From NCBI GenBank assembly GCA_036834125.1, contig DAITOK010000002.1, positions 49,382-113,381 of the forward strand: 64,000 nucleotides of DNA, in the 5' to 3' direction. Each line of letters begins with the position of its first letter. Position 1 is the first letter of the stretch. The translations under genes were made by a program, and so were the position numbers. This document shows, piece after piece, positions 1 through 64,000 of this stretch. The notes under the pieces are model-generated. The model was not told the origin of the DNA and did no database searches. It worked only from the letters and a program-made list of their open reading frames with translations. Source of the stretch: Chloroflexota bacterium. Lineage in GTDB: Bacteria > Chloroflexota > Dehalococcoidia > GIF9 > AB-539-J10.

Positions 1-579
1 GAAGCCCGCGTTAAACGGGGTAGCGCGGAAAATGTACTTGAAGTGTGCCGAGATGCTCGCATTGGATTCAAAGAAAGGCGCCCCTATATGATGAGACGGA
101 TAGAACGGTACCTTTCCGTCGCCAGGGACAAATCCCGACAGTAACTCACCTGTAGCCGCACCACAGATGAAGAAGGGGATGTCTGGCACCTCGGGTTTTC
201 CAAGGTGGTTTATCATGGTGATGACAGCCTCTGTCCGGAAGCCGCCTATAATATATTGTGCGCCTTTCTCGATTAGCCAATCGACGGCCTTATAGGCGTT
301 GGGATAATCGGTAATTTCGTTGCTGTTCCTGGTGAGTATCTCGATGTCGTAGCTAGTCGTGTTCCCGCCCACTGTGATGTTCACGCCACCAGCGGCGTTG
401 ATTTCCTTTGCCGCCAATTGCGCACCTTTGACCATGTGCTCGCCCTGTATGTACCCGGCAGGATAGGGTACGCCGATTATTATCTTGGGCTTTGCAGGTG
501 CTCCTGGTCCAGTACACCCGGGCAGCACTATCCCGATCACCAGCAGGCTTACCACTATCAGAAATAATACTCTTTTCAA
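1..579 (-). CDS. Branched-chain amino acid ABC transporter substrate-binding lipoprotein (LivK-like), 5' part; runs off window edge
   Basis: Not in ORF track. Manual translation from TTG at 579 (SD GGAGG upstream): MKRVLFLIVVSLLVIGIVLPGCTGPGAPAKPKIIIGVPYPAGYIQGEHMVKGAQLAAKEINAAGGV... It has a lipobox LPGC and a GAQLAAKEINAAGG motif, and is paralogous to 6148..7734. Confidence 0.8.
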   Translation of the reverse strand, partial: MKRVLFLIVVSLLVIGIVLPGCTGPGAPAKPKIIIGVPYPAGYIQGEHMVKGAQLAAKEINAAGGVNITVGGNTTSYDIEILTRNSNEITDYPNAYKAVDWLIEKGAQYIIGGFRTEAVITMINHLGKPEVPDIPFFICGAATGELLSGFVPGDGKVPFYPSHHIGAPFFESNASISAHFKYIFRATPFNAGF

Positions 580-599
580 AGCATCAACCTCCTTTTAGT

Positions 600-689
600 T
601 TACGCTTCTTTTTTGCAGTCGCTGGAACAAGCCGCTCGACCAGCGTTCGTTTCCAGCAACTTCACCATTTTTACCTTACCCGATAGCAT
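600..689 (-). CDS. Putative 29-aa leader peptide (MLSGKVKMVKLLETNAGRAACSSDCKKEA)
   Basis: ATG at 689 follows a strong SD (GAAAGGAGGTG) and the stop lies just before the SD of the next gene. Below the ORF-track size cutoff. Confidence 0.35.
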   Translation of the reverse strand: MLSGKVKMVKLLETNAGRAACSSDCKKEA

Positions 690-855
690 CACCTCCTTTC
701 TGGCTTGCGGTCTTCCCCCTTCAGGATAAAACATCGCGAGAAGCCACAAGACTACTTGAAAACTCGACCTTTTAGAAGCTTGTCACGTACACTGTCAACC
801 TGAATACTGTGCCTGCCCCTTGTTTTCCTGCCGCACCTCCTTTCCCAAGAGATTT

Positions 856-884
856 ATTATATCCATGGTACCGACCTTTGTCAA
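856..884 (-). promoter_or_regulatory. Consensus sigma70 promoter TTGACA-17-TATAAT
   Basis: Minus strand reads TTGACA aaggtcggtaccatgga TATAAT. Confidence 0.8.
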
Positions 885-907
885 TCACCTTCCCTTTTCC
901 TCTTTAA

Positions 908-938
908 TGTTAACAACCGAATGTTAAAATGCTGTTAA
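908..938. promoter_or_regulatory. Three TGTTAA direct repeats upstream of the -35 box; possible regulator site
   Basis: TGTTAA at 908, 922 and 933. Confidence 0.3.
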
Positions 939-981
939 GTTGCTCAGCCGGTACACAAAAAATCCAGGCATAGAGAAGACA

Positions 982-1011
982 GAAGGCGGCATCTTCTGCC
1001 GCTCCCTTCTC
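982..1011 (-). terminator. Probable intrinsic terminator after nadA
   Basis: GCGGCA/TGCCGC stem (987-992/998-1003), followed on the minus strand by a pyrimidine-rich run. Confidence 0.4.
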
Positions 1012-1077
1012 CAGATTGATTTTTTGGCTGGGCATTTTGGATGTGGTGCCGCTACGATGCAAAGCTAACAGAACGCG

Positions 1078-2034
1078 CTACTGCCCCATTTCGAGCATCC
1101 TGTCCACCGCAGCCTTAGCCTTAAGCTGAATTTCGTCGGGGACCTTCACCTGTGGCTGCATTTCCTGTAAAGCCCACAGTACCTTCTCGAGGGTGATGAG
1201 CTTCATATTGGGGCAGATCGCCTGCTCTGAAACAGGGATGAATTTCTTGCCCGGGTTTTCTTTCCTCAGGCGATGTATTATCCCGATCTCCGTGCCCACC
1301 ACCATCTCCCTGACCTCATCCCGCCGGGCATAGCGGCACATACCGCTGGTGCTGGCAACTTCGTCGGCCAGGGCGATGACTTCCGGTCGGCACTCGGGAT
1401 GCACGACCACCTTAGCCTGAGGATACTCCCGCTTCAACTCCTTTATCCTGTCCGGGGTTATCCGCACATGGGTGGGACAGAAGCCGGGCCAGAGAATCAT
1501 ATCCTTGCCCGTCTGGCTGGCGACATAATGGCCAAGGTACTGGTCGGGGACAAACAATATTTGTTCAGCCTTCAGGCTCTGCACGATTCTGACGGCGTTG
1601 GCAGAGGTGCAGCAGATATCCGATTCCGCCTTGACTTCCGCGGAGGAGTTGATGTAGCAGACGACCACAGCCTGGGGATGTTCCTTTTTCTTGGCTTGCA
1701 GGCGCTCAGGCGTAATCATATCCGCCAGTGGGCAGCCAGCGTTTATATCGGGCAGCAAGACCACTTTAGTGGGGCAGAGAATGGCGGCTGTTTCCGCCAT
1801 GAAGTGGACGCCGCAGAACACGATGACATCGGCGTTGGTTTTGGCGGCGTTCTGGCTCAGCTCCAACGAATCGCCCACAAAGTCGGCTATATCCTGAACC
1901 TCACCCAGTTGATAGTTATGGGCGAGGATGACAGCATTTCTTTTCCTCTTTAAGCCGATAATCTTTTCGGCTAGTTCTGCATCTCTATTTCTCATATCGT
2001 TGCTCGCTCCCGCCTCACAGAATACCTCAGCCAT
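1078..2034 (-). CDS. nadA: Quinolinate synthase A
   Basis: ILAHNYQ, FCGVHFMAE, AGCPLAD, YINSS, VHPEC and CPNMK motifs. True start may be 1995. Confidence 0.97.
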   Translation of the reverse strand: MAEVFCEAGASNDMRNRDAELAEKIIGLKRKRNAVILAHNYQLGEVQDIADFVGDSLELSQNAAKTNADVIVFCGVHFMAETAAILCPTKVVLLPDINAGCPLADMITPERLQAKKKEHPQAVVVCYINSSAEVKAESDICCTSANAVRIVQSLKAEQILFVPDQYLGHYVASQTGKDMILWPGFCPTHVRITPDRIKELKREYPQAKVVVHPECRPEVIALADEVASTSGMCRYARRDEVREMVVGTEIGIIHRLRKENPGKKFIPVSEQAICPNMKLITLEKVLWALQEMQPQVKVPDEIQLKAKAAVDRMLEMGQ

Positions 2035-2058
2035 CTGGCGGCAAGGCTGGCATCATTG

Positions 2059-3051
2059 CTATAGCAATGAGAAGCAATAGCCTAGAAGCAGAGACAGCGT
2101 GCACACCACAGTCAGATAGATAGCCAGAATCCTGCCCCCGAATTCCTTTCTCAGGACCAGGATGGTGCCCCAGCTGGTGATGGGCCCCGCCAATAGGAGC
2201 ACCATCCCCGCCCCGACATTCATGCCCTGCGAGAGAAAGGCATCAACCAGGTGAACGCTTGTTATTGAGCTGGTGTATTTGATCAAGCCGAAGCCCAGGC
2301 TGAACACATATCCCAATCCCCCGCTTAAATGAGTGCTGACGAATTCTCTCACCGGAGCTATGGCTGTTATCAGAGCTGTAAGAGCCAACCCCAGAAGCAG
2401 CTCCGGCCCAATTTCCTTGACCATATCCACGTAGGCATATCTAAACGCCCCCTTGACTCGGTGAGCGAGCTGCTGCGGCTCTTTAATAGGCTCATTGGGA
2501 CTGCTTCCAAAGGTTTGCTGACAGCGGGAACACGAGGTGTAATCAGGCGCCCCGTCGGATTCTGTGCCAGCCGAGTCAGGGATTTTGGCGTTGTTTTGGC
2601 ACACAGGGTCAGAAGACGCCTGTACCACAGGAACAAAGCACGCAGCTCTCCTTTTGGCGGCGTCTCCCACCAGTCCTGTAACCAAGCCCGTCACTATTAC
2701 AGCAAAGAATATGTAGGTCATAAACTTTAAGCCCAGAATACTATAGGCGAGGATGAGGGACACCACAGAGACAGCCGGTGCAGCCACGAGGAAAGCCAGG
2801 ACCGGTCCCAGTTTCGCTCCCTTTTCACGCAGGCTCACCGCCACCGGCAGGGCGCTGAAACAACACATAGGCAAGAGCATGCTGATAACGGTGGAGTAAA
2901 GAATCGGCTTAATGCCTCCTCCACCCAGGCGTCTTGTTATCCAGCTGGAAGGGACAAACTCGTGAATCAATCCGCTCAGCAGAAACCCTATTGCTAAATA
3001 GGGCAGTATCTCAAGGAGATAATACTTAAATGCTAACAAATACTCCAACAT
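2059..3051 (-). CDS. Predicted permease (ArsP/DUF318/SO_0444-type) with degenerate YHS-like insert
   Basis: LPYL..GFLLSG, LPMCCFSALPVA and GPVLAFLVAAP motifs; paralogue of 3094..4095. Confidence 0.8.
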   Translation of the reverse strand: MLEYLLAFKYYLLEILPYLAIGFLLSGLIHEFVPSSWITRRLGGGGIKPILYSTVISMLLPMCCFSALPVAVSLREKGAKLGPVLAFLVAAPAVSVVSLILAYSILGLKFMTYIFFAVIVTGLVTGLVGDAAKRRAACFVPVVQASSDPVCQNNAKIPDSAGTESDGAPDYTSCSRCQQTFGSSPNEPIKEPQQLAHRVKGAFRYAYVDMVKEIGPELLLGLALTALITAIAPVREFVSTHLSGGLGYVFSLGFGLIKYTSSITSVHLVDAFLSQGMNVGAGMVLLLAGPITSWGTILVLRKEFGGRILAIYLTVVCTLSLLLGYCFSLL

Positions 3052-3093
3052 AGTATCGGCAGTTGTGCCTTTCCATAATGTTCAAGAATCATC

Positions 3094-4095
3094 TCACAGT
3101 TTGTGTATCACAGCAAAACAATAGCCTAAAGCTAGAGAGAGCGTGCAGATAACCAGCAGGTAAATAGCTAGAATCCTTCCCCCAAATTCCTTTCTGAGGA
3201 CGAGGATAGTTCCCCAGCTGGTGATGGGACCCACCAACAACAGCACCATCCCCGCCCCGATGTTCATGCCCTGCGACACGAGGGCGTGGACTAGTGGCAC
3301 GCTGGCAGTGGAGCAGATATACATGATCAACCCGAAGCCCAGGCTGAACAGATAGCCCAATCCTCCACCGAAATGAGTGCCCACGAACCTGCCCACTGGC
3401 GCCACTGCTGCTACCAGGGCGGCGAGAGCCAGACCCAGAAGCAATTCCGGTCCAATCTCCTTGACCATATCCACGAAGGCATATTTGAGCACATGCTTCA
3501 TCCTGTGGGCAAGCTGGCGGGAGCCTGCTATGTATTGCTCGGGATTATTTTCAAATGCTTCTTGGCAATGAGAACAGCAGAAGTAATAGGTTTCGCCACG
3601 GTATTCTGTGTTGGGTGACTTCTCCGTCTCCACGTTCATGCCACAAACGGGGTCGAGAGCCAGGTTGGCTGGTGGCACAAGGGCTTTCGCCTTCCCTGCC
3701 ACCATGTTCCCGACCAGCCCCATGACCAACCCCATAATTACTACAGCCAGGAAAATGAACAAGGTGAACTTCCATCCCAGGAGACCATAGGTGACGAGGA
3801 GAGCGCTTATGGAAGTGGCTGGTGTCGCCACCAAAAATGCCAGCACTGGCCCCAATCTTGCCCCTTTCTGTCGCAGGCTAACCGCCACGGGCAAGGAGCC
3901 GAAACAGCATAAAGGCAGGAGCGTGCCGATAATTGTGGAGTAAAGGATGGGCTTGACACCACCTCCGCCAAGATGTCTTTCCACCAGTCTGGAAGGAGCG
4001 AACTCGTGAATGATGCCACTCAACAGCAACCCTGCTGCCAGATAGGGCAACACCTCAACAAGATAATCTTTGAATACTGTGAAATACTGGAGCAT
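3094..4095 (-). CDS. Predicted permease (ArsP/DUF318/SO_0444-type) with YHS/TRASH metal-binding domain
   Basis: LPLCCFGSLPVA and YICSTASVP motifs; insert DPVCGMNV...YRGETYYFCCSHCQEAF. Start taken at ATG 4095. Confidence 0.85.
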   Translation of the reverse strand: MLQYFTVFKDYLVEVLPYLAAGLLLSGIIHEFAPSRLVERHLGGGGVKPILYSTIIGTLLPLCCFGSLPVAVSLRQKGARLGPVLAFLVATPATSISALLVTYGLLGWKFTLFIFLAVVIMGLVMGLVGNMVAGKAKALVPPANLALDPVCGMNVETEKSPNTEYRGETYYFCCSHCQEAFENNPEQYIAGSRQLAHRMKHVLKYAFVDMVKEIGPELLLGLALAALVAAVAPVGRFVGTHFGGGLGYLFSLGFGLIMYICSTASVPLVHALVSQGMNIGAGMVLLLVGPITSWGTILVLRKEFGGRILAIYLLVICTLSLALGYCFAVIHKL

Positions 4096-4311
4096 GTTGT
4101 GTCCTATTTTCCCATTTTTTAGCCTGTACAGCAACGCAGGTGGGAGACGGCTTCAGCCGATGTCTCTCTTGCTGGCGACCATTTGCCGCAGCCTGGCACG
4201 CAGAAGCACAGGTATGCCGCTTCCTGCTGCAGTTGCCCGTCCCGATACTTGGAGCCGGCCGTGACACAGCTAGACTTGCCGCAGCAACCAGGCTTATCTG
4301 GTGATGCGAAA

Positions 4312-4704
4312 TCAGCGTGCAGAAGATTTCCTCAAATAATCCGCAACAGCCGACTTGATGGCGTCCTCAGCCAGCACTGAGCAATGAACCTTGGGTGGCG
4401 GCAAGCCGCCCAGAGCATCGGCGACTTGTTGGTTTGTGATCTTCAGCACTTCGTCAATGGTTTTCCCCTTCATCAGCTCGGTAGCCATGGAGCCGCTGGC
4501 GATGGCTGCGCCACAACCCATCGTCCGGAATTTAGCATCAACTATGACACCGTCCCTCACCTTGATATAAAGTTCCATCGTGTCCCCGCAGACAGGGCTG
4601 CCGGCATGTCCGACGCCATCCGGATTCTCCATCTCACCGACATTGCGAGGGTTCTTGAAGTGTTCTATTACCTTGTCGCTATACTGTGCCCAGAGGTCAG
4701 TCAC
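4312..4704 (-). CDS. iscU: Fe-S cluster scaffold IscU/NifU
   Basis: YSDKVIEHFKNPRNVG, SPVCGD, GCGAAIAS and KVHCS motifs. Confidence 0.95.
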   Translation of the reverse strand: MTDLWAQYSDKVIEHFKNPRNVGEMENPDGVGHAGSPVCGDTMELYIKVRDGVIVDAKFRTMGCGAAIASGSMATELMKGKTIDEVLKITNQQVADALGGLPPPKVHCSVLAEDAIKSAVADYLRKSSAR

Positions 4705-4708
4705 TCGG

Positions 4709-5881
4709 TTAACTCCGATGTTGGGTTTTCAAGAGCGGGGACATGGCTCTCAATCTGGCGATGATCCCCGGCAGCACCTCAAGCACCCGGTCTATATCGG
4801 CTTGGGTGTTGTCCCGCCCTAGGGTAAGCCTGAGTGAGCCGTGGGCTTGCTCAGGAGGAAGCCCCAGCGCCAGGAGAACGTGGGAAGGCTCACGGCTTCC
4901 CGAGCTGCAAGCTGAGCCGGTGGAGGCACAGATGCCCTCCAGGTCCAGGTTCAAGAGCATGGATTCCCCTTCCACAAAATCAACGCTGATGTTGACGTTG
5001 TTGGGCAGCCTTCTTGTGGGGTGCCCATTCAGGCGGAGGTGGTCAACCTTCTCCTGAAGACCTTTGATCAGCTTGTCCCGAAGATAGGTCTGCCGTTTCA
5101 TTTCCTTGTCCATCTCCTGCCCCGCCAGCTCTGCTGCCTTGCCCAATCCTACAATGCCGGGCACATTTTCTGTGCCAGCCCTGCGCCCTGCCTCGTGTCC
5201 GCCGCCGTGAATGAGAGAGACTAGCCTGGTGCCTTTTCTTATATATAACGCTCCAATTCCCTTGGGTCCATAGCACTTATGTCCAGAAATGGACAGCAAG
5301 TCCACTTGCAGCTCATCCACATTCACCGGGATATGCCCTACCGTTTGCACAGCATCGGTGTGAAAATAGACGCCAGCTTCACGGGCGATTCTGCCTATTT
5401 CTGCCGCTGGCTGTATCGTCCCTACCTCGTTATTAGCATGCATGACCGAAATGAGAATAGTCTTATTGGTAATAGCTTTTCTGACATCGTTGGGGTCAAC
5501 GAGGCCGTACTTGTCCACGGGCACATACGTTACCCTGAATCCTCTTTTCTCGAGAAACTTACAGACCTCGAGCACTGCATGATGTTCCGCGACGCTGGTA
5601 ATGATGTGGTTTCCCTTGTGCTCATTAGCCAGGGCAACTCCTTTGAGGGCAAGATTGTTCGCCTCTGTTCCCCCGCTGGTGAAAACGACCTCCTCGCCTT
5701 GGGCACCGATAAGTTTCGCCACCTTGGCTCTAGCTTCTTCTACAGCCCGCCTTGTCTCTTGACCATAAGAATGGAGGCTGGAGGGGTTGCCGAAGGCGTT
5801 GCTGAAATAGGGGAGCATAGCCTTCACCACCTCGGGATAGGCTGGGGTCGTAGCAGCGTGGTCAAGATATATTCTGTGCAT
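4709..5881 (-). CDS. iscS: Cysteine desulfurase IscS/NifS
   Basis: [32 protein letters not shown] and STGSACSS motifs; start taken at ATG 5881. Confidence 0.96.
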
Positions 5882-6082
5882 TTCTACAGGCGTTGCTCCT
5901 TGCCGGCTTGCACCGAAAATACTGTAGCATTTTAGCACCCGTCTGCTCGCCTCACAAATGACGTGAAACAAGTTATAGAGGAAGAACCGAAGAACAAACA
6001 GCGAGTCTGCCAGTGACTATCCAGCGATGGCATTCAAGTTTTTCAAGTACATCATTAATGGAATCTTAATATTTTCATGCTA

Positions 6083-6091
6083 TGATATAAT
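6083..6091 (+). promoter_or_regulatory. Extended -10 element TGnTATAAT
   Basis: TGATATAAT about 57 nt upstream of the ATG at 6148. Confidence 0.5.
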
Positions 6092-6147
6092 CGGTTTTGC
6101 TTTGTGCCTTATCGTGAGAGCATTGCCATTGTGATAGAAGTAGATAA

Positions 6148-7734
6148 ATGATTAAGAAAGTCGTTTCCCTGGCAGTAGCGGCTCTCCTAGCTATAGGGCT
6201 GCTCCTGCCTGGCTGCACCGGTGAGCCGGCACTAACCCCGGTGCTCTATGTCTTTGAGGACGGGAAGATCAATATCGGTGTAGTGGGCGACCTAAATGCC
6301 ACGCTTGGCTCTATGCAGTGGAAGGGTGCCACGCTGGCTCAGGAAGCGGTGAATCGGAATGGCGGGGTAGACATAGGCGGAATAGGCTATGTTTTGGAGT
6401 TGGTTCCCATAGAAACTGGTGAGGAAACGGTGGACCCCAGTGGTTTGACCGGTTCGAAAAATCTCAGGGAGGCGATAGGGGAGATCGATTTCCTGCTTGG
6501 TGGTGCCCGAGCGGAAGCTGTGAAGGTCTATCGGGGTGTAGCCATGGAGAACGGGGTGATTTTCATCAATTGTGGTGTTGCCGCAGAGCTGTTACAGCGT
6601 AGCGTGGTTGATGATTATGCCGGTTATCGGTTCTGGTTCAAGGGGATGCCCTACAATGAGTATTTCCTGGGGCAGACTGTGGTCAGGATACTGGGAGCGG
6701 TGGCAATGAAGCTCAGACAGAAAATGGGGGTGGAAGCCAATTATACGCTAAATGCCACCATAATCGCTGATAATTTGCCCTGGGCTTACGACCAGGTGGT
6801 GATCATCACAGGTCTACTGGGCGGCATAAATGTGAACCTTGTGCGCAGCCCATTCTGGGTAGATCCAGCCGGCAATGTGCGGGCAATGGAGAGCATACTG
6901 AACTCCACAGCAGCCTTGGATCCCCAGTTTATCATCCCTTTGTTCTCTGGGAACGCCGGCGTTCTCTATGACAGGCTGCGCCGTTCTTATGTACCGAATG
7001 CTATGTCGGTAGGCATCAATATCATGGCGCAGCTTAAGAGCCCCTGGGGTGCTGGTAACCTTACTGCACCTCCACCCGATGGTCCAGGTTGTGCCTATGA
7101 AGTTCTACTGGACACCTGGGCAGAGGGATTGAACCAGACAACTAGGACGGCTGCTTTTCTGGCTGCGTTCATGAACTCCACTTCAGACGAGTACCCGCTG
7201 TATACCGCAGCTACCTATGACGCTATTTTTTGCCTTAAAGCGGCTATTGAAGCAGTGGCATGGTATGATGCACGAAAAGGGGTTGCCTGTGCCCGGGCTG
7301 ATGACATTATTCGATGGCTGGAAAACCCCGCCAATGCCCAGGTGACTACCACTGGCAATGTCACTTATTATCCCAGACCGGGAACCACAGCCATTGGAAA
7401 GCCAGCGCTCACGCAAGACCAGGTTCGCTCGCTGTACGACCTGGGTAGCTATAACGGGACATATACATATGACGGGAAGGATTGGATTGTTCCGCCGCAT
7501 ACTGCTCATGACCTTGTTTATGGTCCAGGACGCGTGACCGGCATTGGCGCCCAGTGGCAATGGAATAATGAGACCGGTCGCTGGCAGAAGGTGGGCGTCT
7601 GGCCTATGGATTCTGGTGACGAATACGACCAGGCATTGACCGACCAGTACGGCTGCTGGAATTTTGCTTATAACGGCACGAAGCCTCTGGTGATACCACA
7701 AAATGTAATTGACCACCACAAGCCGGCTAGCTAG
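6148..7734 (+). CDS. Orphan ABC substrate-binding lipoprotein (LivK/periplasmic binding protein type 1)
   Basis: Lipobox LLLPGC; KINIGVVG, GATLAQEAVN..GGV and YDAIFCLKAAIE motifs. No permease or ATPase gene adjacent. Confidence 0.8.
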   Translation: MIKKVVSLAVAALLAIGLLLPGCTGEPALTPVLYVFEDGKINIGVVGDLNATLGSMQWKGATLAQEAVNRNGGVDIGGIGYVLELVPIETGEETVDPSGLTGSKNLREAIGEIDFLLGGARAEAVKVYRGVAMENGVIFINCGVAAELLQRSVVDDYAGYRFWFKGMPYNEYFLGQTVVRILGAVAMKLRQKMGVEANYTLNATIIADNLPWAYDQVVIITGLLGGINVNLVRSPFWVDPAGNVRAMESILNSTAALDPQFIIPLFSGNAGVLYDRLRRSYVPNAMSVGINIMAQLKSPWGAGNLTAPPPDGPGCAYEVLLDTWAEGLNQTTRTAAFLAAFMNSTSDEYPLYTAATYDAIFCLKAAIEAVAWYDARKGVACARADDIIRWLENPANAQVTTTGNVTYYPRPGTTAIGKPALTQDQVRSLYDLGSYNGTYTYDGKDWIVPPHTAHDLVYGPGRVTGIGAQWQWNNETGRWQKVGVWPMDSGDEYDQALTDQYGCWNFAYNGTKPLVIPQNVIDHHKPAS

Positions 7735-7887
7735 GGATCGAGGTTGGGAGACAGGCGTTGACTTACACATACCGATATAAGCACGGCAGCCGTCGGATGC
7801 TTAATAAACTCTTAATATTTGCGTGTTAACCTGTAATTGGTTTTGCTTTTTGCCGCAAACAGTCAGGAGCTTAAGATAAGCCGGTAT

Positions 7888-8211
7888 ATGGAAAAAGCGG
7901 ACTACATCGTCGTCCTTATCACCACCAGCAGCCAGGAAGAAGCACGCAAGATTGCTGAGCTGCTGGTCAGTAGCAGAAAGGCGGCCTGTGTGAACATCGT
8001 GCCCGAGATAAGTTCGCTGTTCCGGTGGAAAGACAAGGTTGAGTCAGCACCCGAGAGCCTTTTGGTGGTCAAGACCAAAGCGTCGCTTTTCACCGACATA
8101 GTGGAGCTGGTGAAGCGTTCACACAGTTATCAGGTGCCTGAAATCATCGCCCTGCCTATCCTCGCCGGCAGCGAAGATTACCTCAAGTGGCTAGACAGCA
8201 CCTGCCAGTAG
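7888..8211 (+). CDS. cutA: Divalent-cation tolerance protein CutA
   Basis: AACVNI, SLFRWKDKVE..E and HSYQVPEIIALPI motifs; start taken at ATG 7888. Confidence 0.93.
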   Translation: MEKADYIVVLITTSSQEEARKIAELLVSSRKAACVNIVPEISSLFRWKDKVESAPESLLVVKTKASLFTDIVELVKRSHSYQVPEIIALPILAGSEDYLKWLDSTCQ

Positions 8212-8277
8212 AGGTATACTAGCTAGCACGCCGTCAGAGCCGAAGCCAGAGTAGCCAGAAGGAGGCTAACCAAAGAG

Positions 8278-9057
8278 ATGGATGAAATCACTATCTCCCG
8301 TGCCATTGTGGAAAGCTATATGAGGGATTTAGTGGAGGCCATGGATGTGGATGTAGCCATAGCTGGGGCGGGACCCTCCGGGCTGGTTACTGCGTACTAT
8401 CTGGCGAAGGAGGAGATAAGGGTGGCGGTGTTTGAGAGGCAACTTCGGGTGGGTGGCGGTATGCCGGGGGGCGGAATGATGTTCAACCGCATCGTGGTTC
8501 AGGAAGAGGGCAAACGGATATTAGATGAGTTCGGCATATCAGCTGAAGAATACAGGAAGGGGTACTACGTTGCTGATTCGCTAGAAGCTATTGCCACCAT
8601 CTGTTCCCGGGCGATAAAGGCTGGGGCGAAGGTTTTCAATCTGATCAGCGTGGAAGACGTCATGATACGAGAGGATGATAGAATATGTGGGTTTGTTTTG
8701 AACTGGAGCGCCGTATCCTGGTCAAAGTTGCACGTAGACCCTTTGGCAGTGAGGTGCAAGGTGGTGGTAGATGCCACCGGGCATGATGCCGAAGTTTGCC
8801 GTATTGTGGTGAGGAAAATAGGTCCGAAGTTAAGGACGAAGACAGGGGAGGTTATGGGAGAAAAGCCGATGTGGGCTGAGAAGGGCGAGAAAGAGATATT
8901 GAGGAACACCCGAGAGGTCTATCCCGGGCTGGTGGTGGCTGGTATGACGGCGAACGCCGTTTTTGGTTCACCGAGGATGGGAGCCATTTTTGGAGGCATG
9001 CTTTTATCGGGCAGGAAGGCTGCTCGGGTAGTGAAAGAATTGCTTAAACAAAGCTAA
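8278..9057 (+). CDS. thi4: Sulfide-dependent adenosine diphosphate thiazole synthase (Thi4, His-type)
   Basis: [23 protein letters not shown] (His, not Cys), DATGHDA and [10 protein letters not shown] motifs. Confidence 0.93.
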
Positions 9058-9067
9058 ACTTACGAGG

Positions 9068-9096
9068 TTGACGAGATATTTGATCTCGAGGATAGT
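9068..9096 (+). promoter_or_regulatory. Putative promoter TTGACG-17-GATAGT with overlapping inverted repeat CGAGAT-N5-ATCTCG
   Basis: Read directly at 9068-9096; inverted repeat at 9072-9088. Confidence 0.4.
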
Positions 9097-9159
9097 TGAA
9101 GGCTTCTTAAAGTGTTCGTCCCGGTGATAGATCAGGACTAAAAACGACAGAAGGCAAGA

Positions 9160-10368
9160 TTGGCTATGGCAAAAACGATAGCGGAAATCAACGAGAAAAT
9201 CAGGAAGGGCAAGGCAGTGGTGGTGACTGCCGAGGAAGTGATTGATATTGCTCAGAAGAGAGGTGTGAGCAGGGCAGCAGAGGAAATTGATGTCGTTACC
9301 ACTGGCACCTTCGGGCCCATGTGTTCTTCCGGTGTTTTCCTCAATATTGGACATTCCAAGCCGAGGATCAAGCTGGGTGGCGGCAAGGTCTACCTTAACG
9401 ATGTCCCTGTCTATACGGGCATAGCTGCTGTGGATCTTTTCCTGGGGGCAACCGCCATCCCCGATGACGACCCCAGGAATAAGCTCTATCCCGGGGAATT
9501 CAACTATGGCGGTGGGCATGTGATTCAGGAACTGGTCGCGGGAAAGGATATAAGGCTCACAGCTACGGCTTATGGGACAGACTGCTATCCCAGGAAGAAG
9601 CTGGAGACCCTGATCAACATCAAGGACATAAATGAGGCAATTCTGTTTAATATCAGGAATGCGTATCAGAACTATAATGTAGCTGTGAATCTATCTGATA
9701 GGGTTCTCTATAGCTATATGGGAGTGCTCAAGCCGAATCTGGGCAATGCTAACTATTGTTCGGCCGGACAACTCTCACCGCTTCTCAACGACCCTTATTA
9801 TAAGACCATGGGTGTAGGGACGAAGATATTTCTGGGTGGGGGGATAGGCTATGTAGCCTGGCACGGTACGCAGCATAACCCTTGTGCTCTGCGGGGTGAC
9901 AACGGGGTCCCGCGGCGGGGAGCGGGGACGCTGGCTGTGATCGGGGACTTGAAACAGATGAAGCCAGAGTGGTTGGTGGGGACAAGCATGCTCGGTTACG
10001 GTTGCACGCTCACCGTGGGCATAGGCGTTCCCATACCTATACTTTCCGAGGAAATTCTCCGTTATACTGCCGTGAGCGATGCTGATATCTTTGCTCCTGT
10101 TGTGGACTATGCTGAGGCTTATCCTCAGACGAAGCCAGATATCCTGGGCGAGGTTAGTTACGCCGAACTCAAGAGCGGTCGTATAAAAGTTCGGGGAAAG
10201 GATGTCCCCACCGCTTCCTTGTCCAGTTATCCCAAGGCGGTGGAAATTGCCAACATCTTGAAAAAGTGGATAGAAAGTGGAGAGTTTTTGCTTACCGAGC
10301 CTGTAGCCCCCCTGCCGGGAGTGGAATCTGGTGTGACAATCAAAGCACTTAAGGAAAGACCGATATGA
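9160..10368 (+). CDS. Homocysteine biosynthesis protein / L-aspartate semialdehyde sulfurtransferase (DUF39, MA1821-like, no CBS domains)
   Basis: KTIAEINEKI, VDVVTTGTFGPMCSSG, LNDPYYKT.G.GT.IFLGG and GTQHNP motifs. Confidence 0.9.
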   Translation: MAMAKTIAEINEKIRKGKAVVVTAEEVIDIAQKRGVSRAAEEIDVVTTGTFGPMCSSGVFLNIGHSKPRIKLGGGKVYLNDVPVYTGIAAVDLFLGATAIPDDDPRNKLYPGEFNYGGGHVIQELVAGKDIRLTATAYGTDCYPRKKLETLINIKDINEAILFNIRNAYQNYNVAVNLSDRVLYSYMGVLKPNLGNANYCSAGQLSPLLNDPYYKTMGVGTKIFLGGGIGYVAWHGTQHNPCALRGDNGVPRRGAGTLAVIGDLKQMKPEWLVGTSMLGYGCTLTVGIGVPIPILSEEILRYTAVSDADIFAPVVDYAEAYPQTKPDILGEVSYAELKSGRIKVRGKDVPTASLSSYPKAVEIANILKKWIESGEFLLTEPVAPLPGVESGVTIKALKERPI

Positions 10369-10429
10369 GGGATAAAGTGGGTATCCCAAACGCGAAATCA
10401 TCTAAAGATTTGGAGTGGGGATTTAAGAA

Positions 10430-10840
10430 ATGAACGTTTCTCGCAGGATAGTACTGCACTTCCCGCCCAATATCACCGGGCAGCCGGTAGTTTATCGTCT
10501 GGTCAAGGATTTTGGGCTCACCTTCAATATCCTGAAGGCTTCAATATCGCCGGGACAGGAAGGGTTGCTGGTTCTGGAGCTGAGCGGTGAGCAGAAGAAC
10601 TATGACAAGGGCATCAAATACCTTGCGGATGCCGGAGTGAAAATCCAGTCCCTGAGCCAGGATGTAGTTCGAGACGAGTCCAAGTGTACTCACTGTGGAG
10701 CCTGCATCACCATTTGTCCTACTGATGCTTTTTCTCTGGAGCCCAAGAGCAGGAAAGTGCTTTTTGACCACAATAAGTGTGTAATATGCGGTTTGTGTGT
10801 TAAGGCTTGCCCTCCACGGGCGATGATACTGTATTTCTGA
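10430..10840 (+). CDS. NIL-domain 2x[4Fe-4S] ferredoxin (MA1822-like)
   Basis: N-terminal NIL domain (FNILKASI); CTHCGACITICP and CVICGLCVKACP. Confidence 0.9.
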   Translation: MNVSRRIVLHFPPNITGQPVVYRLVKDFGLTFNILKASISPGQEGLLVLELSGEQKNYDKGIKYLADAGVKIQSLSQDVVRDESKCTHCGACITICPTDAFSLEPKSRKVLFDHNKCVICGLCVKACPPRAMILYF

Positions 10841-10964
10841 GCAGAGAGGTTCAGAAACCAAAGGTCGAGACGAAGACTGGCCGAGAATATGACAGATCAT
10901 CGCTTTGCCTTCAGACGATTTGTCTGAAGTTCAGAGATTAGAGCTCGGGATTCTTCATAAGAGC

Positions 10965-11690
10965 ATGCCTGAACCACGTTTCTACCGCCAGTGGATAGAC
11001 GATAGCGATTTAGTTTCTTTTGAAGTAACGGTAAAGCAAACCAACTTGTATATCCGCTGCCAGCGTAACCTGAAGAACAAGGCGCTGGATTCAGTGCTCA
11101 AGCACCGCGGCTCATTAGAGACCTATATTGAACATCACCCGCTGTTCCTAACTACACTGGAAGCCTACAAAGCTGAAGCTGGAGCTCCAGGTATCGTCAA
11201 AGAAATGGCCAGAGTATCCCAGCTTACGGGGGTTGGTCCTATGGCGGCAGTCGCTGGGGCGATTGCTGAGGCTGTGGGCAGGGATCTGCTAGCTTATTCA
11301 CCGGAAGTGATTGTGGAAAATGGCGGCGATATTTTTCTGAAAACCTCCAAGAAAAGGCTGGTGGGAATTTACGCCGGCGACTCACCGTTTACCAAGAGAA
11401 TAGCGCTAGAGATTGCAGCCAAGGAAACGCCGCTGGGTATTTGCACGTCCTCAGGAACTGTAGGGCATTCTCTGAGCCTGGGTAGTGCTGACGCTGTGGT
11501 TGTGCTCTCTTCCTCAGCAGCTTTAGCTGATGCGGCAGCCACGGCATTGGGTAATATCGTTAGGAGTGCCCGTGATATTCCTGAGGCAATTGAGAAAGCA
11601 CAGAATATTCAGGATTTGCGGGGTGTAGTTATTATCGTGGGCAGCCAGATGGGTGTATGGGGCAAGTTGAAAATCGTGCCACTTGCTTAA
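10965..11690 (+). CDS. UPF0280 ApbE-like protein (MA1715-like, sulfide assimilation)
   Basis: VGPMAAVAGAIA, VENGGDI, GICTSSGTVGHSLSLG and ADAAATALGN motifs; start taken at ATG 10965. Confidence 0.9.
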   Translation: MPEPRFYRQWIDDSDLVSFEVTVKQTNLYIRCQRNLKNKALDSVLKHRGSLETYIEHHPLFLTTLEAYKAEAGAPGIVKEMARVSQLTGVGPMAAVAGAIAEAVGRDLLAYSPEVIVENGGDIFLKTSKKRLVGIYAGDSPFTKRIALEIAAKETPLGICTSSGTVGHSLSLGSADAVVVLSSSAALADAAATALGNIVRSARDIPEAIEKAQNIQDLRGVVIIVGSQMGVWGKLKIVPLA

Positions 11691-11730
11691 GCTCGCTCGA
11701 CCGCATCTTTTGTGTCTGGTCACGGGGTAA

Positions 11731-11916
11731 CTAGCTGTCCAAAAACAGCCTGCCAGCCCTGGCAAAGTTCTCCTGGCTGTATTCGATGATATCAACATAC
11801 ACATCCTCGGGAGCTACCTTGAAATTTTTGACTACCGCTTCAGTGATATCCTTGACCAGGCGTCTTTTTTGCTCGACAGTTCTCCCTGCTATAGCTTTGA
11901 CAGTGATTAATGGCAT
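11731..11916 (-). CDS. 4-oxalocrotonate tautomerase family protein
   Basis: Pro1 after Met, GRTVEQKRRL and a 61-aa length. Confidence 0.88.
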   Translation of the reverse strand: MPLITVKAIAGRTVEQKRRLVKDITEAVVKNFKVAPEDVYVDIIEYSQENFARAGRLFLDS

Positions 11917-12042
11917 CTGTGCGCAAGCCTCCTCTCGTTTCTCTACTGAAATGAATTTATCAGTCCTCAGGTTTATGCGTCAATCAGGCTGTAAACCATT
12001 TAGTCTTTCCTTTTACTTTGAGCAATGATAAAGTCTTAAGCA

Positions 12043-12984
12043 ATGAAAAAGTCGCTCAATCTCCGCGTGCAAATAGCCCCCCGTCACCCTAAAGGATTGG
12101 TGTTATCTAATCCTGTGATGATAGCTTCTGGTGTAGCCGGCTATGATACAGAATATGCAGAAATTGCTGGTATACAGAAGCTGGGGGCTATTGTCTGTAA
12201 AGGGACGACTCTCAAGCCCAGGAAAGGTAATCGCCAGCCGAGATTAGTGGAGACTGCCAGGGGTCTGCTAAATTCCATAGGTTTGGAAAACATTGGCGTT
12301 GATGCTGTGATTAAAGAGAAGGCACCCGTGTGGGCAAAGTGGCGGGTTCCGGTTATTGTCAATGTAGCTGGGGAAACGATGGATGAGTATGTGGCTGTAG
12401 CCAGGAAGTTGGAGGGGGTTCCGGGGATAAGCGGCATTGAGCTGAACATTAGCTGTCCCAATGTGTCTGGTGGTGGTCTGGAATTTGGTGTCGCCCCCGA
12501 CCTGGCAGCTGAAGTTACTTCAGCGGTCAAAGCTGTCACCAGGCTGCCAGTTATCGTTAAACTGAGTCCCAATGTAACCGATATCAAGGAAATCGCTCTG
12601 GCTGTAGAAGAAGCCGGAGCTGATGCTATATCTCTCATAAACACGTTGAGAGGAATGGCGATTGATATAGTACAAAGAAAGCCGCGCCTGGGGAATATCG
12701 CAGGCGGGCTGTCCGGTCCAGCTATCAAGCCCGTGGCTCTTTATATGGTATATCAAGTAGCCAAAGTTGTGCATATTCCTGTCATTGGCTGTGGTGGGAT
12801 CTGTTGTGCTGAAGATGCTCTAGAGTTTATCATGGCTGGGGCTACTGCGGTACAGGTTGGCACGGCAGTTCTGGCTAACCCCCGTATCTGTCTCACAATA
12901 CTGGAAGGGATAGAGCAATTTATGCTCGATAATCAGGTGAGAAAGCTCACTGACCTGGTCGGTGTTGCCCAGGGCAAACCTTAG
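12043..12984 (+). CDS. pyrD: Dihydroorotate dehydrogenase family 1B catalytic subunit
   Basis: NSIGLEN, ELNISCPNV, VKLSPN, INTL and GGLSGPAIKP motifs. Confidence 0.96.
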   Translation: MKKSLNLRVQIAPRHPKGLVLSNPVMIASGVAGYDTEYAEIAGIQKLGAIVCKGTTLKPRKGNRQPRLVETARGLLNSIGLENIGVDAVIKEKAPVWAKWRVPVIVNVAGETMDEYVAVARKLEGVPGISGIELNISCPNVSGGGLEFGVAPDLAAEVTSAVKAVTRLPVIVKLSPNVTDIKEIALAVEEAGADAISLINTLRGMAIDIVQRKPRLGNIAGGLSGPAIKPVALYMVYQVAKVVHIPVIGCGGICCAEDALEFIMAGATAVQVGTAVLANPRICLTILEGIEQFMLDNQVRKLTDLVGVAQGKP

Positions 12985-12992
12985 CCGTGTTG

Positions 12993-13394
12993 CTATTCAG
13001 TGGTTACTTCCTTCTTGATGAACTTGATGATTTCCTCAGTAAAAGTACCCGGTCCGAAAACACGCTTTATCCCCATTTGTTGTAAGGCGGGAAGGTCATC
13101 CTCGGGTATTATGCCGCCGGCGATAATGAGGACGTCTCCTCTGCCTTTTTTCCTTAGCTCTTCTACGATTGCGGGAAAGAGCTCTAAATGGGCGCCTGAA
13201 AGGATGCTCAACCCCACAACATCCACATCTTCTTGTATAGCTGCCCGCGCAATCATCTCCGGAGTCTGACGGATACCTGTGTAGATGACTTCCATACCAG
13301 CGTCCCGCAGAGCTCTGGCTACCACTTTGGCGCCTCGATCATGTCCATCCAACCCCGGCTTGGCTAGCAAAACACGAATTCTCCGTTTGCTCAT
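12993..13394 (-). CDS. Methylmalonyl-CoA mutase C-terminal cobalamin-binding subunit
   Basis: [22 protein letters not shown] and GGIIP motifs. Confidence 0.93.
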
Positions 13395-13505
13395 AGTCTG
13401 TCCTCTTTAGCCAGTCCCAAAAAGTCTGCTATATTTGTGGCATCCTTTCGGTCCAGAATCAAATTTACCTAAACTTCCGAAGCGTGGCAAGCTCCTTGAG
13501 CTGAC

Positions 13506-13904
13506 TCATTTTTTCTGGCAAAGCTCAACGAGCACTCCTCTCAGAGATTTGGGATGGATGAACGCCACCATGCCCTCTAAGCCCGGGCGCGCTTTCTTAT
13601 CAATCAGCTCTATCCCTTGCTGGGAAAGATAACTGAGTTCCTGCTCTATATCATCAACCTCAAATGTTATATGGTGAAGCCCTTCGCCTCTCTTCTCCAA
13701 AACCTGAGCTATGTTGCTGCCGGGCAATGGTTCTATTAGTTCCAGATTGGTACCCTCAGCCAGGCACAGTATGGCAGCTTTGACCCCGCGCTCAGCTAAA
13801 GTTTCAATTTTTTCCACTTTAGCAGCAAAGCAAGTCTGATAAAGCGTTATTGCTTCATTAAGGTTGCTGACCAGAATACCGACATGGTCAACTTTTTTTG
13901 CCAT
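13506..13904 (-). CDS. mce: Methylmalonyl-CoA epimerase
   Basis: DHVGI, ELIEP, GEGLHHITFEV and FIHPK...GVLVEL motifs; start taken at ATG 13904 (SD GGAGG). Confidence 0.9.
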   Translation of the reverse strand: MAKKVDHVGILVSNLNEAITLYQTCFAAKVEKIETLAERGVKAAILCLAEGTNLELIEPLPGSNIAQVLEKRGEGLHHITFEVDDIEQELSYLSQQGIELIDKKARPGLEGMVAFIHPKSLRGVLVELCQKK

Positions 13905-13957
13905 TTTACCTCCTTCAAGGCTAGCTAAGCATAATCTAGGCGACCTCTCATCCGTTT

Positions 13958-15613
13958 TCAGAAAACCAAGAATTCTTTCTGGGTGGAAAAGATATTGCGC
14001 AGGACATCGCATATCTCACCCAATGTAGCGTAAGCCTCCACGCATTCGATGAAGGCGGGCATGGTATTATCTTGACTGCGAGCCACATCCTCCAATCTCT
14101 TAAGCGCCTGTTTGACTTTGCCGTTGTCCCGTTCCTTGCGAACCTGCGCGAGTCTTTCCTTTTGTTTCTTCTCTACTTCAGGCTTGACCCGCAGCAATCC
14201 AGTTATCTTGGGGTAGGGTGACACGAATTTGTTTACGCCCACCACGGTACGTTTGACACTTTCGATCTCCTTCTGGTAGCGATAGGAGGAAGCCTGGATT
14301 TCTCTCTGCGGGTATCCTTGTTCTATGGCAGCTATGGCACCGCCCAGGTCATCAATTTTGTTAATATACTCTGCGGCTTCCTTTTCTAGGCTATTGGTGA
14401 GATGCTCTATGTAATATGAGCCACCAAGGGGGTCTACCACATTAGCCACATCGCTTTCATAGCCCAATATTTGCTGTGTCCGCACGGCGATGGTCACGGC
14501 TTCTTCGGAAGGTGGAGCATAGGCTTCGTCAAAGGAGTTGGTATGCAGTGATTGAGTGCCTCCTAGGATGGCAGCCAGAGCTTCCAGGGTTGTTCGGACG
14601 ATATTGTTGTATGGTTGCTGGGCGGTGAGGCTACAGCCGGCGGTTTGGGTGTGGAAGCGAAGCATCCAGGAGCGGGGGTCTTTAGCTCCGAACCGCTCTT
14701 TCATAATCCTTGCCCACAGACGTCGTGCGGCCCGGAATTTGGCAATCTCTTCAAAGAAGTTGATATGACTATTGAAAAAGAATGATAGTCTGGGTGCGAA
14801 CATATCTATGTCAAGTCCGGCATCAATAGCTGCCTGAACGTAGGCTATGCCGTTGGCTAGAGTGAATCCAATTTCCTGGGCGGCGGTGGAGCCGGCTTCC
14901 CGTATATGGTAGCCACTGATGCTAATCGTATTCCAGCGAGGCACATGCTGGGCACAGTAGGCGAATATATCAGTGGTGAGGCGCATGGAAGGGCGGGGTG
15001 GGAAGATATAGGTTCCCCTGGCGATATATTCCTTGAGTATATCGTTCTGGACGGTGCCGTTGAGGTCAGCGGGCTCGACACCTTGCTTCTTACCCAGGGC
15101 AATGTACATGGCAAGAAGAATCGGGGCGGTGGCGTTGATGGTCATGGAGGTGCTGACCTTATCTAACGGTATATCCTGGAAAAGAATTTCCATATCTCGC
15201 AGGCTGTCTATGGCAACGCCCACCTTGCCCACTTCGCCCTGGGCTAAGGGATGGTCGGAGTCATAACCAATTTGCGTGGGTAGGTCGAAGGCTACGCTCA
15301 GCCCGGTTTGCCCTTGCTCTAGGAGATAGCGATACCTCTGGTTGGTTTCCTCAGCAGTGCCAAAGCCAGCGTATTGCCGTATTGTCCATATCCGACCGCG
15401 GTACATATTGGGTTGAACACCACGGGTAAAAGGGTATTCTCCAGGGTAGCCTAAGTCTCGAATATAGTCGAAATCTGGCAGGTCTTCAGGAGTATAGACG
15501 GTATCAATCTCCAAACCTGAGCTGGTTTCGAATCTATCCTGCCGTTCGCCGGCACGCTGTAGAGTTGAGGCTAGTGTGGTTTCCCGCCACTGTTGTTTGG
15601 TCTTATTGCGCAT
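13958..15613 (-). CDS. Methylmalonyl-CoA mutase, large (substrate-binding) subunit
   Basis: [14 protein letters not shown] (Tyr), [13 protein letters not shown] (Arg) and HTNSFDEA; the Tyr/Arg pair indicates MCM specificity. Confidence 0.95.
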
Positions 15614-15779
15614 AGCTACCCCCTGAGGCGACAAACTGTATCTGGCGCGGATTCCTTGTATGTAGCCGCCATACTGGCAACGCGTAGTTCAAGCTGCGTG
15701 CTACAGTGCAAACCGCAGGTAAATCCACCACGCAGATCTACTACGCGGGATTTGACCAGAACTGCTCCACTCTATAGCA

Positions 15780-16550
15780 CTATTTGCCCGGCTCTGACTT
15801 ACTCCCTTTTTCCAAAAGGGGAGTCAGCATGTCAACAGGCAAAGGAAAGACGATAACGCTGCTTTTCTCTGTGGCGATGGTGGATAGCGTCTGTAAGTAA
15901 CGAAGCTGGAGCGCAGATGCCTGACTGGAAATAACTTTGGCAGCCTCAGCCAGTTTCTCTGCTGCTTGGTATTCACCCTCGGCATGAACCACCTTGGCTC
16001 TCCTCTCTCGCTCAGCCTCAGCTTGGGCAGCCATCGCCCTCTGCAGCGTCTGCGGCAACTGTAGCTCTTTGACCTCTACCATACTCACTTTTATGCCCCA
16101 AGGGTCCGTGCCTTGGTCTACTATCGCCCTTATCTTTTCGTTGAGCCTGTCCCGCTGGGCTAATAGCTCGTCCAGTGTGGATTGCCCGACAACATTTCGT
16201 AGAGTGGTCTGGGCAAGCAGCGAGGTTGCCTTGACATAGTCGAGCACCTTGAGTATAGCATCCGCGGCATTCACCACGCGAAAGTAAGCCACAGCATCAA
16301 CTCTGACGGTGACATTATCCACGGTAATGCACTCCTGCTGGGGGACATCCATGGTCACTATACGAAGGTCAACTTTTCGCACGGTCTCGATGAAAGGTAT
16401 GATCAATACCAAGCCTGGTCCCCTCAGCCCCACGAACCTGCCCAATCGGAAAACTCCCACCCTTTCATATTCTCGCACAACTTTGATAGCTGCCGACAGA
16501 AGAATTATTACTACTACTGCGATTGTGAAATAGATAAACGGGTAAATCAT
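15780..16550 (-). CDS. SPFH/band-7 (slipin, stomatin-like) protein
   Basis: N-terminal TM; FRLGR, DLR..T.DVP.QE.IT.DNV, WGIKV and ALQLRYLQTL motifs. Confidence 0.93.
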   Translation of the reverse strand: MIYPFIYFTIAVVVIILLSAAIKVVREYERVGVFRLGRFVGLRGPGLVLIIPFIETVRKVDLRIVTMDVPQQECITVDNVTVRVDAVAYFRVVNAADAILKVLDYVKATSLLAQTTLRNVVGQSTLDELLAQRDRLNEKIRAIVDQGTDPWGIKVSMVEVKELQLPQTLQRAMAAQAEAERERRAKVVHAEGEYQAAEKLAEAAKVISSQASALQLRYLQTLSTIATEKSSVIVFPLPVDMLTPLLEKGSKSEPGK

Positions 16551-16852
16551 TCTTCCTCCTTCTCTTTAAATTTTCTGGTCACCCACAGTGTCAGTCCTTC
16601 AACTTTGCTTATTATCACCTCCTCTCCAGGTTGTATTGTACTATCTTCAGCTATGGCTGTCCATAACTCCCCCTCAGCCAGGACTGTGCCTTTGGGATTG
16701 AGGATCGTTCGTGCCACAGCTTTCTTCCCTATCATCTCCTCGACACCAGCCGAAAGCCTTCGCCTCTGACCTTTGACGATCGCATAGATAACGAAGATGA
16801 TAAACGCGGCACCTACAACTATGGCGGCAATAATTGGGGCTGTCATCTGCAC
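16547..16852 (-). CDS. Short NfeD (C-terminal OB-fold) protein
   Basis: One TM, then G..G.V...GELW.A...I..GEEV....VEGL.L.V. Confidence 0.88.
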   Translation of the reverse strand: MQMTAPIIAAIVVGAAFIIFVIYAIVKGQRRRLSAGVEEMIGKKAVARTILNPKGTVLAEGELWTAIAEDSTIQPGEEVIISKVEGLTLWVTRKFKEKEEE

Positions 16853-16863
16853 GCTGCTACCCT

Positions 16864-18180
16864 TTATTCCATTGACTTCTTCGCCACCCGTAGTTTCAAT
16901 CCCTCTACCCTGGTCACCACCACTTCTTCACCCGCTGCTACTCTACCACTCTCTGATGTCGCTGCCCACAGTTCTCCTTGAGTTAAAACTGTGCCAGTTG
17001 GGTCGAGAGGAGTCTTGGCTATGCCTATCGTCCCAACCATTCCCTCAGGTCCGGTGGCCTTGCGTCGCCTCTGGCTGCGGATGATGGCGCCCAGGACAAA
17101 GATAGCGAAGGCGGTGAAGCCTACTGCCACGCCAGCAACCAACCTCCTGTCTACCTCTATTCCAGGACTGTGGCTAAACAATATGAGGGAACCTATGACC
17201 AGGGCAACTATGCCCCCAGCAGTTAATAGCCCAAAGCCGGTGGTGAAATACTCGGCGATAAAAAGCACTACAGCCAGCAAGATGAGAGCTATGCCGCCCC
17301 AGTAAGCATTAAGTACGCCCAGGGAGTAAAACGCCAGGAGCAAGCTGATGCCCCCTACTACTCCTGGGATAATCAACCCTGGATTGGAAATCTCAGTAAT
17401 CAGCCCAATCGTAGCTAAAGCAAACAGGATATAGGCAACATTGGGGTCGCTGATGGTTTGCAGGAATTTTTCAACGGCATTCATTTCGTTTCTGGTTGTA
17501 CCATAGCTCGTGGTATCAATGGTAACTTCCGTGCCACTGGCTAGAGTGACCTTCCAGCCATTGATTTGGGAAATAAGGCTTTCCAGACTCTCCGCTCGCA
17601 GGTCGATAAGGTCACTTTCTAAGGCATCAACATCGGTGAACGATTTACTTTGCGTAACCGCCAGCTCAGCTTCTTCCATATTGCGGCCACGCTCCTCAGC
17701 TATCGTTTTCATCCACTTAGCCGCGAACTCAACTATTTTTTTCATCTGGTCTTCGGGTATTTCCTGTCCTCCAGCAGCCACAGGATGGGCAGCGCCGATA
17801 GTCGTGCCCGGCGTCATCGCCGCTATATGAGCCGATAGAGTGATGAAAGTTCCCGCTGAGGCAGCCCAGGCGCCTTTGGGTGAGACGTAAACCACAATGG
17901 GCACATTGGCGTTCATAATCCTCTGGACTATCTTCTCGGTGGAGTCCAGAAGCCCACCTGGGGTATCTAGCTCAATTATGCAGACACTAGCGCCATTCTT
18001 CTCTGCCTGACTGATGCCCCGGTCAATGTAGTCAGCTATCACAGGCACGATGATACCCTCCACGGTAAGAACTTCCACAGTGGTAGGGCTGGCAGCAGCG
18101 AGCAAACTGCCTGCTAAACCCGCAACTATGGGAATCACCAGCAAGGCCAGGAAGAAAATCCTGAGTCCAGTTCTCAGCAT
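16864..18180 (-). CDS. nfeD: Long NfeD membrane serine protease (ClpP-class)
   Basis: Signal peptide; DTPGGL, AASAGTFI and PGTTIGAAHPV motifs; TM region; C-terminal OB fold. Confidence 0.92.
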   Translation of the reverse strand: MLRTGLRIFFLALLVIPIVAGLAGSLLAAASPTTVEVLTVEGIIVPVIADYIDRGISQAEKNGASVCIIELDTPGGLLDSTEKIVQRIMNANVPIVVYVSPKGAWAASAGTFITLSAHIAAMTPGTTIGAAHPVAAGGQEIPEDQMKKIVEFAAKWMKTIAEERGRNMEEAELAVTQSKSFTDVDALESDLIDLRAESLESLISQINGWKVTLASGTEVTIDTTSYGTTRNEMNAVEKFLQTISDPNVAYILFALATIGLITEISNPGLIIPGVVGGISLLLAFYSLGVLNAYWGGIALILLAVVLFIAEYFTTGFGLLTAGGIVALVIGSLILFSHSPGIEVDRRLVAGVAVGFTAFAIFVLGAIIRSQRRRKATGPEGMVGTIGIAKTPLDPTGTVLTQGELWAATSESGRVAAGEEVVVTRVEGLKLRVAKKSME

Positions 18181-18535
18181 CTAGGATTATCCTCAAGCTT
18201 ATAGGAATTCAGATTCCCACCTTTTCTCCTCCCATTCAGTATTATAGCCGATTCTGCTGAAACCAAACAAATGTTCCTCACCCTAAACGGCAAACTTGAT
18301 TATGTTATTCACCTGCTTACCGGAAATGGGCACAAGTCAGTTAGTGAGCTAGCAAAACTGAGGAATTGGTTAGAGATGCATTGCTAACAAGATTAGGAAC
18401 GGGATGTGAGTCATGAAGAGAATGACACCAAGTTTGCTCCGAACATCTTCTTTCGTCCAAGCGGAAAGAATAATTTCTTATCAGGTTTAAAAAGCTGGGA
18501 AAACTTCGGGTAATTCAGGTCATGGCTGTGACTAA

Positions 18536-18681
18536 CTAAAGTCAGTACAAGAGATAATTTGCCACACTCATACCAATCACTATAGCTCCTATAATTATTC
18601 TAATAATTTTAGAATATTTAATGGCAATATTAAACTAACACACACCGCTATCATAATAATGCGAAAGGTGCTCTGAGACAT
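18536..18681 (-). pseudogene. Frameshifted tandem copy of the 58-aa membrane protein gene
   Basis: Same upstream motif and SD; ATG TCT CAG AGC ACC TTT. A 34-nt shortfall relative to the intact copy shifts frame; the downstream frame reads FNIAIKYSKIIRIIIGAIVIGMSVANYLLY*. Confidence 0.75.
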
Positions 18682-18779
18682 TCAAAGATACCTCCCTCAG
18701 CTTAATTAATTAAAGATTAATAGAGGCGGTTTTTCCATTCAGATCAAGCTGGGTTAATGATGAGATTCAATGTGGCCAA

Positions 18780-18956
18780 CTAAAATGAGTACAAGAGTAA
18801 TCTGACAGCCATACCAAGCAGTACAATTGCTACAATCATTTTTATAATTTTAGCATATTTATCGGCAATATTAAACCTTTGATAAGGGAAAAGAACAGAA
18901 ATAATGAATATAAACGACACCACAAGTAAAATGATACTAAAGGTCTTGAAAGACAT
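18780..18956 (-). CDS. 58-aa two-TM membrane protein; candidate immunity protein
   Basis: Not in ORF track. SD GGAGG 9 nt upstream; MSFKTFSIILLVVSFIFIISVLFPYQRFNIADKYAKIIKMIVAIVLLGMAVRLLLYSF*. Confidence 0.7.
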   Translation of the reverse strand: MSFKTFSIILLVVSFIFIISVLFPYQRFNIADKYAKIIKMIVAIVLLGMAVRLLLYSF

Positions 18957-18989
18957 TCAATTTCGCCTCCATCAGCTTAATTTAATCGA

Positions 18990-19018
18990 GGGGTTTATTA
19001 TAACAAAAAATAAACCCC
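18990..19018 (-). terminator. 10-bp perfect hairpin GGGGTTTATT/AATAAACCCC after the secreted protein gene
   Basis: Read directly; the minus strand also carries TATAAT at the loop/stem junction. Confidence 0.55.
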
Positions 19019-19034
19019 CTCATAAATTATTTTG

Positions 19035-19748
19035 TTATTGAGACCATATACCGGTAGGGACAACTGGTGGTAATGGTGGTGGCATATAATGGAACCTTAT
19101 TATAACCCCTCTCCCGTATACATTTGTGGCCATTATAGTCGACGCCATCCCCGCTAAGGCAATACAAACTACTTTGGAAACTACTGGATCTGGAATAATC
19201 AAGGCTATTGCTGAACCAAAGTATAAGCCCGCACAAATCCTAATACAGAGGGCATTATCCAAATAAAGATGAAACCCCCACCAGTGCCATACAACTTTAG
19301 TTACACCTGAATAGGATAAGGTTTGAACCCCTTCTACCAAGTAAACGGCATTGCCTTCAGCTATTAATTGCTGCCCCGGTTCCAAGTATTGATTGCAATC
19401 TTCTAGGTATTTCTCTGTAACAGTAAGTGTAAAGTCGGGATTGGCTACCATGTATCCACTATCAATCATCGAGTTTGTTTGTTCCAGTCCTGCCAATAAT
19501 GATTGATGTACTTCGCTGTTAATACTTTTGACTACCCCCTTCGGTGCATTCAACACGATATTGCCGGTCTCTGAGATTGATAAATAACGTTCCAGCTTGT
19601 TTATGGCGCTGGTGTATTCACGTTCAATCCTGGAACCGGGCAGAGGATTATCAGGTTGTTTTGCAGCAAGCGCCGGCTGTGCGACCAAAGCCATCGCAAC
19701 AATAACCATTAACATAATAGTTAGAACTCTTAGGCACGGTTTCCTCAT
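19035..19748 (-). CDS. Secreted protein, candidate large non-lytic bacteriocin/toxin
   Basis: Sec signal MRKPCLRVLTIMLMVIVAMALVAQPALA; acidic N-domain; C-domain VVWHWWGFHLYL followed by a hydrophobic hairpin with Cys. Start 19748 (alternative 19766). Confidence 0.7.
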   Translation of the reverse strand: MRKPCLRVLTIMLMVIVAMALVAQPALAAKQPDNPLPGSRIEREYTSAINKLERYLSISETGNIVLNAPKGVVKSINSEVHQSLLAGLEQTNSMIDSGYMVANPDFTLTVTEKYLEDCNQYLEPGQQLIAEGNAVYLVEGVQTLSYSGVTKVVWHWWGFHLYLDNALCIRICAGLYFGSAIALIIPDPVVSKVVCIALAGMASTIMATNVYGRGVIIRFHYMPPPLPPVVPTGIWSQ

Positions 19749-19905
19749 TTCTTTTAATCCTTTCATTATTTGTTTTAATTAGTCTTCCACTCCAAGCCAT
19801 CGCCTCCTTTTTTTGCCTCAGATATTTGTAATAACTATTGGAGTTAATTGTGATTGTATCAACCATATAAGAATAACACTTTTGAGCAGCAATGTCCATA
19901 CCTCG

Positions 19906-19950
19906 TATTAATTAATTAATATGTAACTATACTCAACCATACTTAACTAT
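19906..19950. promoter_or_regulatory. 16-bp palindrome TATTAATTAATTAATA plus three phased 10-mer repeats
   Basis: Palindrome at 19906-19921; ATGTAACTAT/ACTCAACCAT/ACTTAACTAT at 19921-19950. Confidence 0.45.
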
Positions 19951-20304
19951 GTTATGGATATACGATTTTACTGGCTCGGCCAAGAGTAAGATTGATTTAA
20001 CCCGCTTTAGTCTTCCGGTATAAGCATACTTGGTCAAATAGCCTGATAAAGCTAGTAAACGGCGATTTCCATAAATCTCAGGTTAATGCTAAACCAAGGG
20101 GCTGAAAGCAACAAAAATTCAAAGTTCATCATTGAAGCTGGGCACAGCTTAGTGTAGAATAGGCTAAGTTATTCGAAGAATGTTGCCTTTTTGTTGGAAA
20201 GCCCAAGAAGCGAGCTCGGTTTCAAGACGGGCTTGGCTTACCACCAAAATCAAAAGATTTTGGTGAACGTGAAAGTTCTACGAATTTTGGAGAGTGATCG
20301 AGAA

Positions 20305-21549
20305 ATGACAAACCAAAAATGTAAGGGAATGCGAGATTTGCTTCCTGAGGATATGCTGCGCTTTCGCTGTATTGAAGATGTTTTCCGTAGCTGTTGTCGT
20401 AGCTGGGGCTATCAGGAGGTAAAAACACCCACCCTGGAATTTCTTTACCTGTTTACAGCTGCAGGCACGCTGACGCCGGGTATGTTGAGCAAAGTCTATT
20501 CCTTTTTAGATTGGGATGGCTGGAGTGGCGAGCGGGTCGTCCTGAGGCCAGATGGTACTATTCCTGTAGCGAGACTCTACATTGATAATCTGAGTGGACA
20601 GGAGTTAGCCAGGCTTTTCTATGTGACGAATATTTTTGCTTTCGAAGGAACCGGGAAAGAGAACCGGGAGCGCTGGCAATGTGGTGCTGAGTTCTTCGGC
20701 GGTGCCAAATTCGCTGCGGACGTGGAGATAATTCTCTTAGCTAAGGAAATCATTCGCAAGTTGGGCGTCAATAATGTTGAGTTGCAGCTGTCGCATGCTG
20801 GCTTGGTGAGAGCATTGGTCAAAGAGTTGAAGCTTGGCGCTGATGAGGAAGCTGCAGTAACACACAGCGTTTTAGAAGGTGATTGGCGGGCATTGACCAA
20901 AGCAAAGTCTGCCAGTCCCGAATTTAGCAAGCTTCTGGGTGCGCTCTTGAATCTCAAAGGGAGGTCGAGCAATTTTCTGCACAATATCAGAGCTTCGTTT
21001 CCCAAAGCCTCGAATGACTTTAAGTCCAGCGTGGCAGACCTCATAAACGTGACCGCACTACTGGATAGTGTGGATTGTGCTTATGAAATTGATATTGGAA
21101 CGATACACGGCTTTGAATATTACACCGGAGTTTGTTTCCAGTTCCTGGCTACTGGGGAGAAGGTAGGTGGTGGAGGAAGGTATGACAAGCTCGTGCCACT
21201 TATGAACGGGAAAGAAATCCCCGCTTGTGGATTTGCCCTATATGTGGACCCCCTCATGAGAATGCTGCCACCCCAGGAAGAGAAACAGAATGGGCTTGCA
21301 ATCCTAGTTAAAGGTAGAGAGTTGACGCCCGAAACAGTAAGATTAAGTTTTAGGCTAGCGGAATCGCTTCGCAGTGCTGGCTACATCACGGAACTGGATT
21401 TTGCCGACCGCGAAGGATCCAGCTATAGGTGGGTTATTGTAGTTTCAGGCAAAGAACCCTCTCCATTTATGCTTAAGGATTGTCTACAGAAGCGACGGCG
21501 AGAAGTAGCTTCCACCACCGAGGTTCTTAAAGCCCTGAGCGAGGGATGA
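20305..21549 (+). CDS. hisZ: ATP phosphoribosyltransferase regulatory subunit (HisRS-like)
   Basis: KGMRDLLP, LRPDGTIPVAR, EYYTG and GGGRYD motifs; HisRS catalytic Args are replaced (FAFE, VDPL); heads the his operon. Start taken at ATG 20305. Confidence 0.85.
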   Translation: MTNQKCKGMRDLLPEDMLRFRCIEDVFRSCCRSWGYQEVKTPTLEFLYLFTAAGTLTPGMLSKVYSFLDWDGWSGERVVLRPDGTIPVARLYIDNLSGQELARLFYVTNIFAFEGTGKENRERWQCGAEFFGGAKFAADVEIILLAKEIIRKLGVNNVELQLSHAGLVRALVKELKLGADEEAAVTHSVLEGDWRALTKAKSASPEFSKLLGALLNLKGRSSNFLHNIRASFPKASNDFKSSVADLINVTALLDSVDCAYEIDIGTIHGFEYYTGVCFQFLATGEKVGGGGRYDKLVPLMNGKEIPACGFALYVDPLMRMLPPQEEKQNGLAILVKGRELTPETVRLSFRLAESLRSAGYITELDFADREGSSYRWVIVVSGKEPSPFMLKDCLQKRRREVASTTEVLKALSEG

Positions 21550-22985
21550 AGGATTATCAAGACCGCACTATCAAAATTGCCCTTCCCAAGGGCAGATTTC
21601 TGTCGCCTACTGCCAACATGCTTGCTGAGATAGGCTTAGAATTTGAAGGTTATAGCAGCGATGCCAAGCAATATCGCCTTAGCTCGAAAAAACTTTCCAG
21701 CGTTTCTGCCAAGATACTTCAGGAGAAAGATATACCTATACAGGTAGCAGTTGGAAATTACGACCTGGGTATTTGTGGCTTGGATTGGATTGAGGAATTT
21801 GTGGTGAAGTATCCTACCGGTGCCTTAGTAAAGGTATCAAGTCTAAACTATGGTGAAGGGGGTATATATGTCGCTACCAGTTCTCTATCCGGGATAGCCA
21901 ATCTTGCTGACTTATCAACCCAGAGAAGGGATTACCGCATAGTTAGCGAGTATCCTAATCTAGCTGAAGCTTTTGCCTTGAAACGCAGGATTAGAAAATT
22001 CCGGATTTTCCCGGTGTGGGGAGCTGCTGAGGCTTATCCCCCGGAAAACGCTGACTTGGCAGTGTTCTGGGGAAAGGATGGAGCATATGTAGCAGCTCGA
22101 GGCTTACTCCCCCTCAAAAAATTGCTTTCTGTTACTGCCTTTCTGATAGCCAACCGAGAAAGCTTGGAGAGTAAAGACCTTAGCGACATATTAGCATGCT
22201 TTAGCTCACAGCTTACCGTTGACTTGCGGACATCGGAAGAGAATGAGAGTGATATATTTAGAGAGCTGAAGATTTATGACATTCCTTGGTCAGCAAAAGA
22301 AATAAATCTGGCCTTGCCCGATGGGCACCAACAATCGCCGACTGTGCAATTTTTGAAACGAGCCGGGCTCGTATTTGATGGCTATTCTGAAAAAGTAGTG
22401 AGCCGTCGTCCTTCTGCTGAGTTAGAGTGGCTGGGCGTTAAAGTGATCAGACCTCAAGATATGCCTCAACAAGTAGCAAATGGGAATTTTGATTTAGCCA
22501 TAACAGGTGAGGATTGGCTGCTGGATCATCTCTATCGCTTCCCTGCTAGCCCGGTGGAGAAGTTACTTACCCTGGGTTTTGGCACTGTCAAGGTCGTGGC
22601 TGCTGTGAGCCAGGAAATGCCTGTAAACAACATTGATGATTTAAGGGTGCTTATCCAGAAAAACCCTGAGCTAATTAAGTCACCTTTGAAGGTGGCCTCC
22701 GAGTACACAAATATCGCCGATAAGCACCTTAGAGACAATCACATTCACCCCTACAAGTTAATCCCAACCTGGGGGGCAAGCGAGGCATTTTTGCCTGATG
22801 ATGCCGATATGCTCATTGACAACACTCAGACGGGGAAAACTCTCAAACAGCACAAATTAAAGATTATTGATGAAATTTTCCAGTCCTCGGCTTGCCTGAT
22901 TGCTAACAAGAATAGTCTGATGTCTTCGGACAAGAAGGACAAGGTAGAGTTACTGACACAGAAATTGCGAGCAGCCTTAGAATGA
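21546..22985 (+). CDS. hisG: ATP phosphoribosyltransferase with two tandem short-form HisG domains
   Basis: KIALPKG...QEKDIPIQVAVGNYDLGICGLDW, repeated as NLALPDG...RPQDMPQQVANGNFDLAITGEDW...DMLIDNTQTGKTL. Confidence 0.9.
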   Translation: MKDYQDRTIKIALPKGRFLSPTANMLAEIGLEFEGYSSDAKQYRLSSKKLSSVSAKILQEKDIPIQVAVGNYDLGICGLDWIEEFVVKYPTGALVKVSSLNYGEGGIYVATSSLSGIANLADLSTQRRDYRIVSEYPNLAEAFALKRRIRKFRIFPVWGAAEAYPPENADLAVFWGKDGAYVAARGLLPLKKLLSVTAFLIANRESLESKDLSDILACFSSQLTVDLRTSEENESDIFRELKIYDIPWSAKEINLALPDGHQQSPTVQFLKRAGLVFDGYSEKVVSRRPSAELEWLGVKVIRPQDMPQQVANGNFDLAITGEDWLLDHLYRFPASPVEKLLTLGFGTVKVVAAVSQEMPVNNIDDLRVLIQKNPELIKSPLKVASEYTNIADKHLRDNHIHPYKLIPTWGASEAFLPDDADMLIDNTQTGKTLKQHKLKIIDEIFQSSACLIANKNSLMSSDKKDKVELLTQKLRAALE

Positions 22986-23024
22986 CGGTTGGAGGTTGTG
23001 TGGGGGTTGAGGAAGGGGCGAGAT

Positions 23025-24347
23025 ATGAAAAAAGTTAGAGGCTTTAATAAAGCCAAGTGGCTACTAAGAAGGGAGAATTTCTGGGAGTCTTTTGTCACCC
23101 CACCGGGACTAAAAACTCGGATAAAGCAAGTCTTTGGCGAAGAGCTTTCAGTTCAGGAAGTAGTCAACCGTATACTGAATGATGTCCGAGGCAAAGGTGA
23201 CAAAGCTCTTTTGGAGTACACCGAAAAATTGGATGGTGTGCGACTCGGTTTCTTGGAGGTGGATAAGCAAGAAATAACTGCCGCCTATGAACTAGTAGAT
23301 AAGGAAGTCATCGCCGCTCTCAAATTGGCAGCTAACAGAATACGGGATTTTCATGTTGCCTGTGGACGCAAAGCTGGTTTAATTGCCATTGACAGATATC
23401 TAAAACAGCAAAATCGGCCTTTACAAAAGGTTGGCTTATACGTGCCCGGTGGCAATGCTGCCTATCCATCGTCAGTGTTGATGATGGCGATACCAGCAAG
23501 AGTAGCTGGTGTTGAGGAGATTGTCGTGGTTTCTCCAGCGGGCAAGGGTGGTCGCATTCCTGCCCCCACGCTCGTTGCTGCTGACATTGTCAGAGTTGAC
23601 CGTATTTTCAAGCTTGGGGGGGCTCAGGCTATTGCGGCATTGGCTTTTGGGACTGAATCTGTACCCAGGGTAGATAAAATCTGTGGCCCCGGCAACATCT
23701 TTGTGACCTTGGCTAAGAAAATGGTTTATGGCGTGGTGGACATTGATGGTCTGGAAGGACCCAGCGAGATAGTGATTGTTGCTGATGAAAAAGCTGACCC
23801 TACTCTCTGTGCTGCTGACCTCTTAGCCCAGGCTGAACATGATACTCTGGCTGTAGTGGTTTTAATCACCACCTCGGCTGAGGTGGCTGATCGCGTAGAG
23901 AAGGAAATTGAAACACAGCTAGGAAAGTTGAAGCGCTATTCTACAGCTCGAGCGGCTATTGATAGAGGAATGATAGTGCTTGTGGACAACTTGGGTCAGG
24001 CTGTGGAGCTGGTCAACGTTTTCGCACCTGAGCACCTTTCCATTATGACGTCCAATGCCTTGGCTCTAGCTCGCAGAATCTACAATGCTGGCTGTATCTT
24101 TGTCGGCAAGAACTCGCCTGTCGTTCTCGGTGACTATGTAGCTGGTCCCAGCCATGTCCTGCCTACTGGGGGCAACGCTCGTTTTAGCTCCCCGTTGGGC
24201 GTTGCTGATTTCCTCAAAGTTACCAATATTGTCGCTTTAGACAAGCTAACCATGCGAAAACTTGGCCAAGCTGCTATGCTGATAGCTGAAGCTGAGGGGC
24301 TCGATGCTCACGCCCGCGCTGTAGAAATCAGGCTGAAAGCAAAATAA
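23025..24347 (+). CDS. hisD: Histidinol dehydrogenase
   Basis: YVPGG.AAYPSSVLM, GPGNIFV, GPSE, QAEHD, APEHL and GPSHVLPT motifs; start taken at ATG 23025. Confidence 0.97.
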   Translation: MKKVRGFNKAKWLLRRENFWESFVTPPGLKTRIKQVFGEELSVQEVVNRILNDVRGKGDKALLEYTEKLDGVRLGFLEVDKQEITAAYELVDKEVIAALKLAANRIRDFHVACGRKAGLIAIDRYLKQQNRPLQKVGLYVPGGNAAYPSSVLMMAIPARVAGVEEIVVVSPAGKGGRIPAPTLVAADIVRVDRIFKLGGAQAIAALAFGTESVPRVDKICGPGNIFVTLAKKMVYGVVDIDGLEGPSEIVIVADEKADPTLCAADLLAQAEHDTLAVVVLITTSAEVADRVEKEIETQLGKLKRYSTARAAIDRGMIVLVDNLGQAVELVNVFAPEHLSIMTSNALALARRIYNAGCIFVGKNSPVVLGDYVAGPSHVLPTGGNARFSSPLGVADFLKVTNIVALDKLTMRKLGQAAMLIAEAEGLDAHARAVEIRLKAK

Positions 24348-24399
24348 AGGCTCAAATGGCAAAGTATTTGGATTTGTTTAGGATTTAGGATTTTGTATT

Positions 24400-25515
24400 A
24401 TGGACATCAAAAAACTTATCAGACCTGAGCTCATAGCTATGAAGAGCTATACCCCTATTGAGCCGACGGAAGTTCTGAGTCAGGAAGCAGAATTGCCGTC
24501 TGGCAAGATAATAAAGCTCGATGGCAACGAGAATCCTTACGGCTGCTCTCCGAAGGTCTATCAGGCTCTCGCCACTTATCCCTATTATCACAATTATCCC
24601 GACCCTGAGCAAAGAGAGCTGCGAAAAGCTCTGGAGAAATATACAGGCTTAGATCGTGAATACATCGTGTGTGGCACGGGCAGCGATGAGCTTATTGACC
24701 TTATCCTCAGGCTTTTCCTCAATCCCGGAGACGAGGTGATCAATTGTCCGCCCACGTTTGGTATGTATCCCTTTAGCACTGATATTTGTGGAGGACGTCT
24801 TGTGGAGGTGCCCCGGACTGAAGATTTTTCCCTGGATATAACTGGAATGAAACAAGCTTTGACGAAAAGGACCAAGGTTATCTTCGTGGCTTCGCCCAAT
24901 AATCCTACTGGTAATATCGCTAGTGAGAAAGAAATTTTGGAGCTTGTTGACGCCGGAAAGATTGTGGTTGTGGATGAGGCCTATTTTGAATTTAGTAATG
25001 TCACTGTAGCCAACTTGGTGCCGTCTTATCCTAACCTGATAGTATTGCGCACCTTTAGCAAATGGGCAGGATTAGCTGGCTTAAGGATAGGTTACGGCAT
25101 TTTTCCTGTGGACATTGCCGATTATCTCATGAAGATCAAGCAACCTTATAATGCCAGTGCCGCTGCTCAGGCTGCTGTGCTTGCCTCCCTGGCTGATATA
25201 GATTACCTTCGGGCTAACGTGGCTAAGATAATCAGGGAGCGTGCGAGATTATTCGAAAAACTAAAGGAAATAAGGTGGCTCAGCCCTTACCCTTCACAGG
25301 CAAACTTTATCCTCTGTCAAGTCGTTGTAACCCAGAGTGAAACGAAGAAGAAGCAATCTCTAGCCAAAGAAATCTGGCAACAATTACGAAAGAGAGGTAT
25401 TTTTGTTCGCTATTTTGACACGCCATTATTGAAGGATTGTCTGCGGGTGAGCGTGGGCAAGCCCGAAGATACCGATGCCTTGATTGAGGCACTGAAGGAG
25501 GTTAAACATGGCTGA
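24400..25515 (+). CDS. hisC: Histidinol-phosphate aminotransferase
   Basis: LDGNENPY, GSDELI, SPNNPTG, DEAYFEF and RTFSKWAGLAGLRIGY motifs. Confidence 0.96.
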   Translation: MDIKKLIRPELIAMKSYTPIEPTEVLSQEAELPSGKIIKLDGNENPYGCSPKVYQALATYPYYHNYPDPEQRELRKALEKYTGLDREYIVCGTGSDELIDLILRLFLNPGDEVINCPPTFGMYPFSTDICGGRLVEVPRTEDFSLDITGMKQALTKRTKVIFVASPNNPTGNIASEKEILELVDAGKIVVVDEAYFEFSNVTVANLVPSYPNLIVLRTFSKWAGLAGLRIGYGIFPVDIADYLMKIKQPYNASAAAQAAVLASLADIDYLRANVAKIIRERARLFEKLKEIRWLSPYPSQANFILCQVVVTQSETKKKQSLAKEIWQQLRKRGIFVRYFDTPLLKDCLRVSVGKPEDTDALIEALKEVKHG

Positions 25516-26098
25516 AAGGAAAGCAAAAGTAGTTCGTGAGACCGCCGAGACGACCGTCAGAGTGGAACTCAACATTGACGGCAGCGGACAATTTCAAATC
25601 ACCACCGGCCTAAGGATGTTCGACCACCTCCTTAGCCAGCTGGCTCAGCACGGAGTATTTGACATAAAAATCTCAGCCTCGGGTCCCGACCAGCACCACG
25701 TAGTTGAAGATGTGGCTATTTCTTTGGGCAAAGCTCTTAACCAGGCACTGGGGAAAAAGCAGGGCATTATTCGCATGGCACATGCTATCGTGCCTATGGA
25801 TGAAGCTCTGGCAATGGTGGCGGTGGATATCGGGGGCAGGGCCTACAGCACAATCGAGGCGGACTTCAACGAAGCCAGCATCGGCGACCTGGACTCTGAT
25901 TTAGTCCGCCATTTTCTGGTCTCACTTACCTCCGAAGCTAAAATTAACCTCCACGCCAAAGTGCTCAGCGGCATCAATGACCACCACAAAGCCGAAGCGT
26001 TATTCAAAGCTTTGGGGCGCGCCCTCGACTCAGCGACCCGCATTGACGAGCGCATCCTGGGCCGGATTCCCAGCACCAAAGAGGTTATCGAGGGGTAA
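25508..26098 (+). CDS. hisB: Imidazoleglycerol-phosphate dehydratase
   Basis: RETAET, FDHLL, HHVVED, PMDEAL and NDHHKAEALFKA motifs. Confidence 0.97.
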   Translation: MAERKAKVVRETAETTVRVELNIDGSGQFQITTGLRMFDHLLSQLAQHGVFDIKISASGPDQHHVVEDVAISLGKALNQALGKKQGIIRMAHAIVPMDEALAMVAVDIGGRAYSTIEADFNEASIGDLDSDLVRHFLVSLTSEAKINLHAKVLSGINDHHKAEALFKALGRALDSATRIDERILGRIPSTKEVIEG

Positions 26099-26290
26099 AA
26101 GGTTGAGTTGATTTCAAATCCTGCTTGGGGAGGAAGTGTACTATTTTGGCAGTAGACACAAGCGAAATGAGCTGAACTCAGCATAAAACGGGGGTGAAAA
26201 GGTGTCTTGTAGCCGTCAAAGCGACTGTAAGTACACTATAAGAAACACAGAGAGTGCAGAGGTGGCACATATCAACACATATGGGGGACA

Positions 26291-26828
26291 TTGAATGGCA
26301 GTATTGATAGATTGAGCAGATTGGATGACGATTTGTCCAAACTGACGGTCGAAATATTAAGGGAGATAGACGACGAGACTTACAAGCGCTGCAGTAACCA
26401 AAACCGAGGCAGTGGAGGGAGAACAGGAATCGACGTTACCTTGCGTCGTTGCCTGAAAGATAAGCTAGGAATCAAGGTTAAAGAAAGTGGTCATACCCGC
26501 TTACAAGGGGGTATCCCAGTAAAGCACGATGGTCACTTCGTTGTGGGCGGAAAGAATATTTTCATTGAATACAAAGGTTACCCTGAGGAGGGTCACATTC
26601 TTGCCATAATAATGGCAGCCCAATTAATCAAGGAAGGATTGGGCAATAATATCGAATTCTATCTCATCGTGCATAATCACAAAAATCTGGCACGAATGAG
26701 GGGCCGCACGACTTATAGAAGCATATCGCCCAAAATACATAAACGACATCTTCGGCTTGGACTGTCTAGAAGACTTTATCAGGGTGTTAAGGTTACCAAG
26801 CATGACCGGGTCTAGACCTTTCCCGTAA
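26291..26828 (+). pseudogene. PD-(D/E)xK nuclease-like protein with probable +1 frameshift near 26700
   Basis: HDGHF...IFIEYKG motif. The +1 frame after the G4 run (26700-26703) reads AARLIEAYRPKYINDIFGLDCLEDFIRVLRLPSMTGSRPFP* (stop 26826-26828). Confidence 0.5.
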
Positions 26829-27077
26829 TCAGAGTGCTTGGTCGTCTTCTGGGTTCAAGGAGGCTTAAGGTCCGTTACCGTCAAAAGATTTTCTCAATAT
26901 GTGTTCCAGCAAGCCACCAGTGCAATGTCCCGCAGTGAATAATTTGCCGAGAAATATAAAAATGCATCCGGTTGAACGCTAAGCCCGTGGCGAGCAGGTT
27001 AGCTAGGCAGCGGAGACCGTTGTGTTTAAAATATGGCTTTGATTTGTGCCGCAGGAATACGACAACAGAGGTAGCAA

Positions 27078-27962
27078 ATGCCGAAATTGAGTTGGGACGC
27101 CGTTCATATTTGGATGATGGGGCACGGCATCCACATCCTTATCATAGTAGCGGTGGGAGCTGTGCTGTGGCTTATCTTGGATAAGCTTCTACCGCCTATT
27201 GTGCGCCGCAGCGTAGCCCGAACCGAATACAAAGAAAGCAAGGAGGAGATAGAGAAAAGAGCCAATACGCTCTTGACTGTATTCAAGGGGACAGGGCGGG
27301 TATTTATTGCCATAGTGGCTGTGGTGATGATTCTATCTGAGGTAGGAGTGCCCATTGCTCCGATTCTGGGCGGCTTGGGCATCGCTGGTGTAGCCATCGG
27401 TTTCGGCGCTCAGTACTTAATAAGAGATCTCATCGCCGGCACATTCATTATTTTGGAGAACCAGTACAGGGTAGGTGATGTAGTCAGGGTAGGCGATATC
27501 TCAGGTTTGGTTGAAGAGATAACTTTGAGAAAGACTGTACTCCGTGACCTCGATGGCATAGTCCACCATGTTCCCAATGGCGAGGTCAGAGTTGCCAGTA
27601 ACCTCACCAGAAGTTTTGCCAGAGTCAATCTCAACATCTCGGTAGCGTATGAGACTGACCTTGACCACGCCATAAGCGTGATAAACCGAGTAGGTAAGGA
27701 ACTGGCTGAGGACGAAAATTGGCGCAGTGTAATTAAGAGTCCGCCCCAGGTGCTCAGGGTCAATAATTTCGGTGACTCCGGGATGGATATCAAGATTCTG
27801 GGGGATGTTGAGCCGATGCAACAGTGGGCAGTGATGGGCGAATTGAGGCTTCGCCTGAAGAAGGCATTTGATGCCGAAGGTATAGAGATAGCCTGGTCTC
27901 GCACCAAGATTTATTTTGGCAACCCTTTACCAAGCTCTCGTGAGAAAGAAAGGCAGCATTGA
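27078..27962 (+). CDS. mscS: Small-conductance mechanosensitive channel family protein
   Basis: GIAGVAIGFGAQYLIRDLIAG, YRVGDVV, GLVEEITLR and HVPNG motifs. Confidence 0.92.
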   Translation: MPKLSWDAVHIWMMGHGIHILIIVAVGAVLWLILDKLLPPIVRRSVARTEYKESKEEIEKRANTLLTVFKGTGRVFIAIVAVVMILSEVGVPIAPILGGLGIAGVAIGFGAQYLIRDLIAGTFIILENQYRVGDVVRVGDISGLVEEITLRKTVLRDLDGIVHHVPNGEVRVASNLTRSFARVNLNISVAYETDLDHAISVINRVGKELAEDENWRSVIKSPPQVLRVNNFGDSGMDIKILGDVEPMQQWAVMGELRLRLKKAFDAEGIEIAWSRTKIYFGNPLPSSREKERQH

Positions 27963-28033
27963 GAGAACTACTCGCTGCGCCGCTCAAGCGGAAATTCTTT
28001 ATAATTCAGAAAGGGTGAGAAAGGGGAATTTTT

Positions 28034-28831
28034 ATGAGTTGTGTGCTTAGGATGTTCATCGTAGGACTGCTGGTATGGCTGGGAGCCAGTTTTGGTTTCT
28101 CTTGCTCGGACACTACTCCAATCTACACCTATAACATAGTAAATATCTATCCTCATGACCGTAACGCTTTTACACAGGGACTAGTTTTCGAAGATGGTTT
28201 TCTCTACGAGGGAACGGGGCTTTATGAGCAATCCACATTGCGCAGGGTGGAATTGGAAACGGGAAGCGTCTTGCAGATACGCGAGCTTCCGTCTCAGTTT
28301 TTTGGTGAGGGTATAACCATTTACGAAGACAAGATAATCCAGCTCACCTGGCAATCCCATGTCGGGTTTATCTACGACAAAGACAGCTTTGAATTATTGG
28401 GAGAGTTCAATTATTCGACTGAAGGCTGGGGTATCACACATGACGGAAATCGCTTAATCATGAGCGATGGCACGCAGACACTGTATTTTTTAGACCCTGA
28501 GACCTTTGAAGTGATCAGTCAGGTTGAAGTCTTGGACAGTCGTGGCCCTGTACACAGTCTTAATGAACTGGAGTACGTGCAGGGGAAAATCTACGCCAAC
28601 GTGTGGCAAACTGACCGAATCGCAATTATTGATCCTGAAACAGGTCGCGTGACCGGATGGGTGGACTTAAAGGGACTCCTGACCGAAGAAGACCGCAGTG
28701 AGCCAGTTGATGTTCTGAACGGCATTGCATATGACGCAGAAGGTGATCGCCTATTTGTCACTGGGAAACTATGGCCTAAACTCTTCGAAATTGAGCTCGT
28801 TGCCCAGGCTAATAGGTGTTTAGTCTTCTGA
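28034..28831 (+). CDS. Glutaminyl-peptide cyclotransferase (type I, beta-propeller), lipoprotein
   Basis: AFTQGL, FGEGIT, LTW, EGWGIT, LNELEY, YANVWQ, VLNGIAYD and TGKLWP motifs. Confidence 0.93.
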   Translation: MSCVLRMFIVGLLVWLGASFGFSCSDTTPIYTYNIVNIYPHDRNAFTQGLVFEDGFLYEGTGLYEQSTLRRVELETGSVLQIRELPSQFFGEGITIYEDKIIQLTWQSHVGFIYDKDSFELLGEFNYSTEGWGITHDGNRLIMSDGTQTLYFLDPETFEVISQVEVLDSRGPVHSLNELEYVQGKIYANVWQTDRIAIIDPETGRVTGWVDLKGLLTEEDRSEPVDVLNGIAYDAEGDRLFVTGKLWPKLFEIELVAQANRCLVF

Positions 28832-28918
28832 ATTGGGTTATCGGTTACGGGAATTGTGCCCGCAGGACTCCTCACTGCTTCGGTAACGAAGCTTCTCAAC
28901 GATAATTTCCGACCCCGC

Positions 28919-28974
28919 TTGACAATAGACGGCGCCGATTCTATAATCGAGAATACCTAGTAAGACGAGGTATT
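28919..28974 (+). promoter_or_regulatory. Consensus promoter TTGACA-17-TATAAT with inverted repeat AATACCT-N9-AGGTATT at the start site
   Basis: -35 at 28919-28924, -10 at 28942-28947, inverted repeat at 28952-28974. Confidence 0.75.
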
Positions 28975-29040
28975 TAAGAAAAAACCGAGAATTATCGAGG
29001 CTGGATATAGGCTCCTTAGGGTAATTCGAGGTAACGCTGG

Positions 29041-30441
29041 ATGAAAGAACCGCATACGGTACGTCGCTTGGGGGATTTAGCCCGAGCCATCATGTACCGA
29101 CAGGCGTTGGTCAGGCATGAATCCTGGCCTCGTGCCAAACTCGAAGAGCTGCAGCAGCGCCGTCTAACCGAACTTCTTGACTGGGTAACACAGCGCTCTC
29201 CTTTTTATCGCGAGTTCTGTTCTACGCATCGTATCAGCAAGCCTTACAATCTCCAAGATTTCCCCATCTTGGACAAAAAGACCTATATGAAACACTTTGA
29301 CGAAATTATCACTGACCCTCGATTACGACTTTCTGAAATACAAGAGCATGCGGCTCACATCTCGGGAGACGAGTATTACCTTGGGGAGTATCGCGTGCTT
29401 ACGACAGCGGGCAGCTCCGGACAGAAAACGGTGATGGTCTTCAACCGGAAGGAATGGAGTATTCAAGAAGCGACAAGCATGCGGATTGCTGCCATGATGG
29501 GGATAATTCCATTTTCTTTGAGACGTCCTACGATTGTGACCATCGGTTCTCCCAGCCCCTTGCACGATAGCTACCGCCTGCCGTTGAGCATGAATGTTGG
29601 ACTTTACCGCTATTACGTGTTGCCGGCTACAGCGCCGGTCGAAGAACTCGTCCAGAGGCTAAACTATGTTCGGCCCTATGTGCTGCGGGGGTTTCCATCC
29701 ATGCTCGGTCTGCTTGTCACAGAACAGCTTCAAGGGCGATTACACATCAATCCTGCTATTATTGCCGGTGGCGGCGAACCGTTGACCAGTGAATTGAGAA
29801 AGCAGCTCCAGAACGCCTGGCCAAAAAGCTCCGTGTTTGATATTTATGGTACTCAGGAAGGGCTGCGCGCTATGGAGTGCAACCCTGGCCAGGGCATGCA
29901 TATATTCGAGGATTTGGGCATCGTTGAAGTGGTGGATGAGAACAACCAACCTGTGCCTGATGGAACCCTGGGACACAAGATTCTATTCACGAGTCTATTT
30001 GGTTTTACTCAGCCCGTCATTCGGTACGAAATAGCAGACATGATGGTACTGGCTCCAGAGCCGTGCCCGTGTGGTCAGCCGTTTCGTCGCATTCTGGCTA
30101 TCAACGGGAGGAATGACGATGTCCTTTACCTTCAGGGGCGAGGAGGAAGACAGGTTGCTGTTCATCCTGTCCATTTCTGGAACGTCCTGGAAAGCTTTGC
30201 TAATATACGGCAATACCAGGTGGTACATGAAAAAGATGGCATTTGTTTGCGGCTGATGTTTGAGGAAGGCAACGGGAATACGGCTCGCATTGTCCAGGAG
30301 CAACTGGCGCGGAAGCTGCAAGCGTTAGGCGTTGAACGCCCATCTATTCGTGTGGAATTGGTGACGACGTTAGAAGACCGCTCTCGCCATATGGGGAAGT
30401 GGAAGAACATTATCTCCAACGTGAAGCAGGCAACTCAATAA
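29041..30441 (+). CDS. Phenylacetate-CoA ligase-like adenylate-forming enzyme (PaaK/CapK family)
   Basis: TTAGSSG, YGTQEG, RYEIAD and GRNDD motifs. Confidence 0.85.
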   Translation: MKEPHTVRRLGDLARAIMYRQALVRHESWPRAKLEELQQRRLTELLDWVTQRSPFYREFCSTHRISKPYNLQDFPILDKKTYMKHFDEIITDPRLRLSEIQEHAAHISGDEYYLGEYRVLTTAGSSGQKTVMVFNRKEWSIQEATSMRIAAMMGIIPFSLRRPTIVTIGSPSPLHDSYRLPLSMNVGLYRYYVLPATAPVEELVQRLNYVRPYVLRGFPSMLGLLVTEQLQGRLHINPAIIAGGGEPLTSELRKQLQNAWPKSSVFDIYGTQEGLRAMECNPGQGMHIFEDLGIVEVVDENNQPVPDGTLGHKILFTSLFGFTQPVIRYEIADMMVLAPEPCPCGQPFRRILAINGRNDDVLYLQGRGGRQVAVHPVHFWNVLESFANIRQYQVVHEKDGICLRLMFEEGNGNTARIVQEQLARKLQALGVERPSIRVELVTTLEDRSRHMGKWKNIISNVKQATQ

Positions 30442-30451
30442 CCAGAGATAG

Positions 30452-31096
30452 TTGCGTCTCGGTCGTCGGGCATTCCTTGGAAAAGCGGTAGTCATTAGAT
30501 TTGTGCAGTTGGGTCGTGAGATGGCTGCTTTCTTGGTAGCTATTGTACGGGTGCTATTGCCGGTAATAAACAGAGTTCACGCAGCAGTCCTCGGTATCAA
30601 ACCTTTGGAAAGAAACAGCCTCATCAGCATTGAAGTTAGACGTCACAAGGGCAGCCCAATCAAATTGCGGGACGGCTGTGAAGTCACGCCCGGTGACCCT
30701 GTCATCAAGCTACATTTGAACAATGCTTGGATTGCTGAGAAATGGCGCACGGGTGTGGGGTTTGGCGGAAGGCGTTTTCCTCGGGGTGCTTTCCATTACT
30801 TCAAAGAGGGCATGCAGCTTCTTGCTCGAAAAGTAGCTGACGGTGAGTATGGTGACATCGTAGCTGTATATGGCTGGACTGCCTTCTATACTCAGGCTAG
30901 CCGATTGGGATTTCAGGTTATTGATTTGCCGGACAGCTTGAGAGTAAAGCTGGCTTGGCTCCATATCACAGCATTGAGGCAGGCTCGTAGTATTCCCTGG
31001 CTTAAGGGGCGTGCTTCATCTCGTAAAGTATCGCAGATTAAGGCAGTGTGGCTGTCCCGAGCTGAACTCTTGAGAATCCAGGGGCACAATGGTTAG
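30452..31096 (+). CDS. YkoP-like protein
   Basis: RRHKGSPIKLRDG.EVTPGD.VIKLHLNN resembles the YkoP domain (recognised from memory). Confidence 0.6.
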   Translation: MRLGRRAFLGKAVVIRFVQLGREMAAFLVAIVRVLLPVINRVHAAVLGIKPLERNSLISIEVRRHKGSPIKLRDGCEVTPGDPVIKLHLNNAWIAEKWRTGVGFGGRRFPRGAFHYFKEGMQLLARKVADGEYGDIVAVYGWTAFYTQASRLGFQVIDLPDSLRVKLAWLHITALRQARSIPWLKGRASSRKVSQIKAVWLSRAELLRIQGHNG

Positions 31097-32391
31097 GGGC
31101 GGACTTGTCCGCTGCCCAAGATTATCCACTTGTAGCTGGTTAACTCTTTGAGAGCCATAGGACCGCGCGCATGGAACTTCTGGGTGCTTATGCCTATCTC
31201 GGCGCCCAGACCAAATTGCCCGCCATCGGTGAATCGTGTGCTGGCGTTGACATAAACACAGGCGGCATCCACCTCATTAAGGAAGCGCATGGCTGCCGAG
31301 TAATCTTCGGTGACAATGGCTTCGGAGTGCCCTGAGCCGTACTTCTCAATGTGTTCCAAAGCTTCATCCAGAGAGCCCACCACCTTGATAGCTGCCTTGA
31401 GCGAGAGATATTCCTTGCCCCAGTCTTCGTCCGTAGCTGGGACTAGCTTCAGAGACGGAACGGACTTGAGGATAGCCATAGCTCGCTTATCGCAGTGCAT
31501 TTCCACCCCGGCTTTAGCCCATTCCTTGGCAATCGCCGGCAAATAAACGGGGGCAATCTCCTTATGAACCAGGATGCAGTCCAGAGCGTTGCAGACGGTA
31601 GGGCGCTGGACTTTGGCGTTGTAAGCGATGGCTACTGCTTTGTCTATGTCAGCGCTCTTATCTACGTAGGTATGGCACACACCGATGCCGCCGGCAACCA
31701 CGGGCATGCTGGCGTTCTCTGAAACCAGCTTTATCAGTTCAGCGCCACCGCGGGGGATCATCAAATCAATAATTCCTTTCATCTTGAGCATTTCGTTGAC
31801 CAGAGCCCGCTCTGTGGACTCGATAAATTGAATGGCTCCGGTGGGCACTCCGGCTCGGTCGCAGGCTTCTTGAGCCACATTAGCCAGAGCCTTATTGGAA
31901 TTTATGGCTTCCTTGCCGCCGCGCAGTATCACGGCATTGCCTGATTTGATACACAGGCTGGATATATCTATGGTTACGTTGGGGCGGCTCTCGTATATTG
32001 CGCCAATGACTCCTAGAGGAACTCGCTTCTTACCTATTTGCAAGCCGTTAGGCAGCGTCCGCATGTCGAACACCTCGCCCACTGGGTCTGGCAGCGCAGC
32101 CACAGCTCTTGTGTCCTGGGCTATTGCCTCCAGACGGGATGGCGTGAGCAGCAATCTATCTAGCATGGCTTCGCTCATCCCCGAAGCCTTGGCTGCTTCA
32201 TAATCGGTTTTGTTAGCAGCCAGGATTTCCTCCTTTTTGGCGGTAAGGGCATCAGCAATATTGAGCAAAGCCTTATTCTTAACTTCCGTAGAAAGGAAAG
32301 CCAGCTTCTTCGATGCTGCCTTAGCTGCTTTTCCCTTTTCTTCCAGCTCTCTTGCCGCCGATTTCATACTTTGCCTCTCTTGGTTTTTCAC
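31093..32391 (-). CDS. proA: Gamma-glutamyl phosphate reductase
   Basis: PLGVIGAIYESRPNVT, IPRGG, CNALD, GSGHSE and NASTRFTDGGQFG motifs. Confidence 0.97.
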   Translation of the reverse strand: MKNQERQSMKSAARELEEKGKAAKAASKKLAFLSTEVKNKALLNIADALTAKKEEILAANKTDYEAAKASGMSEAMLDRLLLTPSRLEAIAQDTRAVAALPDPVGEVFDMRTLPNGLQIGKKRVPLGVIGAIYESRPNVTIDISSLCIKSGNAVILRGGKEAINSNKALANVAQEACDRAGVPTGAIQFIESTERALVNEMLKMKGIIDLMIPRGGAELIKLVSENASMPVVAGGIGVCHTYVDKSADIDKAVAIAYNAKVQRPTVCNALDCILVHKEIAPVYLPAIAKEWAKAGVEMHCDKRAMAILKSVPSLKLVPATDEDWGKEYLSLKAAIKVVGSLDEALEHIEKYGSGHSEAIVTEDYSAAMRFLNEVDAACVYVNASTRFTDGGQFGLGAEIGISTQKFHARGPMALKELTSYKWIILGSGQVRP

Positions 32392-32414
32392 CTTTCACCT
32401 GATTCCCTATAGTT

Positions 32415-33344
32415 CTATCTGCCCTGCCTTCTTTCTTTAACTATGAAGTCAAATAATGAGGGAACATTCTGGACGTAGCTAAATCTCCTAATTCGTCTCT
32501 CTGCTAGCTTAACATACTCCTCGTTTATCTCATAGCCTACATAGTGTCGTCTGGTTTTTTATGGCAGCTATAGCAGTTTGCCCGCTTCCCATAAACGGGT
32601 CTAGGACTACATCTCTTTCATAGGTATAAAGCTGAATAAGCCTATACGGCAGCTCCACGGGGAAAGGGGCGGGATACCCGATTATCTTCGCCTGCTCTGC
32701 GGGGAATGTCCAAACACTTTTTGTTAATTCGAGGAATTCCTCTCTAGATATAGTGGTAGTCTTATTCGAGAGTGGCTTTCGGCTAAATGTGCCTTTAGAT
32801 ATATATTCGTGAATGTCTCCAAGTGTTGGATTGGCTGCTGAAAGCCAGCTTCCCCAAGCTGTGGAGGAGCTGGAGGTTGAGGCCTTGTTCCAGATAATTT
32901 CTCCTCGCATCAGAAAACCTAAGTCAAGCATGTCTTCAACGACAAAAGCGTGCAGGGGATATAGGGTTTTCTGCCAAGGTTGGCAATATTTACGCAAGCT
33001 CTGCCACCGGGCACGAGAACTCTGTACACCTCTCGCCATACCCTCCGCAGAAACTCCTTGTATCCTTCGAGTGTCAAGTCTTCATCATACTCTTTGCCTA
33101 CGTTGTAAGGCGGAGAGGTTACCATAAGATGAACGCTGTTATCAGGCAGTTCGTCCATCTTTTCGCTGGACTTACAAAATATTCTGTCCAAGACTTCGGA
33201 AGGAACAGGGTTCTCCACATATCTAGCTCTTTCTTCTTTCGGCAAACCCTCGTACAGTCTGCTGGCATAGAAGCGAGTGGAATCGTGGTTTATCCGCCTT
33301 GGCGAACCGAATGAGTTCATCTCGGTGGCTCTTTTTCCCCTCAC
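32415..33344 (-). pseudogene. Amino (N4-C/N6-A, beta-class) DNA methyltransferase, disrupted
   Basis: VTSPPYNV, IIWNK, HPAPF-like YPAPFP and VLDPFMGSG motifs. Frameshifts at runs 32955-32958 and 32555-32560; the restored C-terminus reads KTRRHYVGYEINEEYVKLAERRI. Confidence 0.88.
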
Positions 33345-33972
33345 TTTTCGCTCCAGTAATCCACCCATCTTTGGTACGGATTGTAGTCGATTTATGTTCT
33401 TTGCCAGAATATATCGATATTCTTACATCGCTTATCGGAAACTACAGCTCCTAATGCCTCCCTTGTGATTTCTACACCCCTGGGGTTTGTTCCTGGCTTG
33501 GGGAGCTTGACATATGCTACTCGACCCATCTTATTAAACACTTCCCTTTGGATTTCTAGTGGCAGATAGTAAAATCCACCCCTGTCGCCCAATTGACCTG
33601 CACGAATAAAATATCGCATCGAGGGTAGTAATTTTCCCGAAATTCCTGTGCTTTTGCGGCAGCAACGGTCCACACGAGTTTGACTCCACTCAATCCCTTA
33701 GCCTTAATTGTCTTGATAGACACAGGTTGCCCAAATAACCTGAGGTCAACTTCTGGCTTGGTGATGCGGATTCCTGTTTCTACGTTCTCCTCGCCAAACC
33801 TGTATATGAGTAAAGTTGTTATGATGCTCTCTCTGACCGACACAACTTGCATCCCGGTTGTGCCTGCTCGTGAGCTTTCTAGCTCCGCAATGTTAAATAA
33901 GTAGGGCAATTTCCTCTGTATTCTAGCTTTGAGTTCTTTGTCCTCAAAGATTTTTATGAGATGACTATTCAC
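33341..33972 (-). pseudogene. ThaI-like type II restriction endonuclease, disrupted
   Basis: LPYLFNIAELESSRAG, FGEENVET, VSIKT, VKLVWTV and PGTNPRGVEI motifs. Frameshift at 33588-33590; in-frame TAA at 33392-33394 followed by IDYNPYQRWVDYWSEK*. Confidence 0.75.
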
Positions 33973-34003
33973 TTATGCTCCTCAAAGTCTCTTTTCATGC
34001 TAT

Positions 34004-35116
34004 TCACACTATCACCATATTATTCCTGTGAATCACCTCGTCGCCGTAGTCGTAGCCGAGGAGACTGCCGATTGTATCGGAATGCTTTCCGGCGATAGTA
34101 GCTATGTCGGAGGAGCTATAGTTGGCAATACCACAGCCAATGCGTCTGCCCTTTTCGTCCAGAATATCCACGATGTCGCCGCGGCGAAATTTCCCTTCCA
34201 CCTTGATTACTCCAGCCGGAAGAAGGCTTTTGTTCAGCTTCTTGAGGGCGGAGACAGCGCCTGTGTCCACTGTGAGCTTTCCTTTGGAAGCCAGCCCGCT
34301 GAGCATCCATCTTTTTCGGCTCTCCATCTTGTTTACCTGAGCTGGAAAGAATGTGCCGATTTCCTCTCCCTGGCTAATCCGAATTAGCACATCCGGTTCT
34401 CGCCCATTGGCGATGACCACATTTACTCCCGAAGCTGTTGCCAGCTTGGCTGCCTCGATCTTGGTAACCATGCCACCGGTTCCCTGACGATTGGCAGTAC
34501 CGCACGCCATGCGCTCAACTTTGGCATCAATCTTGTCTACTCGGTGGATGAGCTGGGCATCGGGGTTGAGATGTGGGTCGGCTGTATACAAGCCGTCAAT
34601 ATCGGTGAGTATGACCAGGATATCGGCGTCAACCAGGTTAGCCACCAGGGCAGAGAGATTATCGTTATCCCCGAATTTCAGCTCTTCGATTTCATCAATA
34701 GCGACGACGTCGTTCTCGTTCACAATGCAGATTATGCCCAGCTCGATAAGAGATAGCAGAGTGTTACGGGCATTGAGGTAGCCGCTTCGATCGGAGAGGT
34801 CTCTTTTGGTGAGCAGTGCTTGAGCTACGGTTATGCCATGCTGGCTGAAAAGTTGTTCGTAGGTATACATAAGGCGGCTTTGTCCGACGGAAGCCAGGAC
34901 CTGTTTGAAGGGAGTGTTCTTGCGTTCCGGAATATTCGTCAGTTTCTCTCTGCCTGAGGCAATAGCTCCAGAGGAGATTATGACAATCTCCTTCCTCTGG
35001 CTATGAAGCTGGGCTAGCTGCCCGACTAAGTTTGACATAACTTTCAAATCCAGATGGTTGGTGCTGGAGGTGAGGAGGCTTGTGCCGAATTTAGCCACTA
35101 TACGGTTGTAGGACAT
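34004..35116 (-). CDS. proB: Glutamate 5-kinase
   Basis: [30 protein letters not shown] and GTGGMVTK motifs; PUA domain. Confidence 0.97.
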
Positions 35117-35507
35117 GGGAATAAATCTAGCAGTTTTGAGTTATATTGACAACCCAATTGGGGAAGGGAGATGTCCTGTCCTAGCTCTTTGCTGGTACGG
35201 AGGACTAATGGTTTTGGGCAATTGAAAAAGCGGGCTTTAAAAACTGGCGGTAGTTCATAGACAAAGTTGCCAAAAACAAACATTGGTGTGGGCGATTTGA
35301 AGCTCTTTCTTCCATATAGCACTGGGACAGGCTATAATACAGCTCTTAAGGTGAGCTTTTTCGAAATAGGTCTAGCAGCCAAGTTGCCTAACACAGTGAT
35401 AAGTTATTTCTCAAGTGCAGGTTGTTTTGTGTGCCATATAGATTCATATGTTATTGGCATTTTAGATTGCTGCCACAATGTATGGCTGGTAGTAAATTCG
35501 GTATCGC

Positions 35508-36590
35508 ATGAGTGAATATAAACCGAGAATAGACCTGCGTAAGTCTGTCATCATAATAGTTCTGGCTATCGTCCTGATGGCGGTAGCAGGGTGGCTTCTA
35601 TCACGTGAGAATTTCTATGAGATGTTCAGGACTATTAAGGACGCTGACCATTTGTTTACTGCATTAGCCATAGCCATATATTTTATTAGTGTTGCTGTTT
35701 GGGCGGCTCGCTGGAAGGCAGCGCTTTCTTTCATAAACTGCAAAACAAGTTTTGGTATTCGTTACTTTATTATTTGTGCTGCTATTTTCCTGAACAATAT
35801 CACCCCTGTGGCACGTGTGGGGGGTGACCCATTCGGAAGGGTTTATATGTTACGTAAGTTGGAGAACATAAGTTATTCGTCGGCCATAGCTTCTTCTGTT
35901 GGTGAACATGTTTTTACTCCTCTTGTCATAATATCATTTCTGATGGCTGGGTTGTTCTTGCAATTTGGTAAAGAATCGCCTCAGTTAAGCTTAATTCTAG
36001 GGGTGATTTGGGCTTTGGTTGCTCTCGGAATGGTCTTTTTCCCGCGTCTCTTTTTTAAAAAAAGGATTGCACTAAATGGTATAAGTCGCATCACAAGCCG
36101 CGTTCTTGGTTGGTTTGGAAAGCGTGAGGATATTCAGGAATTGGTGAAGGGAGTTGATGCTTTTTACTCGAGTTCTTATGCAACAATGGACCAGTTAAAG
36201 AAAGTATCGGCGATTGGAGGGTTGACATTGGTGATCGGGGCACTCGATGTTTTGCGAATTTACATTATATTCTTAGCTCTAGGCTATCAGCCAACACTTT
36301 CCATGCTATTGCTAGCCTCGTCGGTGCCGACCATCGTTGGTCTTATACCTTTCTTGCCGGGAGGTTTGGTTCTTATCGAAGGGTCGTTACTTTCGGTTTT
36401 TGCCCTCTTTGGTGTCCCCCTAAATCTAGCGATGGCAGCGACACTGATTGAAAGGGGGATTTCGTTTGTTTTGAGCACTATAGTAGGGGCTGGAGTTTTC
36501 TTTTATCTAGGCTTTAAGATAGCGACAAAACCCGTCCTGGTAAATAAGAACGAAATTAAGAAAGATGCGAGTAGCATTGGTTGGCGATGA
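35508..36590 (+). CDS. Lysylphosphatidylglycerol-synthase TM / UPF0104 flippase-like membrane protein
   Basis: RWK, FLNNITP.ARVGGDP, IPFLPGGLVLIEG and LIERGISF motifs; multiple TMs. Confidence 0.85.
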   Translation: MSEYKPRIDLRKSVIIIVLAIVLMAVAGWLLSRENFYEMFRTIKDADHLFTALAIAIYFISVAVWAARWKAALSFINCKTSFGIRYFIICAAIFLNNITPVARVGGDPFGRVYMLRKLENISYSSAIASSVGEHVFTPLVIISFLMAGLFLQFGKESPQLSLILGVIWALVALGMVFFPRLFFKKRIALNGISRITSRVLGWFGKREDIQELVKGVDAFYSSSYATMDQLKKVSAIGGLTLVIGALDVLRIYIIFLALGYQPTLSMLLLASSVPTIVGLIPFLPGGLVLIEGSLLSVFALFGVPLNLAMAATLIERGISFVLSTIVGAGVFFYLGFKIATKPVLVNKNEIKKDASSIGWR

Positions 36591-37716
36591 GTATTATCCC
36601 GATATAGGTGGGGCAGCTCAGTATGCCTTCGAGTTAAGTCTTCAATTAGCTAAGTTAGGTGTAGATGTGGTGGTGATCACACATGCACATCGTGGGCAAT
36701 TAGAAGAGGAGGAAGTTGACGGAGTCAAGATCAAGCGGGTGAAAGGCTTAGTATTACCTAATCCTCATCGTGCTGTTTCGCCGCTATGTTTTTGCCGCTG
36801 CCATAAATATATCGCGTATAACGATTTTGATGTGATCCATGGACTCGATATGTATTCCACTGTGGCACTAATGGTGATTCGTTCTGCCAACAGGCTCCGT
36901 ATTCCTTACGTGATAACTTGCCACACAGTGATGAATTCGCCTATTTTAATATGGCTGCAGCACTTGGTTAAGCTAGCACTGGGCAAAATTGACCACGTAA
37001 TAGCTGTGAGCCGGGCATCGGCAAATTTCTGCCGCTTGTTAGGCTTCCCCGATAAAAGAATAACTGTTGTCCCCAACGGTGTTGATTTATCGTGTTTCAA
37101 TGGGAAAACAGACGCTTTCCTGATGCGAAAGGAATTGGGCATTAGTGACAAGCCCGTGGTAGCAACAGCGTTGCGTCTGATCAAGCGGAAAAACCCGGAT
37201 TTGCTCCTATCAGCGTTTGTTAAAGTCTTGCAGGTTATACCAGATGCCAAGCTGGTTATCGCCGGGTCTGGTCGGGAAGAGGACAATCTTTTGCGTCAGA
37301 TACGAAATTTGAACATAACGAATTCGGTATTTATGGTGGGAAAATTGCCAAAAGAGAAGGTGGCGCAGCTCATGGCAGCAGCGGATGTTTTTGTTTTACC
37401 ATCCAAGATGGAATCGTTTGGGTTAGCTTTACTGGAAGCTTCAGCTACTGGTGTGCCAGTGGTATGCTCGAATGCCGGTGGAGTTTCCGAAATATTCCGG
37501 GATGGTTTTGATGCGCTCCTCTATCCACCGGGAGACAAGGATGCTATGGCAAGAGCCATAATTCGTCTGATTCAAGACAAGGAGCTAGCAAAAATCATTA
37601 GCGCACATGCTGTAGAGACTGCTAAGAGGTTTTCTTGGGAGATGACTGCTAGGCGCACATTGCAAGTTTATGAGGAGGTGTTACAAGGAAATGGCTCAGG
37701 TTGCTCTCACCGTTGA
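36565..37716 (+). CDS. Glycosyltransferase family 4 (PIG-A-like N-terminus)
   Basis: DEYYPDIGG, VVITH, VVPNGVD, KNPD and ESFGLALLEA motifs. Confidence 0.9.
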   Translation: MRVALVGDEYYPDIGGAAQYAFELSLQLAKLGVDVVVITHAHRGQLEEEEVDGVKIKRVKGLVLPNPHRAVSPLCFCRCHKYIAYNDFDVIHGLDMYSTVALMVIRSANRLRIPYVITCHTVMNSPILIWLQHLVKLALGKIDHVIAVSRASANFCRLLGFPDKRITVVPNGVDLSCFNGKTDAFLMRKELGISDKPVVATALRLIKRKNPDLLLSAFVKVLQVIPDAKLVIAGSGREEDNLLRQIRNLNITNSVFMVGKLPKEKVAQLMAAADVFVLPSKMESFGLALLEASATGVPVVCSNAGGVSEIFRDGFDALLYPPGDKDAMARAIIRLIQDKELAKIISAHAVETAKRFSWEMTARRTLQVYEEVLQGNGSGCSHR

Positions 37717-38416
37717 TGTTGAACAGGATGCGCCACCCTATCTCAACACATGGCGAGGTGTGGAACAGGGATTACCGCTGCTGCTGAGAGTTCTTGATAA
37801 ACATGCTGTGCCAGCCACCTTTTTTGTAACGGGACAGACGGCAGAGAGATTTTCAGGATTAATTGCCGAGATTGCTCAAAGGTATGAAGTTGCCTGTCAT
37901 GGATACGAGCATGAAAGGTTTGATAAATTGGCTGTGGAGGAGCAGCAACAACGTATTGAAAAAGCGACAAAGATTTTGCAAAGGATCACAGGAACAAAGC
38001 CTCTGGGATTTAGAGCACCGAATTTCAAGCTCACTGCATACACAGTAGCTATCTTAGAGCAAATGGAGTATGTATACAATGCTTCAAAGGCGAGTTATAA
38101 AAGAGGTACGAGACAGGGTGATTCCAGCCTTGTAGAAATTTCTAACACCTTTCCCTCTAGTTTCCTACGTTTGCCTATTTGGCTTTCTTGCCAGGTGCTG
38201 AATTTGTGTCTCAATCTCTTGCCCTTAGTGGTTTTGGATTACCATCCCTGGGAATTGGTTAAGATATCGAATGTCAGATTCGACTTGCGATTTGCCACGG
38301 GAGACAAGGCTTTAGATAAGCTAGACAAGATCATAGGCTACCTGCGTGCCAAAGGGACAAGGTTTGTGACATTGAAAGAAGTCGCCTTAAGCGAGACGCA
38401 TAAGGTTAAGAGATAA
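37670..38416 (+). CDS. Polysaccharide deacetylase (CE4/NodB homology)
   Basis: LTVDVE, ATFF, ACHGYEHE, GFRAP and DYHPWE motifs; start may be 37692. Confidence 0.88.
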   Translation: MRRCYKEMAQVALTVDVEQDAPPYLNTWRGVEQGLPLLLRVLDKHAVPATFFVTGQTAERFSGLIAEIAQRYEVACHGYEHERFDKLAVEEQQQRIEKATKILQRITGTKPLGFRAPNFKLTAYTVAILEQMEYVYNASKASYKRGTRQGDSSLVEISNTFPSSFLRLPIWLSCQVLNLCLNLLPLVVLDYHPWELVKISNVRFDLRFATGDKALDKLDKIIGYLRAKGTRFVTLKEVALSETHKVKR

Positions 38417-38441
38417 AACTCTCAAATTGTAAAGGAGTCAA

Positions 38442-39083
38442 ATGATGTTTGGTAAAAGGTATTTTGAAAAAGTCTTTTCGAAAGAAGACCCTTGGAGGTA
38501 TTTTATATGTGAATACGAGAGAAGGAAATATATCAGGCAGATAGAGGCTATCAAACGACATGTGCCTCACCCTGAGCGTATTCTGGAAATAGGATGTGCC
38601 GAAGGAGCTCATACCCTGATGCTAGCGAAGGCATTTCCAGAAGCCAGTATAGTGGGCGTGGAAATATCGGAAACTGCGGCTAGGAGGGCGATACAGAATT
38701 GCTCAGGTTACCCGAATGTGAACATACTTGAGGCAGACATAATAGGACTATTCAAGCAAGCCTACTTCCCAGAGAACAGCTTTGATGTTGTCATTCAAAG
38801 TGAGACCCTCTACTACCTGTTTCCTACGTTGGTGATGCAACTGAAAGTGGTGCCTTATCTGCGCGGTGTGACGAAAATCATGAAGAAGAACGGCATTTTC
38901 GTCACATCTAACCAATATAGCATTCGGACGTGGTTAGCCATGGCTACCTATTATTGGTTATTGAAGCGACTCTGCAGGTTAGCCCACGATTCTGAGTACA
39001 GAGAATGGAATGATACTGGGCGCAAATATGTGGTTTATGATTTGAAGGTCTTTATGAAAGGGATTGAGAAAGGCAGCTCCTGA
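38442..39083 (+). CDS. Class I SAM-dependent methyltransferase (NodS-like)
   Basis: DPWRY...YERRKY, LEIGCAEGAHT and SETLYY motifs. Confidence 0.82.
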   Translation: MMFGKRYFEKVFSKEDPWRYFICEYERRKYIRQIEAIKRHVPHPERILEIGCAEGAHTLMLAKAFPEASIVGVEISETAARRAIQNCSGYPNVNILEADIIGLFKQAYFPENSFDVVIQSETLYYLFPTLVMQLKVVPYLRGVTKIMKKNGIFVTSNQYSIRTWLAMATYYWLLKRLCRLAHDSEYREWNDTGRKYVVYDLKVFMKGIEKGSS

Positions 39084-39162
39084 ACTGATTTATCTCGGGC
39101 GGCATGAAAAACTCCAGCCACCAATAAGTATACGATAAGAAATGCTGTACGTAGGCAGACAA

Positions 39163-39600
39163 TTATTCGCCTAGCACCTGAACAACTATTTCCCTGCGGC
39201 GGGGGCGATTATCGAAATCTACAAAAACTATCTGTTGCCAAGTACCTAGAGTTAACCTCTTATTGACAAAAGGTATTACTAGTGAAGCTCCGAGTACGGA
39301 AGCCCGAACATGGGAATGCCCGTTCCCTTCTCCCCAAGTCTTATTATGCTCGTAGGGAATATTCTCTGGTACCGCTCTCTTCCACATACTTTTGAAGTCG
39401 GAAAGCAGATTTGGTTCGTATTCTATCGTGGTTATTCCAGCTGTTGAGCCAGACACAAACAAGGTTACTATGCCATTGTTTATCTTTGATTCCGTCACAG
39501 CGTTAGCCACCTGAGAAGTTATATCAATGATGTCGCAATCACCTCTAGATTGAAGGGATATTTCCTTGGTCTCTACGGTCATATGTGCACCTCCTGCCAT
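39163..39600 (-). CDS. yjbQ: YjbQ family protein (secondary thiamine-phosphate synthase)
   Basis: GSTAGITTIE, YEHN, NGHSH and LGTWQQIVFVDFD motifs. Confidence 0.92.
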   Translation of the reverse strand: MAGGAHMTVETKEISLQSRGDCDIIDITSQVANAVTESKINNGIVTLFVSGSTAGITTIEYEPNLLSDFKSMWKRAVPENIPYEHNKTWGEGNGHSHVRASVLGASLVIPFVNKRLTLGTWQQIVFVDFDNRPRRREIVVQVLGE

Positions 39601-40382
39601 ATAATGTCGTCTAACTCAAATACAGGTCCATCGCGACAGACTCGTTTTAAGCCTTTTTTAGTATCTATAGTGCAGCCATAGCAGGCTCCCAACCCGCATC
39701 CCATCCTGACCTCGAGGGAGATCTGACATTTCTTCAACTTGAGTTTACCTTGTCCTGATTTTGTCGGTATTCGCAATGACGTATCTGCTAAGGCTTTGTA
39801 CATATCCACTGGACCACAGGCGTATACTTGGTCAGCCCAGTCCAGGTAGTCACGCAGAATATCTATGGCTAAGCCCTTTTGCCCCAGGCTGCCATCTTCG
39901 GTGACGGCGATGAAACGAATTTCTCGATGGTTGACAGCGGGCGGCTGATAGGCGTCGGGATAAATCTGAGCCGCTGTGTTTGCACCGTGAATCAGAGTGA
40001 CAACGCAGTGAGATGGGACACGCTGGGTCAGAAAAATAAGCGGGGCAATGCCAATTCCTCCGGCTGTCAGCAACAATTTCCTCGATTGCGGTTGGACGTT
40101 GAAGCCATTGCCGAGTGGACCAAAGATGTCCAGTTTATCGCCGCTGCGTTGCCGCGACAGCCAGAGAGTTCCTTTTCCCACTATCTTGAAAAGGATGGCG
40201 ACCTTATCCTGCGAAACCTGATGCACGCTGAACGGGCGGCGTAGAGTGAGGTCTGGGCATCGCACTGTGATGAATTGCCCGGGCTGGGCTGCAGTGGCTA
40301 TATCTGGTGCTTCAATCCACATAAGGTAGGTGCCGGGCATGACCTGCACATTAGAAATAATGGTGCACAGGGTTTGTTTCAT
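39579..40382 (-). CDS. pyrK: Dihydroorotate dehydrogenase electron transfer subunit
   Basis: RRPFS, GPLGNGF, GGIGIAP, CGP and MGCGLGACYGC...VCRDGPVF motifs. Confidence 0.94.
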   Translation of the reverse strand: MKQTLCTIISNVQVMPGTYLMWIEAPDIATAAQPGQFITVRCPDLTLRRPFSVHQVSQDKVAILFKIVGKGTLWLSRQRSGDKLDIFGPLGNGFNVQPQSRKLLLTAGGIGIAPLIFLTQRVPSHCVVTLIHGANTAAQIYPDAYQPPAVNHREIRFIAVTEDGSLGQKGLAIDILRDYLDWADQVYACGPVDMYKALADTSLRIPTKSGQGKLKLKKCQISLEVRMGCGLGACYGCTIDTKKGLKRVCRDGPVFELDDIIWQEVHI

Positions 40383-40405
40383 GCTGACAGCTTATCCTAC
40401 ATGGA

Positions 40406-43400
40406 TTAATATTTTCTATTCTTTAGATATTCGTGGAGCGGTTGAACGTTAAAAACTTGACTGCTGGTCGCCAGCGCCTCTATAGCTACCCGCGCAGTAT
40501 CCAAAGAAGTGAAGCAAGGTATTCTTTTTTCGGCGGCGGCACGCCTGATAGCGAAACCATCTTTTAGTGGGATGCGTCCCCCTGTGATAGTATTAATCAC
40601 GCCACTCACAGAGTTATTCTGAATAACGTCAATTACATTGGGGTGTCCCTCGCTAAGCTTCTTGGTCACCATTTTCACCGGTAGTCCCATGGATTCAATC
40701 ATAGCAGCGGTTCCTTCGGTGGCATAGAGTTCGTAGTTAAGAGAATGCAAGTTCTTGATCAAGGGCATGGACTCATCTTTATCCTTGTCAGCAATACTAA
40801 GTAACAGGCTGCCTTTTTGCGGGAGCATCAATCCAGCAGCCAGAAGAGCCTTAACCAAAGCTGCTTCAAAGGTGTAGTCAACCCCCATGACCTCGCCTGT
40901 GGATTTCATCTCAGGGCCAAGGTAGCTATCCACTCCCGGCAATTTGGACATGGAGAAAACGGGAGCTTTTATAGCCACTAGCTTCTGTCTTTTCCACAAC
41001 CCACCTTCGTAGCCTTGCTCCTTAAGGCTAATTCCAGCCATAACTTTAGTAGCGATTTTGATCATGGGCACGCCGGTTACTTTGGAGATGAAGGGCATGG
41101 TTCGGCTAGCACGGGGATTCACTTCAAAAACATATACTGTGGAGCGACCATTCTCTTTCATAATCACCATCTGAACGTTCATCAAACCCTTGATTCCCAG
41201 AGCCAGCCCAATTCTAGTAGTATAATCCACGATGGTATTCACTTCCTCTTCTGTGAGGCTGATTCCGGGGTAGATGGATAAGGCATCGCCACTATGTACC
41301 CCAGCCTTTTCGATGTGCTCCATCACGCCAGGAATGAGGACCCTTTCACCATCACAAATGGCATCCGTTTCGACCTCTTTACCTTGGAAATACTTATCAA
41401 TAAGGACAGGATGCTGGCTGTCTACCTCTAAAGCTAACGTTAAGTGGCGGGTCAGCTCAACTTCGTTATACACGATTTCCATAGCCCGCCCTCCCAGCAC
41501 ATAGCTGGGGCGCACCAACACTGGGTAGCCCAAGGTTTTAGCTATATTTAATGCCTCGTCTAAAGACCTTACTCCGGCTCCCGGTGGCTGAGGGATGCCT
41601 AATCCATCTAGGAAATCTTCAAAACGACGACGGTCTTCAGCAATATCTATAGCTTCAGCACTGGAACCGAGTATCGGTAAGTTGTTGCGGGCTAAAACGT
41701 TAACCAGGTTTAATGGTGTTTGTCCGCCAAGCTGGACTACTGATGCCGGAGCAACACCATTGTTATTTTCGTTGTCAAGTATATTTCGGATGCTTTCCTC
41801 GTCCAGAGCTTCAAAATAGAGACGGTCGCTAGTGTCAAAATCAGTGGAGACTGTTTCGGGATTGCAATTAACCAAAATGCTTTTTATTCCTATTTCCTTA
41901 AGCGCCCAGACTGAGTGGACACAGCAGTAGTCAAATTCGATTCCTTGCCCGATGCGTATAGGGCCGCTGCCAATAACTACAGCTTTCTGCCTTTCTAAAG
42001 GTGAAGCTTCAGTCTCTTTTTCATAGGCGCTGTAGAAATAGGGTGTCTCAGCCTCAAACTCGGCAGCGCAGGTATCCACCATCTTGTACACTGGACGAAT
42101 GTTCCATTCATGACGAAGTTGCCTTACTTGTTCCGGCAACCTATCAGCTAGAGTGCCTATTTGCTCGTCGGAGAAACCTAATCTTTTTGCTTCCCACAAA
42201 AGCTCCGGTGTTAACCGCTCGGAGAGAAGACGTTTTTCCATATCCACAATATTCTTGAATTTGTAGATAAACCAAGGGTCTATGCCGGTGATTTGACAAA
42301 TCTCTTCAGGGGTGGCTTCCCGTCGCAGCGCCGCCATAATTGCCCATAGCCTTAAGTCGTTAGGAGGGTAGAGGGGATAAGATTCGAGTCCTTTCCCTTT
42401 ACTCCAGTTGGGGTCTTCCCAGAGCAAAGTGCGTTTGCCGAATTCCAGAGAGCGCACAGCTTTTTGAAAAGCAGCCTCAAAACATCTGTCAATAGCCATC
42501 GTCTCACCTGTGGCTTTCATCTGAGTACCGATTGTGCGGTCGCCTAAGGCGAATTTATCGAATGGCCACCTGGGGATCTTGACCACGCAGTAATCTAGGG
42601 CTGGCTCAAAAGAGGCTAATGTCTTGCCTGTGACCCTGTTGGGTATTTCATCAAGCCTCTTGCCTATAGCTATCTTGGCAGCCACTCGAGCGATGGGATA
42701 GCCAGTGGCTTTACTGGCTAAAGCTGAACTACGGCTGACGCGAGGATTAACCTCAATGACGTAATACTGGCTTTTAGTGACCTTTTTCTGGTTGGGAGCC
42801 CATTTTTCCGCCACCACAGGATGGGGAGTAAGGGCAAACTGGATGTTGCAGCCGCCTTCAATTCCCAAGGCTCTTATAATACGGATGCTGGCTGACCGTA
42901 GCATTTGATGTTCTTTGTCGGTAAGAGTCTGGCTGGGAGCTACCACAATGCTATCCCCAGTATGCACCCCCATAGGGTCAATGTTTTCCATATTACAAAC
43001 TATAATGCAGTTGTCGGCACCATCTCTCATAACCTCGTATTCAAGTTCCTTCCAGCCCAAGATGCATTGTTCCACCAGTACTTCATGGCTCATGCTGGCG
43101 TCCAAGCCATTGGCAACTATTTGTTCCAGTTCTTTTATTGTGTAGGCAATGCCACCTCCAGTACCACCCAATGTGTAGGAAGGACGGACAATAAGAGGCA
43201 AGCCGATGGAATTGACTAGTTCCACAGCCTCCTCTACCGATTTCACAGTTTTGCTGGGAGGCACAGGTTCGCCAATATCAATAAGAAGTTGCTTAAACAA
43301 AGATCTTTCTTCGGCTTTCTTTATGGTTTCTAGTGGTGTTCCTAGAAGCCTTACACCGTACTTATCCAGTATGCCGGCGTCGGCTAATTCCACTGCTAAG

Positions 43401-43681
43401 TTGAGCCCTGTTTGCCCTCCCAAAGTAGGTAGTAAGCCATCGGGGCGCTCCCTTTCAATTATGCGGGTCAAAACTTCGGGGGTGAGCGGCTCAATGTAAA
43501 CGATATCAGCGATGCCCTCATCGGTCATGATGGTGGCTGGGTTTGAATTCACCAGTACTGTAGTCACGCCTTCTTCCCGTAAAGCTCGGCAAGCCTGAGT
43601 CCCGGAGTAATCGAACTCTGCCGCCTGCCCAATTATTATTGGCCCCGAACCAATGACTAAGACTTTAAGCAGTCTGGACAT
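40406..43681 (-). CDS. carB: Carbamoyl-phosphate synthase large subunit
   Basis: [27 protein letters not shown], duplicated ATP-grasp domains and a MGS-like tail. Confidence 0.98.
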
Positions 43682-43698
43682 GTTTTTCTCCTACTCAA

Positions 43699-44667
43699 TC
43701 ACTGATGCTTGCCTTCGGCTTTATACAATCTATCCATAATTGCTCTTCCCAGCCCAATTTCCGGCACAGGCTGGGCGTAGATGATATCTAACCCTGCTCT
43801 ATCCAACCTGTGAAGACAAGAAAAGAAATTTGCCGCTGCCTCTCGCAAATCACCTTGGGGCGAGAGGACTTCTACTGCCTCATATGGCAGCTCCTTTTCT
43901 GGTTTAGTGAACGCCAAGAGTCCTATTCGTTTTTCTTTTGAAACTTCAAAGTTCTTATCTTGAAGAATTCTTACAGGAGTTCTGGGCGAATAATGATGGG
44001 GTAATTGTCCTGGCGAGCGAGGTCTGTCGGGATTGTTCGCGGATATTTTTACCTCTCCTATTACCGCCTCTATTTCTTCAATAGGTAACCCGCCAGGTCT
44101 TAAGATGATGGGGTCTGGCCCGGTAACGTCCAGCACGGTAGATTCCACGCCAACGGGGCATCTTCCCCCATCCAGTATGAGGTCTATCTTTTCCCCTATT
44201 TGCTCCTTTACATGCTCTGCAGTGGTTGGGCTTAGGTACCCAAAAGGGTTGGCACTGGGAGCAGCTATCGGTGTTCGCGCCTCTCTAATCAATTCCAGGG
44301 CTACTGCGTGCGAAGGCATCCTGACAGCAACTGATGGAAGACCTGCTGTCACAATATCTGGTATAGCTTGGGTTTTGGGTAGCACCAAGGTCAGAGGACC
44401 TGGCCAGAAACTCTCTATAAGTTTCTTAGTTCTTTTGTCTACCAAAGAACACACCTTCCTTATTGAAGAGAAATTGGCTATATGGACAATGAGCGGGTCG
44501 AATCGCGGGCGGTTCTTCACCTCAAATATTTTGGCCACTGCTAGGGAATTTAGTGCATCTGCCCCCAGTCCGTACACAGTCTCGGTAGGAAATGCCACTA
44601 GACCGCCTTCCCGTATAATAGCGGCAGCTTTCGTGATAACTTGAGGTGTAGCAACAGCAACTTTCAT
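43699..44667 (-). CDS. sua5: L-threonylcarbamoyladenylate synthase (Sua5 form)
   Basis: AFPTETVYGLGA, KNRPRFDPLIVH, APSAN and ESTVLD motifs; C-terminal SPGQ..HY Sua5 domain. Confidence 0.95.
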   Translation of the reverse strand: MKVAVATPQVITKAAAIIREGGLVAFPTETVYGLGADALNSLAVAKIFEVKNRPRFDPLIVHIANFSSIRKVCSLVDKRTKKLIESFWPGPLTLVLPKTQAIPDIVTAGLPSVAVRMPSHAVALELIREARTPIAAPSANPFGYLSPTTAEHVKEQIGEKIDLILDGGRCPVGVESTVLDVTGPDPIILRPGGLPIEEIEAVIGEVKISANNPDRPRSPGQLPHHYSPRTPVRILQDKNFEVSKEKRIGLLAFTKPEKELPYEAVEVLSPQGDLREAAANFFSCLHRLDRAGLDIIYAQPVPEIGLGRAIMDRLYKAEGKHQ

Positions 44668-45686
44668 AAGTTAAGAGCTTTTTGTATTTTCAGCAGCGTA
44701 TCTTGGAAAGGAGGAGTCTTGAACCAAATGTGTCCTGTTATTTCATTACAAAGAGTTTGGTAAAGGAAGGAGATTGACTCAAAAAGCTCTGGGGGGAGTG
44801 GTGGAGGCGTTGACCTTACAAGTTCCTTCCACCTTACGCTATCCTTTTTCTTCGCCTCTTCTACTTCCTTAAACCAAGAAGTATTTCGGTAAAATATCCT
44901 AGCAACCTCTTTGCTTACGGGTATGCCTTTGAATGTGAACCTACACTCGTCTGGTGTTCCAAGGACATCCACCAACAAAAGGTTTCGCTTTTCATCAAAT
45001 CCAAACTCAACTTTGCCATCCTCGTGGACAAGACCTAATCTATTAACTTCTTTGGTGACGAGTTCGTTAATCAGTAGGGTTGTGTCTTTGATTTTCTGCA
45101 TTTCATCTTGGCTCAATCCGGCAATATCCCTCGCCTCTTCCCAGCTTATATATCTGTCAGTCTTTTCCAGTTTCGTAGACACGTCCAAGACAGGTTTCTC
45201 AAGTTTCTGTCCTGGCAAAGGCATTTTGCTCAAGCCAATGTCTTCCAGCCTCAGACTCCCTTCTTTTAGCCTCTTGAAAACGCTTGAGCCTTCCGGTAGA
45301 TAGTTGCGATAGACGATCTCAAGAGGTATAAGGAAATTGGACGTTTCTTTTTGGTAAGCTGAGTAATCATAAACATTTCCCCTAATCTCAGGCTTTATCA
45401 CTCGTAGCAGTTTAATCTTCAGAGAATTGACGGGCTCTTTAAGCTCGCGCAGAGATTTTGGTTTGCCATCCATCACCCCTAAATAATGGGTTTTTATGCC
45501 CTTGTCTTCAAGTTTTTCAAAGAAGTGTGCACTCATAAGACAGAGTGACTTACCTTTGTTTGTAATATGGTCGGGCATCTCACCCCAGTCGAACACCGAA
45601 TAGCGGTCAGAGAAGATGAAATACCCTATCCCGGCCTTGCTAGCTTCGGGTTTTTCCAGAACCGTTAAGTCTTTCACGCTACCCAT
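44664..45686 (-). CDS. purC: SAICAR synthetase (long, archaeal-like type)
   Basis: GSVKD, FSDRYSVFD, STKLE, DGKVEFG and DVLGTPDE.R motifs. Confidence 0.88.
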   Translation of the reverse strand: MGSVKDLTVLEKPEASKAGIGYFIFSDRYSVFDWGEMPDHITNKGKSLCLMSAHFFEKLEDKGIKTHYLGVMDGKPKSLRELKEPVNSLKIKLLRVIKPEIRGNVYDYSAYQKETSNFLIPLEIVYRNYLPEGSSVFKRLKEGSLRLEDIGLSKMPLPGQKLEKPVLDVSTKLEKTDRYISWEEARDIAGLSQDEMQKIKDTTLLINELVTKEVNRLGLVHEDGKVEFGFDEKRNLLLVDVLGTPDECRFTFKGIPVSKEVARIFYRNTSWFKEVEEAKKKDSVRWKELVRSTPPPLPPELFESISFLYQTLCNEITGHIWFKTPPFQDTLLKIQKALNL

Positions 45687-45821
45687 TTTTGTCTACCTCC
45701 TTATTTTCTGTCTCTTTTCTGTTTTCTTCTTGATATTCTTTTGCCTCTTGTTGCAAGCTCTCATCTGAGAAGGCACGTATTTTTATGATATTTCATGAGG
45801 CAAGTGGTGCCTGCCTGCTTA

Positions 45822-45882
45822 CTATCGGCCCGAGCCAATCACTAAGACTTTAGATATTTTGGACACGTTTGCTCTTTTCTCC
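45822..45882 (-). pseudogene. 5' remnant of carB (SD plus 14 codons)
   Basis: GTG TCC AAA ATA TCT AAA GTC TTA GTG ATT GGC TCG GGC CGA TAG = [14 protein letters not shown], versus intact car[15 protein letters not shown]; both share upstream TAGGAGAAAA. Confidence 0.75.
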
Positions 45883-45886
45883 TATT

Positions 45887-47020
45887 CTAGCCTTTCACCA
45901 TCTCTAGAAATCGCTCAAATAGGTACATGTTGTCCAGTGGCCCCGGGGAGGCTTCGGAGTGATACTGGATGGATATGATGGGCAAGTCCCGGTGGCGAAG
46001 CCCCTCCACTGTGCCATCGTTTAAGTTTATATGGCTGACCTCTAGTCCGCCTTTCAGGGTATCGGCATCTATAGCATAGCCATGGTTTTGTGCTGTGATA
46101 TAGACCCGACCTGTAGCTAGGTCTTTCACAGGATGGTTACCACCACGGTGCCCGAATTTGAGCTTGAAAGTCCAAGCTCCCAAGGCTTTGCCTATAAGTT
46201 GGTGTCCCAGGCATATGCCCATTATGGGTTTCTTACCGAGGATACTCTTTACCGTTTTGACTATGTCATCGAGGAGCGCAGGGTCACCAGGTCCTGGTGA
46301 CAAGACGATGCCGTCGGGGTTTAAGGCCAAAATTTTCTTCGCTGAAGCAGTGCAGGGGATAGCGGTCACTCGGCAGCCAAGATAGGACAAGATACGCAGT
46401 ATGTTGTATTTCAGACCGCAATCAACAACCACGATATGGCAGTGCTTTGTTTCGCCACCATCTTTGTCCTTCAGGGCGTGGGAAAGTACACTGGCAACAG
46501 GTGGCGCATTGGGCTGCCATTCGTATGTCTTGTCGGTGCTAACTTGGCGAACGAAATTGATGGCATCATATCTGGGCACGGTTCTCAGTTCCTCTAACGC
46601 CTCCCCTGCTGTCATTTCCGATGTGATAATTCCCATCATCACCCCTGCCGACCTCAAGCGGCGCGTCAAGGCTCGTGTATCTATACCGGCGATGCCTGGG
46701 ATGCCATAAGCCAGCAGAAATTCATGTAAAGTCCGGGTACTTTGCCAGTGGCTGGGCTGCACACAATATTCACGGACTACAAAACCTCTGACTTGAATCT
46801 GCTTGGATTCAAAATCGGAGTCATTGATGCCGTAATTGCCAATCAAAGGATATGTGGGCACTAGAATTTGACCAGCGTAAGAGGGGTCTGTGAGCATCTC
46901 TTGGTAGCCGGTCATACTTGTGCTGAAGACCACCTCACCGTAGGTGGTAGCCTCAGCGCCGAAGGCTTCGCCTTCGTAAACCGCGCCATCTTCGAGAACC
47001 AAAATGGTTTTTTTAGCCAT
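45887..47020 (-). CDS. carA: Carbamoyl-phosphate synthase small subunit
   Basis: GEVVFSTSMTGYQE, TDPSY, SPGPGDP, GICLGHQ and QYHSEASPGP motifs. Confidence 0.97.
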   Translation of the reverse strand: MAKKTILVLEDGAVYEGEAFGAEATTYGEVVFSTSMTGYQEMLTDPSYAGQILVPTYPLIGNYGINDSDFESKQIQVRGFVVREYCVQPSHWQSTRTLHEFLLAYGIPGIAGIDTRALTRRLRSAGVMMGIITSEMTAGEALEELRTVPRYDAINFVRQVSTDKTYEWQPNAPPVASVLSHALKDKDGGETKHCHIVVVDCGLKYNILRILSYLGCRVTAIPCTASAKKILALNPDGIVLSPGPGDPALLDDIVKTVKSILGKKPIMGICLGHQLIGKALGAWTFKLKFGHRGGNHPVKDLATGRVYITAQNHGYAIDADTLKGGLEVSHINLNDGTVEGLRHRDLPIISIQYHSEASPGPLDNMYLFERFLEMVKG

Positions 47021-48390
47021 CAGATTGCCGCGTTGCTTTGTTTGATTACCAATGAGTCGTCTATATGAACTAGCTTGCTGTTTGCTATAGTTGCCATTAT
47101 CTTGCCCCTAAACCTGTAGCCTTCATAAGGAGTATTTTTGCCTTTGGAAACAAAGTTGTGGCTATTCACTACCCATTCTAGGTCAGGGTCGAGCAGGGTG
47201 ATATTAGCTGGGACTCCTATCTTCAAAGTGCCTAGTTCATTATTTCTAGCGATGATTTTTGCTGGCTCATGAGTCAACTTGGAAATCAACTGAACAAGGC
47301 TTAGTTTTCCTTGGTGCACCAAGCTCAGCAGACAACCAAGGGCAGTTTCGAAGCCGCTGATGCCAAAAGCAGCCGCTTCCAGGCCACAGTTTTTATCTGC
47401 TGAGGTATGTGGAGCATGGTCGGTGGCGATAGCGTCAATTACTCCTTCTTTGAGCCCTTCGATTAAGGCGTTAACATCTTCCACGGTGCGCAGAGGCGGA
47501 TTTACTTTGGCATTGGGATTAAGAGATTTATGCGGAGGTCCACTTGTAATCTGTGTTTCGGTTAAGGTCAGATGGTGAGGGGTGACTTCGGAAGTCACCG
47601 GGATCGTTTCTTCCTTAGCGCGGCGAATAAGCTCCATAGAGCCTTTGGTGCTGACATGGGCAATGTGCAATTTAGCTCTGGTCAGCTTAGCCAGAATAAG
47701 GTCACGGGCAACCATAACTTCTTCAGCAGCGGCGGGAATCCCTTTCAGTCTCAACTTATCAGACATCCGACCTTCGTTTATGATTCCCCCAGCGCTCAAT
47801 GCCTTATCCTCGCAGTGGTCAATGATGGGCAAGCCTAAGGTTCGGCTATGCTCGAGGGCACGCCGCATAAGCTGCGAGTTCATTACAGGAGCGCCATCGT
47901 CGCTGAAACCCACCACCCCAGCCTCAGTCAGCTCAGCAAAGTCAGTCAACTCCTCGCCTTTTCTATTTTTGGTGATACAACCTATAGGAAAAACAGCAAC
48001 CACGCCATCTTTGCTGGCTTTTCGTTTTACCCAATCTACGACTGCCGCATTGTCTAAAGGAGGGTCGGTGTTAGGCATACAGCAGACAGCGACAAAGCCA
48101 CCTATGGCAGCCGCTTTTGTCCCTGTGGCAATCGTTTCTTTATTTTCAAAGCCTGGCTCACGGAGGTGACAATGTATGTCTATAAAGCCGGGACAGACAA
48201 TTAGTCCTGTGGCATCCAGAGTTTCCATCTTTTTCTTAGTCCATTCAGAGAGCTGTCCTGAAAGGATAGCCCTCCCAACTTGCGCAATCTTGCCCTCGAC
48301 AATAAGCAGGTCGCCGACCTGGTCTATACCCTGGCTGGGGTCAATTATGCGGGCGCCGTGGATAAGTAAGAACATAGCTTCGTTATTCAT
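47020..48390 (-). CDS. pyrC: Dihydroorotase (type I)
   Basis: DIHCHLREPG, MPNT, FSDDG, HVST, KVNPPLR and ATDHAPH motifs. Confidence 0.96.
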   Translation of the reverse strand: MNNEAMFLLIHGARIIDPSQGIDQVGDLLIVEGKIAQVGRAILSGQLSEWTKKKMETLDATGLIVCPGFIDIHCHLREPGFENKETIATGTKAAAIGGFVAVCCMPNTDPPLDNAAVVDWVKRKASKDGVVAVFPIGCITKNRKGEELTDFAELTEAGVVGFSDDGAPVMNSQLMRRALEHSRTLGLPIIDHCEDKALSAGGIINEGRMSDKLRLKGIPAAAEEVMVARDLILAKLTRAKLHIAHVSTKGSMELIRRAKEETIPVTSEVTPHHLTLTETQITSGPPHKSLNPNAKVNPPLRTVEDVNALIEGLKEGVIDAIATDHAPHTSADKNCGLEAAAFGISGFETALGCLLSLVHQGKLSLVQLISKLTHEPAKIIARNNELGTLKIGVPANITLLDPDLEWVVNSHNFVSKGKNTPYEGYRFRGKIMATIANSKLVHIDDSLVIKQSNAAI

Positions 48391-49808
48391 GGTTTAATAT
48401 AGCTGCTGGGCTTGAATCCTTGAGCTTGAGCATCACCTTCCGAGATGAAGACAATCAAATTCTCAGGCTTAATTCTCCGAGCCCATTGACTGGCAGCACT
48501 ATGATACTTCCTATTTTCTATCTTCCCTTCATGCCAGTCTGAACTGGCAACATACTGAGGATTAAGCTCATGGTCACAATAGACACACCGTAAGGTCACA
48601 GGTTCACGGCTGATTATTTTGAACACAGGCTTTATATACCTTACTTCTGTTTCTTGGTTAGACACACAGTTTTTGTTAGGACACTTAACTCCGGTATCTC
48701 GCTTATAAACAGGATAATCTAGTTTCAGAGCAAAGGAGTCATCTTTTTCAGGGATTGCAACTTCTTTAGCTCCTAACAAAAGAGCAATGAGAGCCATTCT
48801 TACAGGCAGCCCGTAAGCTGCCTGCTTGAAGTACATGCTGCGTGGGTCGGCATCAAGTTCATAAGCTAGCTCATCAACCCGGGGTAAAGGATGCATAACA
48901 AGCGTTTTCTTAAATGCCTTGCCTTTAAGTAGTTTCTTATCCACCACAGGGTAGCCTTTCTTCAACTCCTGCACCTCTGCCTTAGGAGCATATCTTTCCT
49001 TTTGGAGTCTGGTGACGTATAAGGCGTCAATCCCTGCCCTCAGTTCTACTTGAATGCTCACGTCAGGCAACATGGCGAGCTGATGTGGGCTACTGGGGGT
49101 AATGTATATAGCATCTATGGGGAAGGGTCTTCTTTCCATCACCTTGTTCACTGCTTCGTACTTTTTCAGCTCACCCTTGTATTCTGTGCGTAGTCTCTTG
49201 AAGACATGCTCTGGCAGCTCCAGTTCTGGTCCGGGGCGGAAAAGAATCGTGGCACCGAACCTAGCTAGGGCGTAGATTAGCGAATGTACTGTTCGCCCGT
49301 GTTTCAAGTCACCCCACAGAGCAATTCTCAGTCCCTTGAGAGTCTTTCGCTCTTTTCTAATGGTGTAGAGATCGCACAAGGTTTGGGTAGGATGTTCATG
49401 GCTCCCGTCACCGGCGTTTATCACAGGGACGCCAGCATAGTCAGCAACTACCTTAGCAGCGCCTTCCCAGGGGTGCCTGAGCACAATTATGTCGGCGTAG
49501 CTTCCTACCACTTTAGCCATATCAGCAAGGCTCTCACCTTTAGCTAGAGAACTTGCTCCAATGTCCACGGCAGTTATGACACGTCCCCCGAGTCTAAGCA
49601 TTCCAGCTTCAAAAGATAGCCTGGTTCTGGTGCTAGGCTCAAAAAATAAACTAGCCATGATCTTGCCCTGACATAGTGCGGAGTATTTATTTGGTGAAGC
49701 AGCTATCTCATCTGCCAGAGCAAACAATGCTTCTATTTCCGCATTGGACAAATCATCTATTGTCACCAAGCTTCTATTTGCTAGATTCATGATTTCGCAG
49801 CCTTTCAT
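48387..49808 (-). CDS. pyrB: Aspartate carbamoyltransferase catalytic chain fused to a PyrI-type Zn domain and an Ada-like C-terminal domain
   Basis: [21 protein letters not shown] and HPLPR; then CPNKNC...CVYC; then YVAS...KYH...[20 protein letters not shown]. Confidence 0.92.
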
Positions 49809-50368
49809 TCTCCTTTGATTGGCTGTTTGTTTACCAGGTTTTCGATTATCACCTTATCAATGCCATCAGTCTCTTCAAGTAAAACTCGTATCTCCTCATC
49901 TCTCGAGCTCGGGATGTTTTTGCCCACGTAGTCGGCGCGGATAGGAAGCTCTCTATGACCACGGTCAATAAGAACAGCTAATTGAATCGTTCTTGGGCGC
50001 CCCAAATCTATCAAGGCATCCATAGCAGCACGAATACTTCGTCCGGTATAGAGAACATCGTCAACCAAGATTACTTGTTTATCGGTAATGTTAACGGGGA
50101 TGTAAGCATTGTTATTGCTCGGGTTTGCTGGCTTTGGATGCGGGAGGTCGTCGCGATAAAGGCTGATGTCCAGAGTGCCAGTAGGTATAGAAACTCCTTC
50201 GAAGCTGTGGATTATTTGAGCTATGCGTTGGGCTAAAGGCACTCCCCGAGTTCGCATGCCCACCAATACGAGATTCTGGGCGCCCTTATTTCTTTCTACA
50301 ATCTCATGGGCAATGCGAGCAAGTGCCCGATTTATCTCCCCTGAGGTTAGGAGGATTTTTTCAGGCAT
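49805..50368 (-). CDS. pyrR: Bifunctional pyr operon regulator / uracil phosphoribosyltransferase
   Basis: [31 protein letters not shown] and [17 protein letters not shown] motifs; start taken at ATG 50368. Confidence 0.96.
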
Positions 50369-50372
50369 CAAA

Positions 50373-50404
50373 AAACCTCCTGCCTTCACACTGGCAAGAG
50401 GTTT
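50373..50404 (-). terminator. Attenuator hairpin that includes the pyrR SD
   Basis: AAACCTCTTGCC-agtgtgaa-GGCAGGAGGTTT followed by TT; GGAGG lies in the 3' arm. Confidence 0.75.
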
Positions 50405-50444
50405 CAATTGGTGGTTTTGCTACGGTATGATTAAGCACCTTTCC

Positions 50445-50476
50445 CCTTACCAGCCTCGCTGGACTGATTTAAAGGC
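50445..50476 (-). promoter_or_regulatory. PyrR-binding RNA element
   Basis: Minus strand CCTTTAA-atc-AGTCCAGcGAGGCTG-gt-AAGG matches the PyrR binding-loop consensus. Confidence 0.9.
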
Positions 50477-50483
50477 TTGATAA

Positions 50484-50512
50484 ATTATGCCACAAGCGTG
50501 GAAATAAAGCAA
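50484..50512 (-). promoter_or_regulatory. pyr operon promoter TTGCTT-17-(TGg)CATAAT
   Basis: Read directly, immediately upstream of the PyrR element. Confidence 0.7.
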
Positions 50513-50533
50513 CTATAGGTGCTAAGCTTTGAA

Positions 50534-50595
50534 TGCAGGGAGATTTCCCTGCAATTTGGCTAGGGAAAGGGGCAGCTTGGAGCTACCCCTTTCCC
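50534..50595 (-). terminator. Two tandem hairpins after ftsZ
   Basis: 15-bp stem at 50563-50595 (one G-U pair on the minus strand) and perfect 8-bp stem TGCAGGGA/TCCCTGCA at 50534-50553; no long U tract. Confidence 0.5.
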
Positions 50596-50613
50596 CCCAA
50601 ATGAGGCTTAGGT

Positions 50614-51756
50614 TTACTGCTTAGAAACTTTTGGCGCTGGCACTGTAGATATAGGGGTTGTGGTTGGGGTGTTTGCCTGTACCGGGGAGTAGGGTAGAGA
50701 AGCCGGCCGGCGCGGACGGCGCAAGAACGAGGGAGCGTCGAGCGTTTCGCCACCGCCTCTAACCAAACGGCGAAGCTCTTCAGTCGCGGCTCCTCCCTGG
50801 CCATATTGAGTAACAAAACCTGTGGCAATGACCGTTATTTGGATTTCGCTGTCCATCTTGGGGTCGTAGACCACGCCGAAGATGATGTTTGCTTCAGGGT
50901 CTACTGCCTGAGCAATTGATTGAGCAGCCTCGTTGCATTCGAACAAGGTCAAGCTGGGACCACCGGTTATGTTGAACAGCACACCCTTAGCTCCAGTTAT
51001 GGATACATCGAGCAACGGGCTGGCGAGAGCAATCTTGGCAGCTTCGGCAGCACGGTTTTGTCCACTGGCTCGGCCGACAGACATCCAGGCTGGACCGGCA
51101 TCCTTCATTACTGACTTGATGTCAGCAAAATCTAGGTTGATTAAACCAGGGACGGTCACCACTTCAGAAATGGCTTTAACCCCGAGGAAAAGAGCGTTGT
51201 CAGCCAGTCGGAAGGCACTATCCACAGGCGTCTTAGCATCGCAGAGCTGAAGAAGACGGTCGTTAGGTACGATGATAAGGGTATCAACCTTACTGGTTAA
51301 AGCCATTAATCCTTCTTCGGCTGTTCTCGCTCTATGCGCTCCCTCGAAGGAGAATGGTTTGGTTACCACGGCAATAGTGAGAGCACCGGACTTTTTGGCG
51401 ATTTCCGCCACAATAGGAATACCACCTGTGCCTGTGCCCCCTCCCATACCGGCAGTGACAAACACCATATCGGCACCTTTAACGAGGTCTTCAATTATTT
51501 CGCGGCTTTCTTCCGCTGCTTTAGCTCCAACCTTGTGATCACCCCCGGCACCCAAACCCCTGGTTAATTTCTCACCCAGTTGAATTCTAGTAGGGGCTTC
51601 AGCCAGGGCTAACGCTTGACCATCGGTATTCATGGCTACGAAGTCAACGCCTTTTATGCCCTCCCGAACCATACGGGTAATGGCATTGCATCCGCCGCCA
51701 CCAATGCCTATGGCCATAATTTTTGCTGGACTTGGAGTATAAATTTGCTTTGCCAT
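50614..51756 (-). CDS. ftsZ: Cell division protein FtsZ
   Basis: GIGGGGCNA, AGMGGGTGTG, INLDFAD and LDAPSFLRR motifs. Confidence 0.98.
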   Translation of the reverse strand: MAKQIYTPSPAKIMAIGIGGGGCNAITRMVREGIKGVDFVAMNTDGQALALAEAPTRIQLGEKLTRGLGAGGDHKVGAKAAEESREIIEDLVKGADMVFVTAGMGGGTGTGGIPIVAEIAKKSGALTIAVVTKPFSFEGAHRARTAEEGLMALTSKVDTLIIVPNDRLLQLCDAKTPVDSAFRLADNALFLGVKAISEVVTVPGLINLDFADIKSVMKDAGPAWMSVGRASGQNRAAEAAKIALASPLLDVSITGAKGVLFNITGGPSLTLFECNEAAQSIAQAVDPEANIIFGVVYDPKMDSEIQITVIATGFVTQYGQGGAATEELRRLVRGGGETLDAPSFLRRPRRPASLPYSPVQANTPTTTPISTVPAPKVSKQ

Positions 51757-51775
51757 TCTAACCTCCTTTCACAAA

Positions 51776-52999
51776 TCAGGCACGAAATAGCCTTCTAAAG
51801 AAATTTACGAAGCCACCAAGGACCCCAGCTCTCTTTACTTGCAAAGCTGATCCTTCTCTGCCGCGCACCTGCCATAGTATTAATCCCAGTGTGGTGGCGT
51901 AAGACGGGTCATGAAGGATATCGGAGATCCCATAGATGCCCGTGTTCAAGGGGCGACCTTTGCGTACTGGCATTCGTAGCAGTGTCTGAGCTAGCTCATC
52001 GAGGCCGGGCAGATTAGCTGTACCGCCGGTTAATACCAAGCCGAAAGGTGCTAGGGTGTGATAATCACTGGTAGGCATTTCCAACAATATGAGTTGGAGT
52101 AATTCTTCCATACGAGCCCGGACAATATTGCACAGGTCTTTGTAAGAAGCACTATGACCATTTTCGATACCTACCTGTACCGTCTCATCAAGCTGTAGGT
52201 TGGGGGTGACATTGGCATACCTCTTCTTCATCTTTTCTGCGATGTTGAAAGGTAAGCCCAGTCCTATGGAGATATCGCTGGTCACTTGGTAACCGGCTAC
52301 AGGGATGACGGAAGTGTGGTAGATACTGCCATTTTTAAATACTGCTATGTCTGTAGTGCCGCCCCCAATGTCAGCCATGATAACACCTGCCTCTCTTTCT
52401 TCGGGAGTTAGCACTGCTTCTGCACTGGCGAGAGGCTCAAGGACTAAATCCTCGACATCAACGCCAGCACTGCGGACACATTTGGCCAGGTTTTGTATCG
52501 AAGTCACTGAAGCAGTTACGATATGGGTTTCCACATCTAACCTGGTGGCATGCATACCTACTGGCTGTTTCACTCCTTCTTGTCCATCCAAAGCGTAATA
52601 TCGAGGAATAGCATGGAGCACTTTCTTTCCTTCGGCGACGGCAATATTACGAGCTGCAGACAGCACCCGTTTAAGGTCTTGGGGACGGACCAGTCTGTCC
52701 TCTCGAGGAATAGCCACTACCCCTCGATTGTTCAGACTGCTGACATGTCGGCCGGTGACTCCAACGTAGGCAGAATCTATGCGTATGCCGCTGATTCTTT
52801 GTGCTTCTCTTACCGATGCAATGACAGATTGTTTGGCTTCATCCATATTGACTACGACGCCTTTGTGCATGCCATGAGAAGGCACGACTCCCACCCCCAA
52901 AACTTCAATATCGTCTTCTCCTTTAACGTTAGCCACGATAGTGGCGATTTTGGTGGTGCCAACATCAATAGCTGAAACGATTCTTTTTGCCATTTTCAC
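51776..52999 (-). CDS. ftsA: Cell division protein FtsA
   Basis: IDVGTTKI, DIGGGTTD and VLTGGTA motifs; C-terminal amphipathic helix. Confidence 0.96.
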   Translation of the reverse strand: MKMAKRIVSAIDVGTTKIATIVANVKGEDDIEVLGVGVVPSHGMHKGVVVNMDEAKQSVIASVREAQRISGIRIDSAYVGVTGRHVSSLNNRGVVAIPREDRLVRPQDLKRVLSAARNIAVAEGKKVLHAIPRYYALDGQEGVKQPVGMHATRLDVETHIVTASVTSIQNLAKCVRSAGVDVEDLVLEPLASAEAVLTPEEREAGVIMADIGGGTTDIAVFKNGSIYHTSVIPVAGYQVTSDISIGLGLPFNIAEKMKKRYANVTPNLQLDETVQVGIENGHSASYKDLCNIVRARMEELLQLILLEMPTSDYHTLAPFGLVLTGGTANLPGLDELAQTLLRMPVRKGRPLNTGIYGISDILHDPSYATTLGLILWQVRGREGSALQVKRAGVLGGFVNFFRRLFRA

Positions 53000-53024
53000 C
53001 TCCTTTTTTGCTGAGAATGCTTGC

Positions 53025-53969
53025 CTAGCTGAGTCGCTCGGCTATCCTTAATCTGGCGCTGCGACTGCGTGGGTTGGATTCTATCTCCAACGAGGTAGGT
53101 CTAATAACCTTCCGTGAGATGAGCTTCAAGGTGGGCATATGCCCACAGCGACAGACTACTGTGCCCGGGGGACATACACAGTCGCTGGCAGCGTATCTCA
53201 TGAATTGCTTAACCATACGGTCTTCTAGAGAATGATAGCTGATGACTGCTAATCTCCCGCCGGGACGAAGGAGGGTGATGGTTTGTTTAAGGGCCAACTC
53301 GAGATTTTGGAGTTCACTGTTGACCGCAATGCGAAGCGCCATGAAGGTTCTTGTAACAGGGTGAATTTTGCCCCGATGTCTCAGGGCACCAGAAGCCTGC
53401 TCTATTAAATGAGCAAGCTCTACGGTGGTGGTGATGGGGCGATTTCGGACGATTTGGCGCGCTATCCGCCGACTGTGACGCTCTTCACCGTATTTCTTTA
53501 GGAGCTTCGCTAACTCTTCCTCTGGGAAGGTATTGACAATGTCGGAGGCGGTCAAAGCTTGTCGAGGGTTGAACCTCATATCCAGAGGAGCATTGAGCTG
53601 GAAGCTGAAGCCGCGTTCGGCTGTATCCAGTTGCAGGGACGAGACACCGAGGTCGAAGAGAATACCGTCAACTGGATGAAATTGGTATTCTCTGCATATC
53701 GCTTCGAGGTTAACAAAATTGTCGTTAACCAGAATAACTTCTTCACCGTAACTGCTGAGCCTGATTTGGCTTAATCTGATGGCTTCAGGATCAGCATCAA
53801 TGCCCAAAAGTCTTCCTGTAGGGGAGATCTTTTCCAGTATGGCTGCTGCATGACTGCCCAGACCGACAGTGCAGTCAACATAGTAGCCCCCTGGTCGAAC
53901 CTGTAACCCGGCTATGACCTCGTTAAGCAGAACGGGCACATGGACTGGTATAGGCATGGTGACGCTCAT
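53025..53969 (-). CDS. rsmH: 16S rRNA m4C1402 methyltransferase
   Basis: [34 protein letters not shown] and NPRSRSA motifs. Confidence 0.97.
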
Positions 53970-53972
53970 CCA

Positions 53973-54395
53973 CTATACTCCGCTTTCAATTATCTGGGAT
54001 GCCTGTTCGTCAGCCAAAGCTTTAGCGGCTCTCCATCCTTCTTCGTTCCAAATCTCGACGTAAGTGTTAGCGCCGACAACAATCGCCGTGTCTCGAATCT
54101 CAGCGTATGCGCGGAACGAGTCGGGCAGCTTTATGCGTCCCTGCCCATCGAACGTGGTGCTGTAGGCAGACGGGAAAATAGCGCGATTTAACTTCCTTAG
54201 GTTGGCGGGAGTCAATGCCTTTTCAGCAAGCTTGTCCGCCAGGCGCTTCCATTCTTTTGCCGGGTAAACGGTAATACACTTTTCTCCCATCCCCTTGGTC
54301 AGTATCACGCCGTCCTTCATCTCTCGCCTGAATTTCGGTGGCAAGGGCACTCTGCCTTTCTCATCCACTTTATATGGGTACTCACCGAAGAACAT
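53973..54395 (-). CDS. mraZ: Transcriptional regulator MraZ
   Basis: MFFGEY...DEKGRV.LP and D.QGRI motifs. Confidence 0.95.
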   Translation of the reverse strand: MFFGEYPYKVDEKGRVPLPPKFRREMKDGVILTKGMGEKCITVYPAKEWKRLADKLAEKALTPANLRKLNRAIFPSAYSTTFDGQGRIKLPDSFRAYAEIRDTAIVVGANTYVEIWNEEGWRAAKALADEQASQIIESGV

Positions 54396-54411
54396 TTTGT
54401 TACCTCAGTTT

Positions 54412-54489
54412 CCCACACAAACCCACAGTGTTACTCCATTTATCCCGCTGTTGATGGTCTTTTCCACCATTTTTCCCCATTTCTCCCCA
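54412..54489 (-). promoter_or_regulatory. MraZ operator array (about 10-bp phased TGGGN/GTGG boxes)
   Basis: Boxes at plus-strand 54485, 54475, 54464, 54444, 54434, 54422 and 54412. Confidence 0.7.
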
Positions 54490-54496
54490 CAATGCT

Positions 54497-54524
54497 ATTA
54501 TAAACCTTACCCTTGTTTTGTCAA
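54497..54524 (-). promoter_or_regulatory. mraZ promoter TTGACA-16-TATAAT
   Basis: Read directly. Confidence 0.8.
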
Positions 54525-54692
54525 TACTTTGTGAGGGATTTTTTTGAAAAAATTGGATAATTTTTTCGAAGCGGCGTCGAAACCGGATTAAGTTGAGTCA
54601 GTGAACATACTGTTCTTTATGCCCAGGAGACTTTGTTTTATCTTAGGCCGTATGGTAAGATATGAGGTTTGAAGGCTCTCGGTTAGGAAACC

Positions 54693-55433
54693 ATGCGTAT
54701 TGATATCTTGTGTCTTTTCCCGGAAACGTTTACCTCTCCACTCAACCAGAGCATCATAAAGCGTGCTCGGGAGCGGGACTTGGTGGATATTGTGGTTCAC
54801 AATATTCGCGATTATACGCATGATAAGCACCGTACTGTTGATGACTATCCTTATGGCGGGGGACCCGGCATGGTGCTCAAGCCCGAGCCTATCTTCGAAG
54901 CAGTCGAAGCAGTAAAGGAGCAACTGGATGTGGGTGAAGTTCCTATCATATTGCTGAGCCCGCAGGGTCGGCTTTTTTCTCAATCTGTGGCGCAGGAACT
55001 AGCCCGTCACTCCAATCTAATAGTGATTTGTGGGCACTATGAAGGGGTGGACGAGAGAGTGTGCCAGTACTTAGCCACTGATGAAATTAGTATTGGGGAT
55101 TATGTCCTGAGCGGGGGAGAATTGGCTGCCTTAGTGGTGGTGGACGCTGTGACCAGGCTGATACCAGGAGTGGTCAGCTCACAAGAATCGGTCAGCCACG
55201 ATTCTCACAGCGACGGGCTTTTGGAATACCCTCAATATACCAGGCCACAGGTATATCGAGGTTGGTCAGTACCGTCAGTTCTACTTTCAGGGAATCATGG
55301 CGAGATCGCTCAATGGCGACGACGCCAGGCGCTCCTGCGAACGGCAAAACGGCGCTCTGACCTTTTAGAAAAAGTTAATCTTGGCGAAGAGGAACGAAAA
55401 TGGATATTAGAGAATTTGTCAAACCCAAAATGA
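54693..55433 (+). CDS. trmD: tRNA (guanine-N1)-methyltransferase
   Basis: [33 protein letters not shown] and LEYPQYTRP motifs. Confidence 0.97.
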
Positions 55434-55831
55434 ATTCCAGTATTCCGCAGGTTTCCCCGGGCGATACAGTTAGAGTTAGCTTGAAGACGAAGGAAGGGGA
55501 GAAGGAGAGAGTGCAGTACTTCCAGGGGGTTGTGATTAAAATGAGGAAGGGGGTTGATGGAGGAAGCTTCACGGTAAGGAGAGTATCTTACGGCGTTGGT
55601 GTGGAACGTACTTTCCCATTTCAATCTCCCTCTGTGCAGAGTGTGGAGGTGCTCAGACACGGACGAGTGCGCCGTGCCAAACTCTACTATATACGCAGAC
55701 TCAGTGTTAAGCAGGCTCGTTTGAAGGAAAGGCGAGAGCAGATATTGGAAGAAGCCTTGCCTCAGGAGGAACCTCAAGGGGCAGAGCTTCTAGGGGAAGT
55801 ACCTCAACAAAAGGAACAGGCTGTTGAATGA
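55400..55831 (+). CDS. rplS: 50S ribosomal protein L19 with acidic C-terminal tail
   Basis: [21 protein letters not shown] and [10 protein letters not shown] motifs. Confidence 0.96.
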
Positions 55832-58251
55832 AGTATGTGGAGGTGGCAGTAAATTCGCCAGGGAGCCGAGCCACTTTTAGCTACGCCATACCATCAAGGT
55901 TCAGTACTGGCATTGGACAAGGTGTTTGGGTTCCGTTTGGCTCTCGGGTTGTCCAGGGGATTGTGCTAGGGTTATCTGATGAGCCGGCGGTCGCAGAGAT
56001 CAAAGAAATACTTGGTGTTATTGCTGATTTTCCTGTACTTTCCTCCACGCAAATAGAGCTTGCCCGATGGATAAGCCAATACTATCACTCTACACTCTTC
56101 GATGCCTTAGCTTTGATGTTGCCTCCAGGCTTTGAAAGACAAGCCATCACTTATTTCCAATTGACAAGTTCCCCAGCAGATTTGTCCCTAACACCGGACC
56201 AAGAGCAGTTTCTTGACATTATCCGAAGGAAAAAGAAGACAAGCTTACTTGAGCTGGAGAAAATCCTTGGCAGAAGAAAAGCCAGACAAATCGCTGGCCA
56301 CTTGTTAGCCCGTGGGCTAATTATTAAAACTCTGGAATTGGGCAAGGCAAAGGTCAAGCCCAAAACAGTTTCTTATATTAAGCTAATAGCTGCGGAAAGT
56401 GAAATTGAAGCAGCCAAGATTCGGTTGAACAAATCTAGAGCTTACAAGCAAGTTGAACTCTTAAAATTTCTAGCTAGACAAACTCAACCCATTTCACTTA
56501 GCGAACTACGGAAAATGTTCAAAGTTTCTCCAGCTACTATCAAAGCTCTAGAAAGATGCCACTTGGTCTCCCTGGAAAAAGTCAGAGTAAAGCGTGACCC
56601 TTTATCTCGTTTCAGCTTCACTCCTTCTTCGCCACCGGCTCTCACTTCATCTCAACAAGCTGCTTGGCAAGCGCTCCGAGATGTTATTGTGAACGGAGCT
56701 AGACAATCTGGCAAAACACCTGTTTTTCTGCTGTTCGGTGTTACTGGTAGTGGCAAGACCGAGATTTATTTGCGAGCTCTGGAGCAAGTCATCACCAGCG
56801 GGAAGCGCGGGATTTGTCTTATTCCGGAAATTGCCTTGACTCAACAAACAGTAGAGAGATTTGCTAGTCGCTTCCCTGGGCGTATAGCTGTACTGCACAG
56901 CGGGCTTTCTCCAGGAGAACAGTTCGACGAATGGCAGTGGATAAGGGAGGGGAACTGCGACGTGGTTATTGGGCCAAGGAGCGCCCTGTTTGCGCCGTTG
57001 CCCAATCTAGGTCTTATCATCATTGATGAAGAGCATGAATGGACATACAAGCAAGAAGAGAAATCGCCTCGCTATCACGCTCGAGATGTTGCCATTAAGT
57101 TGGCTGAACTCAATAACGCTGTGGTCATTTTAGGTAGTGCTACACCTGATGTTGGCAGCTTCTATAAAGCACAGCAAGGCGAATATCAGCTCATAGAGCT
57201 AAAAGAAAGAATTACTCCTCGTGGTTATTCTCCTCTTCCCGAAGTAAGCATAGTAGATTTGAGGGAGGAACTTAAATCTGGGCACACAAGTTTACTTAGC
57301 CGTTCTTTGTTAGCGGCTATGAAAGAAACCTTGGCGCAAGGCGAGCAAAGTATTCTTTTCCTCAACCGCCGGGGCACATCTACCTTTGTTCGATGTGGTA
57401 ACTGTGGCTTCGTTTTTCGCTGTCCTCGCTGCTCTATAGCTCTTACTTACCATTCTGTAGAGAAAAGATTAATTTGTCATCGTTGCCGCTATTTTGTTCC
57501 GATAGCTACGAGTTGTCCGCAGTGCTTTCGGCGCCACCTCAGATTTCTGGGTATCGGCACACAAAGGGTGGAGGAGGAGGTGAAGTATTTCTTTCCCGAA
57601 GCAAGGGTACTTCGCTGGGATAGAGATGTGATTACCAAAAAATATACCCATGAGGACTTGTTGAAAGACTTTCGCGACTGCAAAGCAGATGTTCTTATTG
57701 GCACCCAGATGATCGCTAAAGGATTAGACCTGCCTCAGGTGACTTTAGCTGGTGTGATCAACGCCGATATTGGTCTTAATTTTCCTGATTTCCGAAGTAG
57801 CGAGCGCACCTTCCAGCTCTTGTGTCAAGTGGCAGGAAGAGCCGGACGGGGGGTCAAAGCTGGAAAAGTGATCATCCAGACCTACTCTCCTGATAATTAT
57901 GCTATTGAAGCTGCTGCTAAGCATGATTATCTCGGCTTCTACAGCAAGGAAATAGAATATCGCCGCGAGTACAACTATCCCCCTTTCAGCCGGTTGGTGC
58001 GGTTGGTTTATACTCACACCAACGAGGCATCCTGCCGTCGTGAAGTGGAACGGATTTACCACCTGATAGCTGATAGCTGGCGGCCGACAGATGGTAGCAT
58101 AATTGGTCCCGTGCCTGCCTTTGCTTTCCGAGTCAGAGACAGGTATCGCTGGCAGCTTTTTCTTCGCGGTCCGAACCCCGCCCCAATATTATCTCAGGTC
58201 ACTTTGCGACCAGGTTGGACTGTAGACGTTGACCCAGTAGAAATGGTTTGA
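55828..58251 (+). CDS. priA: Primosomal protein N'
   Basis: GVTGSGKTEIY, DEEHE, LNRRG, CxxC pairs, GTQMIAKGLD and QVAGRAGR motifs. Confidence 0.97.
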   Translation: MKYVEVAVNSPGSRATFSYAIPSRFSTGIGQGVWVPFGSRVVQGIVLGLSDEPAVAEIKEILGVIADFPVLSSTQIELARWISQYYHSTLFDALALMLPPGFERQAITYFQLTSSPADLSLTPDQEQFLDIIRRKKKTSLLELEKILGRRKARQIAGHLLARGLIIKTLELGKAKVKPKTVSYIKLIAAESEIEAAKIRLNKSRAYKQVELLKFLARQTQPISLSELRKMFKVSPATIKALERCHLVSLEKVRVKRDPLSRFSFTPSSPPALTSSQQAAWQALRDVIVNGARQSGKTPVFLLFGVTGSGKTEIYLRALEQVITSGKRGICLIPEIALTQQTVERFASRFPGRIAVLHSGLSPGEQFDEWQWIREGNCDVVIGPRSALFAPLPNLGLIIIDEEHEWTYKQEEKSPRYHARDVAIKLAELNNAVVILGSATPDVGSFYKAQQGEYQLIELKERITPRGYSPLPEVSIVDLREELKSGHTSLLSRSLLAAMKETLAQGEQSILFLNRRGTSTFVRCGNCGFVFRCPRCSIALTYHSVEKRLICHRCRYFVPIATSCPQCFRRHLRFLGIGTQRVEEEVKYFFPEARVLRWDRDVITKKYTHEDLLKDFRDCKADVLIGTQMIAKGLDLPQVTLAGVINADIGLNFPDFRSSERTFQLLCQVAGRAGRGVKAGKVIIQTYSPDNYAIEAAAKHDYLGFYSKEIEYRREYNYPPFSRLVRLVYTHTNEASCRREVERIYHLIADSWRPTDGSIIGPVPAFAFRVRDRYRWQLFLRGPNPAPILSQVTLRPGWTVDVDPVEMV

Positions 58252-58316
58252 GTTTGCAAGCATTTGTCTACAGCTAGCAATTGCCGAGGAAAATTACCTT
58301 CCGTTTTTATAGCTTG

Positions 58317-58601
58317 TCATCCACCAACGGCAGGTGGAAAGACGTGCAGCACGTCTCCTTCTTTTAGCGCGTTGCTCTTCAGATTTCGCAAAGCGATGCC
58401 GTTCAGCAAAATGAGCGAATAGTCCTGTATCTTGCCGTCGAGGCGAATTCCGGCATCTGCAAGTTTTTCCCGGAGCTGAGAACCGAATTTCTCATCGAGC
58501 TGGATTAGTGCCTCATCTATATTGTCGGCTTGCAAGGTGGCGCTGTCTATACCCAGATAAGAACGCCAGAGGCTATAGAAGCGTACCAAAATTAAAGCCA
58601 T
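58317..58601 (-). CDS. MoaD/ThiS family sulfur carrier
   Basis: Beta-grasp pattern ILLNG...LKEGD...FPPAVGG with a C-terminal GG. Confidence 0.9.
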   Translation of the reverse strand: MALILVRFYSLWRSYLGIDSATLQADNIDEALIQLDEKFGSQLREKLADAGIRLDGKIQDYSLILLNGIALRNLKSNALKEGDVLHVFPPAVGG

Positions 58602-58605
58602 GTCT

Positions 58606-59484
58606 TCACCTACTTAGCTCGATTCTATCAATAACAAACTCCTTGGCATCAACTAGCAGGATTTGGTTGCGTACAGATATGCCGACCCCAGTTATAATCT
58701 TGATTATCTCCTGAACTTCGAGTGCCGCAATCATGGCTGCTGTGGCAGGAGGATTGCCAATCGTGGTTTCTATGCCTTGTTCGGGCGTGGTATCCGAGGA
58801 GGAATCATAAAGCGAAGATAAACCAACGTCTTGAGGAAAAATAGTCATGAGTTGTCCGCTGAACCCAGCTATTGAGGCGTAGACATAAGGAATGCCCAGC
58901 TCACGGCAAGCCTGCTCAACAACCAGGCGCGACGGCAAGTTATCCAGCCCATCAGCTACGACATCGGCATCACTAAGGAGATTACGGGCATTCTCCCGGG
59001 TCAATCTTTGGCGGAATGCCGTAACCTTGATTGCTGAATTTATCCTGGCAACTCTTCTTGCCGCTATAGTCACCTTATATTTGCCCAGATTCTGTTCTGT
59101 GGACATAATCTGTCTGTTCAAATTCTGTTCTGCGAAGCGGTCGTCATCAATAATAATTAGATGCCCCGTTCCGTGTCTGGCTAGCAACTCAATAACAGCG
59201 CTGCCCAAGCCTCCTGCTCCTACTACGGCTACAGTTGACTGTAGGAGCTTAATTTGTCCATCCAGACCAATTGTCCCTATATTGCGGAGATAGCGTCGGG
59301 GCACAATCCCTTGTTGCAATGCTGTTATTTCCACTTCCTTCGCTGACATCCCTAAAGAATTGGCTATAGATGCCTCGGTTTTTAAGCTGATAACGAGCAC
59401 CTCTTTCCCGTCGGGAGCGATACATACTTCTGCCGATTGAGCGATATGCCGGCTAATCTCTTTGTCGGTCTTATTGTTTTTCAC
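58606..59484 (-). CDS. ThiF/MoeB/HesA family adenylyltransferase lacking Zn-binding cysteines
   Basis: RYLRNI, VVGAGGLG, DDD...NLNRQ and DGLDN motifs. Confidence 0.9.
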   Translation of the reverse strand: MKNNKTDKEISRHIAQSAEVCIAPDGKEVLVISLKTEASIANSLGMSAKEVEITALQQGIVPRRYLRNIGTIGLDGQIKLLQSTVAVVGAGGLGSAVIELLARHGTGHLIIIDDDRFAEQNLNRQIMSTEQNLGKYKVTIAARRVARINSAIKVTAFRQRLTRENARNLLSDADVVADGLDNLPSRLVVEQACRELGIPYVYASIAGFSGQLMTIFPQDVGLSSLYDSSSDTTPEQGIETTIGNPPATAAMIAALEVQEIIKIITGVGISVRNQILLVDAKEFVIDRIELSR

Positions 59485-59571
59485 TAAGCCACCTTTACCG
59501 CCTGTACAATATGTACCCTATATAAATTATAATATGTTAAGAAGCAAATTAGGGAAGGGAGATTAGGACAG

Positions 59572-59940
59572 GTGAATGAAGTCAAAGTAAAGGAAGGGCA
59601 GGAACTTAACGGTCTGGGGATAATGCTCAAGCAGATTATTGACGCTAACCTTAAGGATCCCAGGAAATTTGAGAGTGTCAGGAATGTGAGGGGAAGCGTA
59701 GTCATCAGGGAGGCAACTTCTGGTGTAGCCGTTACATTGCATCTCAATAGGGGCGACTTGGAGTTGGAGAACGATGCCATCGCCAAGCCCACGGCATCCA
59801 TGGAAGCCGGGTTTGAGAATCTGGCATATATCAGCTCTGGTCAACTCAATCCGGTGGTCGCCATATTCACAGGTAAGCTTAAGTCTAGAGGTAATTTATT
59901 CCTGCTGCTCAAGCTGTCCAAAATAATGGTGCTGAAATAG
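59572..59940 (+). CDS. SCP2 sterol-binding-domain protein
   Basis: C-terminal NPVVAIFTGKLKSRGN typical of SCP2. Confidence 0.7.
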   Translation: MNEVKVKEGQELNGLGIMLKQIIDANLKDPRKFESVRNVRGSVVIREATSGVAVTLHLNRGDLELENDAIAKPTASMEAGFENLAYISSGQLNPVVAIFTGKLKSRGNLFLLLKLSKIMVLK

Positions 59941-59964
59941 GACAATCTGCGTTGGGGCAGGCTT

Positions 59965-59997
59965 TGATATAATGTTCATTTCATAAAATGATATAAT
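59965..59997 (+). promoter_or_regulatory. Two extended -10 elements TGATATAAT, 24 bp apart
   Basis: At 59965-59973 and 59989-59997. Confidence 0.45.
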
Positions 59998-60029
59998 TGA
60001 GTACTAAGAATCCACGGGAGGAGGTAAGA

Positions 60030-60440
60030 ATGGCTATTTTATTTGGAACCCAAGAATGGGTAGATGCTTTGAAGGATGCACTGAAGAAGAGCCAGGCATA
60101 TAAGGAGGCAGCCAAGAATTGGGAAGGAGATTTGTACATCATTGTGGAACCTGACGCGGCGTACAAGAATAGGCACATTCTGTATCTGGATCTATGGCAT
60201 GGCGAGTGTCGTGAGGCTCGCGTGATTACAGACGAAAATGAAAAGTCTCCGAAGTACCGCATTTCTGGCCCGTTTACCAGCATGAAGCAAATACTGGACA
60301 AGAAAGTTGACCCGGTCCAGTCCATGATGACTGGCAAGATCAAGGTCAAAGGCGACATGGCTCAAATAATGAAGATGCCCCGAGCCGCCGTGGAGCTGGT
60401 CAATTGTATGACCGCATTTGAGACAGTGTTCCCTAGCTAG
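60030..60440 (+). CDS. SCP2 sterol-binding-domain protein
   Basis: FGTQEW, Y..AAKNWEGD, LDLWHGEC and DPVQSMMTGKIKVKGDM motifs; start taken at ATG 60030. Confidence 0.85.
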   Translation: MAILFGTQEWVDALKDALKKSQAYKEAAKNWEGDLYIIVEPDAAYKNRHILYLDLWHGECREARVITDENEKSPKYRISGPFTSMKQILDKKVDPVQSMMTGKIKVKGDMAQIMKMPRAAVELVNCMTAFETVFPS

Positions 60441-60522
60441 CCGTTCAACCCATGTGACAATATGGGCTGCCAGTAGCAATCAATCTATCTGGAGAAGACG
60501 AGTTAGCTGAAAGGATATAGAT

Positions 60523-61689
60523 ATGTGGTATTTTGTTGCTCCTCAGGTCGTTTTTGGACAGGACGCGCTGAGTCATCTGGCTCAATTGAAAGGTAAACTT
60601 GCATTCATCGTTACTGACAAGAACATTGTTAAGCTTGGGATTGTTGACAAGGTCAAAGAACAACTCTCTCAAGCAGGGATAGGAGCTACGGTTTTTGATG
60701 AAGTTGAGCCTGACCCATCGCTGCAGACCGTGGAGAAAGGCGTAGCCCTGATGAATAGCTGTGCGCCAGATCTAGTTGTTGCCGTCGGCGGAGGCTCAGT
60801 TATGGATGCAGCTAAGGCGATGAGGGTGCAATACGAAAGGCCAGATATCAGACCCGAGGAGATTAACCCATTTATTTCAGACCTGGGTCTCGGTAGGAAG
60901 TGCAAGCTTGTTTGCATTTCTACAACTTCGGGTACCGGTGCCGAGGCAACCTTTGCCATCGTGCTGACTGATACAACGGACCAGAGGAAGCTGAGTCTTA
61001 TCAACCGTGAGATTGTGCCCGATATCGCTATTGTGGACCCAGAACTAGCAAGAGGAATGCCTCCGCAAATCACAGCGGACACCGGTATGGACGTGTTGAC
61101 CCATGCTGTTGAAGGATTCATCTGTACATGGAAAAATGACTTCACTGATGGTCTCTGTCTTAAGGCTTTACAGCTCGTTTTCCAATATCTTCCCAGGGCG
61201 GTGAGAGACGGAAATGATATGGAAGCCAGGGAAAAGATGCATAATGCGGCTTGTATTGCAGGTATTGGCTTCATCAACGCGCTGACAGCTATGGCTCATG
61301 CCGCTGGTCATTCCTGGGGTGCTTTGTTCCATATTCCTCATGGCAGGGCGGTAGGCTTGTTTTTGCCTTATACTATTGAGTTCATCGGCGAGGCTCGTGA
61401 GGAGCTCTGGTCAGAGATAGCTTATGCTATCAAACTCCGAGTGCCTGAAGGCGAAAGAGCCGGTAAAGTTTTGGTTCAAGCTATACGGGAACTGGCTCGC
61501 AATATCAATCAACCGTTGAACATCAAAGAAACCGGTATTCCATCGGAGAGTTTTCAGAAAGCTATTCCCAAGCTAATAGATAATGTCATGGCTGATGGTT
61601 CGCTCATCGTCTCCCCCAGAATACCCGATGCTACAGAAGCTGAGAAGTTTTTCCAGTATGCATACGAAGGTAAAAGCATAGATTTCTAG
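60523..61689 (+). CDS. Iron-containing alcohol dehydrogenase
   Basis: GGGSVMDAAK, TTSGTGAE, DVLTHAVE, AHA.GH and HGRA motifs. Confidence 0.93.
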   Translation: MWYFVAPQVVFGQDALSHLAQLKGKLAFIVTDKNIVKLGIVDKVKEQLSQAGIGATVFDEVEPDPSLQTVEKGVALMNSCAPDLVVAVGGGSVMDAAKAMRVQYERPDIRPEEINPFISDLGLGRKCKLVCISTTSGTGAEATFAIVLTDTTDQRKLSLINREIVPDIAIVDPELARGMPPQITADTGMDVLTHAVEGFICTWKNDFTDGLCLKALQLVFQYLPRAVRDGNDMEAREKMHNAACIAGIGFINALTAMAHAAGHSWGALFHIPHGRAVGLFLPYTIEFIGEAREELWSEIAYAIKLRVPEGERAGKVLVQAIRELARNINQPLNIKETGIPSESFQKAIPKLIDNVMADGSLIVSPRIPDATEAEKFFQYAYEGKSIDF

Positions 61690-61748
61690 CTCCGCTGGAA
61701 CTTGGTTGTTGATTCCGAAGATTCCGGGGCTGCAAGGAGGTAAGGAAT

Positions 61749-62012
61749 ATGGCACGTTTCATGGTCGTTCATAAAGCACCGTTCACCGAGGAGGAGTTGA
61801 TTGCCCGCGCCAAAGCTGCACCCAATTATTTGCCGGAAGGCGTCTCCTGGATACGCAGTTACTGCGATTTCAAGGGAAACACGCATTTCTGTGAATGGGA
61901 AGCACCTGACGAGAAGCTGTTGAAGCGAATCCTCAACTTGACGCAGGCGCCATTTGAGACAATCCATCGGGTGCGACGAATGGACGCTATCAAAGCCAAA
62001 TTCGAGGAATGA
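61749..62012 (+). CDS. DUF4242 (SCO4226-like) small protein
   Basis: GVSWIRSY....FCEWEAPD pattern. Confidence 0.65.
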   Translation: MARFMVVHKAPFTEEELIARAKAAPNYLPEGVSWIRSYCDFKGNTHFCEWEAPDEKLLKRILNLTQAPFETIHRVRRMDAIKAKFEE

Positions 62013-62057
62013 CTTGGGTTGCCCCGGTCCTTATGGGCGAACGAAAGGAGGACAGAC

Positions 62058-63914
62058 ATGTTCGGTTATATGGGGCAGATACTGAGGGTTGATTTATCAA
62101 GCGGCAGGCTATCCAAAGAGGCTCTCAAAGAGCAGGATTGTAAGATGTTCCTGGGGGGTAGCGGACTGGCAACGAAATATCTTTTCGACGAAGTGCCCAA
62201 GGGCACCGATCCCCTGAGTCCTGACAATAGGCTAATTCTTATGACTGGTCCTTTGACGGGCACGGAATCACCGAGCGCTGGCAGGTACTGTGCGGTTACC
62301 AAATCGCCTCTAACTGGTCTGTGGGGAGAAGCAAACTCTGGGGGCACCTGGGGAGTGTATCTAAAGAACTCCGGCTTCGATGGAATTATTTTTGAGGGTG
62401 TGTCGCCACAGCCGGTGTATTTGGTAATAGATGACGGGAAAGCGGAATTGAAGGATGCTAAGGCTTTGTGGGGCAAGGGCGTTGGTGAGACTACCAGAAC
62501 AATCAGAGACGAACTGGGGGATGCCTTTAACATTGCCTGCATTGGCATCGCCGGTGAAAACTTGGTCAGGTACGCAGGCATCTTCAATGATGTTCATCGT
62601 CCTGCCGGCAGATGTGGTGTCGGCACAGTAATGGGTTCAAAGCGGTTAAAGGCAGTGGCTGCCGGAGGGGCGCAGGAGATCAAAGTAGCTAGTAAGGAAG
62701 CCTTCAGCCAGATCTCTAAGAGAAATTACGACCTGGTCAATGAAAGCCTGCTGAAGATTACATTGGAAACCTACGGGACGGCTATGGTTACCGATCTGGT
62801 GAATGTGAGGGGAGGATTTCCTACCAGGAACTGGCAGACTGGTGTGTTTCCGGACATAGATAAGATAAGCGGGGTGACGATGGCAAATACCCTCCTGGTG
62901 GACAGAAAGCATTGCTATGCCTGTCCTATTAGCTGCGGTCGGGTAACAGTCGTCAGGAGTGGTCCTTATGCCTGTAAAGGAGAAGGTCCAGAATTTGAGA
63001 CGATCGGTGCCTTCGGTGGGATGTGTGCGCTAGATAATCTTGAAGCGGTGACGCTGGCACATAACTTGTGCGATGAATACGGATTGGATGTGATTTCCAC
63101 AGGGAGCACGATAGCATTTGCCATAGAATGCTATGAGAAAGGGATATTGACCAAGTCCGACACCGATGGATTGGAACTGAGATTCGGTGAGCCAGATGCT
63201 GTCATTCAGCTCATACACAAAATAGCCAAAAGGGAAGGTATCGGCGACTTGTTAGCCGAAGGAACCAGAAGAGCGGCAGCAAGGCTGAACAGGGGTGCGG
63301 AAAGGTTTGCTATGCACGTAAAGGGATTGGAGTTGCCGGCTTACGATCCACGAGCCGCCAAGATATGCGGCCTGGCATTCGTCACGGCTAATCGTGGCGG
63401 CGATCACATTACAGCCTATGTTGAAGGTCCAGCTTTTGTAGACACACCGTTCCTCTGCGTTGAGAATAGCAAAATTGAAGATTGGATGGTGGAAAATCCT
63501 GCCGAAGCCAAGGTTGTCAAAGACCTTGAGGATGCCCTCACGGTTTTTGATTGTATGGGGGTGTGCAAGTTCATGGGCATGGCGCTGGCTGCCGAAGACT
63601 GGGTGGATATGATAGCCAATTGTGTTGGCTGGGAGCTCAGCGTCAGCGATTTCCGAAAAATCGGCGAAAGAGTTTATAACCTGGCTAGGGCTTTCAATGT
63701 CAGGGAAGGACTGACCAGAGCGGATGACACCTTGCCGAAGCGATTGCTTGAGGATCCATTACCCGAAGGCGCCGCACAGGGGCATACCATGAAAAGGTTG
63801 GACGAATCACTGGATGCCTATTATGAGTTTCGTGGCTGGGATAAGAACACAGGAAAGCCGACCCCGGAAAAACTCAAGGAGCTGGGTCTGGATTATGTGA
63901 TAGACAGGATATAG
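62058..63914 (+). CDS. aor: Aldehyde:ferredoxin oxidoreductase (tungstopterin AOR family)
   Basis: KSPLTG, GRCGVGTVMGSK, GPEFET, DVISTG, NRGGDH and DCMGVCKF motifs; start ATG 62058 with SD AAAGGAGG. Confidence 0.94.
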   Translation: MFGYMGQILRVDLSSGRLSKEALKEQDCKMFLGGSGLATKYLFDEVPKGTDPLSPDNRLILMTGPLTGTESPSAGRYCAVTKSPLTGLWGEANSGGTWGVYLKNSGFDGIIFEGVSPQPVYLVIDDGKAELKDAKALWGKGVGETTRTIRDELGDAFNIACIGIAGENLVRYAGIFNDVHRPAGRCGVGTVMGSKRLKAVAAGGAQEIKVASKEAFSQISKRNYDLVNESLLKITLETYGTAMVTDLVNVRGGFPTRNWQTGVFPDIDKISGVTMANTLLVDRKHCYACPISCGRVTVVRSGPYACKGEGPEFETIGAFGGMCALDNLEAVTLAHNLCDEYGLDVISTGSTIAFAIECYEKGILTKSDTDGLELRFGEPDAVIQLIHKIAKREGIGDLLAEGTRRAAARLNRGAERFAMHVKGLELPAYDPRAAKICGLAFVTANRGGDHITAYVEGPAFVDTPFLCVENSKIEDWMVENPAEAKVVKDLEDALTVFDCMGVCKFMGMALAAEDWVDMIANCVGWELSVSDFRKIGERVYNLARAFNVREGLTRADDTLPKRLLEDPLPEGAAQGHTMKRLDESLDAYYEFRGWDKNTGKPTPEKLKELGLDYVIDRI

Positions 63915-63925
63915 ACGGTGAAGTT

Positions 63926-64000
63926 ATGGCTAGCGTGTCTGACAAACCCTGGCTGAAACAATACAGGATGGGTCCTTATAAGCTCCCGCATACCAAAGAG
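63926..64000 (+). CDS. 5' end of probable long-chain acyl-CoA synthetase; runs off window
   Basis: MASVSDKPWLKQY...; KPWLK.Y is a typical FadD-like N-terminus. Only 25 codons are visible. Confidence 0.45.
   Translation, partial: MASVSDKPWLKQYRMGPYKLPHTKE

Follow-up and report, generated by a model that had tools for sequence, protein, structure and literature searches.

A low-GC cassette in a Dehalococcoidia genome encodes a putative Sec-exported toxin of a previously unannotated protein family and its candidate membrane immunity protein

Gene content of the low-GC island

The window analyzed here, a 64,000-nucleotide stretch of a Dehalococcoidia contig, contains an island of low G+C content located between nfeD (positions 16864 to 18180, minus strand; Pfam domains NfeD1b_N, NfeD_membrane, and NfeD) and hisZ (positions 20191 to 21549, plus strand; Pfam domain tRNA-synt_His), whose real start, judging from the alignment with the syntenic locus L010, is near position 20305. 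The sharp GC drop between these two genes, noted in the initial annotation, was borne out: the segment from 18601 to 18660 contains exactly 13 G+C, and the island represents the G+C minimum among all 2010-bp segments (mean, 0.487; standard deviation, 0.028; minimum at 18201). The island carries a cassette that consists of a large gene, a conserved intergenic stem-loop, an intact small gene, and a small pseudogene (Table 1) and adjoins the nfeD/stomatin membrane-scaffold operon. An Rfam search over the whole window gave no match, and promoter and terminator scans remained at the chance level. A conserved 47-aa open reading frame (ORF) on the opposite strand was considered as a possible remnant of the MarR genes that flank other cassettes, an idea that was rejected because the two show no similarity.

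Table 1. Features of the island (window positions; residues are those of the 243-aa ORF)
Feature	Position	Strand	Details
Low-GC island holding the cassette	18181..20190	.	38.2% G+C versus 48.8% for the whole window
Pseudogene of a second, other-type small gene ("..MSVANYLLY," as in L015 and L019)	18542..18681	-	34-bp frameshifting deletion
Small gene, 58-aa two-helix membrane protein, candidate cognate immunity protein	18780..18956	-	helix dG, -3.8 and -0.3
Conserved stem-loop in the intergenic region (GAGGGGGTTTATT...AATAAACCCCTC)	18988..19021	-	predicted fold
Large gene, 243-aa two-domain protein with a Sec-type signal	19035..19766	-	from the ORF list; stop codon, 19035-19037
Variable basic C-domain, residues 151-243	19038..19316	-	pI 9.0; 5' edge at sharp nucleotide breakpoints
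Helical hairpin, residues 171-214	19125..19256	-	helices 171-190 and 194-214 in the model
Acidic N-domain, residues about 44-125, alpha/beta	19392..19637	-	pLDDT 96-98; pI 4.8
Sec-type signal peptide, residues 1-34	19665..19766	-	read from the sequence; predicted cleavage between ALA and AK

The exported two-domain protein

The large gene, counted from its first ATG, contains all the peptide strings quoted in the initial annotation; its true start is probably M7 (position 19748), which is kept in the homologues. As read from the sequence, its N terminus has the typical n-h-c layout of a predicted Sec-type signal, with MRKPCLR followed by a hydrophobic core (summed Hessa dG, -1.6) and by AQPALA in front of the AK that would begin the mature protein. 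This layout is conserved in homologues; A34 is invariant in the alignment A1, and its conservation exceeds 90% in A3. The mature protein would have a mass of ~22.8 kDa and a length of ~210 aa.

The AlphaFold model of this protein is confident (pLDDT, 88; pTM, 0.79) and has an alpha/beta fold with 10 strands. The acidic character of the N-domain, as reported initially, was confirmed, and the C-domain is basic. In the secondary structure of the model, the C-domain consists of a beta-hairpin (WWGF..YL), two long semi-hydrophobic helices, and another beta-hairpin (GVIIRF...GIWSQ), with the strands before and after the helical hairpin sharing a single sheet; the C-terminal Gln is kept in 138 of 163 family members. 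The two hairpin helices lie above the Kyte-Doolittle threshold for membrane helices, their summed Hessa dG values (+0.7 and +2.8) are marginal for membrane insertion, and one of the corresponding helices in a B-type homologue has a negative dG. On average, these helices carry about one charged residue, and the loop between them is Pro-rich, has a net charge near 0, and does not show the enrichment in K/R that a resident membrane hairpin should have. The mature protein does contain the four cysteines that had been assigned to the C-domain, but only three of them are located there, the fourth being residue 123, and no Cys column is conserved in either A1 (29 sequences) or A3 (84 sequences).

The small gene, the pseudogene, and the stem-loop

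The initial annotation listed several tiny genes with two transmembrane segments downstream of the large gene. One such gene, coding for the 58-aa protein, is intact, but the second copy is broken. The intact gene is preceded by a conserved TTAAATTAAGCTGATGGAGG ribosome-binding region, and the central loop of its product has a net charge of +3. Across the loci, the small proteins consist of 49 to 60 aa that form two helices and are 17 to 88% identical to each other; unlike the hairpin of the large protein, they combine strongly hydrophobic helices with a positively charged central loop. Outside its deletion, the pseudogene is near-identical over most columns to the small genes of L019 and L015, and it is also detected by tblastn. 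The single small gene of L010 aligns to both window copies.

The intergenic region between the large and small genes has a predicted folding energy of about -19 kcal/mol. The stem-loop is present with nearly the same sequence in 10 other loci and is also found behind orphan gene fragments in L013 and L025; its sequence is too uniform across the loci for covariation testing.

A family without functional annotation

The large protein has 32 close homologues and belongs to a family of 665 representative clusters at E of <=1e-3, for which there is no functional annotation and no Pfam or NCBIfam model. Neither the large nor the 58-aa protein has a significant match in Pfam, NCBIfam, or PADLOC, and the source annotations of the family members retrieved in the profile search read "hypothetical protein," aside from a name derived from CarboxypepD_reg that is attached to the long forms. 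Foldseek runs with two models, including the confident one, returned no solved PDB structure at E of <1. Relatives occur in Dehalococcoidia metagenome-assembled genomes (MAGs), from which two of the Dehalococcoidia-type loci come; the family spans Chloroflexota and Bacillota, and sequence features suggest its presence in Bacteroidota and Actinomycetota as well.

All C-domains of the family are homologous and thus represent variants of one fold. Only N98 and G220 are invariant across 84 diverse members, while W162, G164, and Q243 are conserved in more than 90%; none of the invariant positions is a catalytic-type residue. Some members are long forms with a CarboxypepD_reg domain and a further domain or domains behind the C-domain, some carry a lipoprotein signal, and others (P0163, P0094, and P0119; 133 aa) consist of just a signal peptide and the C-domain. 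Since such minimal variants exist, the C-domain is the likely core module of the family.

A viral origin of the family was rejected, as there are no relatives among 2.9 million viral contigs and no structural match in BFVD. The INPHARED phages contain no relatives either, and the only PHROGs match was that of the B-type homologue P0022 to phrog_30375, a group of unknown function (E = 1.8e-11 over the full profile).

Joint exchange of C-domains and small genes

In 19 of 20 distinct loci, the large gene is directly followed by a same-strand two-helix ORF of 49 to 60 aa that is homologous to the small gene of the window; these loci come from varied contexts and phyla, including Dehalococcoidia MAGs, Gottfriedia acidiceleris, an Oscillospiraceae MAG, and a 5-Mb genome. 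The widespread P0070 lineage, which adjoins mreBCD-pbp2 at a conserved chromosomal position in more than 100 assemblies, has no small ORF downstream. In all eight other loci tested, the G+C content of the cassette is 3 to 10 points under that of its flanks, and the genomic setting shifts from one relative to another. The cassettes of L001, L022, and L023 are located among genes encoding ArdC-N, HTH_17 (excisionase-type), KlcB-like, and PHROG-matching proteins, and gene calls (with no PHROGs scan of the neighbors) identified no phage or mobile-element genes next to the cassettes of the window, L003, L008, L010, and L026.

Comparison of the Dehalococcoidia-type loci shows that the N-domain is conserved and that the predicted C-domain and the small gene have been exchanged together at sharp breakpoints. 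Among 15 cassettes of this type, pairwise identity is 44 to 93% in the N-domain and 23 to 81% in the C-domain, and nucleotide identity falls from 90 to 100% to 10 to 57% at about nucleotide 320 to 370, where the N-domain ends. The proteins of L025 and L003 are 88% identical in the N-domain and 31% identical in the C-domain, with 31% identity of the small proteins; for L025 and L014, the respective values are 76%, 81%, and 88%, and for L021 and L003, they are 93%, 39%, and 52%. In six reciprocal pairs, the nearest neighbor by the C-domain is also the nearest by the small protein. At L010, which has the same hisZ-cassette-nfeD order, the flanks are 75 to 81% identical to those of the window and the C-domain is not alignable. 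Global covariation was set aside as the main argument: in Mantel tests, the small protein correlates with the C-domain (r = 0.48) significantly but equally so with the N-domain (r = 0.66), and because the test does not discriminate between the two domains, the case for exchange rests on the specific recombinant pairs.

Several loci also carry orphan modules. In L013, a C-terminal fragment that is 50% identical to residues 198 to 229 of P0028 directly follows the large gene and is itself followed by the stem-loop. L025 contains an orphan 3' end (coding for ..NRNNTGVKIRINYVPFPPFLVPTGIWSQ and a stop), then the stem-loop, and then two more small genes; this stretch as a whole is 89% identical to the DNA of L008, and the two loci share an upstream regulator gene. 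Extra small-gene copies of another type are found in 6 of 16 loci, intact in L006, L008, L013, L019, and L025 and as a pseudogene in the window. C-domains exchanged with their small genes, orphan fragments, and small genes that are supernumerary or decayed make up the pattern of polymorphic toxin/immunity loci.

A putative membrane-targeting toxin and its immunity protein

The best explanation for the island is that it carries a cassette of the toxin/immunity type whose protein family had not been annotated before. With no more than moderate confidence, we propose that the large protein is a Sec-exported, membrane-targeting toxin and that the small protein is its cognate membrane immunity protein. 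The action of the toxin would probably be non-enzymatic, as there are no conserved catalytic residues. According to this proposal, the exported protein would fold with its helical hairpin shielded and reach a neighboring cell, where the C-domain would insert the hairpin into the cytoplasmic membrane and either dissipate the membrane potential or block a membrane target. The small protein, probably oriented with a cytoplasmic loop and external termini, would bind the hairpin of the cognate C-domain inside the membrane and thereby protect the producer, and the extra copies of the small gene would guard it against toxins made by relatives. The toxin reading is favored by the conservation of the cassette, the joint exchange of C-domain and small gene, the orphan modules, the minimal C-domain variants, the marginal hydrophobicity of the hairpin, and the neutral loop, as well as by the low G+C content of every cassette tested and the occurrence of some copies among mobile-element-like genes; the ionophore toxins described below, with their two-helix immunity proteins, offer a functional precedent. 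Against it stand the absence of homologues among the known toxin and immunity families, the P0070 lineage with its missing small ORF, the extra domains behind the putative toxin domain of the long forms, the single fold shared by all C-domains, in place of unrelated toxin folds, the Mantel statistics, the Kyte-Doolittle values of the hairpin, and the glycine-zipper motif that is no commoner than in shuffled sequences. In polymorphic toxins, the toxic domain usually comes last.

The main alternative, though rather unlikely, is a resident envelope complex in which the large protein would be anchored by its hairpin in the membrane of the producer, with the 58-aa protein as an obligatory membrane partner. 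The N-domain and the beta-sheet would then be outside, in a structural, sensory, or adhesive role, and the sequence variation would reflect co-evolving transmembrane interfaces. With hairpin helices above the Kyte-Doolittle threshold and a negative dG for one B-type helix, Sec could indeed leave the protein in the producer membrane. In the model, the shared sheet on both sides of the hairpin fits a topology with both ends on the same side of the membrane, CarboxypepD_reg extensions behind the C-domain fit an out-in-out arrangement, and the conserved chromosomal position of the P0070 lineage, as well as the proximity of the window cassette to the nfeD/stomatin operon, points in the same direction. 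However, the intact other-type small genes that are kept after replacement of the matching C-domain (L025, L008, and L019) and the persistence of orphan C-terminal fragments are left unexplained by an obligate-partner model. The 133-aa variants would be anchors with nothing to anchor, and those with a lipoprotein signal need no second anchor. The charge pattern of the hairpin and the shifting genomic location of the cassette, including mobile-element-like regions, also argue against a resident complex.

A function on behalf of a mobile element or prophage is less probable still, whether in superinfection exclusion, in lysis or release with a holin-like small protein, or as some other cargo unrelated to antagonism. 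The phrog_30375 match of P0022, the neighborhoods of L001, L022, and L023, and the generally low G+C content are in line with such a role, and many holins are built as small two-helix proteins. The absence of relatives from the viral contigs and INPHARED phages and of phage or mobile genes next to five of the cassettes, the window cassette among them, speaks against it; moreover, holins seldom co-vary with a partner domain or build arrays of different types, and the large protein, having its own Sec signal, needs no holin.

Finally, the initial annotation likened the large protein to the non-lytic large bacteriocins streptococcin A-M57 (SA-M57), enterococcin EntV (EF1097), and corynicin JK, and membership in this group, including dysgalacticin, is highly improbable, as it is contradicted by both the fold and the disulfide, despite general traits in common (a Sec signal, which is a prediction for the present protein, a size of ~17 to 22 kDa, and an N-part that is acidic next to a C-part that is basic). 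Dysgalacticin, which perturbs the membrane potential, also has a membrane-associated immunity factor, DysI (PMC8308785). EntV, by its published description, has an all-alpha seven-helix "clasping palms" fold, seen in its crystal structure, and requires a disulfide and cleavage by GelE (PMC9562342), whereas the present family is alpha/beta and has no conserved Cys. When all PDB sequences were searched with phmmer and with the family profile, the best E value was 0.46 and there was no hit to EntV (assumed to be present there); tblastn searches with P0055 against plasmids and phages and with P0022 against phages found nothing; and no Sec-type YpkK candidate was identified among the annotated or long ORFs of plasmid pKW4. 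With Foldseek likewise negative for both models, homology to EntV, SA-M57, or corynicin is unsupported by these PDB, plasmid, and phage searches and was rejected. What survives of the original antagonism idea, on comparative evidence, is an exported protein with a candidate membrane immunity protein on a low-GC island, but not the resemblance to the named bacteriocins.

Comparison with known toxin systems

Like the polymorphic toxins (WapA/WapI, CdiA-CT/CdiI, and Rhs; Zhang et al. 2012, PMC3482391), the present family combines a conserved N-part with a variable C-part that is exchanged by recombination, has a small gene directly downstream that travels with the C-part, and leaves orphan C-fragments and extra small genes downstream; export by a plain signal peptide also has a parallel in some of their classes, such as the Sec-dependent WapA/WapI. 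The differences are that the present protein is very small, has no repeats or filament, lacks sequence relationship to the catalogued toxin and immunity domains, and does not follow the scheme of an extreme C-terminal toxin with many unrelated folds on one N-region, having C-domains of one fold and, in some members, further domains behind the variable one.

The ionophore toxins of contact-dependent growth inhibition (CDI) systems have a five-helix bundle that is delivered by CdiA/CdiB across the outer membrane via an entry domain and pair with small (72 to 100 residues), highly polymorphic two-helix CdiI proteins, whose termini are predicted to be cytoplasmic and which protect only against the cognate toxin (PMC11630599). 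The two systems would be similar in using a non-enzymatic, membrane-directed effector that comes in divergent types (20 to 39% identity there and 23 to 81% here), if the role proposed for the present protein is correct, and in having a very small, hydrophobic, polymorphic two-helix hairpin as the partner, which is a likeness of kind and not of descent. In contrast to the CDI ionophores, the present domain consists of two helices and a beta-sheet and is exported via Sec, there are no CdiA/CdiB genes nearby, and the small protein is shorter, with its positive loop predicted to be cytoplasmic.

Pore-forming colicins have ten-helix all-alpha pore domains, are released by a lysis protein, and are imported through the Tol or Ton systems. 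They share with the proposed mechanism a shielded hydrophobic hairpin that inserts into the target membrane, an integral-membrane immunity protein, and domain shuffling; unlike the colicins, which are all-alpha and not released via Sec, the present family has neither a sequence nor a fold match to them.

The type VII glycine-zipper toxins TelE, EsxX, and TspA depolarize membranes and are countered by membrane-bound immunity proteins (PMC12744356). A C-terminal helical region that is rich in small residues and would act on the membrane from outside is a common trait, and so are membrane-embedded immunity proteins, which in those systems also occur as orphans in non-producers; the LXG N-domains, type VII export, and polytopic immunity proteins set them apart. 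The idea of a glycine-zipper toxin (as in TelE, EsxX, and Tse4) was dropped, as the motif on which their toxic helix depends, (G/A/S)xxxGxxxG or GxxxGxxx(G/S/T), does not occur in the window protein; across the family, the motif is found in 66 of 163 members (40%) versus 37% of shuffled C-domains, which is no enrichment.

Implications

Dehalococcoidia occur abundantly in sediments, are difficult to grow in culture, and matter for organohalide respiration and for carbon cycling in the subsurface. A literature search yielded no described interbacterial weapon for the uncultured sediment members of this class. As a tentative extension of the toxin/immunity reading, to which we give somewhat less than an even chance, the window cassette could be the founding example of a large superfamily of putative Sec-exported, non-enzymatic, membrane-targeting toxins that adopt an alpha/beta fold matched by no solved structure, are each neutralized by a cognate two-helix immunity protein of ~55 aa, and serve as a main means of strain-level antagonism in these organisms. 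If true, this would extend the known repertoire of bacterial antagonism by a novel toxin fold and by a very small toxin/immunity pair (~210 aa and ~55 aa) that depends on Sec export alone, provide a function for a family that comprises at least 665 sequence clusters and now has none, and open a first concrete way to study competition among Dehalococcoidia. Should the cassette instead encode an envelope complex, it would still represent a two-protein membrane module that is conserved, lacks annotation, and has a fold without a match, but it would be of more modest interest. The natural recombinants, in which one N-domain is joined to different C-domains with matching small proteins, constitute a ready specificity matrix.

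A low-GC island with a two-gene cassette

The stretch between nfeD and hisZ is a real compositional island: G+C content at 18181-20190 is 38.2%, versus 48.8% in the whole window, and is the minimum among all 2-kb windows (mean, 0.487; SD, 0.028). This bears out the sharp GC drop reported in the initial annotation, including its count of exactly 13 G+C in 18601-18660. The large gene of the island encodes a 243-aa protein that contains all the peptide strings quoted in that annotation. As for the tiny genes for proteins with two transmembrane segments, also proposed there, one is an intact ORF of 58 aa, and the second copy has proved to be a pseudogene.

Features of the island, its flanks and related loci
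Locus	Feature	Position	Strand	Remark
Window	Stomatin-type operon, complete	15780-18180	-	Adjoins island; syntenic with L010
Window	nfeD	16864-18180	-
Window	Small ORF on opposite strand	18271-18415	+	Between decayed small gene and nfeD
L010	Same ORF	about 9070-9215	reverse	47 aa, MFLILNSKLDYVIHLLTGNGHKPVSELVNMEELVRDELLTRLGTGCES
Window	Second small-gene copy	18542-18681	-	34-bp frameshifting deletion
Window	Small gene	18780-18956	-	Two strongly hydrophobic helices
Window	Stem-loop	18988-19021	-	Stem about 11-15 bp, GAGGGGTTTATTAT...ATAATAAACCCCTC
Window	Large gene	19035-19766	-	243-aa ORF
Window	Frame overlapping large-gene start	19651-19899	-	Internal ATG near 19807
Window	hisZ, annotated ORF	20191-21549	+	True start probably near 20305
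Window	ORF at HisG position	21546-22985	+	479 aa (488 aa in L010)
L003	ABC-2 permease and ATPase gene pair	4815-6360	-	Just past decayed MarR gene
L003	Decayed tandem MarR regulator	7061-7566	-	Fragments
L008	Tandem MarR gene	6486-7583	-	Two units, 365 aa, divergent
L025	Tandem MarR gene	397-1494	-	Two units, 365 aa, divergent
L006	Long-form large gene	3546-4958
L020	Long-form large gene	1471-2859
L027, L028, L029	P0070 gene	6001-6768		255 aa

The stem-loop between the two genes is almost invariant in sequence and is also found in the related loci L003, L006, L008, L010, L012, L013, L015, L019, L020, L021, and L025. It has no T-run on its 3' side and is followed by a conserved ribosome-binding region, TTAATTAAGCTGAnGGAGG, which precedes each copy of the small gene. 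The stem-loop could be an attenuator, an mRNA stabilizer, or a recombination anchor. In a second group of cassettes, only 8 to 19 nt separate the genes, and there is no stem-loop.

The predicted exported protein and its family

The large protein starts with a typical Sec-type leader (MRKPCLR, a hydrophobic core, and AQPALA/AK), in line with the signal assigned earlier; since the methionine at position 7 is kept in homologues, translation probably begins at 19748. The mature protein (about 22.8 kDa) has an N-domain that is acidic, as previously claimed (pI 4.8), and a basic C-domain (pI 9.0); none of its four cysteines is conserved across the family. An AlphaFold model built with 84 diverse sequences is a confident single body (pLDDT 88, pTM 0.79), in which an alpha/beta N-domain (residues about 44 to 125) is followed by two beta-hairpins, the long helices 171-190 and 194-214, and two closing strands. 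Foldseek returned no PDB match to the model at E < 1 and no BFVD match at E < 0.3.

Neither the large nor the small protein matches a curated family in Pfam, NCBIfam, or PADLOC, and neither the large protein nor the profile of its relatives matches PDB sequences. A word-indexed search retrieved 32 relatives, each of them labeled "hypothetical" and derived from a metagenome or MAG; an exhaustive HMM search extended this to 665 representative clusters at E <= 1e-3 (150 at E <= 1e-10), and the last profile search yielded no informative annotation. The named sources are Dehalococcoidia MAGs, an Oscillospiraceae MAG, and the Bacillaceae species Gottfriedia acidiceleris. Some other members have signals of lipoprotein type or an amino-acid composition reminiscent of high-GC organisms, which suggests that the family may also occur in further phyla.

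The C-domain is the sole part present in all members, and there are variants that consist of a signal peptide and the C-domain only, one of them just 133 aa long. Long forms of 327 to 470 aa (P0009, P0018, P0025, P0028, P0193 to P0196, and the products of the L006 and L020 genes) have a CarboxypepD_reg domain after the conserved C-terminal Q, and those of 453 to 470 aa carry yet another domain without a Pfam match ("GGGGCPFLQVWDGSEYVDEGLL...").

Linkage and genomic context

In 19 of 20 distinct related loci with enough sequence, the large gene is followed in the same orientation by a two-helix ORF of 49 to 60 aa. These include Gottfriedia (50 aa, 19 nt 3' of the large gene), the Oscillospiraceae MAG (54 aa, uncalled), and a 5-Mb genome (56 to 60 aa). 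The cassette lies 3 to 10 points below its flanks in GC at all 8 further loci tested, and its surroundings differ between loci. In L010 and its near-duplicates, the order is hisZ-cassette-nfeD, syntenic with the window. A tandem-duplicated MarR gene, whose product may regulate the cassette, is found upstream of it in L008 and L025; the window has no copy. P0070, a family member found unchanged in more than 100 assemblies, is always encoded with mreBCD-pbp2 on one side and a peptidase M55 gene on the other, and no small two-helix ORF lies nearby in L027, L028, or L029.

Modular exchange

We compared 15 nonredundant Dehalococcoidia-type cassettes, 2 from Dehalococcoidia MAGs and the others from metagenome contigs. 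Mean identity is 68% for the N-domain, 40% for the C-domain, and 42% for the small protein. Judged by their identities, three pairs show co-inheritance of the C-domain and the small protein, independent of the N-domain: L025 versus L003 (N-domain, 88%; C-domain, 31%; small protein, 31%), L025 versus L014 (76%, 81%, and 88%), and L021 versus L003 (93%, 39%, and 52%). Global Mantel statistics are significant and are not relied on, because they do not separate C-domain from N-domain effects. At the end of the N-domain, nucleotide identity falls from 90 to 100% to 10 to 57% within about 50 nt; the signal-peptide region, of two types, is a third exchangeable module.

The upstream regulator (91% nucleotide identity) and the N-domain are common to L025 and L008; the C-domain of L025 differs and comes with a small gene of its own. 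Behind that gene, L025 retains an orphaned 3' end from a C-domain of B type ("..NRNNTGVKIRINYVPFPPFLVPTGIWSQ*"), then the conserved stem-loop and two more intact small genes, a stretch with 89% identity to its counterpart in L008. In L013, an orphan C-terminal fragment directly 3' of the large gene precedes the stem-loop. Extra small genes of a type unlike the first occur in 6 of 16 loci, with intact extras in five; the decayed extra copy in the window belongs to the type paired with the C-domain of L015 and L019. Between L010 and the window, the flanks are 75 to 81% identical and the C-domain is not alignable. By analogy, such exchange with orphan remnants is the pattern known from polymorphic toxin loci, where C-terminal displacement reportedly leaves orphan modules.

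Possible function

With the domain layout, the export signal (as read from the sequence), tight small-gene linkage, modular exchange, and orphan retention established, we lean, by a modest degree, toward a toxin/immunity cassette. The C-domain, which no member lacks, would be the effector, with the cytoplasmic membrane as its site of action; the small protein would be its cognate immunity factor. Since no catalytic-type residue is conserved across the 84 diverse members, the alignment argues for binding or pore-type action, not an enzyme. The two C-domain helices are marginally hydrophobic (summed dG, +0.7 and +2.8), with on average about one charged residue each and a Pro-rich loop of no net positive charge. 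Those of the small protein are strongly hydrophobic (dG, -3.8 and -0.3), and their central loop, with a net charge of +1 to +5, is therefore predicted to be cytoplasmic, with both ends outside. A hairpin inserting from outside would adopt the same topology, which would allow side-by-side packing of the two within the membrane.

Functionally, the nearest precedent is the CDI ionophore family: its toxins are very divergent, and each is neutralized solely by its cognate CdiI protein, which is polymorphic and has two helices (PMC11630599). Pore-forming colicins are another, as are the type VII toxins TspA, EsxX, and TelE, which have membrane-bound immunity proteins (PMC12744356).

The main alternative, a resident membrane complex, appears distinctly less probable. 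The hairpin is hydrophobic enough on the Kyte-Doolittle scale, and in some B-type proteins also on the Hessa scale, for Sec to integrate it; the extra domains that follow the C-domain in long forms fit an out-in-out topology, and the widespread P0070 lineage beside mreBCD-pbp2 does without a small gene. However, small genes of nonmatching type are still intact after C-domain replacement, C-domain-only proteins occur, a second anchor would be superfluous in variants with a lipoprotein signal, and the cassette is mobile.

A role in a mobile element, for example in exclusion or lysis, has weak support and is improbable. In L001, L022, and L023, the cassette lies among ArdC-N, excisionase-type HTH, and PHROG-matching genes, and the PHROG matched by one B-type homologue has no known function; no relatives were found in 2.9 million viral contigs or, by tblastn, in INPHARED phages (P0055 and P0022) or PLSDB plasmids (P0055). 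Membership in the SA-M57/EntV family, in line with the resemblance to streptococcin A-M57, EntV, and corynicin proposed in the initial annotation, is contradicted by the fold and by the disulfide and is very improbable. A glycine-zipper toxin was dropped when the motif test failed.

The logic of an exported polymorphic toxin with a membrane immunity protein is known in kind; the family libraries and literature searched contain no description of the protein family, its fold, or the very compact arrangement of two genes. We know of no described antagonism system in Dehalococcoidia. The family is large and without functional annotation, and its natural recombinants offer a ready-made experimental design.

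Neighboring genes

The frame at 19651-19899 has a strong Shine-Dalgarno sequence (AAAGGAGG) 2 nt upstream of its internal ATG and overlaps the large-gene start in another reading frame; given its poor conservation in L008 and L012, it is probably not a gene. The opposite-strand small ORF is kept in L010; about 29 codons in, a 1-nt difference puts the window copy out of frame. The 47-aa product does not resemble the MarR genes beside other cassettes. The stomatin-type operon encodes a long NfeD (438 aa), a short NfeD (101 aa), and a 256-aa band-7/stomatin protein, assigned from the Pfam match of the syntenic L010 gene. Downstream of hisZ, the ORF at the HisG position, identified through the PF01634 annotation in L010, is about twice the size of short-form HisG, the usual partner of HisZ, and looks like a tandem duplication or fusion.

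Follow-up and report, generated by a model that had tools for sequence, protein, structure and literature searches.

An aspartate transcarbamoylase fused to the PyrI zinc domain and a cysteine-less Ada-like domain, without the PyrI allosteric domain

Aspartate transcarbamoylase (ATCase) is a textbook model of allosteric regulation, and three forms of the bacterial enzyme are known: catalytic trimers alone, catalytic chains with PyrI (as a partner chain or as a complete fusion), and catalytic chains with dihydroorotase (DHOase). Here we describe an ATCase encoded in a 64,000-nucleotide stretch of DNA from a Chloroflexota bacterium (the whole of this stretch is called the window). It shares its type of catalytic chain and a four-cysteine PyrI zinc domain with the class-B enzymes of E. 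coli and archaea (PyrB6-PyrI6), but its regulatory part is fused in cis, it lacks the nucleotide-binding, dimerising allosteric domain, and it adds both an Ada-like domain after the zinc domain and an insert of roughly 40 aa in the aspartate domain. Markby, Zhou and Schachman (PNAS 1991) reportedly found that a 70-residue PyrI zinc domain, used on its own, forms a tight complex with E. coli catalytic trimers and changes their kinetics, though no hexamers form. That complex likewise pairs a catalytic chain with a zinc domain in the absence of the allosteric domain, and it is the best functional analogy for a possible role of the zinc domain here; it differs in being made with an engineered fragment in trans and in having no Ada-like domain, whereas the window protein is a natural fusion.

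The fusion of the Thermotoga maritima type (PyrBI, NF009916) also holds the catalytic and regulatory polypeptides in a single chain. This allosteric enzyme (Chen et al. 1998, cited in PMC4581275) keeps the whole of PyrI. In the window protein PyrI is reduced to its zinc domain, and the NF009916 model (length 525) gives it 107 bits against a cut-off of 800, matching only at profile positions 5-240, which bears out the first-pass annotation in setting this protein apart from the Thermotoga-type fusion. [quoted passage not shown] The N-terminal domain of E. coli Ada itself (1adn, 1eyf, 1u8b, 1zgw) is the top profile match and has the same order of secondary structure (PMC12353581), but the tail has neither the Cys4 zinc site, nor the methyl-acceptor cysteine, nor the following HTH domain, and Foldseek returned no match to it.

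The features of the locus are collected in Table 1. The open reading frame consists of four parts, namely a catalytic chain with its insert, a linker, a PyrI zinc domain and the tail, and it lies in an operon with the order pyrR-pyrB-pyrC-carA; the coordinates first given for it are exact. The upstream ATG of the fusion overlaps the pyrR stop as ATGA, and most homologues use the start at Met7 (window 49790). Of the 65 fetched loci with enough room on either side, 58 keep the order pyrR-pyrB-pyrC. We can rule out a misassembly or frameshift artefact, since the same architecture recurs in more than 120 homologues of near-identical length and in roughly 300 genomes.

Table 1. Features of the fusion gene and its operon, in window coordinates (residue numbers refer to the fusion protein)
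Feature	Residues	Window coordinates	Strand	Remarks
pyrR (PyrR/UPRTase-like regulator)		49805..50407	-	stop overlaps pyrB start by 4 bp
pyrB fusion ORF	473 aa + stop	48387..49808	-	PyrB catalytic chain + PyrI zinc domain + Ada-like tail
carbamoyl-phosphate-binding domain	12-151	49356..49775	-	Pfam OTCace_N, E 8.6e-49
aspartate-binding domain	152-345	48774..49355	-	Pfam OTCace
family-specific insert	about 215-260 (about 40 aa)	49029..49166	-	
linker	346-373 (about 28 aa)	48690..48773	-	catalytic chain to zinc domain
PyrI zinc domain	374-416	48561..48689	-	Cys376, Cys381, Cys408, Cys411
cysteine-less ADA_N-like ('sunset'-like) domain	417-473 (57 aa)	48390..48560	-	
pyrC (type-I-like dihydroorotase)	456 aa	47020..48390	-	start overlaps pyrB stop by 4 bp
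carA (carbamoyl-phosphate synthase small subunit)		45887..47020	-	

The catalytic chain is intact. The two PyrB equivalog models both score above their cut-offs (TIGR00670, 311.5 bits against 236.95; NF002032, 283.6 bits against 263), and Pfam OTCace matches the fusion in two stretches, the last of which ends at residue 343. The carbamoyl-phosphate-binding domain carries STRTR, R111 and HPTQ, while the aspartate-binding domain includes the TRLQKER and HPLPR motifs as well as the C-terminal helix; across 118 homologues from two phyla, STRT, HPTQ, R172, R267, Q269 and HPLPR are invariant and R111 is nearly so. The catalytic motif set, which we take to include the equivalents of Arg167, Arg229 and Gln231, is present in the window protein. 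The nearest solved sequences in the PDB are the ATCases of M. jannaschii and P. abyssi, and identity to solved ATCase chains is 38-42%. The AF2 model of the whole chain has a pTM of 0.87, and a Foldseek search with this full model returned ATCase chains (TM about 0.87, normalised to those chains) and no other matches. We hold the domain anatomy and the homology of the tail with high confidence, and we predict that the product is an active ATCase chain of the type that partners PyrI, nearest to the archaeal and enterobacterial enzymes.

Within the aspartate-binding domain, the segments IDAIYIT (231-237) and IDALYVT (260-266) flank a stretch that had been noticed at first reading as a repeat-like insert. 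The insert is real: the segment is unaligned to, or absent from, solved ATCases, and it is conserved in Chloroflexota and Planctomycetota members of the family. It contributes one more strand, IDAIYIT, plus a pair of short helices before the functional strand [13 protein letters not shown]; AF2 places strands at 233-236 and 262-265 in this region, with pLDDT of 53-78.

Downstream of the catalytic chain, the zinc domain of PyrI is retained and its allosteric domain is gone, just as the first-pass annotation had claimed. Pfam PyrI_C (PF02748) matches residues 374-416 with E 1.3e-11 (44.6 bits against a cut-off of 23.4), the zinc motifs CPNKNC (376-381) and CVYC (408-411) supply four cysteines that are invariant in the 118 homologues, Foldseek superimposes the domain on the PyrI chains 1pg5_B and 2yww (51 columns, rmsd 1.8 A), and a profile search matches PyrI chains as well. 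The model of whole PyrI (TIGR00240) is matched only at profile positions 104-147 of 150, with 36 bits against a cut-off of 148.55, and the Pfam family for the N-terminal nucleotide-binding allosteric domain has no match to the fusion even at E 10. Because no more than about 28 residues, the least conserved region of the fusion, lie between the catalytic domain and the first zinc cysteine, the allosteric domain is physically absent, and the fusion is not expected to sense nucleotides in the textbook, PyrI-type, way. The same first reading held that the allosteric domain had been swapped for a phosphate- or nucleic-acid-binding module. The loss stands; the swap in position does not, as the lost domain would precede the zinc domain on its N-terminal side and the Ada-like domain follows on its C-terminal side.

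The tail itself had been said to follow the Ada metal-binding pattern with cysteine replaced by serine, and its similarity to Ada_Zn_binding proves to be beyond chance by several kinds of profile comparison. [quoted passage not shown] Among 41 tails of the family, 28 match sunset at E <= 0.01 (best 5.8e-7) and 32 match Ada_Zn_binding, and no other family recurs. [quoted passage not shown] At the positions of the Ada metal ligands the tail has His436, Ser440, Ser468 and Ile471, so that three of the four ligands are replaced and only His436 remains; the replacements of cysteine by serine are family-wide. The position of the methyl acceptor (Cys38 in Ada) is a histidine in the window protein and is not conserved in the planctomycete members. 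AF2 models the tail with pLDDT 81-89 and in the order beta-beta-alpha-beta-alpha, which fits the Ada N-terminal domain. Foldseek with the C-terminal model against the PDB returned only PyrI zinc domains and no Ada structure, and the assignment of the fold therefore relies on sequence profiles and the order of secondary structure. Judged together with the anatomy of the protein, the tail is very probably related to the N-terminal zinc domain of Ada, though it is cysteine-less and has lost its own metal site. HMM scans of the six-frame translation found no further copies of the tail domain in the window; among the fetched loci, L041 has two HMM matches to it.

The tail abuts the zinc domain directly, without a linker, and the spacing from the last zinc cysteine to the first tail strand is constant across phyla. 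Homology to PyrI even extends into this first strand, where E. coli ...CEKEFSHNVV aligns with ...CehelaprVV, and the AF2 confidence for chain plus tail fits a fixed arrangement. The tail positions conserved across phyla belong to the fold core (Y435, F454, A460, G464) and not to a polar ligand site. Identity within Dehalococcoidia is 80% for the tail against 94% for the catalytic core, and between phyla it is 29% against about 60%; this faster evolution would fit a weakly constrained appendage as well as an interface.

The architecture is widespread, occurring in at least two phyla, and is not a one-off: about 300 species genomes of Dehalococcoidia carry it, and so do SAR202, Anaerolineales and many Planctomycetota. 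Some relatives are catalytically dead, having lost STRTR, HPTQ, TRxQKER and HPLPR, and these pseudo-enzymes keep the four zinc cysteines and the tail. Since the module outlasts catalysis in the same chain, the zinc domain and tail probably have a role of their own. Apparent stand-alone proteins made of zinc domain and tail (118-180 aa), which could be taken for separate regulatory subunits, are fragments, because their sequences start inside PyrB ([10 protein letters not shown]..., MALI..LLG).

What might this role be? The zinc domain and tail are most likely a cis-docked structural or assembly module, with control of the pathway left to PyrR. The fusion would assemble as the usual catalytic trimer, and each zinc domain would dock on a catalytic chain in the manner known from the c:r interface of the E. 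coli enzyme. Together with the tail, and perhaps with the insert in the aspartate domain, it could then form a rigid peripheral module that stabilises or tunes the trimer and possibly pairs trimers or holds a partner; we infer both this docking and any bridging of trimers. Such a unit would not be a CTP/ATP sensor of the PyrI kind, and feedback on the pathway would more likely run through the adjacent, translationally coupled PyrR. As the best explanation overall, a cis structural or assembly module rather than a CTP/ATP sensor seems to us about evenly balanced between right and wrong, and the specific structural or assembly mechanism falls somewhat short of that balance. A bolder claim, which we are inclined to doubt, is that the zinc domain and tail make up a previously unrecognised regulatory or assembly device of ATCases, common to Chloroflexota and Planctomycetota, with the pseudo-ATCases of some lineages acting purely as regulatory or scaffold subunits; the task of such a device might be to respond to a phosphorylated effector or nucleic acid, to bring in dihydroorotase, or to join catalytic trimers in pairs.

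Among the alternatives to a structural module, the strongest is the one put forward in the first-pass annotation, that the Ada-like tail binds a nucleotide, another phosphorylated effector, polyphosphate or nucleic acid, and so provides a new allosteric input or a tether to RNA or DNA. The ancestry of the domain family, which descends from the domain with which Ada binds the DNA backbone, speaks for this reading, as does the company its members keep: cysteine-containing relatives of the tail are fused to SNase-type nucleases, NCBIfam holds sunset-domain variants of the ribosomal proteins L4, L17, L20 and S2, and the ECOD study names ComEC and ribosomal L4 among the contexts of the domain (PMC12353581). 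Many fusion proteins also end in short basic extensions, and in 76% of fusion proteins tail plus extension is net positive, as a polyanion-binding role would have it. However, the metal site that shapes the binding surface of Ada and the methyl-acceptor cysteine are both missing, and the tails of Chloroflexota and Planctomycetota have no conserved polar residue in common, with His436 and Asn450 both changing. Strong positive charge, as a sign of nucleic-acid binding, did not emerge from the charge analysis either, in which the tail core averages -0.4 (near neutral) against +3 for the cysteine-containing repeats. We know of no function for ADA_N-like domains outside Ada itself. A further point against is that the copy on L4 is reported to be disordered on the ribosome (PMC12353581). 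On balance the sequence data argue weakly for nucleic-acid or phosphate binding by the tail, and we consider ligand binding of any of these kinds unlikely.

The neighbouring gene suggests a further role, in which zinc domain and tail serve as a docking platform for PyrC, giving an ATCase-DHOase complex like the dodecamers of Aquifex and Pseudomonas. The 4-bp overlap of pyrB with pyrC and the conserved adjacency of the two genes in Dehalococcoidia would suit it, and so would one locus (L086) in which a dead relative with the module stands directly upstream of a DHOase-like gene, a pattern expected if the carcass were kept to hold or activate DHOase. Yet the planctomycete members and one further lineage (P0174) are not next to pyrC, adjacency of pyrB and pyrC is common in bacteria whatever complex is formed, and the known ATCase-DHOase complexes are not known to need a zinc domain; docking of PyrC thus strikes us as quite improbable. 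Least probable is that the tail is a functionless leftover, a once zinc-binding domain decaying at the C-terminus, for although it has lost three of its four metal ligands and its sequence changes more quickly than that of the other parts, the same fold-core residues are kept in Dehalococcoidia, SAR202, Anaerolineales, Planctomycetota and even the pseudo-enzymes, AF2 predicts it to be folded, and only one tail-less example was seen (P0226).

The fusion is a fourth natural form of ATCase, one with only the zinc "adaptor" of PyrI and an Ada-like domain, spread over hundreds of species in two major environmental phyla. It would extend the classification of these enzymes and would show an allosteric enzyme shedding its sensor while keeping the adaptor. 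We know of no report of an ADA_N-like or sunset domain on a metabolic enzyme; this orphan domain, whose other known hosts are ribosomal proteins, secreted nucleases and ComEC, now sits on a well-understood enzyme, which makes its role assayable, and were the zinc domain and tail indeed a regulatory or assembly device, they would offer the first functional handle on the family. Our literature search found no paper on this architecture, on the 'sunset domain' or on PyrBI fusions of Chloroflexi or Planctomycetes. NCBI labels many of these fusion proteins 'hypothetical protein', and pyrimidine biosynthesis may therefore be under-called in Planctomycetota and SAR202 genomes.

The pyrB reading frame lies on the minus strand exactly where the first-pass annotation had placed it, within a dense cluster of genes on that strand comprising mraZ-rsmH-ftsA-ftsZ, pyrR-pyrB-pyrC-carA, purC, a Sua5-like gene and carB. 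The start of pyrB overlaps the pyrR stop and its own stop overlaps the start of pyrC, both in ATGA-type junctions, and pyrC in turn overlaps carA; together these junctions suggest that the whole pyr operon is translationally coupled. In most homologues the first residue corresponds to Met7, which leaves six residues of doubt over where pyrB truly starts.

Features of the pyrB fusion gene, its protein product and the surrounding DNA
Feature	Position	Strand	Length	Source
pyrB fusion ORF	window 48387-49808	minus	473 aa	
pyrR stop/pyrB start overlap	window 49805-49808		4 bp	
pyrB stop/pyrC start overlap	window 48387-48390		4 bp	
pyrC/carA overlap	window 47020		1 bp	
Carbamoyl-phosphate domain	residues 12-151			Pfam
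Aspartate domain	two pieces, ending at residue 343			Pfam
First heptad of insert (IDAIYIT)	residues 231-237			
Second heptad of insert (IDALYVT)	residues 260-266			
PyrI_C zinc domain	residues 374-416			Pfam
Ada-like tail	residues 417-473			
Low-G+C stretch	window 18001-20000			

Sequence conservation shows the aspartate transcarbamoylase (ATCase) chain to be intact. The protein exceeds the cut-offs of two NCBIfam ATCase equivalogs, TIGR00670 (311.5 against 236.95) and NF002032 (283.6 against 263), and among 118 homologues from two phyla the STRT, HPTQ and HPLPR motifs, Arg172, Arg267, Gln269 and all four zinc-domain cysteines (376, 381, 408 and 411) are invariant, with Arg111 nearly so. Among solved structures, the catalytic part is nearest to those of M. 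jannaschii and P. abyssi, which are ATCases of the PyrI-associated type, and Foldseek with the AF2 model also returns ATCase, at target-normalised TM values of about 0.86-0.88.

The PyrI part is far less complete, as the first-pass annotation had claimed in reporting the allosteric domain to be missing. There is no Pfam match to the PyrI N-terminal domain in the fusion protein, and the NCBIfam whole-PyrI model scores 36 against a cut-off of 148.55, covering only profile positions 104-147 of 150; unlike the Thermotoga-type bifunctional PyrBI proteins, the fusion reaches only 107 with their NCBIfam model, far under its cut-off of 800. With the last 112 residues modelled separately, Foldseek retrieves PyrI regulatory chains that match the zinc domain (51 columns, rmsd 1.8 Å). 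The catalytic and zinc domains lie just 28 residues apart, so the allosteric, nucleotide-binding domain is truly missing, and the protein is shown to lack a PyrI-type nucleotide site. The repeat-like insert in the aspartate domain is likewise present: its two heptads flank a segment without counterpart in solved ATCases, which is conserved among family members and longer in the planctomycete version. In the AF2 model the first heptad adds a strand, after which comes a pair of short, low-confidence helices, and the second heptad is the functional strand running into TRLQKER.

What, then, is the tail? The last 62 residues match the NCBIfam "sunset domain" NF051437 (E 8.8e-5, 22.5 bits, cut-off 27) and Pfam Ada_Zn_binding (E 0.045, 14.2 bits, cut-off 23), matches that by sequence are sub-threshold yet non-random. 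An exhaustive phmmer search of 1.84 billion representative proteins, with the last 127 residues as query, yielded 113 hits, which are either PyrB fusions of the same architecture, full-length or fragmentary, or unrelated proteins sharing the tail alone, often in 2-5 tandem copies with the consensus YVGSxxSxKYHxxxCxWAxxIxPENxxxFxSxxEAxxxGYxPCxxCKP. The latter exceed the Ada_Zn_binding gathering score (36-75 bits). We aligned 41 cysteine-less PyrB tails and 39 cysteine-containing repeats; hhalign relates the two profiles at 99.4% probability (E 2.4e-21). The repeat profile finds Ada N-terminal structures at E of about 1e-6, followed by C. acnes ribosomal protein L4, and the cysteine-less profile alone ranks Ada structures first (E 4.8e-4). 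Searched individually, 32 of the 41 tails match Ada_Zn_binding and 28 the sunset model, with no other family recurring among their matches. The Ada ligands Cys38, Cys42, Cys69 and Cys72 align with His436, Ser440, Ser468 and Ile471 of the window protein; the cysteine-containing relatives instead have His-Cys-Cys-Cys, and every tail seen on PyrB is cysteine-less. [quoted passage not shown]

Tandem Ada_Zn_binding repeats occur in P0139, P0141 and P0185, and also in P0154, P0159, P0167, P0192 and P0200; such proteins are apparently secreted or membrane-anchored, and three carry a staphylococcal-nuclease domain. NCBIfam also holds "sunset domain variant" models (NF051448-NF051451) for ribosomal proteins L17, L20, L4 and S2, and therefore the same small C-terminal domain has been appended to several housekeeping proteins.

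AF2 predicts the tail to be folded (pLDDT 81-89), in the order strand-strand-helix-strand-helix, matching the Ada N-domain fold described in PMC12353581. Ada itself is absent from the Foldseek matches of the C-terminal 112-residue model, so the fold is assigned on the strength of the sequence profiles. The zinc domain joins the tail directly with no linker, and the spacing from the last zinc cysteine to the first tail strand is constant across phyla, with a 7-residue insertion in the window's clade. Homology to E. coli PyrI extends into that strand (...CEKEFSHNVV aligned with profile ...CehelaprVV), from which we infer that the zinc domain's final strand either doubles as the opening strand of the Ada-like domain or directly adjoins it. 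If so, the two would form a rigid two-domain unit, with which the full-chain pTM of 0.87 is consistent.

These observations lead us to a tentative mechanism, one that we hold to be quite possible. The zinc domain would dock on a catalytic chain in the manner of class-B holoenzymes. Together with the tail, and possibly the insert, it would make up a structural or assembly element at the periphery, one that tunes the trimers, links them or holds a partner, and feedback on the pathway would fall to PyrR. The closest functional parallel is a complex prepared in the laboratory from the E. coli catalytic trimer and the zinc domain on its own, reportedly by Markby and colleagues in 1991.

The first-pass annotation was correct in every part of what it observed; of its interpretation, the domain identification (through the tail profiles) and the absent allosteric domain stand, and a swap of that domain for a phosphate- or nucleic-acid-binding module does not follow. 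That the tail binds a ligand or nucleic acid is, in our estimate, unlikely. Identity in the tail core is 80% within Dehalococcoidia and 29% between phyla (catalytic domain, 92-94% and 53-62%); Tyr435, Phe454, Ala460 and Gly464 of the fold core are kept across phyla, and His436 and Asn450 are lost in planctomycetes. The core is near neutral and the short C-terminal extensions are basic. Such a pattern is more in keeping with a module for structure or protein contacts than with a conserved site for small molecules, and polyanion binding is compatible with it.

It is doubtful that the C-terminal module is a docking site for PyrC. The pyrR-pyrB-pyrC order is kept in 58 of 65 fetched Dehalococcoidia loci with room on both sides, and planctomycete and other fusion members have unrelated gene neighbourhoods. 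That the tail is a functionless remnant is very improbable. Four relatives (P0184, P0188, P0190 and P0191) have lost STRTR, HPTQ, TRxQKER and HPLPR and still have all four zinc cysteines as well as the tail with its His, Asn, Phe, Ala and Gly; the C-terminal module thus persists in chains that have lost catalysis, which argues for a role of its own. These proteins may be pseudo-ATCases serving as scaffolding or regulatory subunits; the P0191 gene (L086:936-2198) lies between a pantothenate-kinase-like (Pan_kinase) gene and a DHOase-like gene.

Although the enzyme system is very well known, this version of it is new and has gone undescribed; it is widespread, not unique, and lends itself readily to testing. 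A literature search found no paper on the PyrB, zinc-domain-only and Ada-like form, and a family review (PMC4581275) has PyrI only as a separate chain or within the full fusion of Thermotoga type. Scanning a single genome for each GTDB species turned up 300 loci harbouring close relatives, and the 80 best of these all belong to MAGs of Dehalococcoidia, Dehalococcoidales or Chloroflexota; the nearest named relatives are MAG proteins of Dehalococcoidia and Chloroflexota, and more distant members are named from Anaerolineales and the SAR202 cluster. A search that started from the distant member P0152 brought up 120 proteins, 452-542 aa long and almost without exception matching all three Pfam domains, from Planctomycetaceae, Pirellulaceae, other Planctomycetota and one Chthoniobacterales. 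P0226 (425 aa) has PyrB and PyrI_C with a different aspartate-domain insert and stops right after the zinc domain, without the Ada-like tail; either such a form exists in nature or the gene call is truncated.

In NCBI the label "hypothetical protein" is attached to many family members from planctomycetes, SAR202 and Dehalococcoidia that are evidently ATCases (for example P0264, P0272, P0286, P0302, P0328, P0343, P0354, P0201 and P0239), an annotation gap. Only one fetched locus, L041, has two tail-domain HMM matches, which could reflect a frameshifted or duplicated pyrB 3' end. Elsewhere in the window, the low-G+C stretch (0.39 against 0.45-0.54 in the rest) could be foreign or non-coding DNA.

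Follow-up and report, generated by a model that had tools for sequence, protein, structure and literature searches.

A seven-gene operon that probably converts a water-insoluble alcohol to an acyl-CoA by way of the aldehyde and the acid, with SCP2 carriers holding the substrate and an FrhB-like partner taking up electrons, begins near the end of the analyzed window, a 64,000-nucleotide stretch of DNA from an uncultured sediment bacterium of the Dehalococcoidia (Chloroflexota). The segment 59572–64000 contains the first five-and-a-bit genes of the operon, whose order is SCP2a, SCP2b, iron-dependent alcohol dehydrogenase (Fe-ADH), DUF4242, tungsten-type aldehyde:ferredoxin oxidoreductase (AOR), FadD-like acyl-CoA synthetase, and a Fer4+FrhB-type protein. 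Gene content, intact catalytic motifs, conserved order, and gene fusions are the observed basis of this pathway; from them we infer the direction of flux, a hydrophobic or long-chain substrate and its chain length, the carrier role of the SCP2 proteins, and the electron acceptor. The features of the locus are as follows.

58317–58601, minus strand: MoaD/ThiS-like small protein, 94 aa with C-terminal GG (Pfam ThiS 21.1 bits), divergent from the operon
58606–59484, minus strand: ThiF/MoeB-like adenylyltransferase, 292 aa (Pfam ThiF 197.9 bits), divergent from the operon
59485–59571, no strand: divergent intergenic region with an AT-rich TATAAT-like element and RBS
59572–59940, plus strand: SCP2a, stand-alone SCP2-fold protein, 122 aa (Pfam SCP2 38 bits)
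60030–60440, plus strand: SCP2b, stand-alone SCP2-fold protein, 136 aa (Pfam SCP2 48 bits)
60523–61689, plus strand: group III Fe-ADH, 388 aa (Pfam Fe-ADH and ADH_Fe_C)
61749–62012, plus strand: SCO4226-like/DUF4242 small ferredoxin-fold protein, 87 aa (Pfam 47.6 bits)
62058–63914, plus strand: tungsten-type AOR sensu stricto, 618 aa (Pfam AFOR_N and AFOR_C)
63926–64000, plus strand: FadD-like AMP-forming acyl-CoA synthetase, 5′ end (25 codons; full 560 aa from contig L001)

The six genes from SCP2a to the ligase all lie on the plus strand and are separated by gaps of 89, 82, 59, 45, and 11 nt. Pfam places the five complete genes (SCP2 cut-off 21.3 bits) as the initial annotation had claimed for the co-oriented series SCP2-SCP2-FeADH-DUF4242-AOR-ligase. 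The remainder of the operon is carried by contig L001, which is identical to window positions 51749–64000 (0 mismatches in 12,252 bases). A Dehalococcoidia origin of the operon is supported at the sequence level by Dehalococcoidia MAGs, whose AORs are 77–89% identical to the window AOR.

The Fe-ADH (PF00465, 160.8 bits; PF25137, 149.6 bits) contains the motifs GGGS89, D186xxxD190xxxH194, H259/H263, and H270/H273. Its top PDB match is the ADH domain of AdhE (3zdr, E 8e-92), and no cut-off was met among the NCBIfam equivalog models. The AF2 model of the DUF4242 protein (pLDDT 93.2) has a single Foldseek match at E ≤ 0.001, SCO4226 (4oi6, TM 0.73). Of 33 Dehalococcoidia loci, 19 carry the gene, which also occurs, at a different position, in a paralogous SCP2-FeADH-AOR module; it encodes a putative accessory protein of the operon.

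The AOR open reading frame spans 62019–63914 (AFOR_N 265.6 bits, AFOR_C 474.5 bits), and ATG 62058 is the likely start because it aligns with residue 1 of Pyrococcus furiosus AOR. Alignment with the latter (PDB 1AOR) is full-length (E 3e-159), and the Cys motif for the [4Fe-4S] cluster, the pterin motifs, and the Glu/His active-site residues are common to both; CYACPISC, EGPEFET, CDEYGLD, GGDH, and DCMGVC are all retained. The window AOR falls in a ligase-linked AOR clade.

With ATG 63926 as its start, the sixth gene has 25 codons inside the window and, judging by contig L001, would end at the window-equivalent position 65608. That the downstream gene encodes an acyl-CoA synthetase was a prediction on which the earlier reading had been staked beforehand, and the identical contig indeed encodes a 560-aa FadD-like AMP-forming ligase with AMP-binding (288.6 bits) and AMP-binding_C domains. 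Its best NCBIfam families are long-chain-fatty-acid–CoA ligases (PRK08314, 366 bits; FadD PRK08974, 338 bits, full length), with every match to equivalog models under the cut-off. The motifs TGGATGMPKG, YGLTE, TGD, and LPLTVTLK are present. The ANL fold and motifs are shared with Escherichia coli FadD and Archaeoglobus fulgidus FadD-1 (PDB 3G7S, the top PDB match, E 1e-55), from which the ligase differs in that it belongs to a separate clade, linked to AOR in all cases and fused to it in some.

The seventh gene, 3′ of the ligase and beyond the window, encodes a 369-aa flavoprotein with a 2×[4Fe-4S] Fer4 domain and an FrhB-like domain. Lying outside the window, it was not part of the initial annotation; 28 of 33 Dehalococcoidia loci have it after the ligase. 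NCBIfam FrhB models are matched with 223.7 bits, under the cut-off of 269. The protein aligns over residues 4–332 with the zeta subunit of ethane-oxidizing archaea (8riu_B/8rja_E, E 1e-51; 370 and 359 aa), which couples CODH/ACDS and Fwd to F420 reduction (PMC11493965). Both have an N-terminal two-[4Fe-4S] ferredoxin domain followed by an FrhB-type flavin/[4Fe-4S] domain, and in both cases the gene accompanies that of an enzyme whose usual partner is ferredoxin. The FrhB-like protein differs in being bacterial and partnered with an AOR operon, and its F420 use and complex formation are putative.

Approximately 190 nt past the FrhB-like gene lies a convergent gene for a 498-aa AbfD homolog (top PDB match 1u8v, E 2e-91) that retains the cluster ligands C99, C103, H292, and C299 as well as Y296, and adjoins the module in ~8 close relatives. 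It raises the extremely improbable alternative of a 4-hydroxybutyrate/succinic semialdehyde cluster, in which the Fe-ADH would be a 4-hydroxybutyrate dehydrogenase, the AOR would oxidize succinic semialdehyde, the ligase would form 4-hydroxybutyryl-CoA, and the AbfD-like protein would be its dehydratase. The AbfD-like gene is, however, on the opposite strand, most related loci carry other genes in its place, and Glu455 and Glu257 of the Clostridium aminobutyricum enzyme are replaced by Gly and Asp, respectively. For the ADH, the 4-hydroxybutyrate dehydrogenase model also gives a lower score (198 bits) than the AdhE, lactaldehyde reductase, and ErcA models, and SCP2 carriers would make no sense for C4 hydroxy acids.

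The gene arrangement is far from chance, since the same order is repeated in 33 Dehalococcoidia-type species genomes and dozens of metagenome contigs. Taxa with the module include Dehalococcoidia, Desulfobacterota, Actinomycetota, and Asgard archaea; all homologs found come from MAGs or metagenomes. Several of the genes also occur as fusions. AOR and ligase form a single protein of 1204–1226 aa in Thor- and Hodarchaeota (at least 36 full-length 90%-identity clusters), in which the FeS and ligase motifs are retained, FeADH-AOR fusions of ~1000 aa occur in Asgard archaea, and a 717-aa protein combines SCP2b, FeADH, and an SCP2a-like domain.

That an adenylating enzyme is obligately adjacent, or even fused, to the AOR is formally compatible with activation before reduction, in which the ligase would pass an acyl-adenylate (or acyl-CoA) to the AOR for reduction to the aldehyde. 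We know of no precedent for this tungsten analog of carboxylic acid reductase, and it is considered very unlikely. An AOR-family enzyme that acts on CoA esters does exist in the class II benzoyl-CoA reductase BamB (PDB 4z3w), which is among the matches of the AOR. The AOR is nevertheless typical sensu stricto, with all canonical residues and a far better match to 1aor than to BamB (E 1e-72), and the domain order (AOR N-terminal, ligase C-terminal) and intact CoA-ligase motifs fit the ordinary reaction.

The direction of flux can also be read in reverse. In that case, reduced ferredoxin, or F420H2 by way of the FrhB-like protein, would drive the AOR from fatty acid to aldehyde and the Fe-ADH would form a fatty alcohol, either for ether-lipid or wax synthesis or as an electron sink, with the ligase at a branch point. 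AOR and Fe-ADH reactions are reversible, AOR+ADH pairs run reductively in acetogens, and routes from acid to alcohol by way of AOR are well known from acetogens and Pyrococcus, which counts against an oxidative and for a reductive direction. A paralogous, ligase-free module (SCP2b′-[DUF4242′]-FeADH′-AOR′) points the same way, and carriers would be just as useful in fatty alcohol synthesis. In the operon-type loci, however, the ligase lies directly 3′ of the AOR in 77 of 77 cases (the nearest AOR loci at species level that have enough sequence 3′ of the AOR) and is C-terminal to it in the Asgard fusions, which fits a hand-over from acid to acyl-CoA rather than an AOR that consumes acid. Moreover, β-oxidation genes lie beside the module in a minority of loci (acyl-CoA dehydrogenase and enoyl-CoA hydratase in seven each), and lipid synthesis genes that consume fatty alcohols do not recur next to it. 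The reductive direction is therefore regarded as improbable.

The two SCP2 proteins are distant paralogs (hhalign E 3.7e-4). SCP2a matches eukaryotic SCP2 domains best in the PDB (4uei, E 3.6e-5) and is present in at least 13 Dehalococcoidia loci and many metagenome contigs. For SCP2b, the open reading frame spans 59997–60440, and ATG 60030 is the likely start, as it is called so on identical contigs and fits the homologs. Its AF2 model (pLDDT 94.7) confidently predicts an SCP2 fold, with Thermus thermophilus SCP2 as the top Foldseek match (2cx7, TM 0.84) and further matches to yeast, human, and insect SCP2, UbiJ, and alkylsulfatase C-domains. The fold is thus shared with Thermus SCP2 (PDB 2CX7/1WFR) and with the SCP2 domains of SCP2/SCPx and MFE-2 from fatty-acid oxidation in eukaryotic peroxisomes, as is the association, by operon and fusion, with enzymes handling fatty acyl chains and CoA esters. 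The SCP2s of the operon differ in being stand-alone prokaryotic proteins attached to ADH, AOR, and ligase instead of thiolase or hydratase, and the SCP2b family has its own conserved signature, WEGD/DLWHGxC. This most conserved motif of SCP2b, absent from one subgroup, contains polar His/Cys residues that are unusual in a passive lipid carrier and count against a carrier role.

The SCP2b family comprises 715 representative clusters at E ≤ 1e-10. Of 83 loci, 71 encode a member in the −6/+7 kb around the AOR, and most of the other 12 are truncated contigs. In a reciprocal scan, genes for SCP2b relatives, with identities as low as 45%, almost always precede Fe-ADH and AOR, and do so on every contig long enough to show it. 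SCP2b thus belongs to a putative carrier family that is tied to AOR across phyla and domains, which bears out the earlier claim that the SCP2 proteins are part of the system.

The Fe-ADH has its nearest match in the ethanol/acetaldehyde ADH domain of AdhE and the AOR in the broad-range P. furiosus enzyme; neither match is indicative of long chains. The same enzymes could act on short-/medium-chain or aromatic aldehydes and alcohols from fermentation, formed by 2-oxoacid decarboxylation of amino acids or by glycyl-radical eliminases, with the SCP2s as structural or regulatory AOR partners or carriers of aryl compounds. Such substrates would also be in line with RidA and a PFL2-3-family glycyl radical enzyme plus activase, found after the operon in 5–7 Dehalococcoidia loci, with a TPP enzyme upstream in three loci, and with the assignment of AORs of sediment Chloroflexi and Asgard archaea to aldehydes from organic and amino acids (PMC3971608, PMC8163825). 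Against them, AMP-forming activation of a small acid costs two ATP equivalents and pays only with further acyl-CoA degradation, the SCP2-fold proteins are near-obligate partners across phyla and also fused to ADH, and no IOR/VOR or aminotransferase neighbor recurs among the loci examined. In seven loci, a GMC flavoprotein occupies the ADH slot upstream of SCP2/AOR; it matches a cholesterol-oxidase model over its full length (576 bits, under the cut-off of 850) and looks like a case in which a non-orthologous enzyme, of a type used on bulky hydrophobic alcohols, has displaced the alcohol dehydrogenase. Short-/medium-chain or aromatic substrates are accordingly judged unlikely, and a hydrophobic alcohol is preferred.

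In the preferred pathway, the Fe-ADH would oxidize a poorly soluble primary alcohol with NAD(P)+ to the aldehyde, the tungstopterin AOR would convert the aldehyde to the carboxylic acid, and the ligase would use ATP and CoA to turn the acid immediately into acyl-CoA for β-oxidation or lipid use. The two SCP2-fold proteins would hold the hydrophobic substrate as well as the reactive aldehyde and hand both from one soluble enzyme to the next. From the [4Fe-4S] cluster of the AOR, electrons would probably pass through the two-cluster ferredoxin domain and the flavin of the FrhB-like protein, with F420 or a different two-electron carrier as acceptor. For the lipid-carrier oxidation of alcohols and aldehydes proposed in the initial annotation, the chain from ADH over AOR to acyl-CoA synthetase stands (motifs intact, ligase confirmed), as does the SCP2 linkage (co-occurrence; SCP2-FeADH-SCP2, AOR-ligase, and FeADH-AOR fusions). 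That the substrate may be long-chain, an ether lipid, or isoprenoid is suggested by analogy, the basis being the SCP2 fold, the FadD-like ligase family, the cholesterol-oxidase-like GMC in some loci, and occasional β-oxidation neighbors.

The divergent ThiF/MoaD pair, previously listed as a separate finding, probably serves pterin cofactor maturation. The ThiF/MoeB-like protein, whose NCBIfam ThiF and MoeB matches are all under the cut-offs, has only two Cys, without CxxC, and its gene is at the same position in 14 Dehalococcoidia loci. The MoaD/ThiS-like protein, slightly below the Pfam ThiS cut-off of 22.5 bits, is a probable sulfur carrier for this maturation; its gene is kept beside ThiF in 10 Dehalococcoidia loci, and a 96-aa ThiS-family gene (Pfam 45 bits) lies beside the module in 19 others. 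MoaD-type maturation genes also belong to the Aor operon of Aromatoleum aromaticum. In the intergenic region 59485–59571, relatives have AATTATAATATAATA in common, where the window has AAATTATAATATG. The GTACA-N3-TGTAC palindrome of the window's region is not conserved in relatives, and a generic promoter scan of the region gave no excess over shuffles.

To our knowledge, described AOR systems have no acyl-CoA synthetase, SCP2, or FrhB-type partner, and none with such a partner was found in the literature searched. P. furiosus AOR and the two-step AOR+ADH routes of anaerobes resemble the operon in the pairing with an alcohol dehydrogenase and in a nearby MoaD-like gene. In contrast, an acyl-CoA synthetase always follows the window-type AOR, or is joined to it in one protein in Asgard archaea, with SCP2-fold proteins as further companions and, in Dehalococcoidia, the FrhB-type partner as well. 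AorABC of A. aromaticum (PDB 8C0Z) is likewise a tungsten AOR (E 4e-125 to the window AOR) with a dedicated FeS/flavin partner in place of free ferredoxin. This partner consists of the polyferredoxin AorA and the NAD-linked AorC, whereas the window operon has a single Fer4+FrhB-family protein, and the Aor operon is devoid of ligase and SCP2.

A link between AOR and SCP2 was not found in the literature searched. SCP2, AOR, and ligase form the invariant core of the module, to which Fe-ADH, the second SCP2, and DUF4242 are lineage-specific additions, a distinction that the initial annotation did not draw; this core, present in bacteria and Asgard archaea, is apparently so far undescribed.

The operon at the end of the window was initially annotated as six co-oriented genes, and ORF listing and Pfam matches bear this out, with five genes complete and the start of the sixth in view. 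The adjacent sequence was obtained through contigs whose DUF4242 protein is exactly that of the window. L001, a public contig, is identical to the window end (51749-64000, 0 mismatches in 12,252 bases) and extends another 8 kb beyond it. On this contig the sixth gene encodes a 560-aa AMP-binding/AMP-binding_C protein, i.e. an acyl-CoA ligase, as had been guessed from its visible start. It is followed by a gene for a 369-aa protein that combines a two-[4Fe-4S] ferredoxin domain with FrhB_N/FrhB_C (FrhB-like protein), beyond which the opposite strand carries a homolog of 4-hydroxybutyryl-CoA dehydratase (AbfD-like), a DUF169 gene, recR, ybaB, and dnaX.

Genes of the operon and one downstream neighbor (window positions unless marked L001)
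59572-59940, plus strand: SCP2a, stand-alone SCP2-fold protein (ORF listing, Pfam)
60030-60440, plus strand: SCP2b, second stand-alone SCP2-fold protein (ORF listing, Pfam)
60523-61689, plus strand: Fe-ADH (ORF listing, Pfam)
61749-62012, plus strand: SCO4226-like/DUF4242 protein (ORF listing, Pfam)
62058-63914, plus strand: AOR, start aligned to Met1 of P. furiosus AOR
63926 (ATG) to beyond the window end, plus strand: 5′ part of the ligase gene, product opening MASVSDKPWLKQYRMGPYKLPHTKE
L001:15413-16909 (window-equivalent 67161-68657, outside the window), minus strand: AbfD-like gene, with the DUF169 gene next to it

A longer SCP2b reading frame from TTG at 59997 is unlikely; the start is placed at 60030 because called genes on identical contigs and homologs begin with MAILFG. 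Upstream of the operon lies a divergent pair of a ThiF/MoeB-like and a MoaD/ThiS-like gene (Pfam). The ThiF/MoeB-like protein (58606-59484, minus strand) has an N-terminal extension of about 60 aa and only two cysteines, without a CxxC zinc motif. The divergent intergenic region (59485-59571) and its equivalents in related loci (L009-L105) have a AATTATAATATAATA element in common, which is probably a promoter. The GTACA-N3-TGTAC palindrome of the same region in the window is not kept in the relatives, and a promoter/terminator scan gave counts no higher than in shuffled sequence.

The AOR matches AFOR_N (265.6 bits) and AFOR_C (474.5 bits) over its full length, and its residues 1-611 align with residues 1-601 of the P. 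furiosus structure 1aor (E 3e-159). The motifs CYACPISC, DCMGVC, CDEYGLD, EGPEFET, and GGDH align with P. furiosus residues; the CxxCxxxC and distal cysteine ligands of the [4Fe-4S] cluster, two DxxGL(D/C) pterin motifs, and the equivalents of Glu313 and His448 are all present. The protein is thus a predicted tungsten aldehyde:ferredoxin oxidoreductase, AOR sensu stricto. Fe-ADH has the N- and C-terminal domains, the GGGS dinucleotide motif, and the Asp/His3 metal site of group III enzymes. Its nearest solved relative is the ADH domain of AdhE, and it scores below every NCBIfam equivalog cutoff (PRK13805, 345 bits versus 951; 4HyButDH, 198 versus 500). The ligase retains the A3, A5, and A7 motifs (P-loop, YGLTE, TGD) and the A10 lysine. 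Its best NCBIfam matches are all FadD-type long-chain ligases and include a full-length match to the FadD model, yet it stays under every long-chain ligase cutoff (PRK08314, 366 bits versus 705; FadD PRK08974, 338 versus 884). On these scores the ligase is FadD-like, not a FadD equivalog.

The conservation of the module was surveyed with an AOR scan of one genome per species, in which the 80 closest loci were analyzed by tblastn and clustering of simple ORF calls. An orthologous ligase gene begins 13 to 384 nt (median 18) past the AOR gene in every one of the 77 loci that have 600 nt or more of downstream sequence. An SCP2b-family gene lies within −6/+7 kb of the AOR gene in 71 of 83 loci; the 12 others are mostly truncated contigs. 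The position of SCP2b varies by lineage: it precedes the AOR gene in Dehalococcoidia and Desulfobacterota, follows the ligase gene in Lokiarchaeia, Actinomycetota, and some Dehalococcoidia, and is divergent in Thor- and Hodarchaeota. Of the 33 loci whose AOR is at least 77% identical, all are of the Dehalococcoidia type except for one in a MAG labeled Desulfobacteraceae (L032). Additional genes in this group are those for Fe-ADH (29 loci), the FrhB-like protein (28), DUF4242 (19), SCP2a (at least 13), and, divergent beside the operon, ThiF-like (14) and MoaD-like (10) proteins. Among the other 50 loci, 19 have a ThiS-family gene beside the SCP2-AOR-ligase triad. In seven loci a GMC flavoprotein gene is found directly upstream and co-oriented; its product matches NCBI's cholesterol-oxidase model over the full length (576 bits versus a cutoff of 850) and is predicted to fill the alcohol-dehydrogenase slot with another enzyme type. 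Seven loci have an enoyl-CoA hydratase gene beside the module, and seven an acyl-CoA dehydrogenase gene. The other flanks are unrelated housekeeping genes, so that the module behaves like a stand-alone unit.

The neighbors in Loki- and Desulfobacterales loci (among them PheRS, a class I tRNA synthetase of the Trp/Tyr type, PPDK, a HAD hydrolase, and shikimate genes) were considered as pathway partners and rejected, as they look like synteny by descent. In several Desulfobacterales MAGs (loci L056, L058, L060) the triad is flanked by genes for shikimate dehydrogenase, shikimate kinase, and chorismate synthase. This arrangement is probably inherited synteny and less likely an aromatic link to the module. 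All homologs found come from MAGs or metagenomes; when the Desulfobacterota SCP2b was used to look for the module in cultured organisms, only MAG and metagenome proteins were returned.

The association extends to single polypeptides. In six Thor/Hodarchaeota loci, AOR and ligase form one ORF of 1210 to 1222 aa with a linker of about 45 aa, in which the FeS and ligase motifs are kept. A length-restricted protein search yielded at least 36 full-length clusters of AFOR_N-AFOR_C-AMP-binding proteins, labeled as Thor- and Hodarchaeota, and FeADH-AOR single-chain fusions of about 1000 aa from Heimdall and other Asgard archaea (proteins P0173-P0184). A profile search with the SCP2b alignment gave 715 representative clusters at E ≤ 1e-10, one of which, a 717-aa protein, joins SCP2b to Fe-ADH and has an SCP2a-like C terminus. 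Rosetta-stone fusions thus link carrier, ADH, AOR, and ligase in pairs. Further clusters from the profile search (proteins P0262, P0298, P0335, P0326) fuse the SCP2b domain to a B12-binding radical SAM enzyme, a small methyltransferase, and R2-like ferritin proteins (ribonucleotide-reductase-small-chain fold), so that the carrier domain evidently is reused with other enzymes. The AOR has other fusion partners as well. One 708-aa protein (P0185) joins ThiS/MoaD to AOR, and proteins of about 810 to 860 aa from Methanomethylicia, Nezhaarchaeota, and Hodarchaeota (P0116-P0155) join AOR to an OMP-decarboxylase-fold/3-hexulose-6-phosphate synthase-like domain, an architecture that suggests a link between this AOR and formaldehyde/RuMP chemistry. 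AORs of 700 to 750 aa were considered as SCP2 fusions and discarded, their extra length consisting of Lys/Ala tails or N-terminal signal-like extensions. A 136-aa Thorarchaeota ORF adjoining SCP2b has no detectable SCP2 likeness.

Both carrier proteins exceed the Pfam SCP2 gathering cutoff of 21.3 bits (SCP2a, 38; SCP2b, 48), and SCP2a is a distant paralog of SCP2b. The predicted model of SCP2b (pLDDT 94.7) takes on the SCP2 fold, with a TM score of 0.84 to Thermus SCP2 (2cx7), the best match; eukaryotic SCP2s, UbiJ, and alkylsulfatase C-domains rank next. A conserved WEGD/DLWHGxC signature, missing from one subgroup, hints that SCP2b may do more than bind passively. The DUF4242 protein (PF14026, 47.6 bits versus 28.5) has a ferredoxin-like fold whose sole structural match is SCO4226 (4oi6, TM 0.73), and it scores 20.3 bits against the NCBIfam equivalog NF033706 (cutoff 125). 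SCO4226 binds Ni with low affinity, and conservation of its Ni ligands is confined to Streptomyces (PMC4186839). The invariant residues are H8, W34, S37, C48, W50, and P53; the FCEWEAP motif is family-wide and uninformative on function. In one relative (L013:9688-9951), the N-terminal third of the DUF4242 gene is scrambled, possibly through a frameshift or through misassembly of that MAG.

The reciprocal scan of metagenomes used a profile from a narrower SCP2b alignment. Among the 80 loci listed, Fe-ADH and then AOR follow SCP2b wherever the contig allows. The scan also contains a paralogous module.

L128-L167 (metagenome loci, e.g. L154:7001-9700, L131, L159, L165): paralogous module of SCP2b′, optional DUF4242′, FeADH′, and AOR′

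Its proteins are 45 to 52% (SCP2b′), 30 to 39% (DUF4242′), 51 to 63% (FeADH′), and 39 to 51% (AOR′) identical to those of the operon; it lacks ligase and FrhB genes, and its flanks vary. In the AOR tree the paralogous-module enzymes form their own clade (support 1.0), apart from the ligase-linked AORs, of which one clade is bacterial (66 tips, support 1.0) and the other Asgard (16 tips, support 1.0). A reductive role, from acid to alcohol, fits this ligase-free module better than the ligase-linked one. For the latter, the invariable order of AOR and ligase and their fusion argue for the oxidative, CoA-forming direction, and an ATP-driven, CAR-like reduction would be a remote alternative with no positive support.

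In the oxidative direction, Fe-ADH would convert an alcohol to the aldehyde, the W-AOR would oxidize the aldehyde to the acid, and the ligase would form the acyl-CoA with ATP and CoA. SCP2a and SCP2b are candidate carriers that may solubilize and shuttle the hydrophobic substrate and the reactive aldehyde, and the ThiF/MoaD pair may serve cofactor maturation. Electrons from the AOR could leave through the FrhB-like protein. With about 370 aa, an N-terminal 2×[4Fe-4S] domain, and FrhB_N/FrhB_C, it has the architecture of zeta subunits; it falls under the NCBIfam FrhB cutoffs, and its best solved relatives are the zeta subunits 8riu_B (E 1e-51) and 8rja_E (E 1e-46), which it matches in size and domain order. 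In ethane-oxidizing archaea, zeta subunits bind CODH and formylmethanofuran dehydrogenase via the N-terminal two-cluster ferredoxin domain and divert electrons from these normally ferredoxin-linked enzymes to F420 (PMC11493965). By analogy, the FrhB-like protein is likely the AOR’s acceptor in Dehalococcoidia.

Activation costs two ATP equivalents, which is sensible only with an acyl chain worth degrading. The SCP2 partners, the FadD-like ligase, the cholesterol-oxidase-like ADH substitute, and the occasional beta-oxidation neighbors point to long or bulky hydrophobic chains, and none of them proves this substrate range. The main rival is a non-lipid range of short-chain or aryl substrates, which would suit the AdhE-like ADH, the broad-range relatives of the AOR, and the genes found after the operon in some relatives (L004:12241-16005, L006:15138-18921), namely RidA, an 805-aa glycyl radical enzyme, and its activase. 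The glycyl radical enzyme scores above the cutoff of TIGR01774 (PFL2-3 family) and below those of the nearest equivalogs, sulfopropanediol dehydratase, CutC, and HypD; it may be an eliminase that supplies the AOR with aldehyde, or have nothing to do with it. A 4-hydroxybutyrate pathway, suggested by the AbfD-like neighbor, was rejected because that gene is convergent, is not conserved with the module, and encodes a glycine at the position of Glu455. Compared with 1u8v, the AbfD-like protein keeps the cluster ligands C99, C103, H292, and C299 as well as Tyr296, and has aspartate in place of Glu257 (C. aminobutyricum numbering); we take Glu455 and Glu257 to be catalytic residues of the C. aminobutyricum enzyme, as in the mutagenesis literature.

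For hydrophobic chains, a more far-reaching version, which we consider rather unlikely, can be drawn. It would be an ancient cross-domain machine of strict anaerobes in which SCP2, as a stoichiometric substrate-delivery subunit, works with AOR and an acyl-CoA synthetase to turn water-insoluble aldehydes (fatty, isoprenoid, sterol side-chain) into acyl-CoA, the acid being channeled from AOR to ligase, two enzymes that are fused in Thor- and Hodarchaeota. With an F420-reductase-type subunit added in Dehalococcoidia, the complex would be the first aldehyde:F420 (or deazaflavin/flavin) oxidoreductase of a bacterium. As a whole, such a machine would open buried lipid alcohols to abundant sediment lineages by a dedicated route.

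Each component is already known, unlike their obligate association, the fusions, and the FrhB-type partner. No paper that treats AOR together with SCP2 or sterol carrier protein came up in full-text literature searches. In papers on Thor/Loki or sediment Chloroflexi AORs, these enzymes figure as generic aldehyde oxidizers, and the AOR-ligase fusion is undescribed in the Thor/Loki AOR papers found. Carrier-assisted tungsten catalysis would be biochemically new, as would a natural AOR-ligase fusion that takes aldehydes to acyl-CoA and yields low-potential electrons, and possibly an F420-linked AOR. For expression and assay, the fusion proteins lend themselves directly.

Anoxic sediments count Dehalococcoidia, Desulfobacterota, and Asgard archaea among their most abundant cells. 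The diets of these lineages are mostly deduced from lists of genes, where their many AORs are grouped together as “organic acid/aldehyde” enzymes. A conserved, self-contained module of AOR, CoA ligase, and lipid carrier points to concrete, testable substrates, namely fatty and isoprenoid alcohols and aldehydes, for which waxes, ether lipids, phytol, and sterol side chains are candidate sources.
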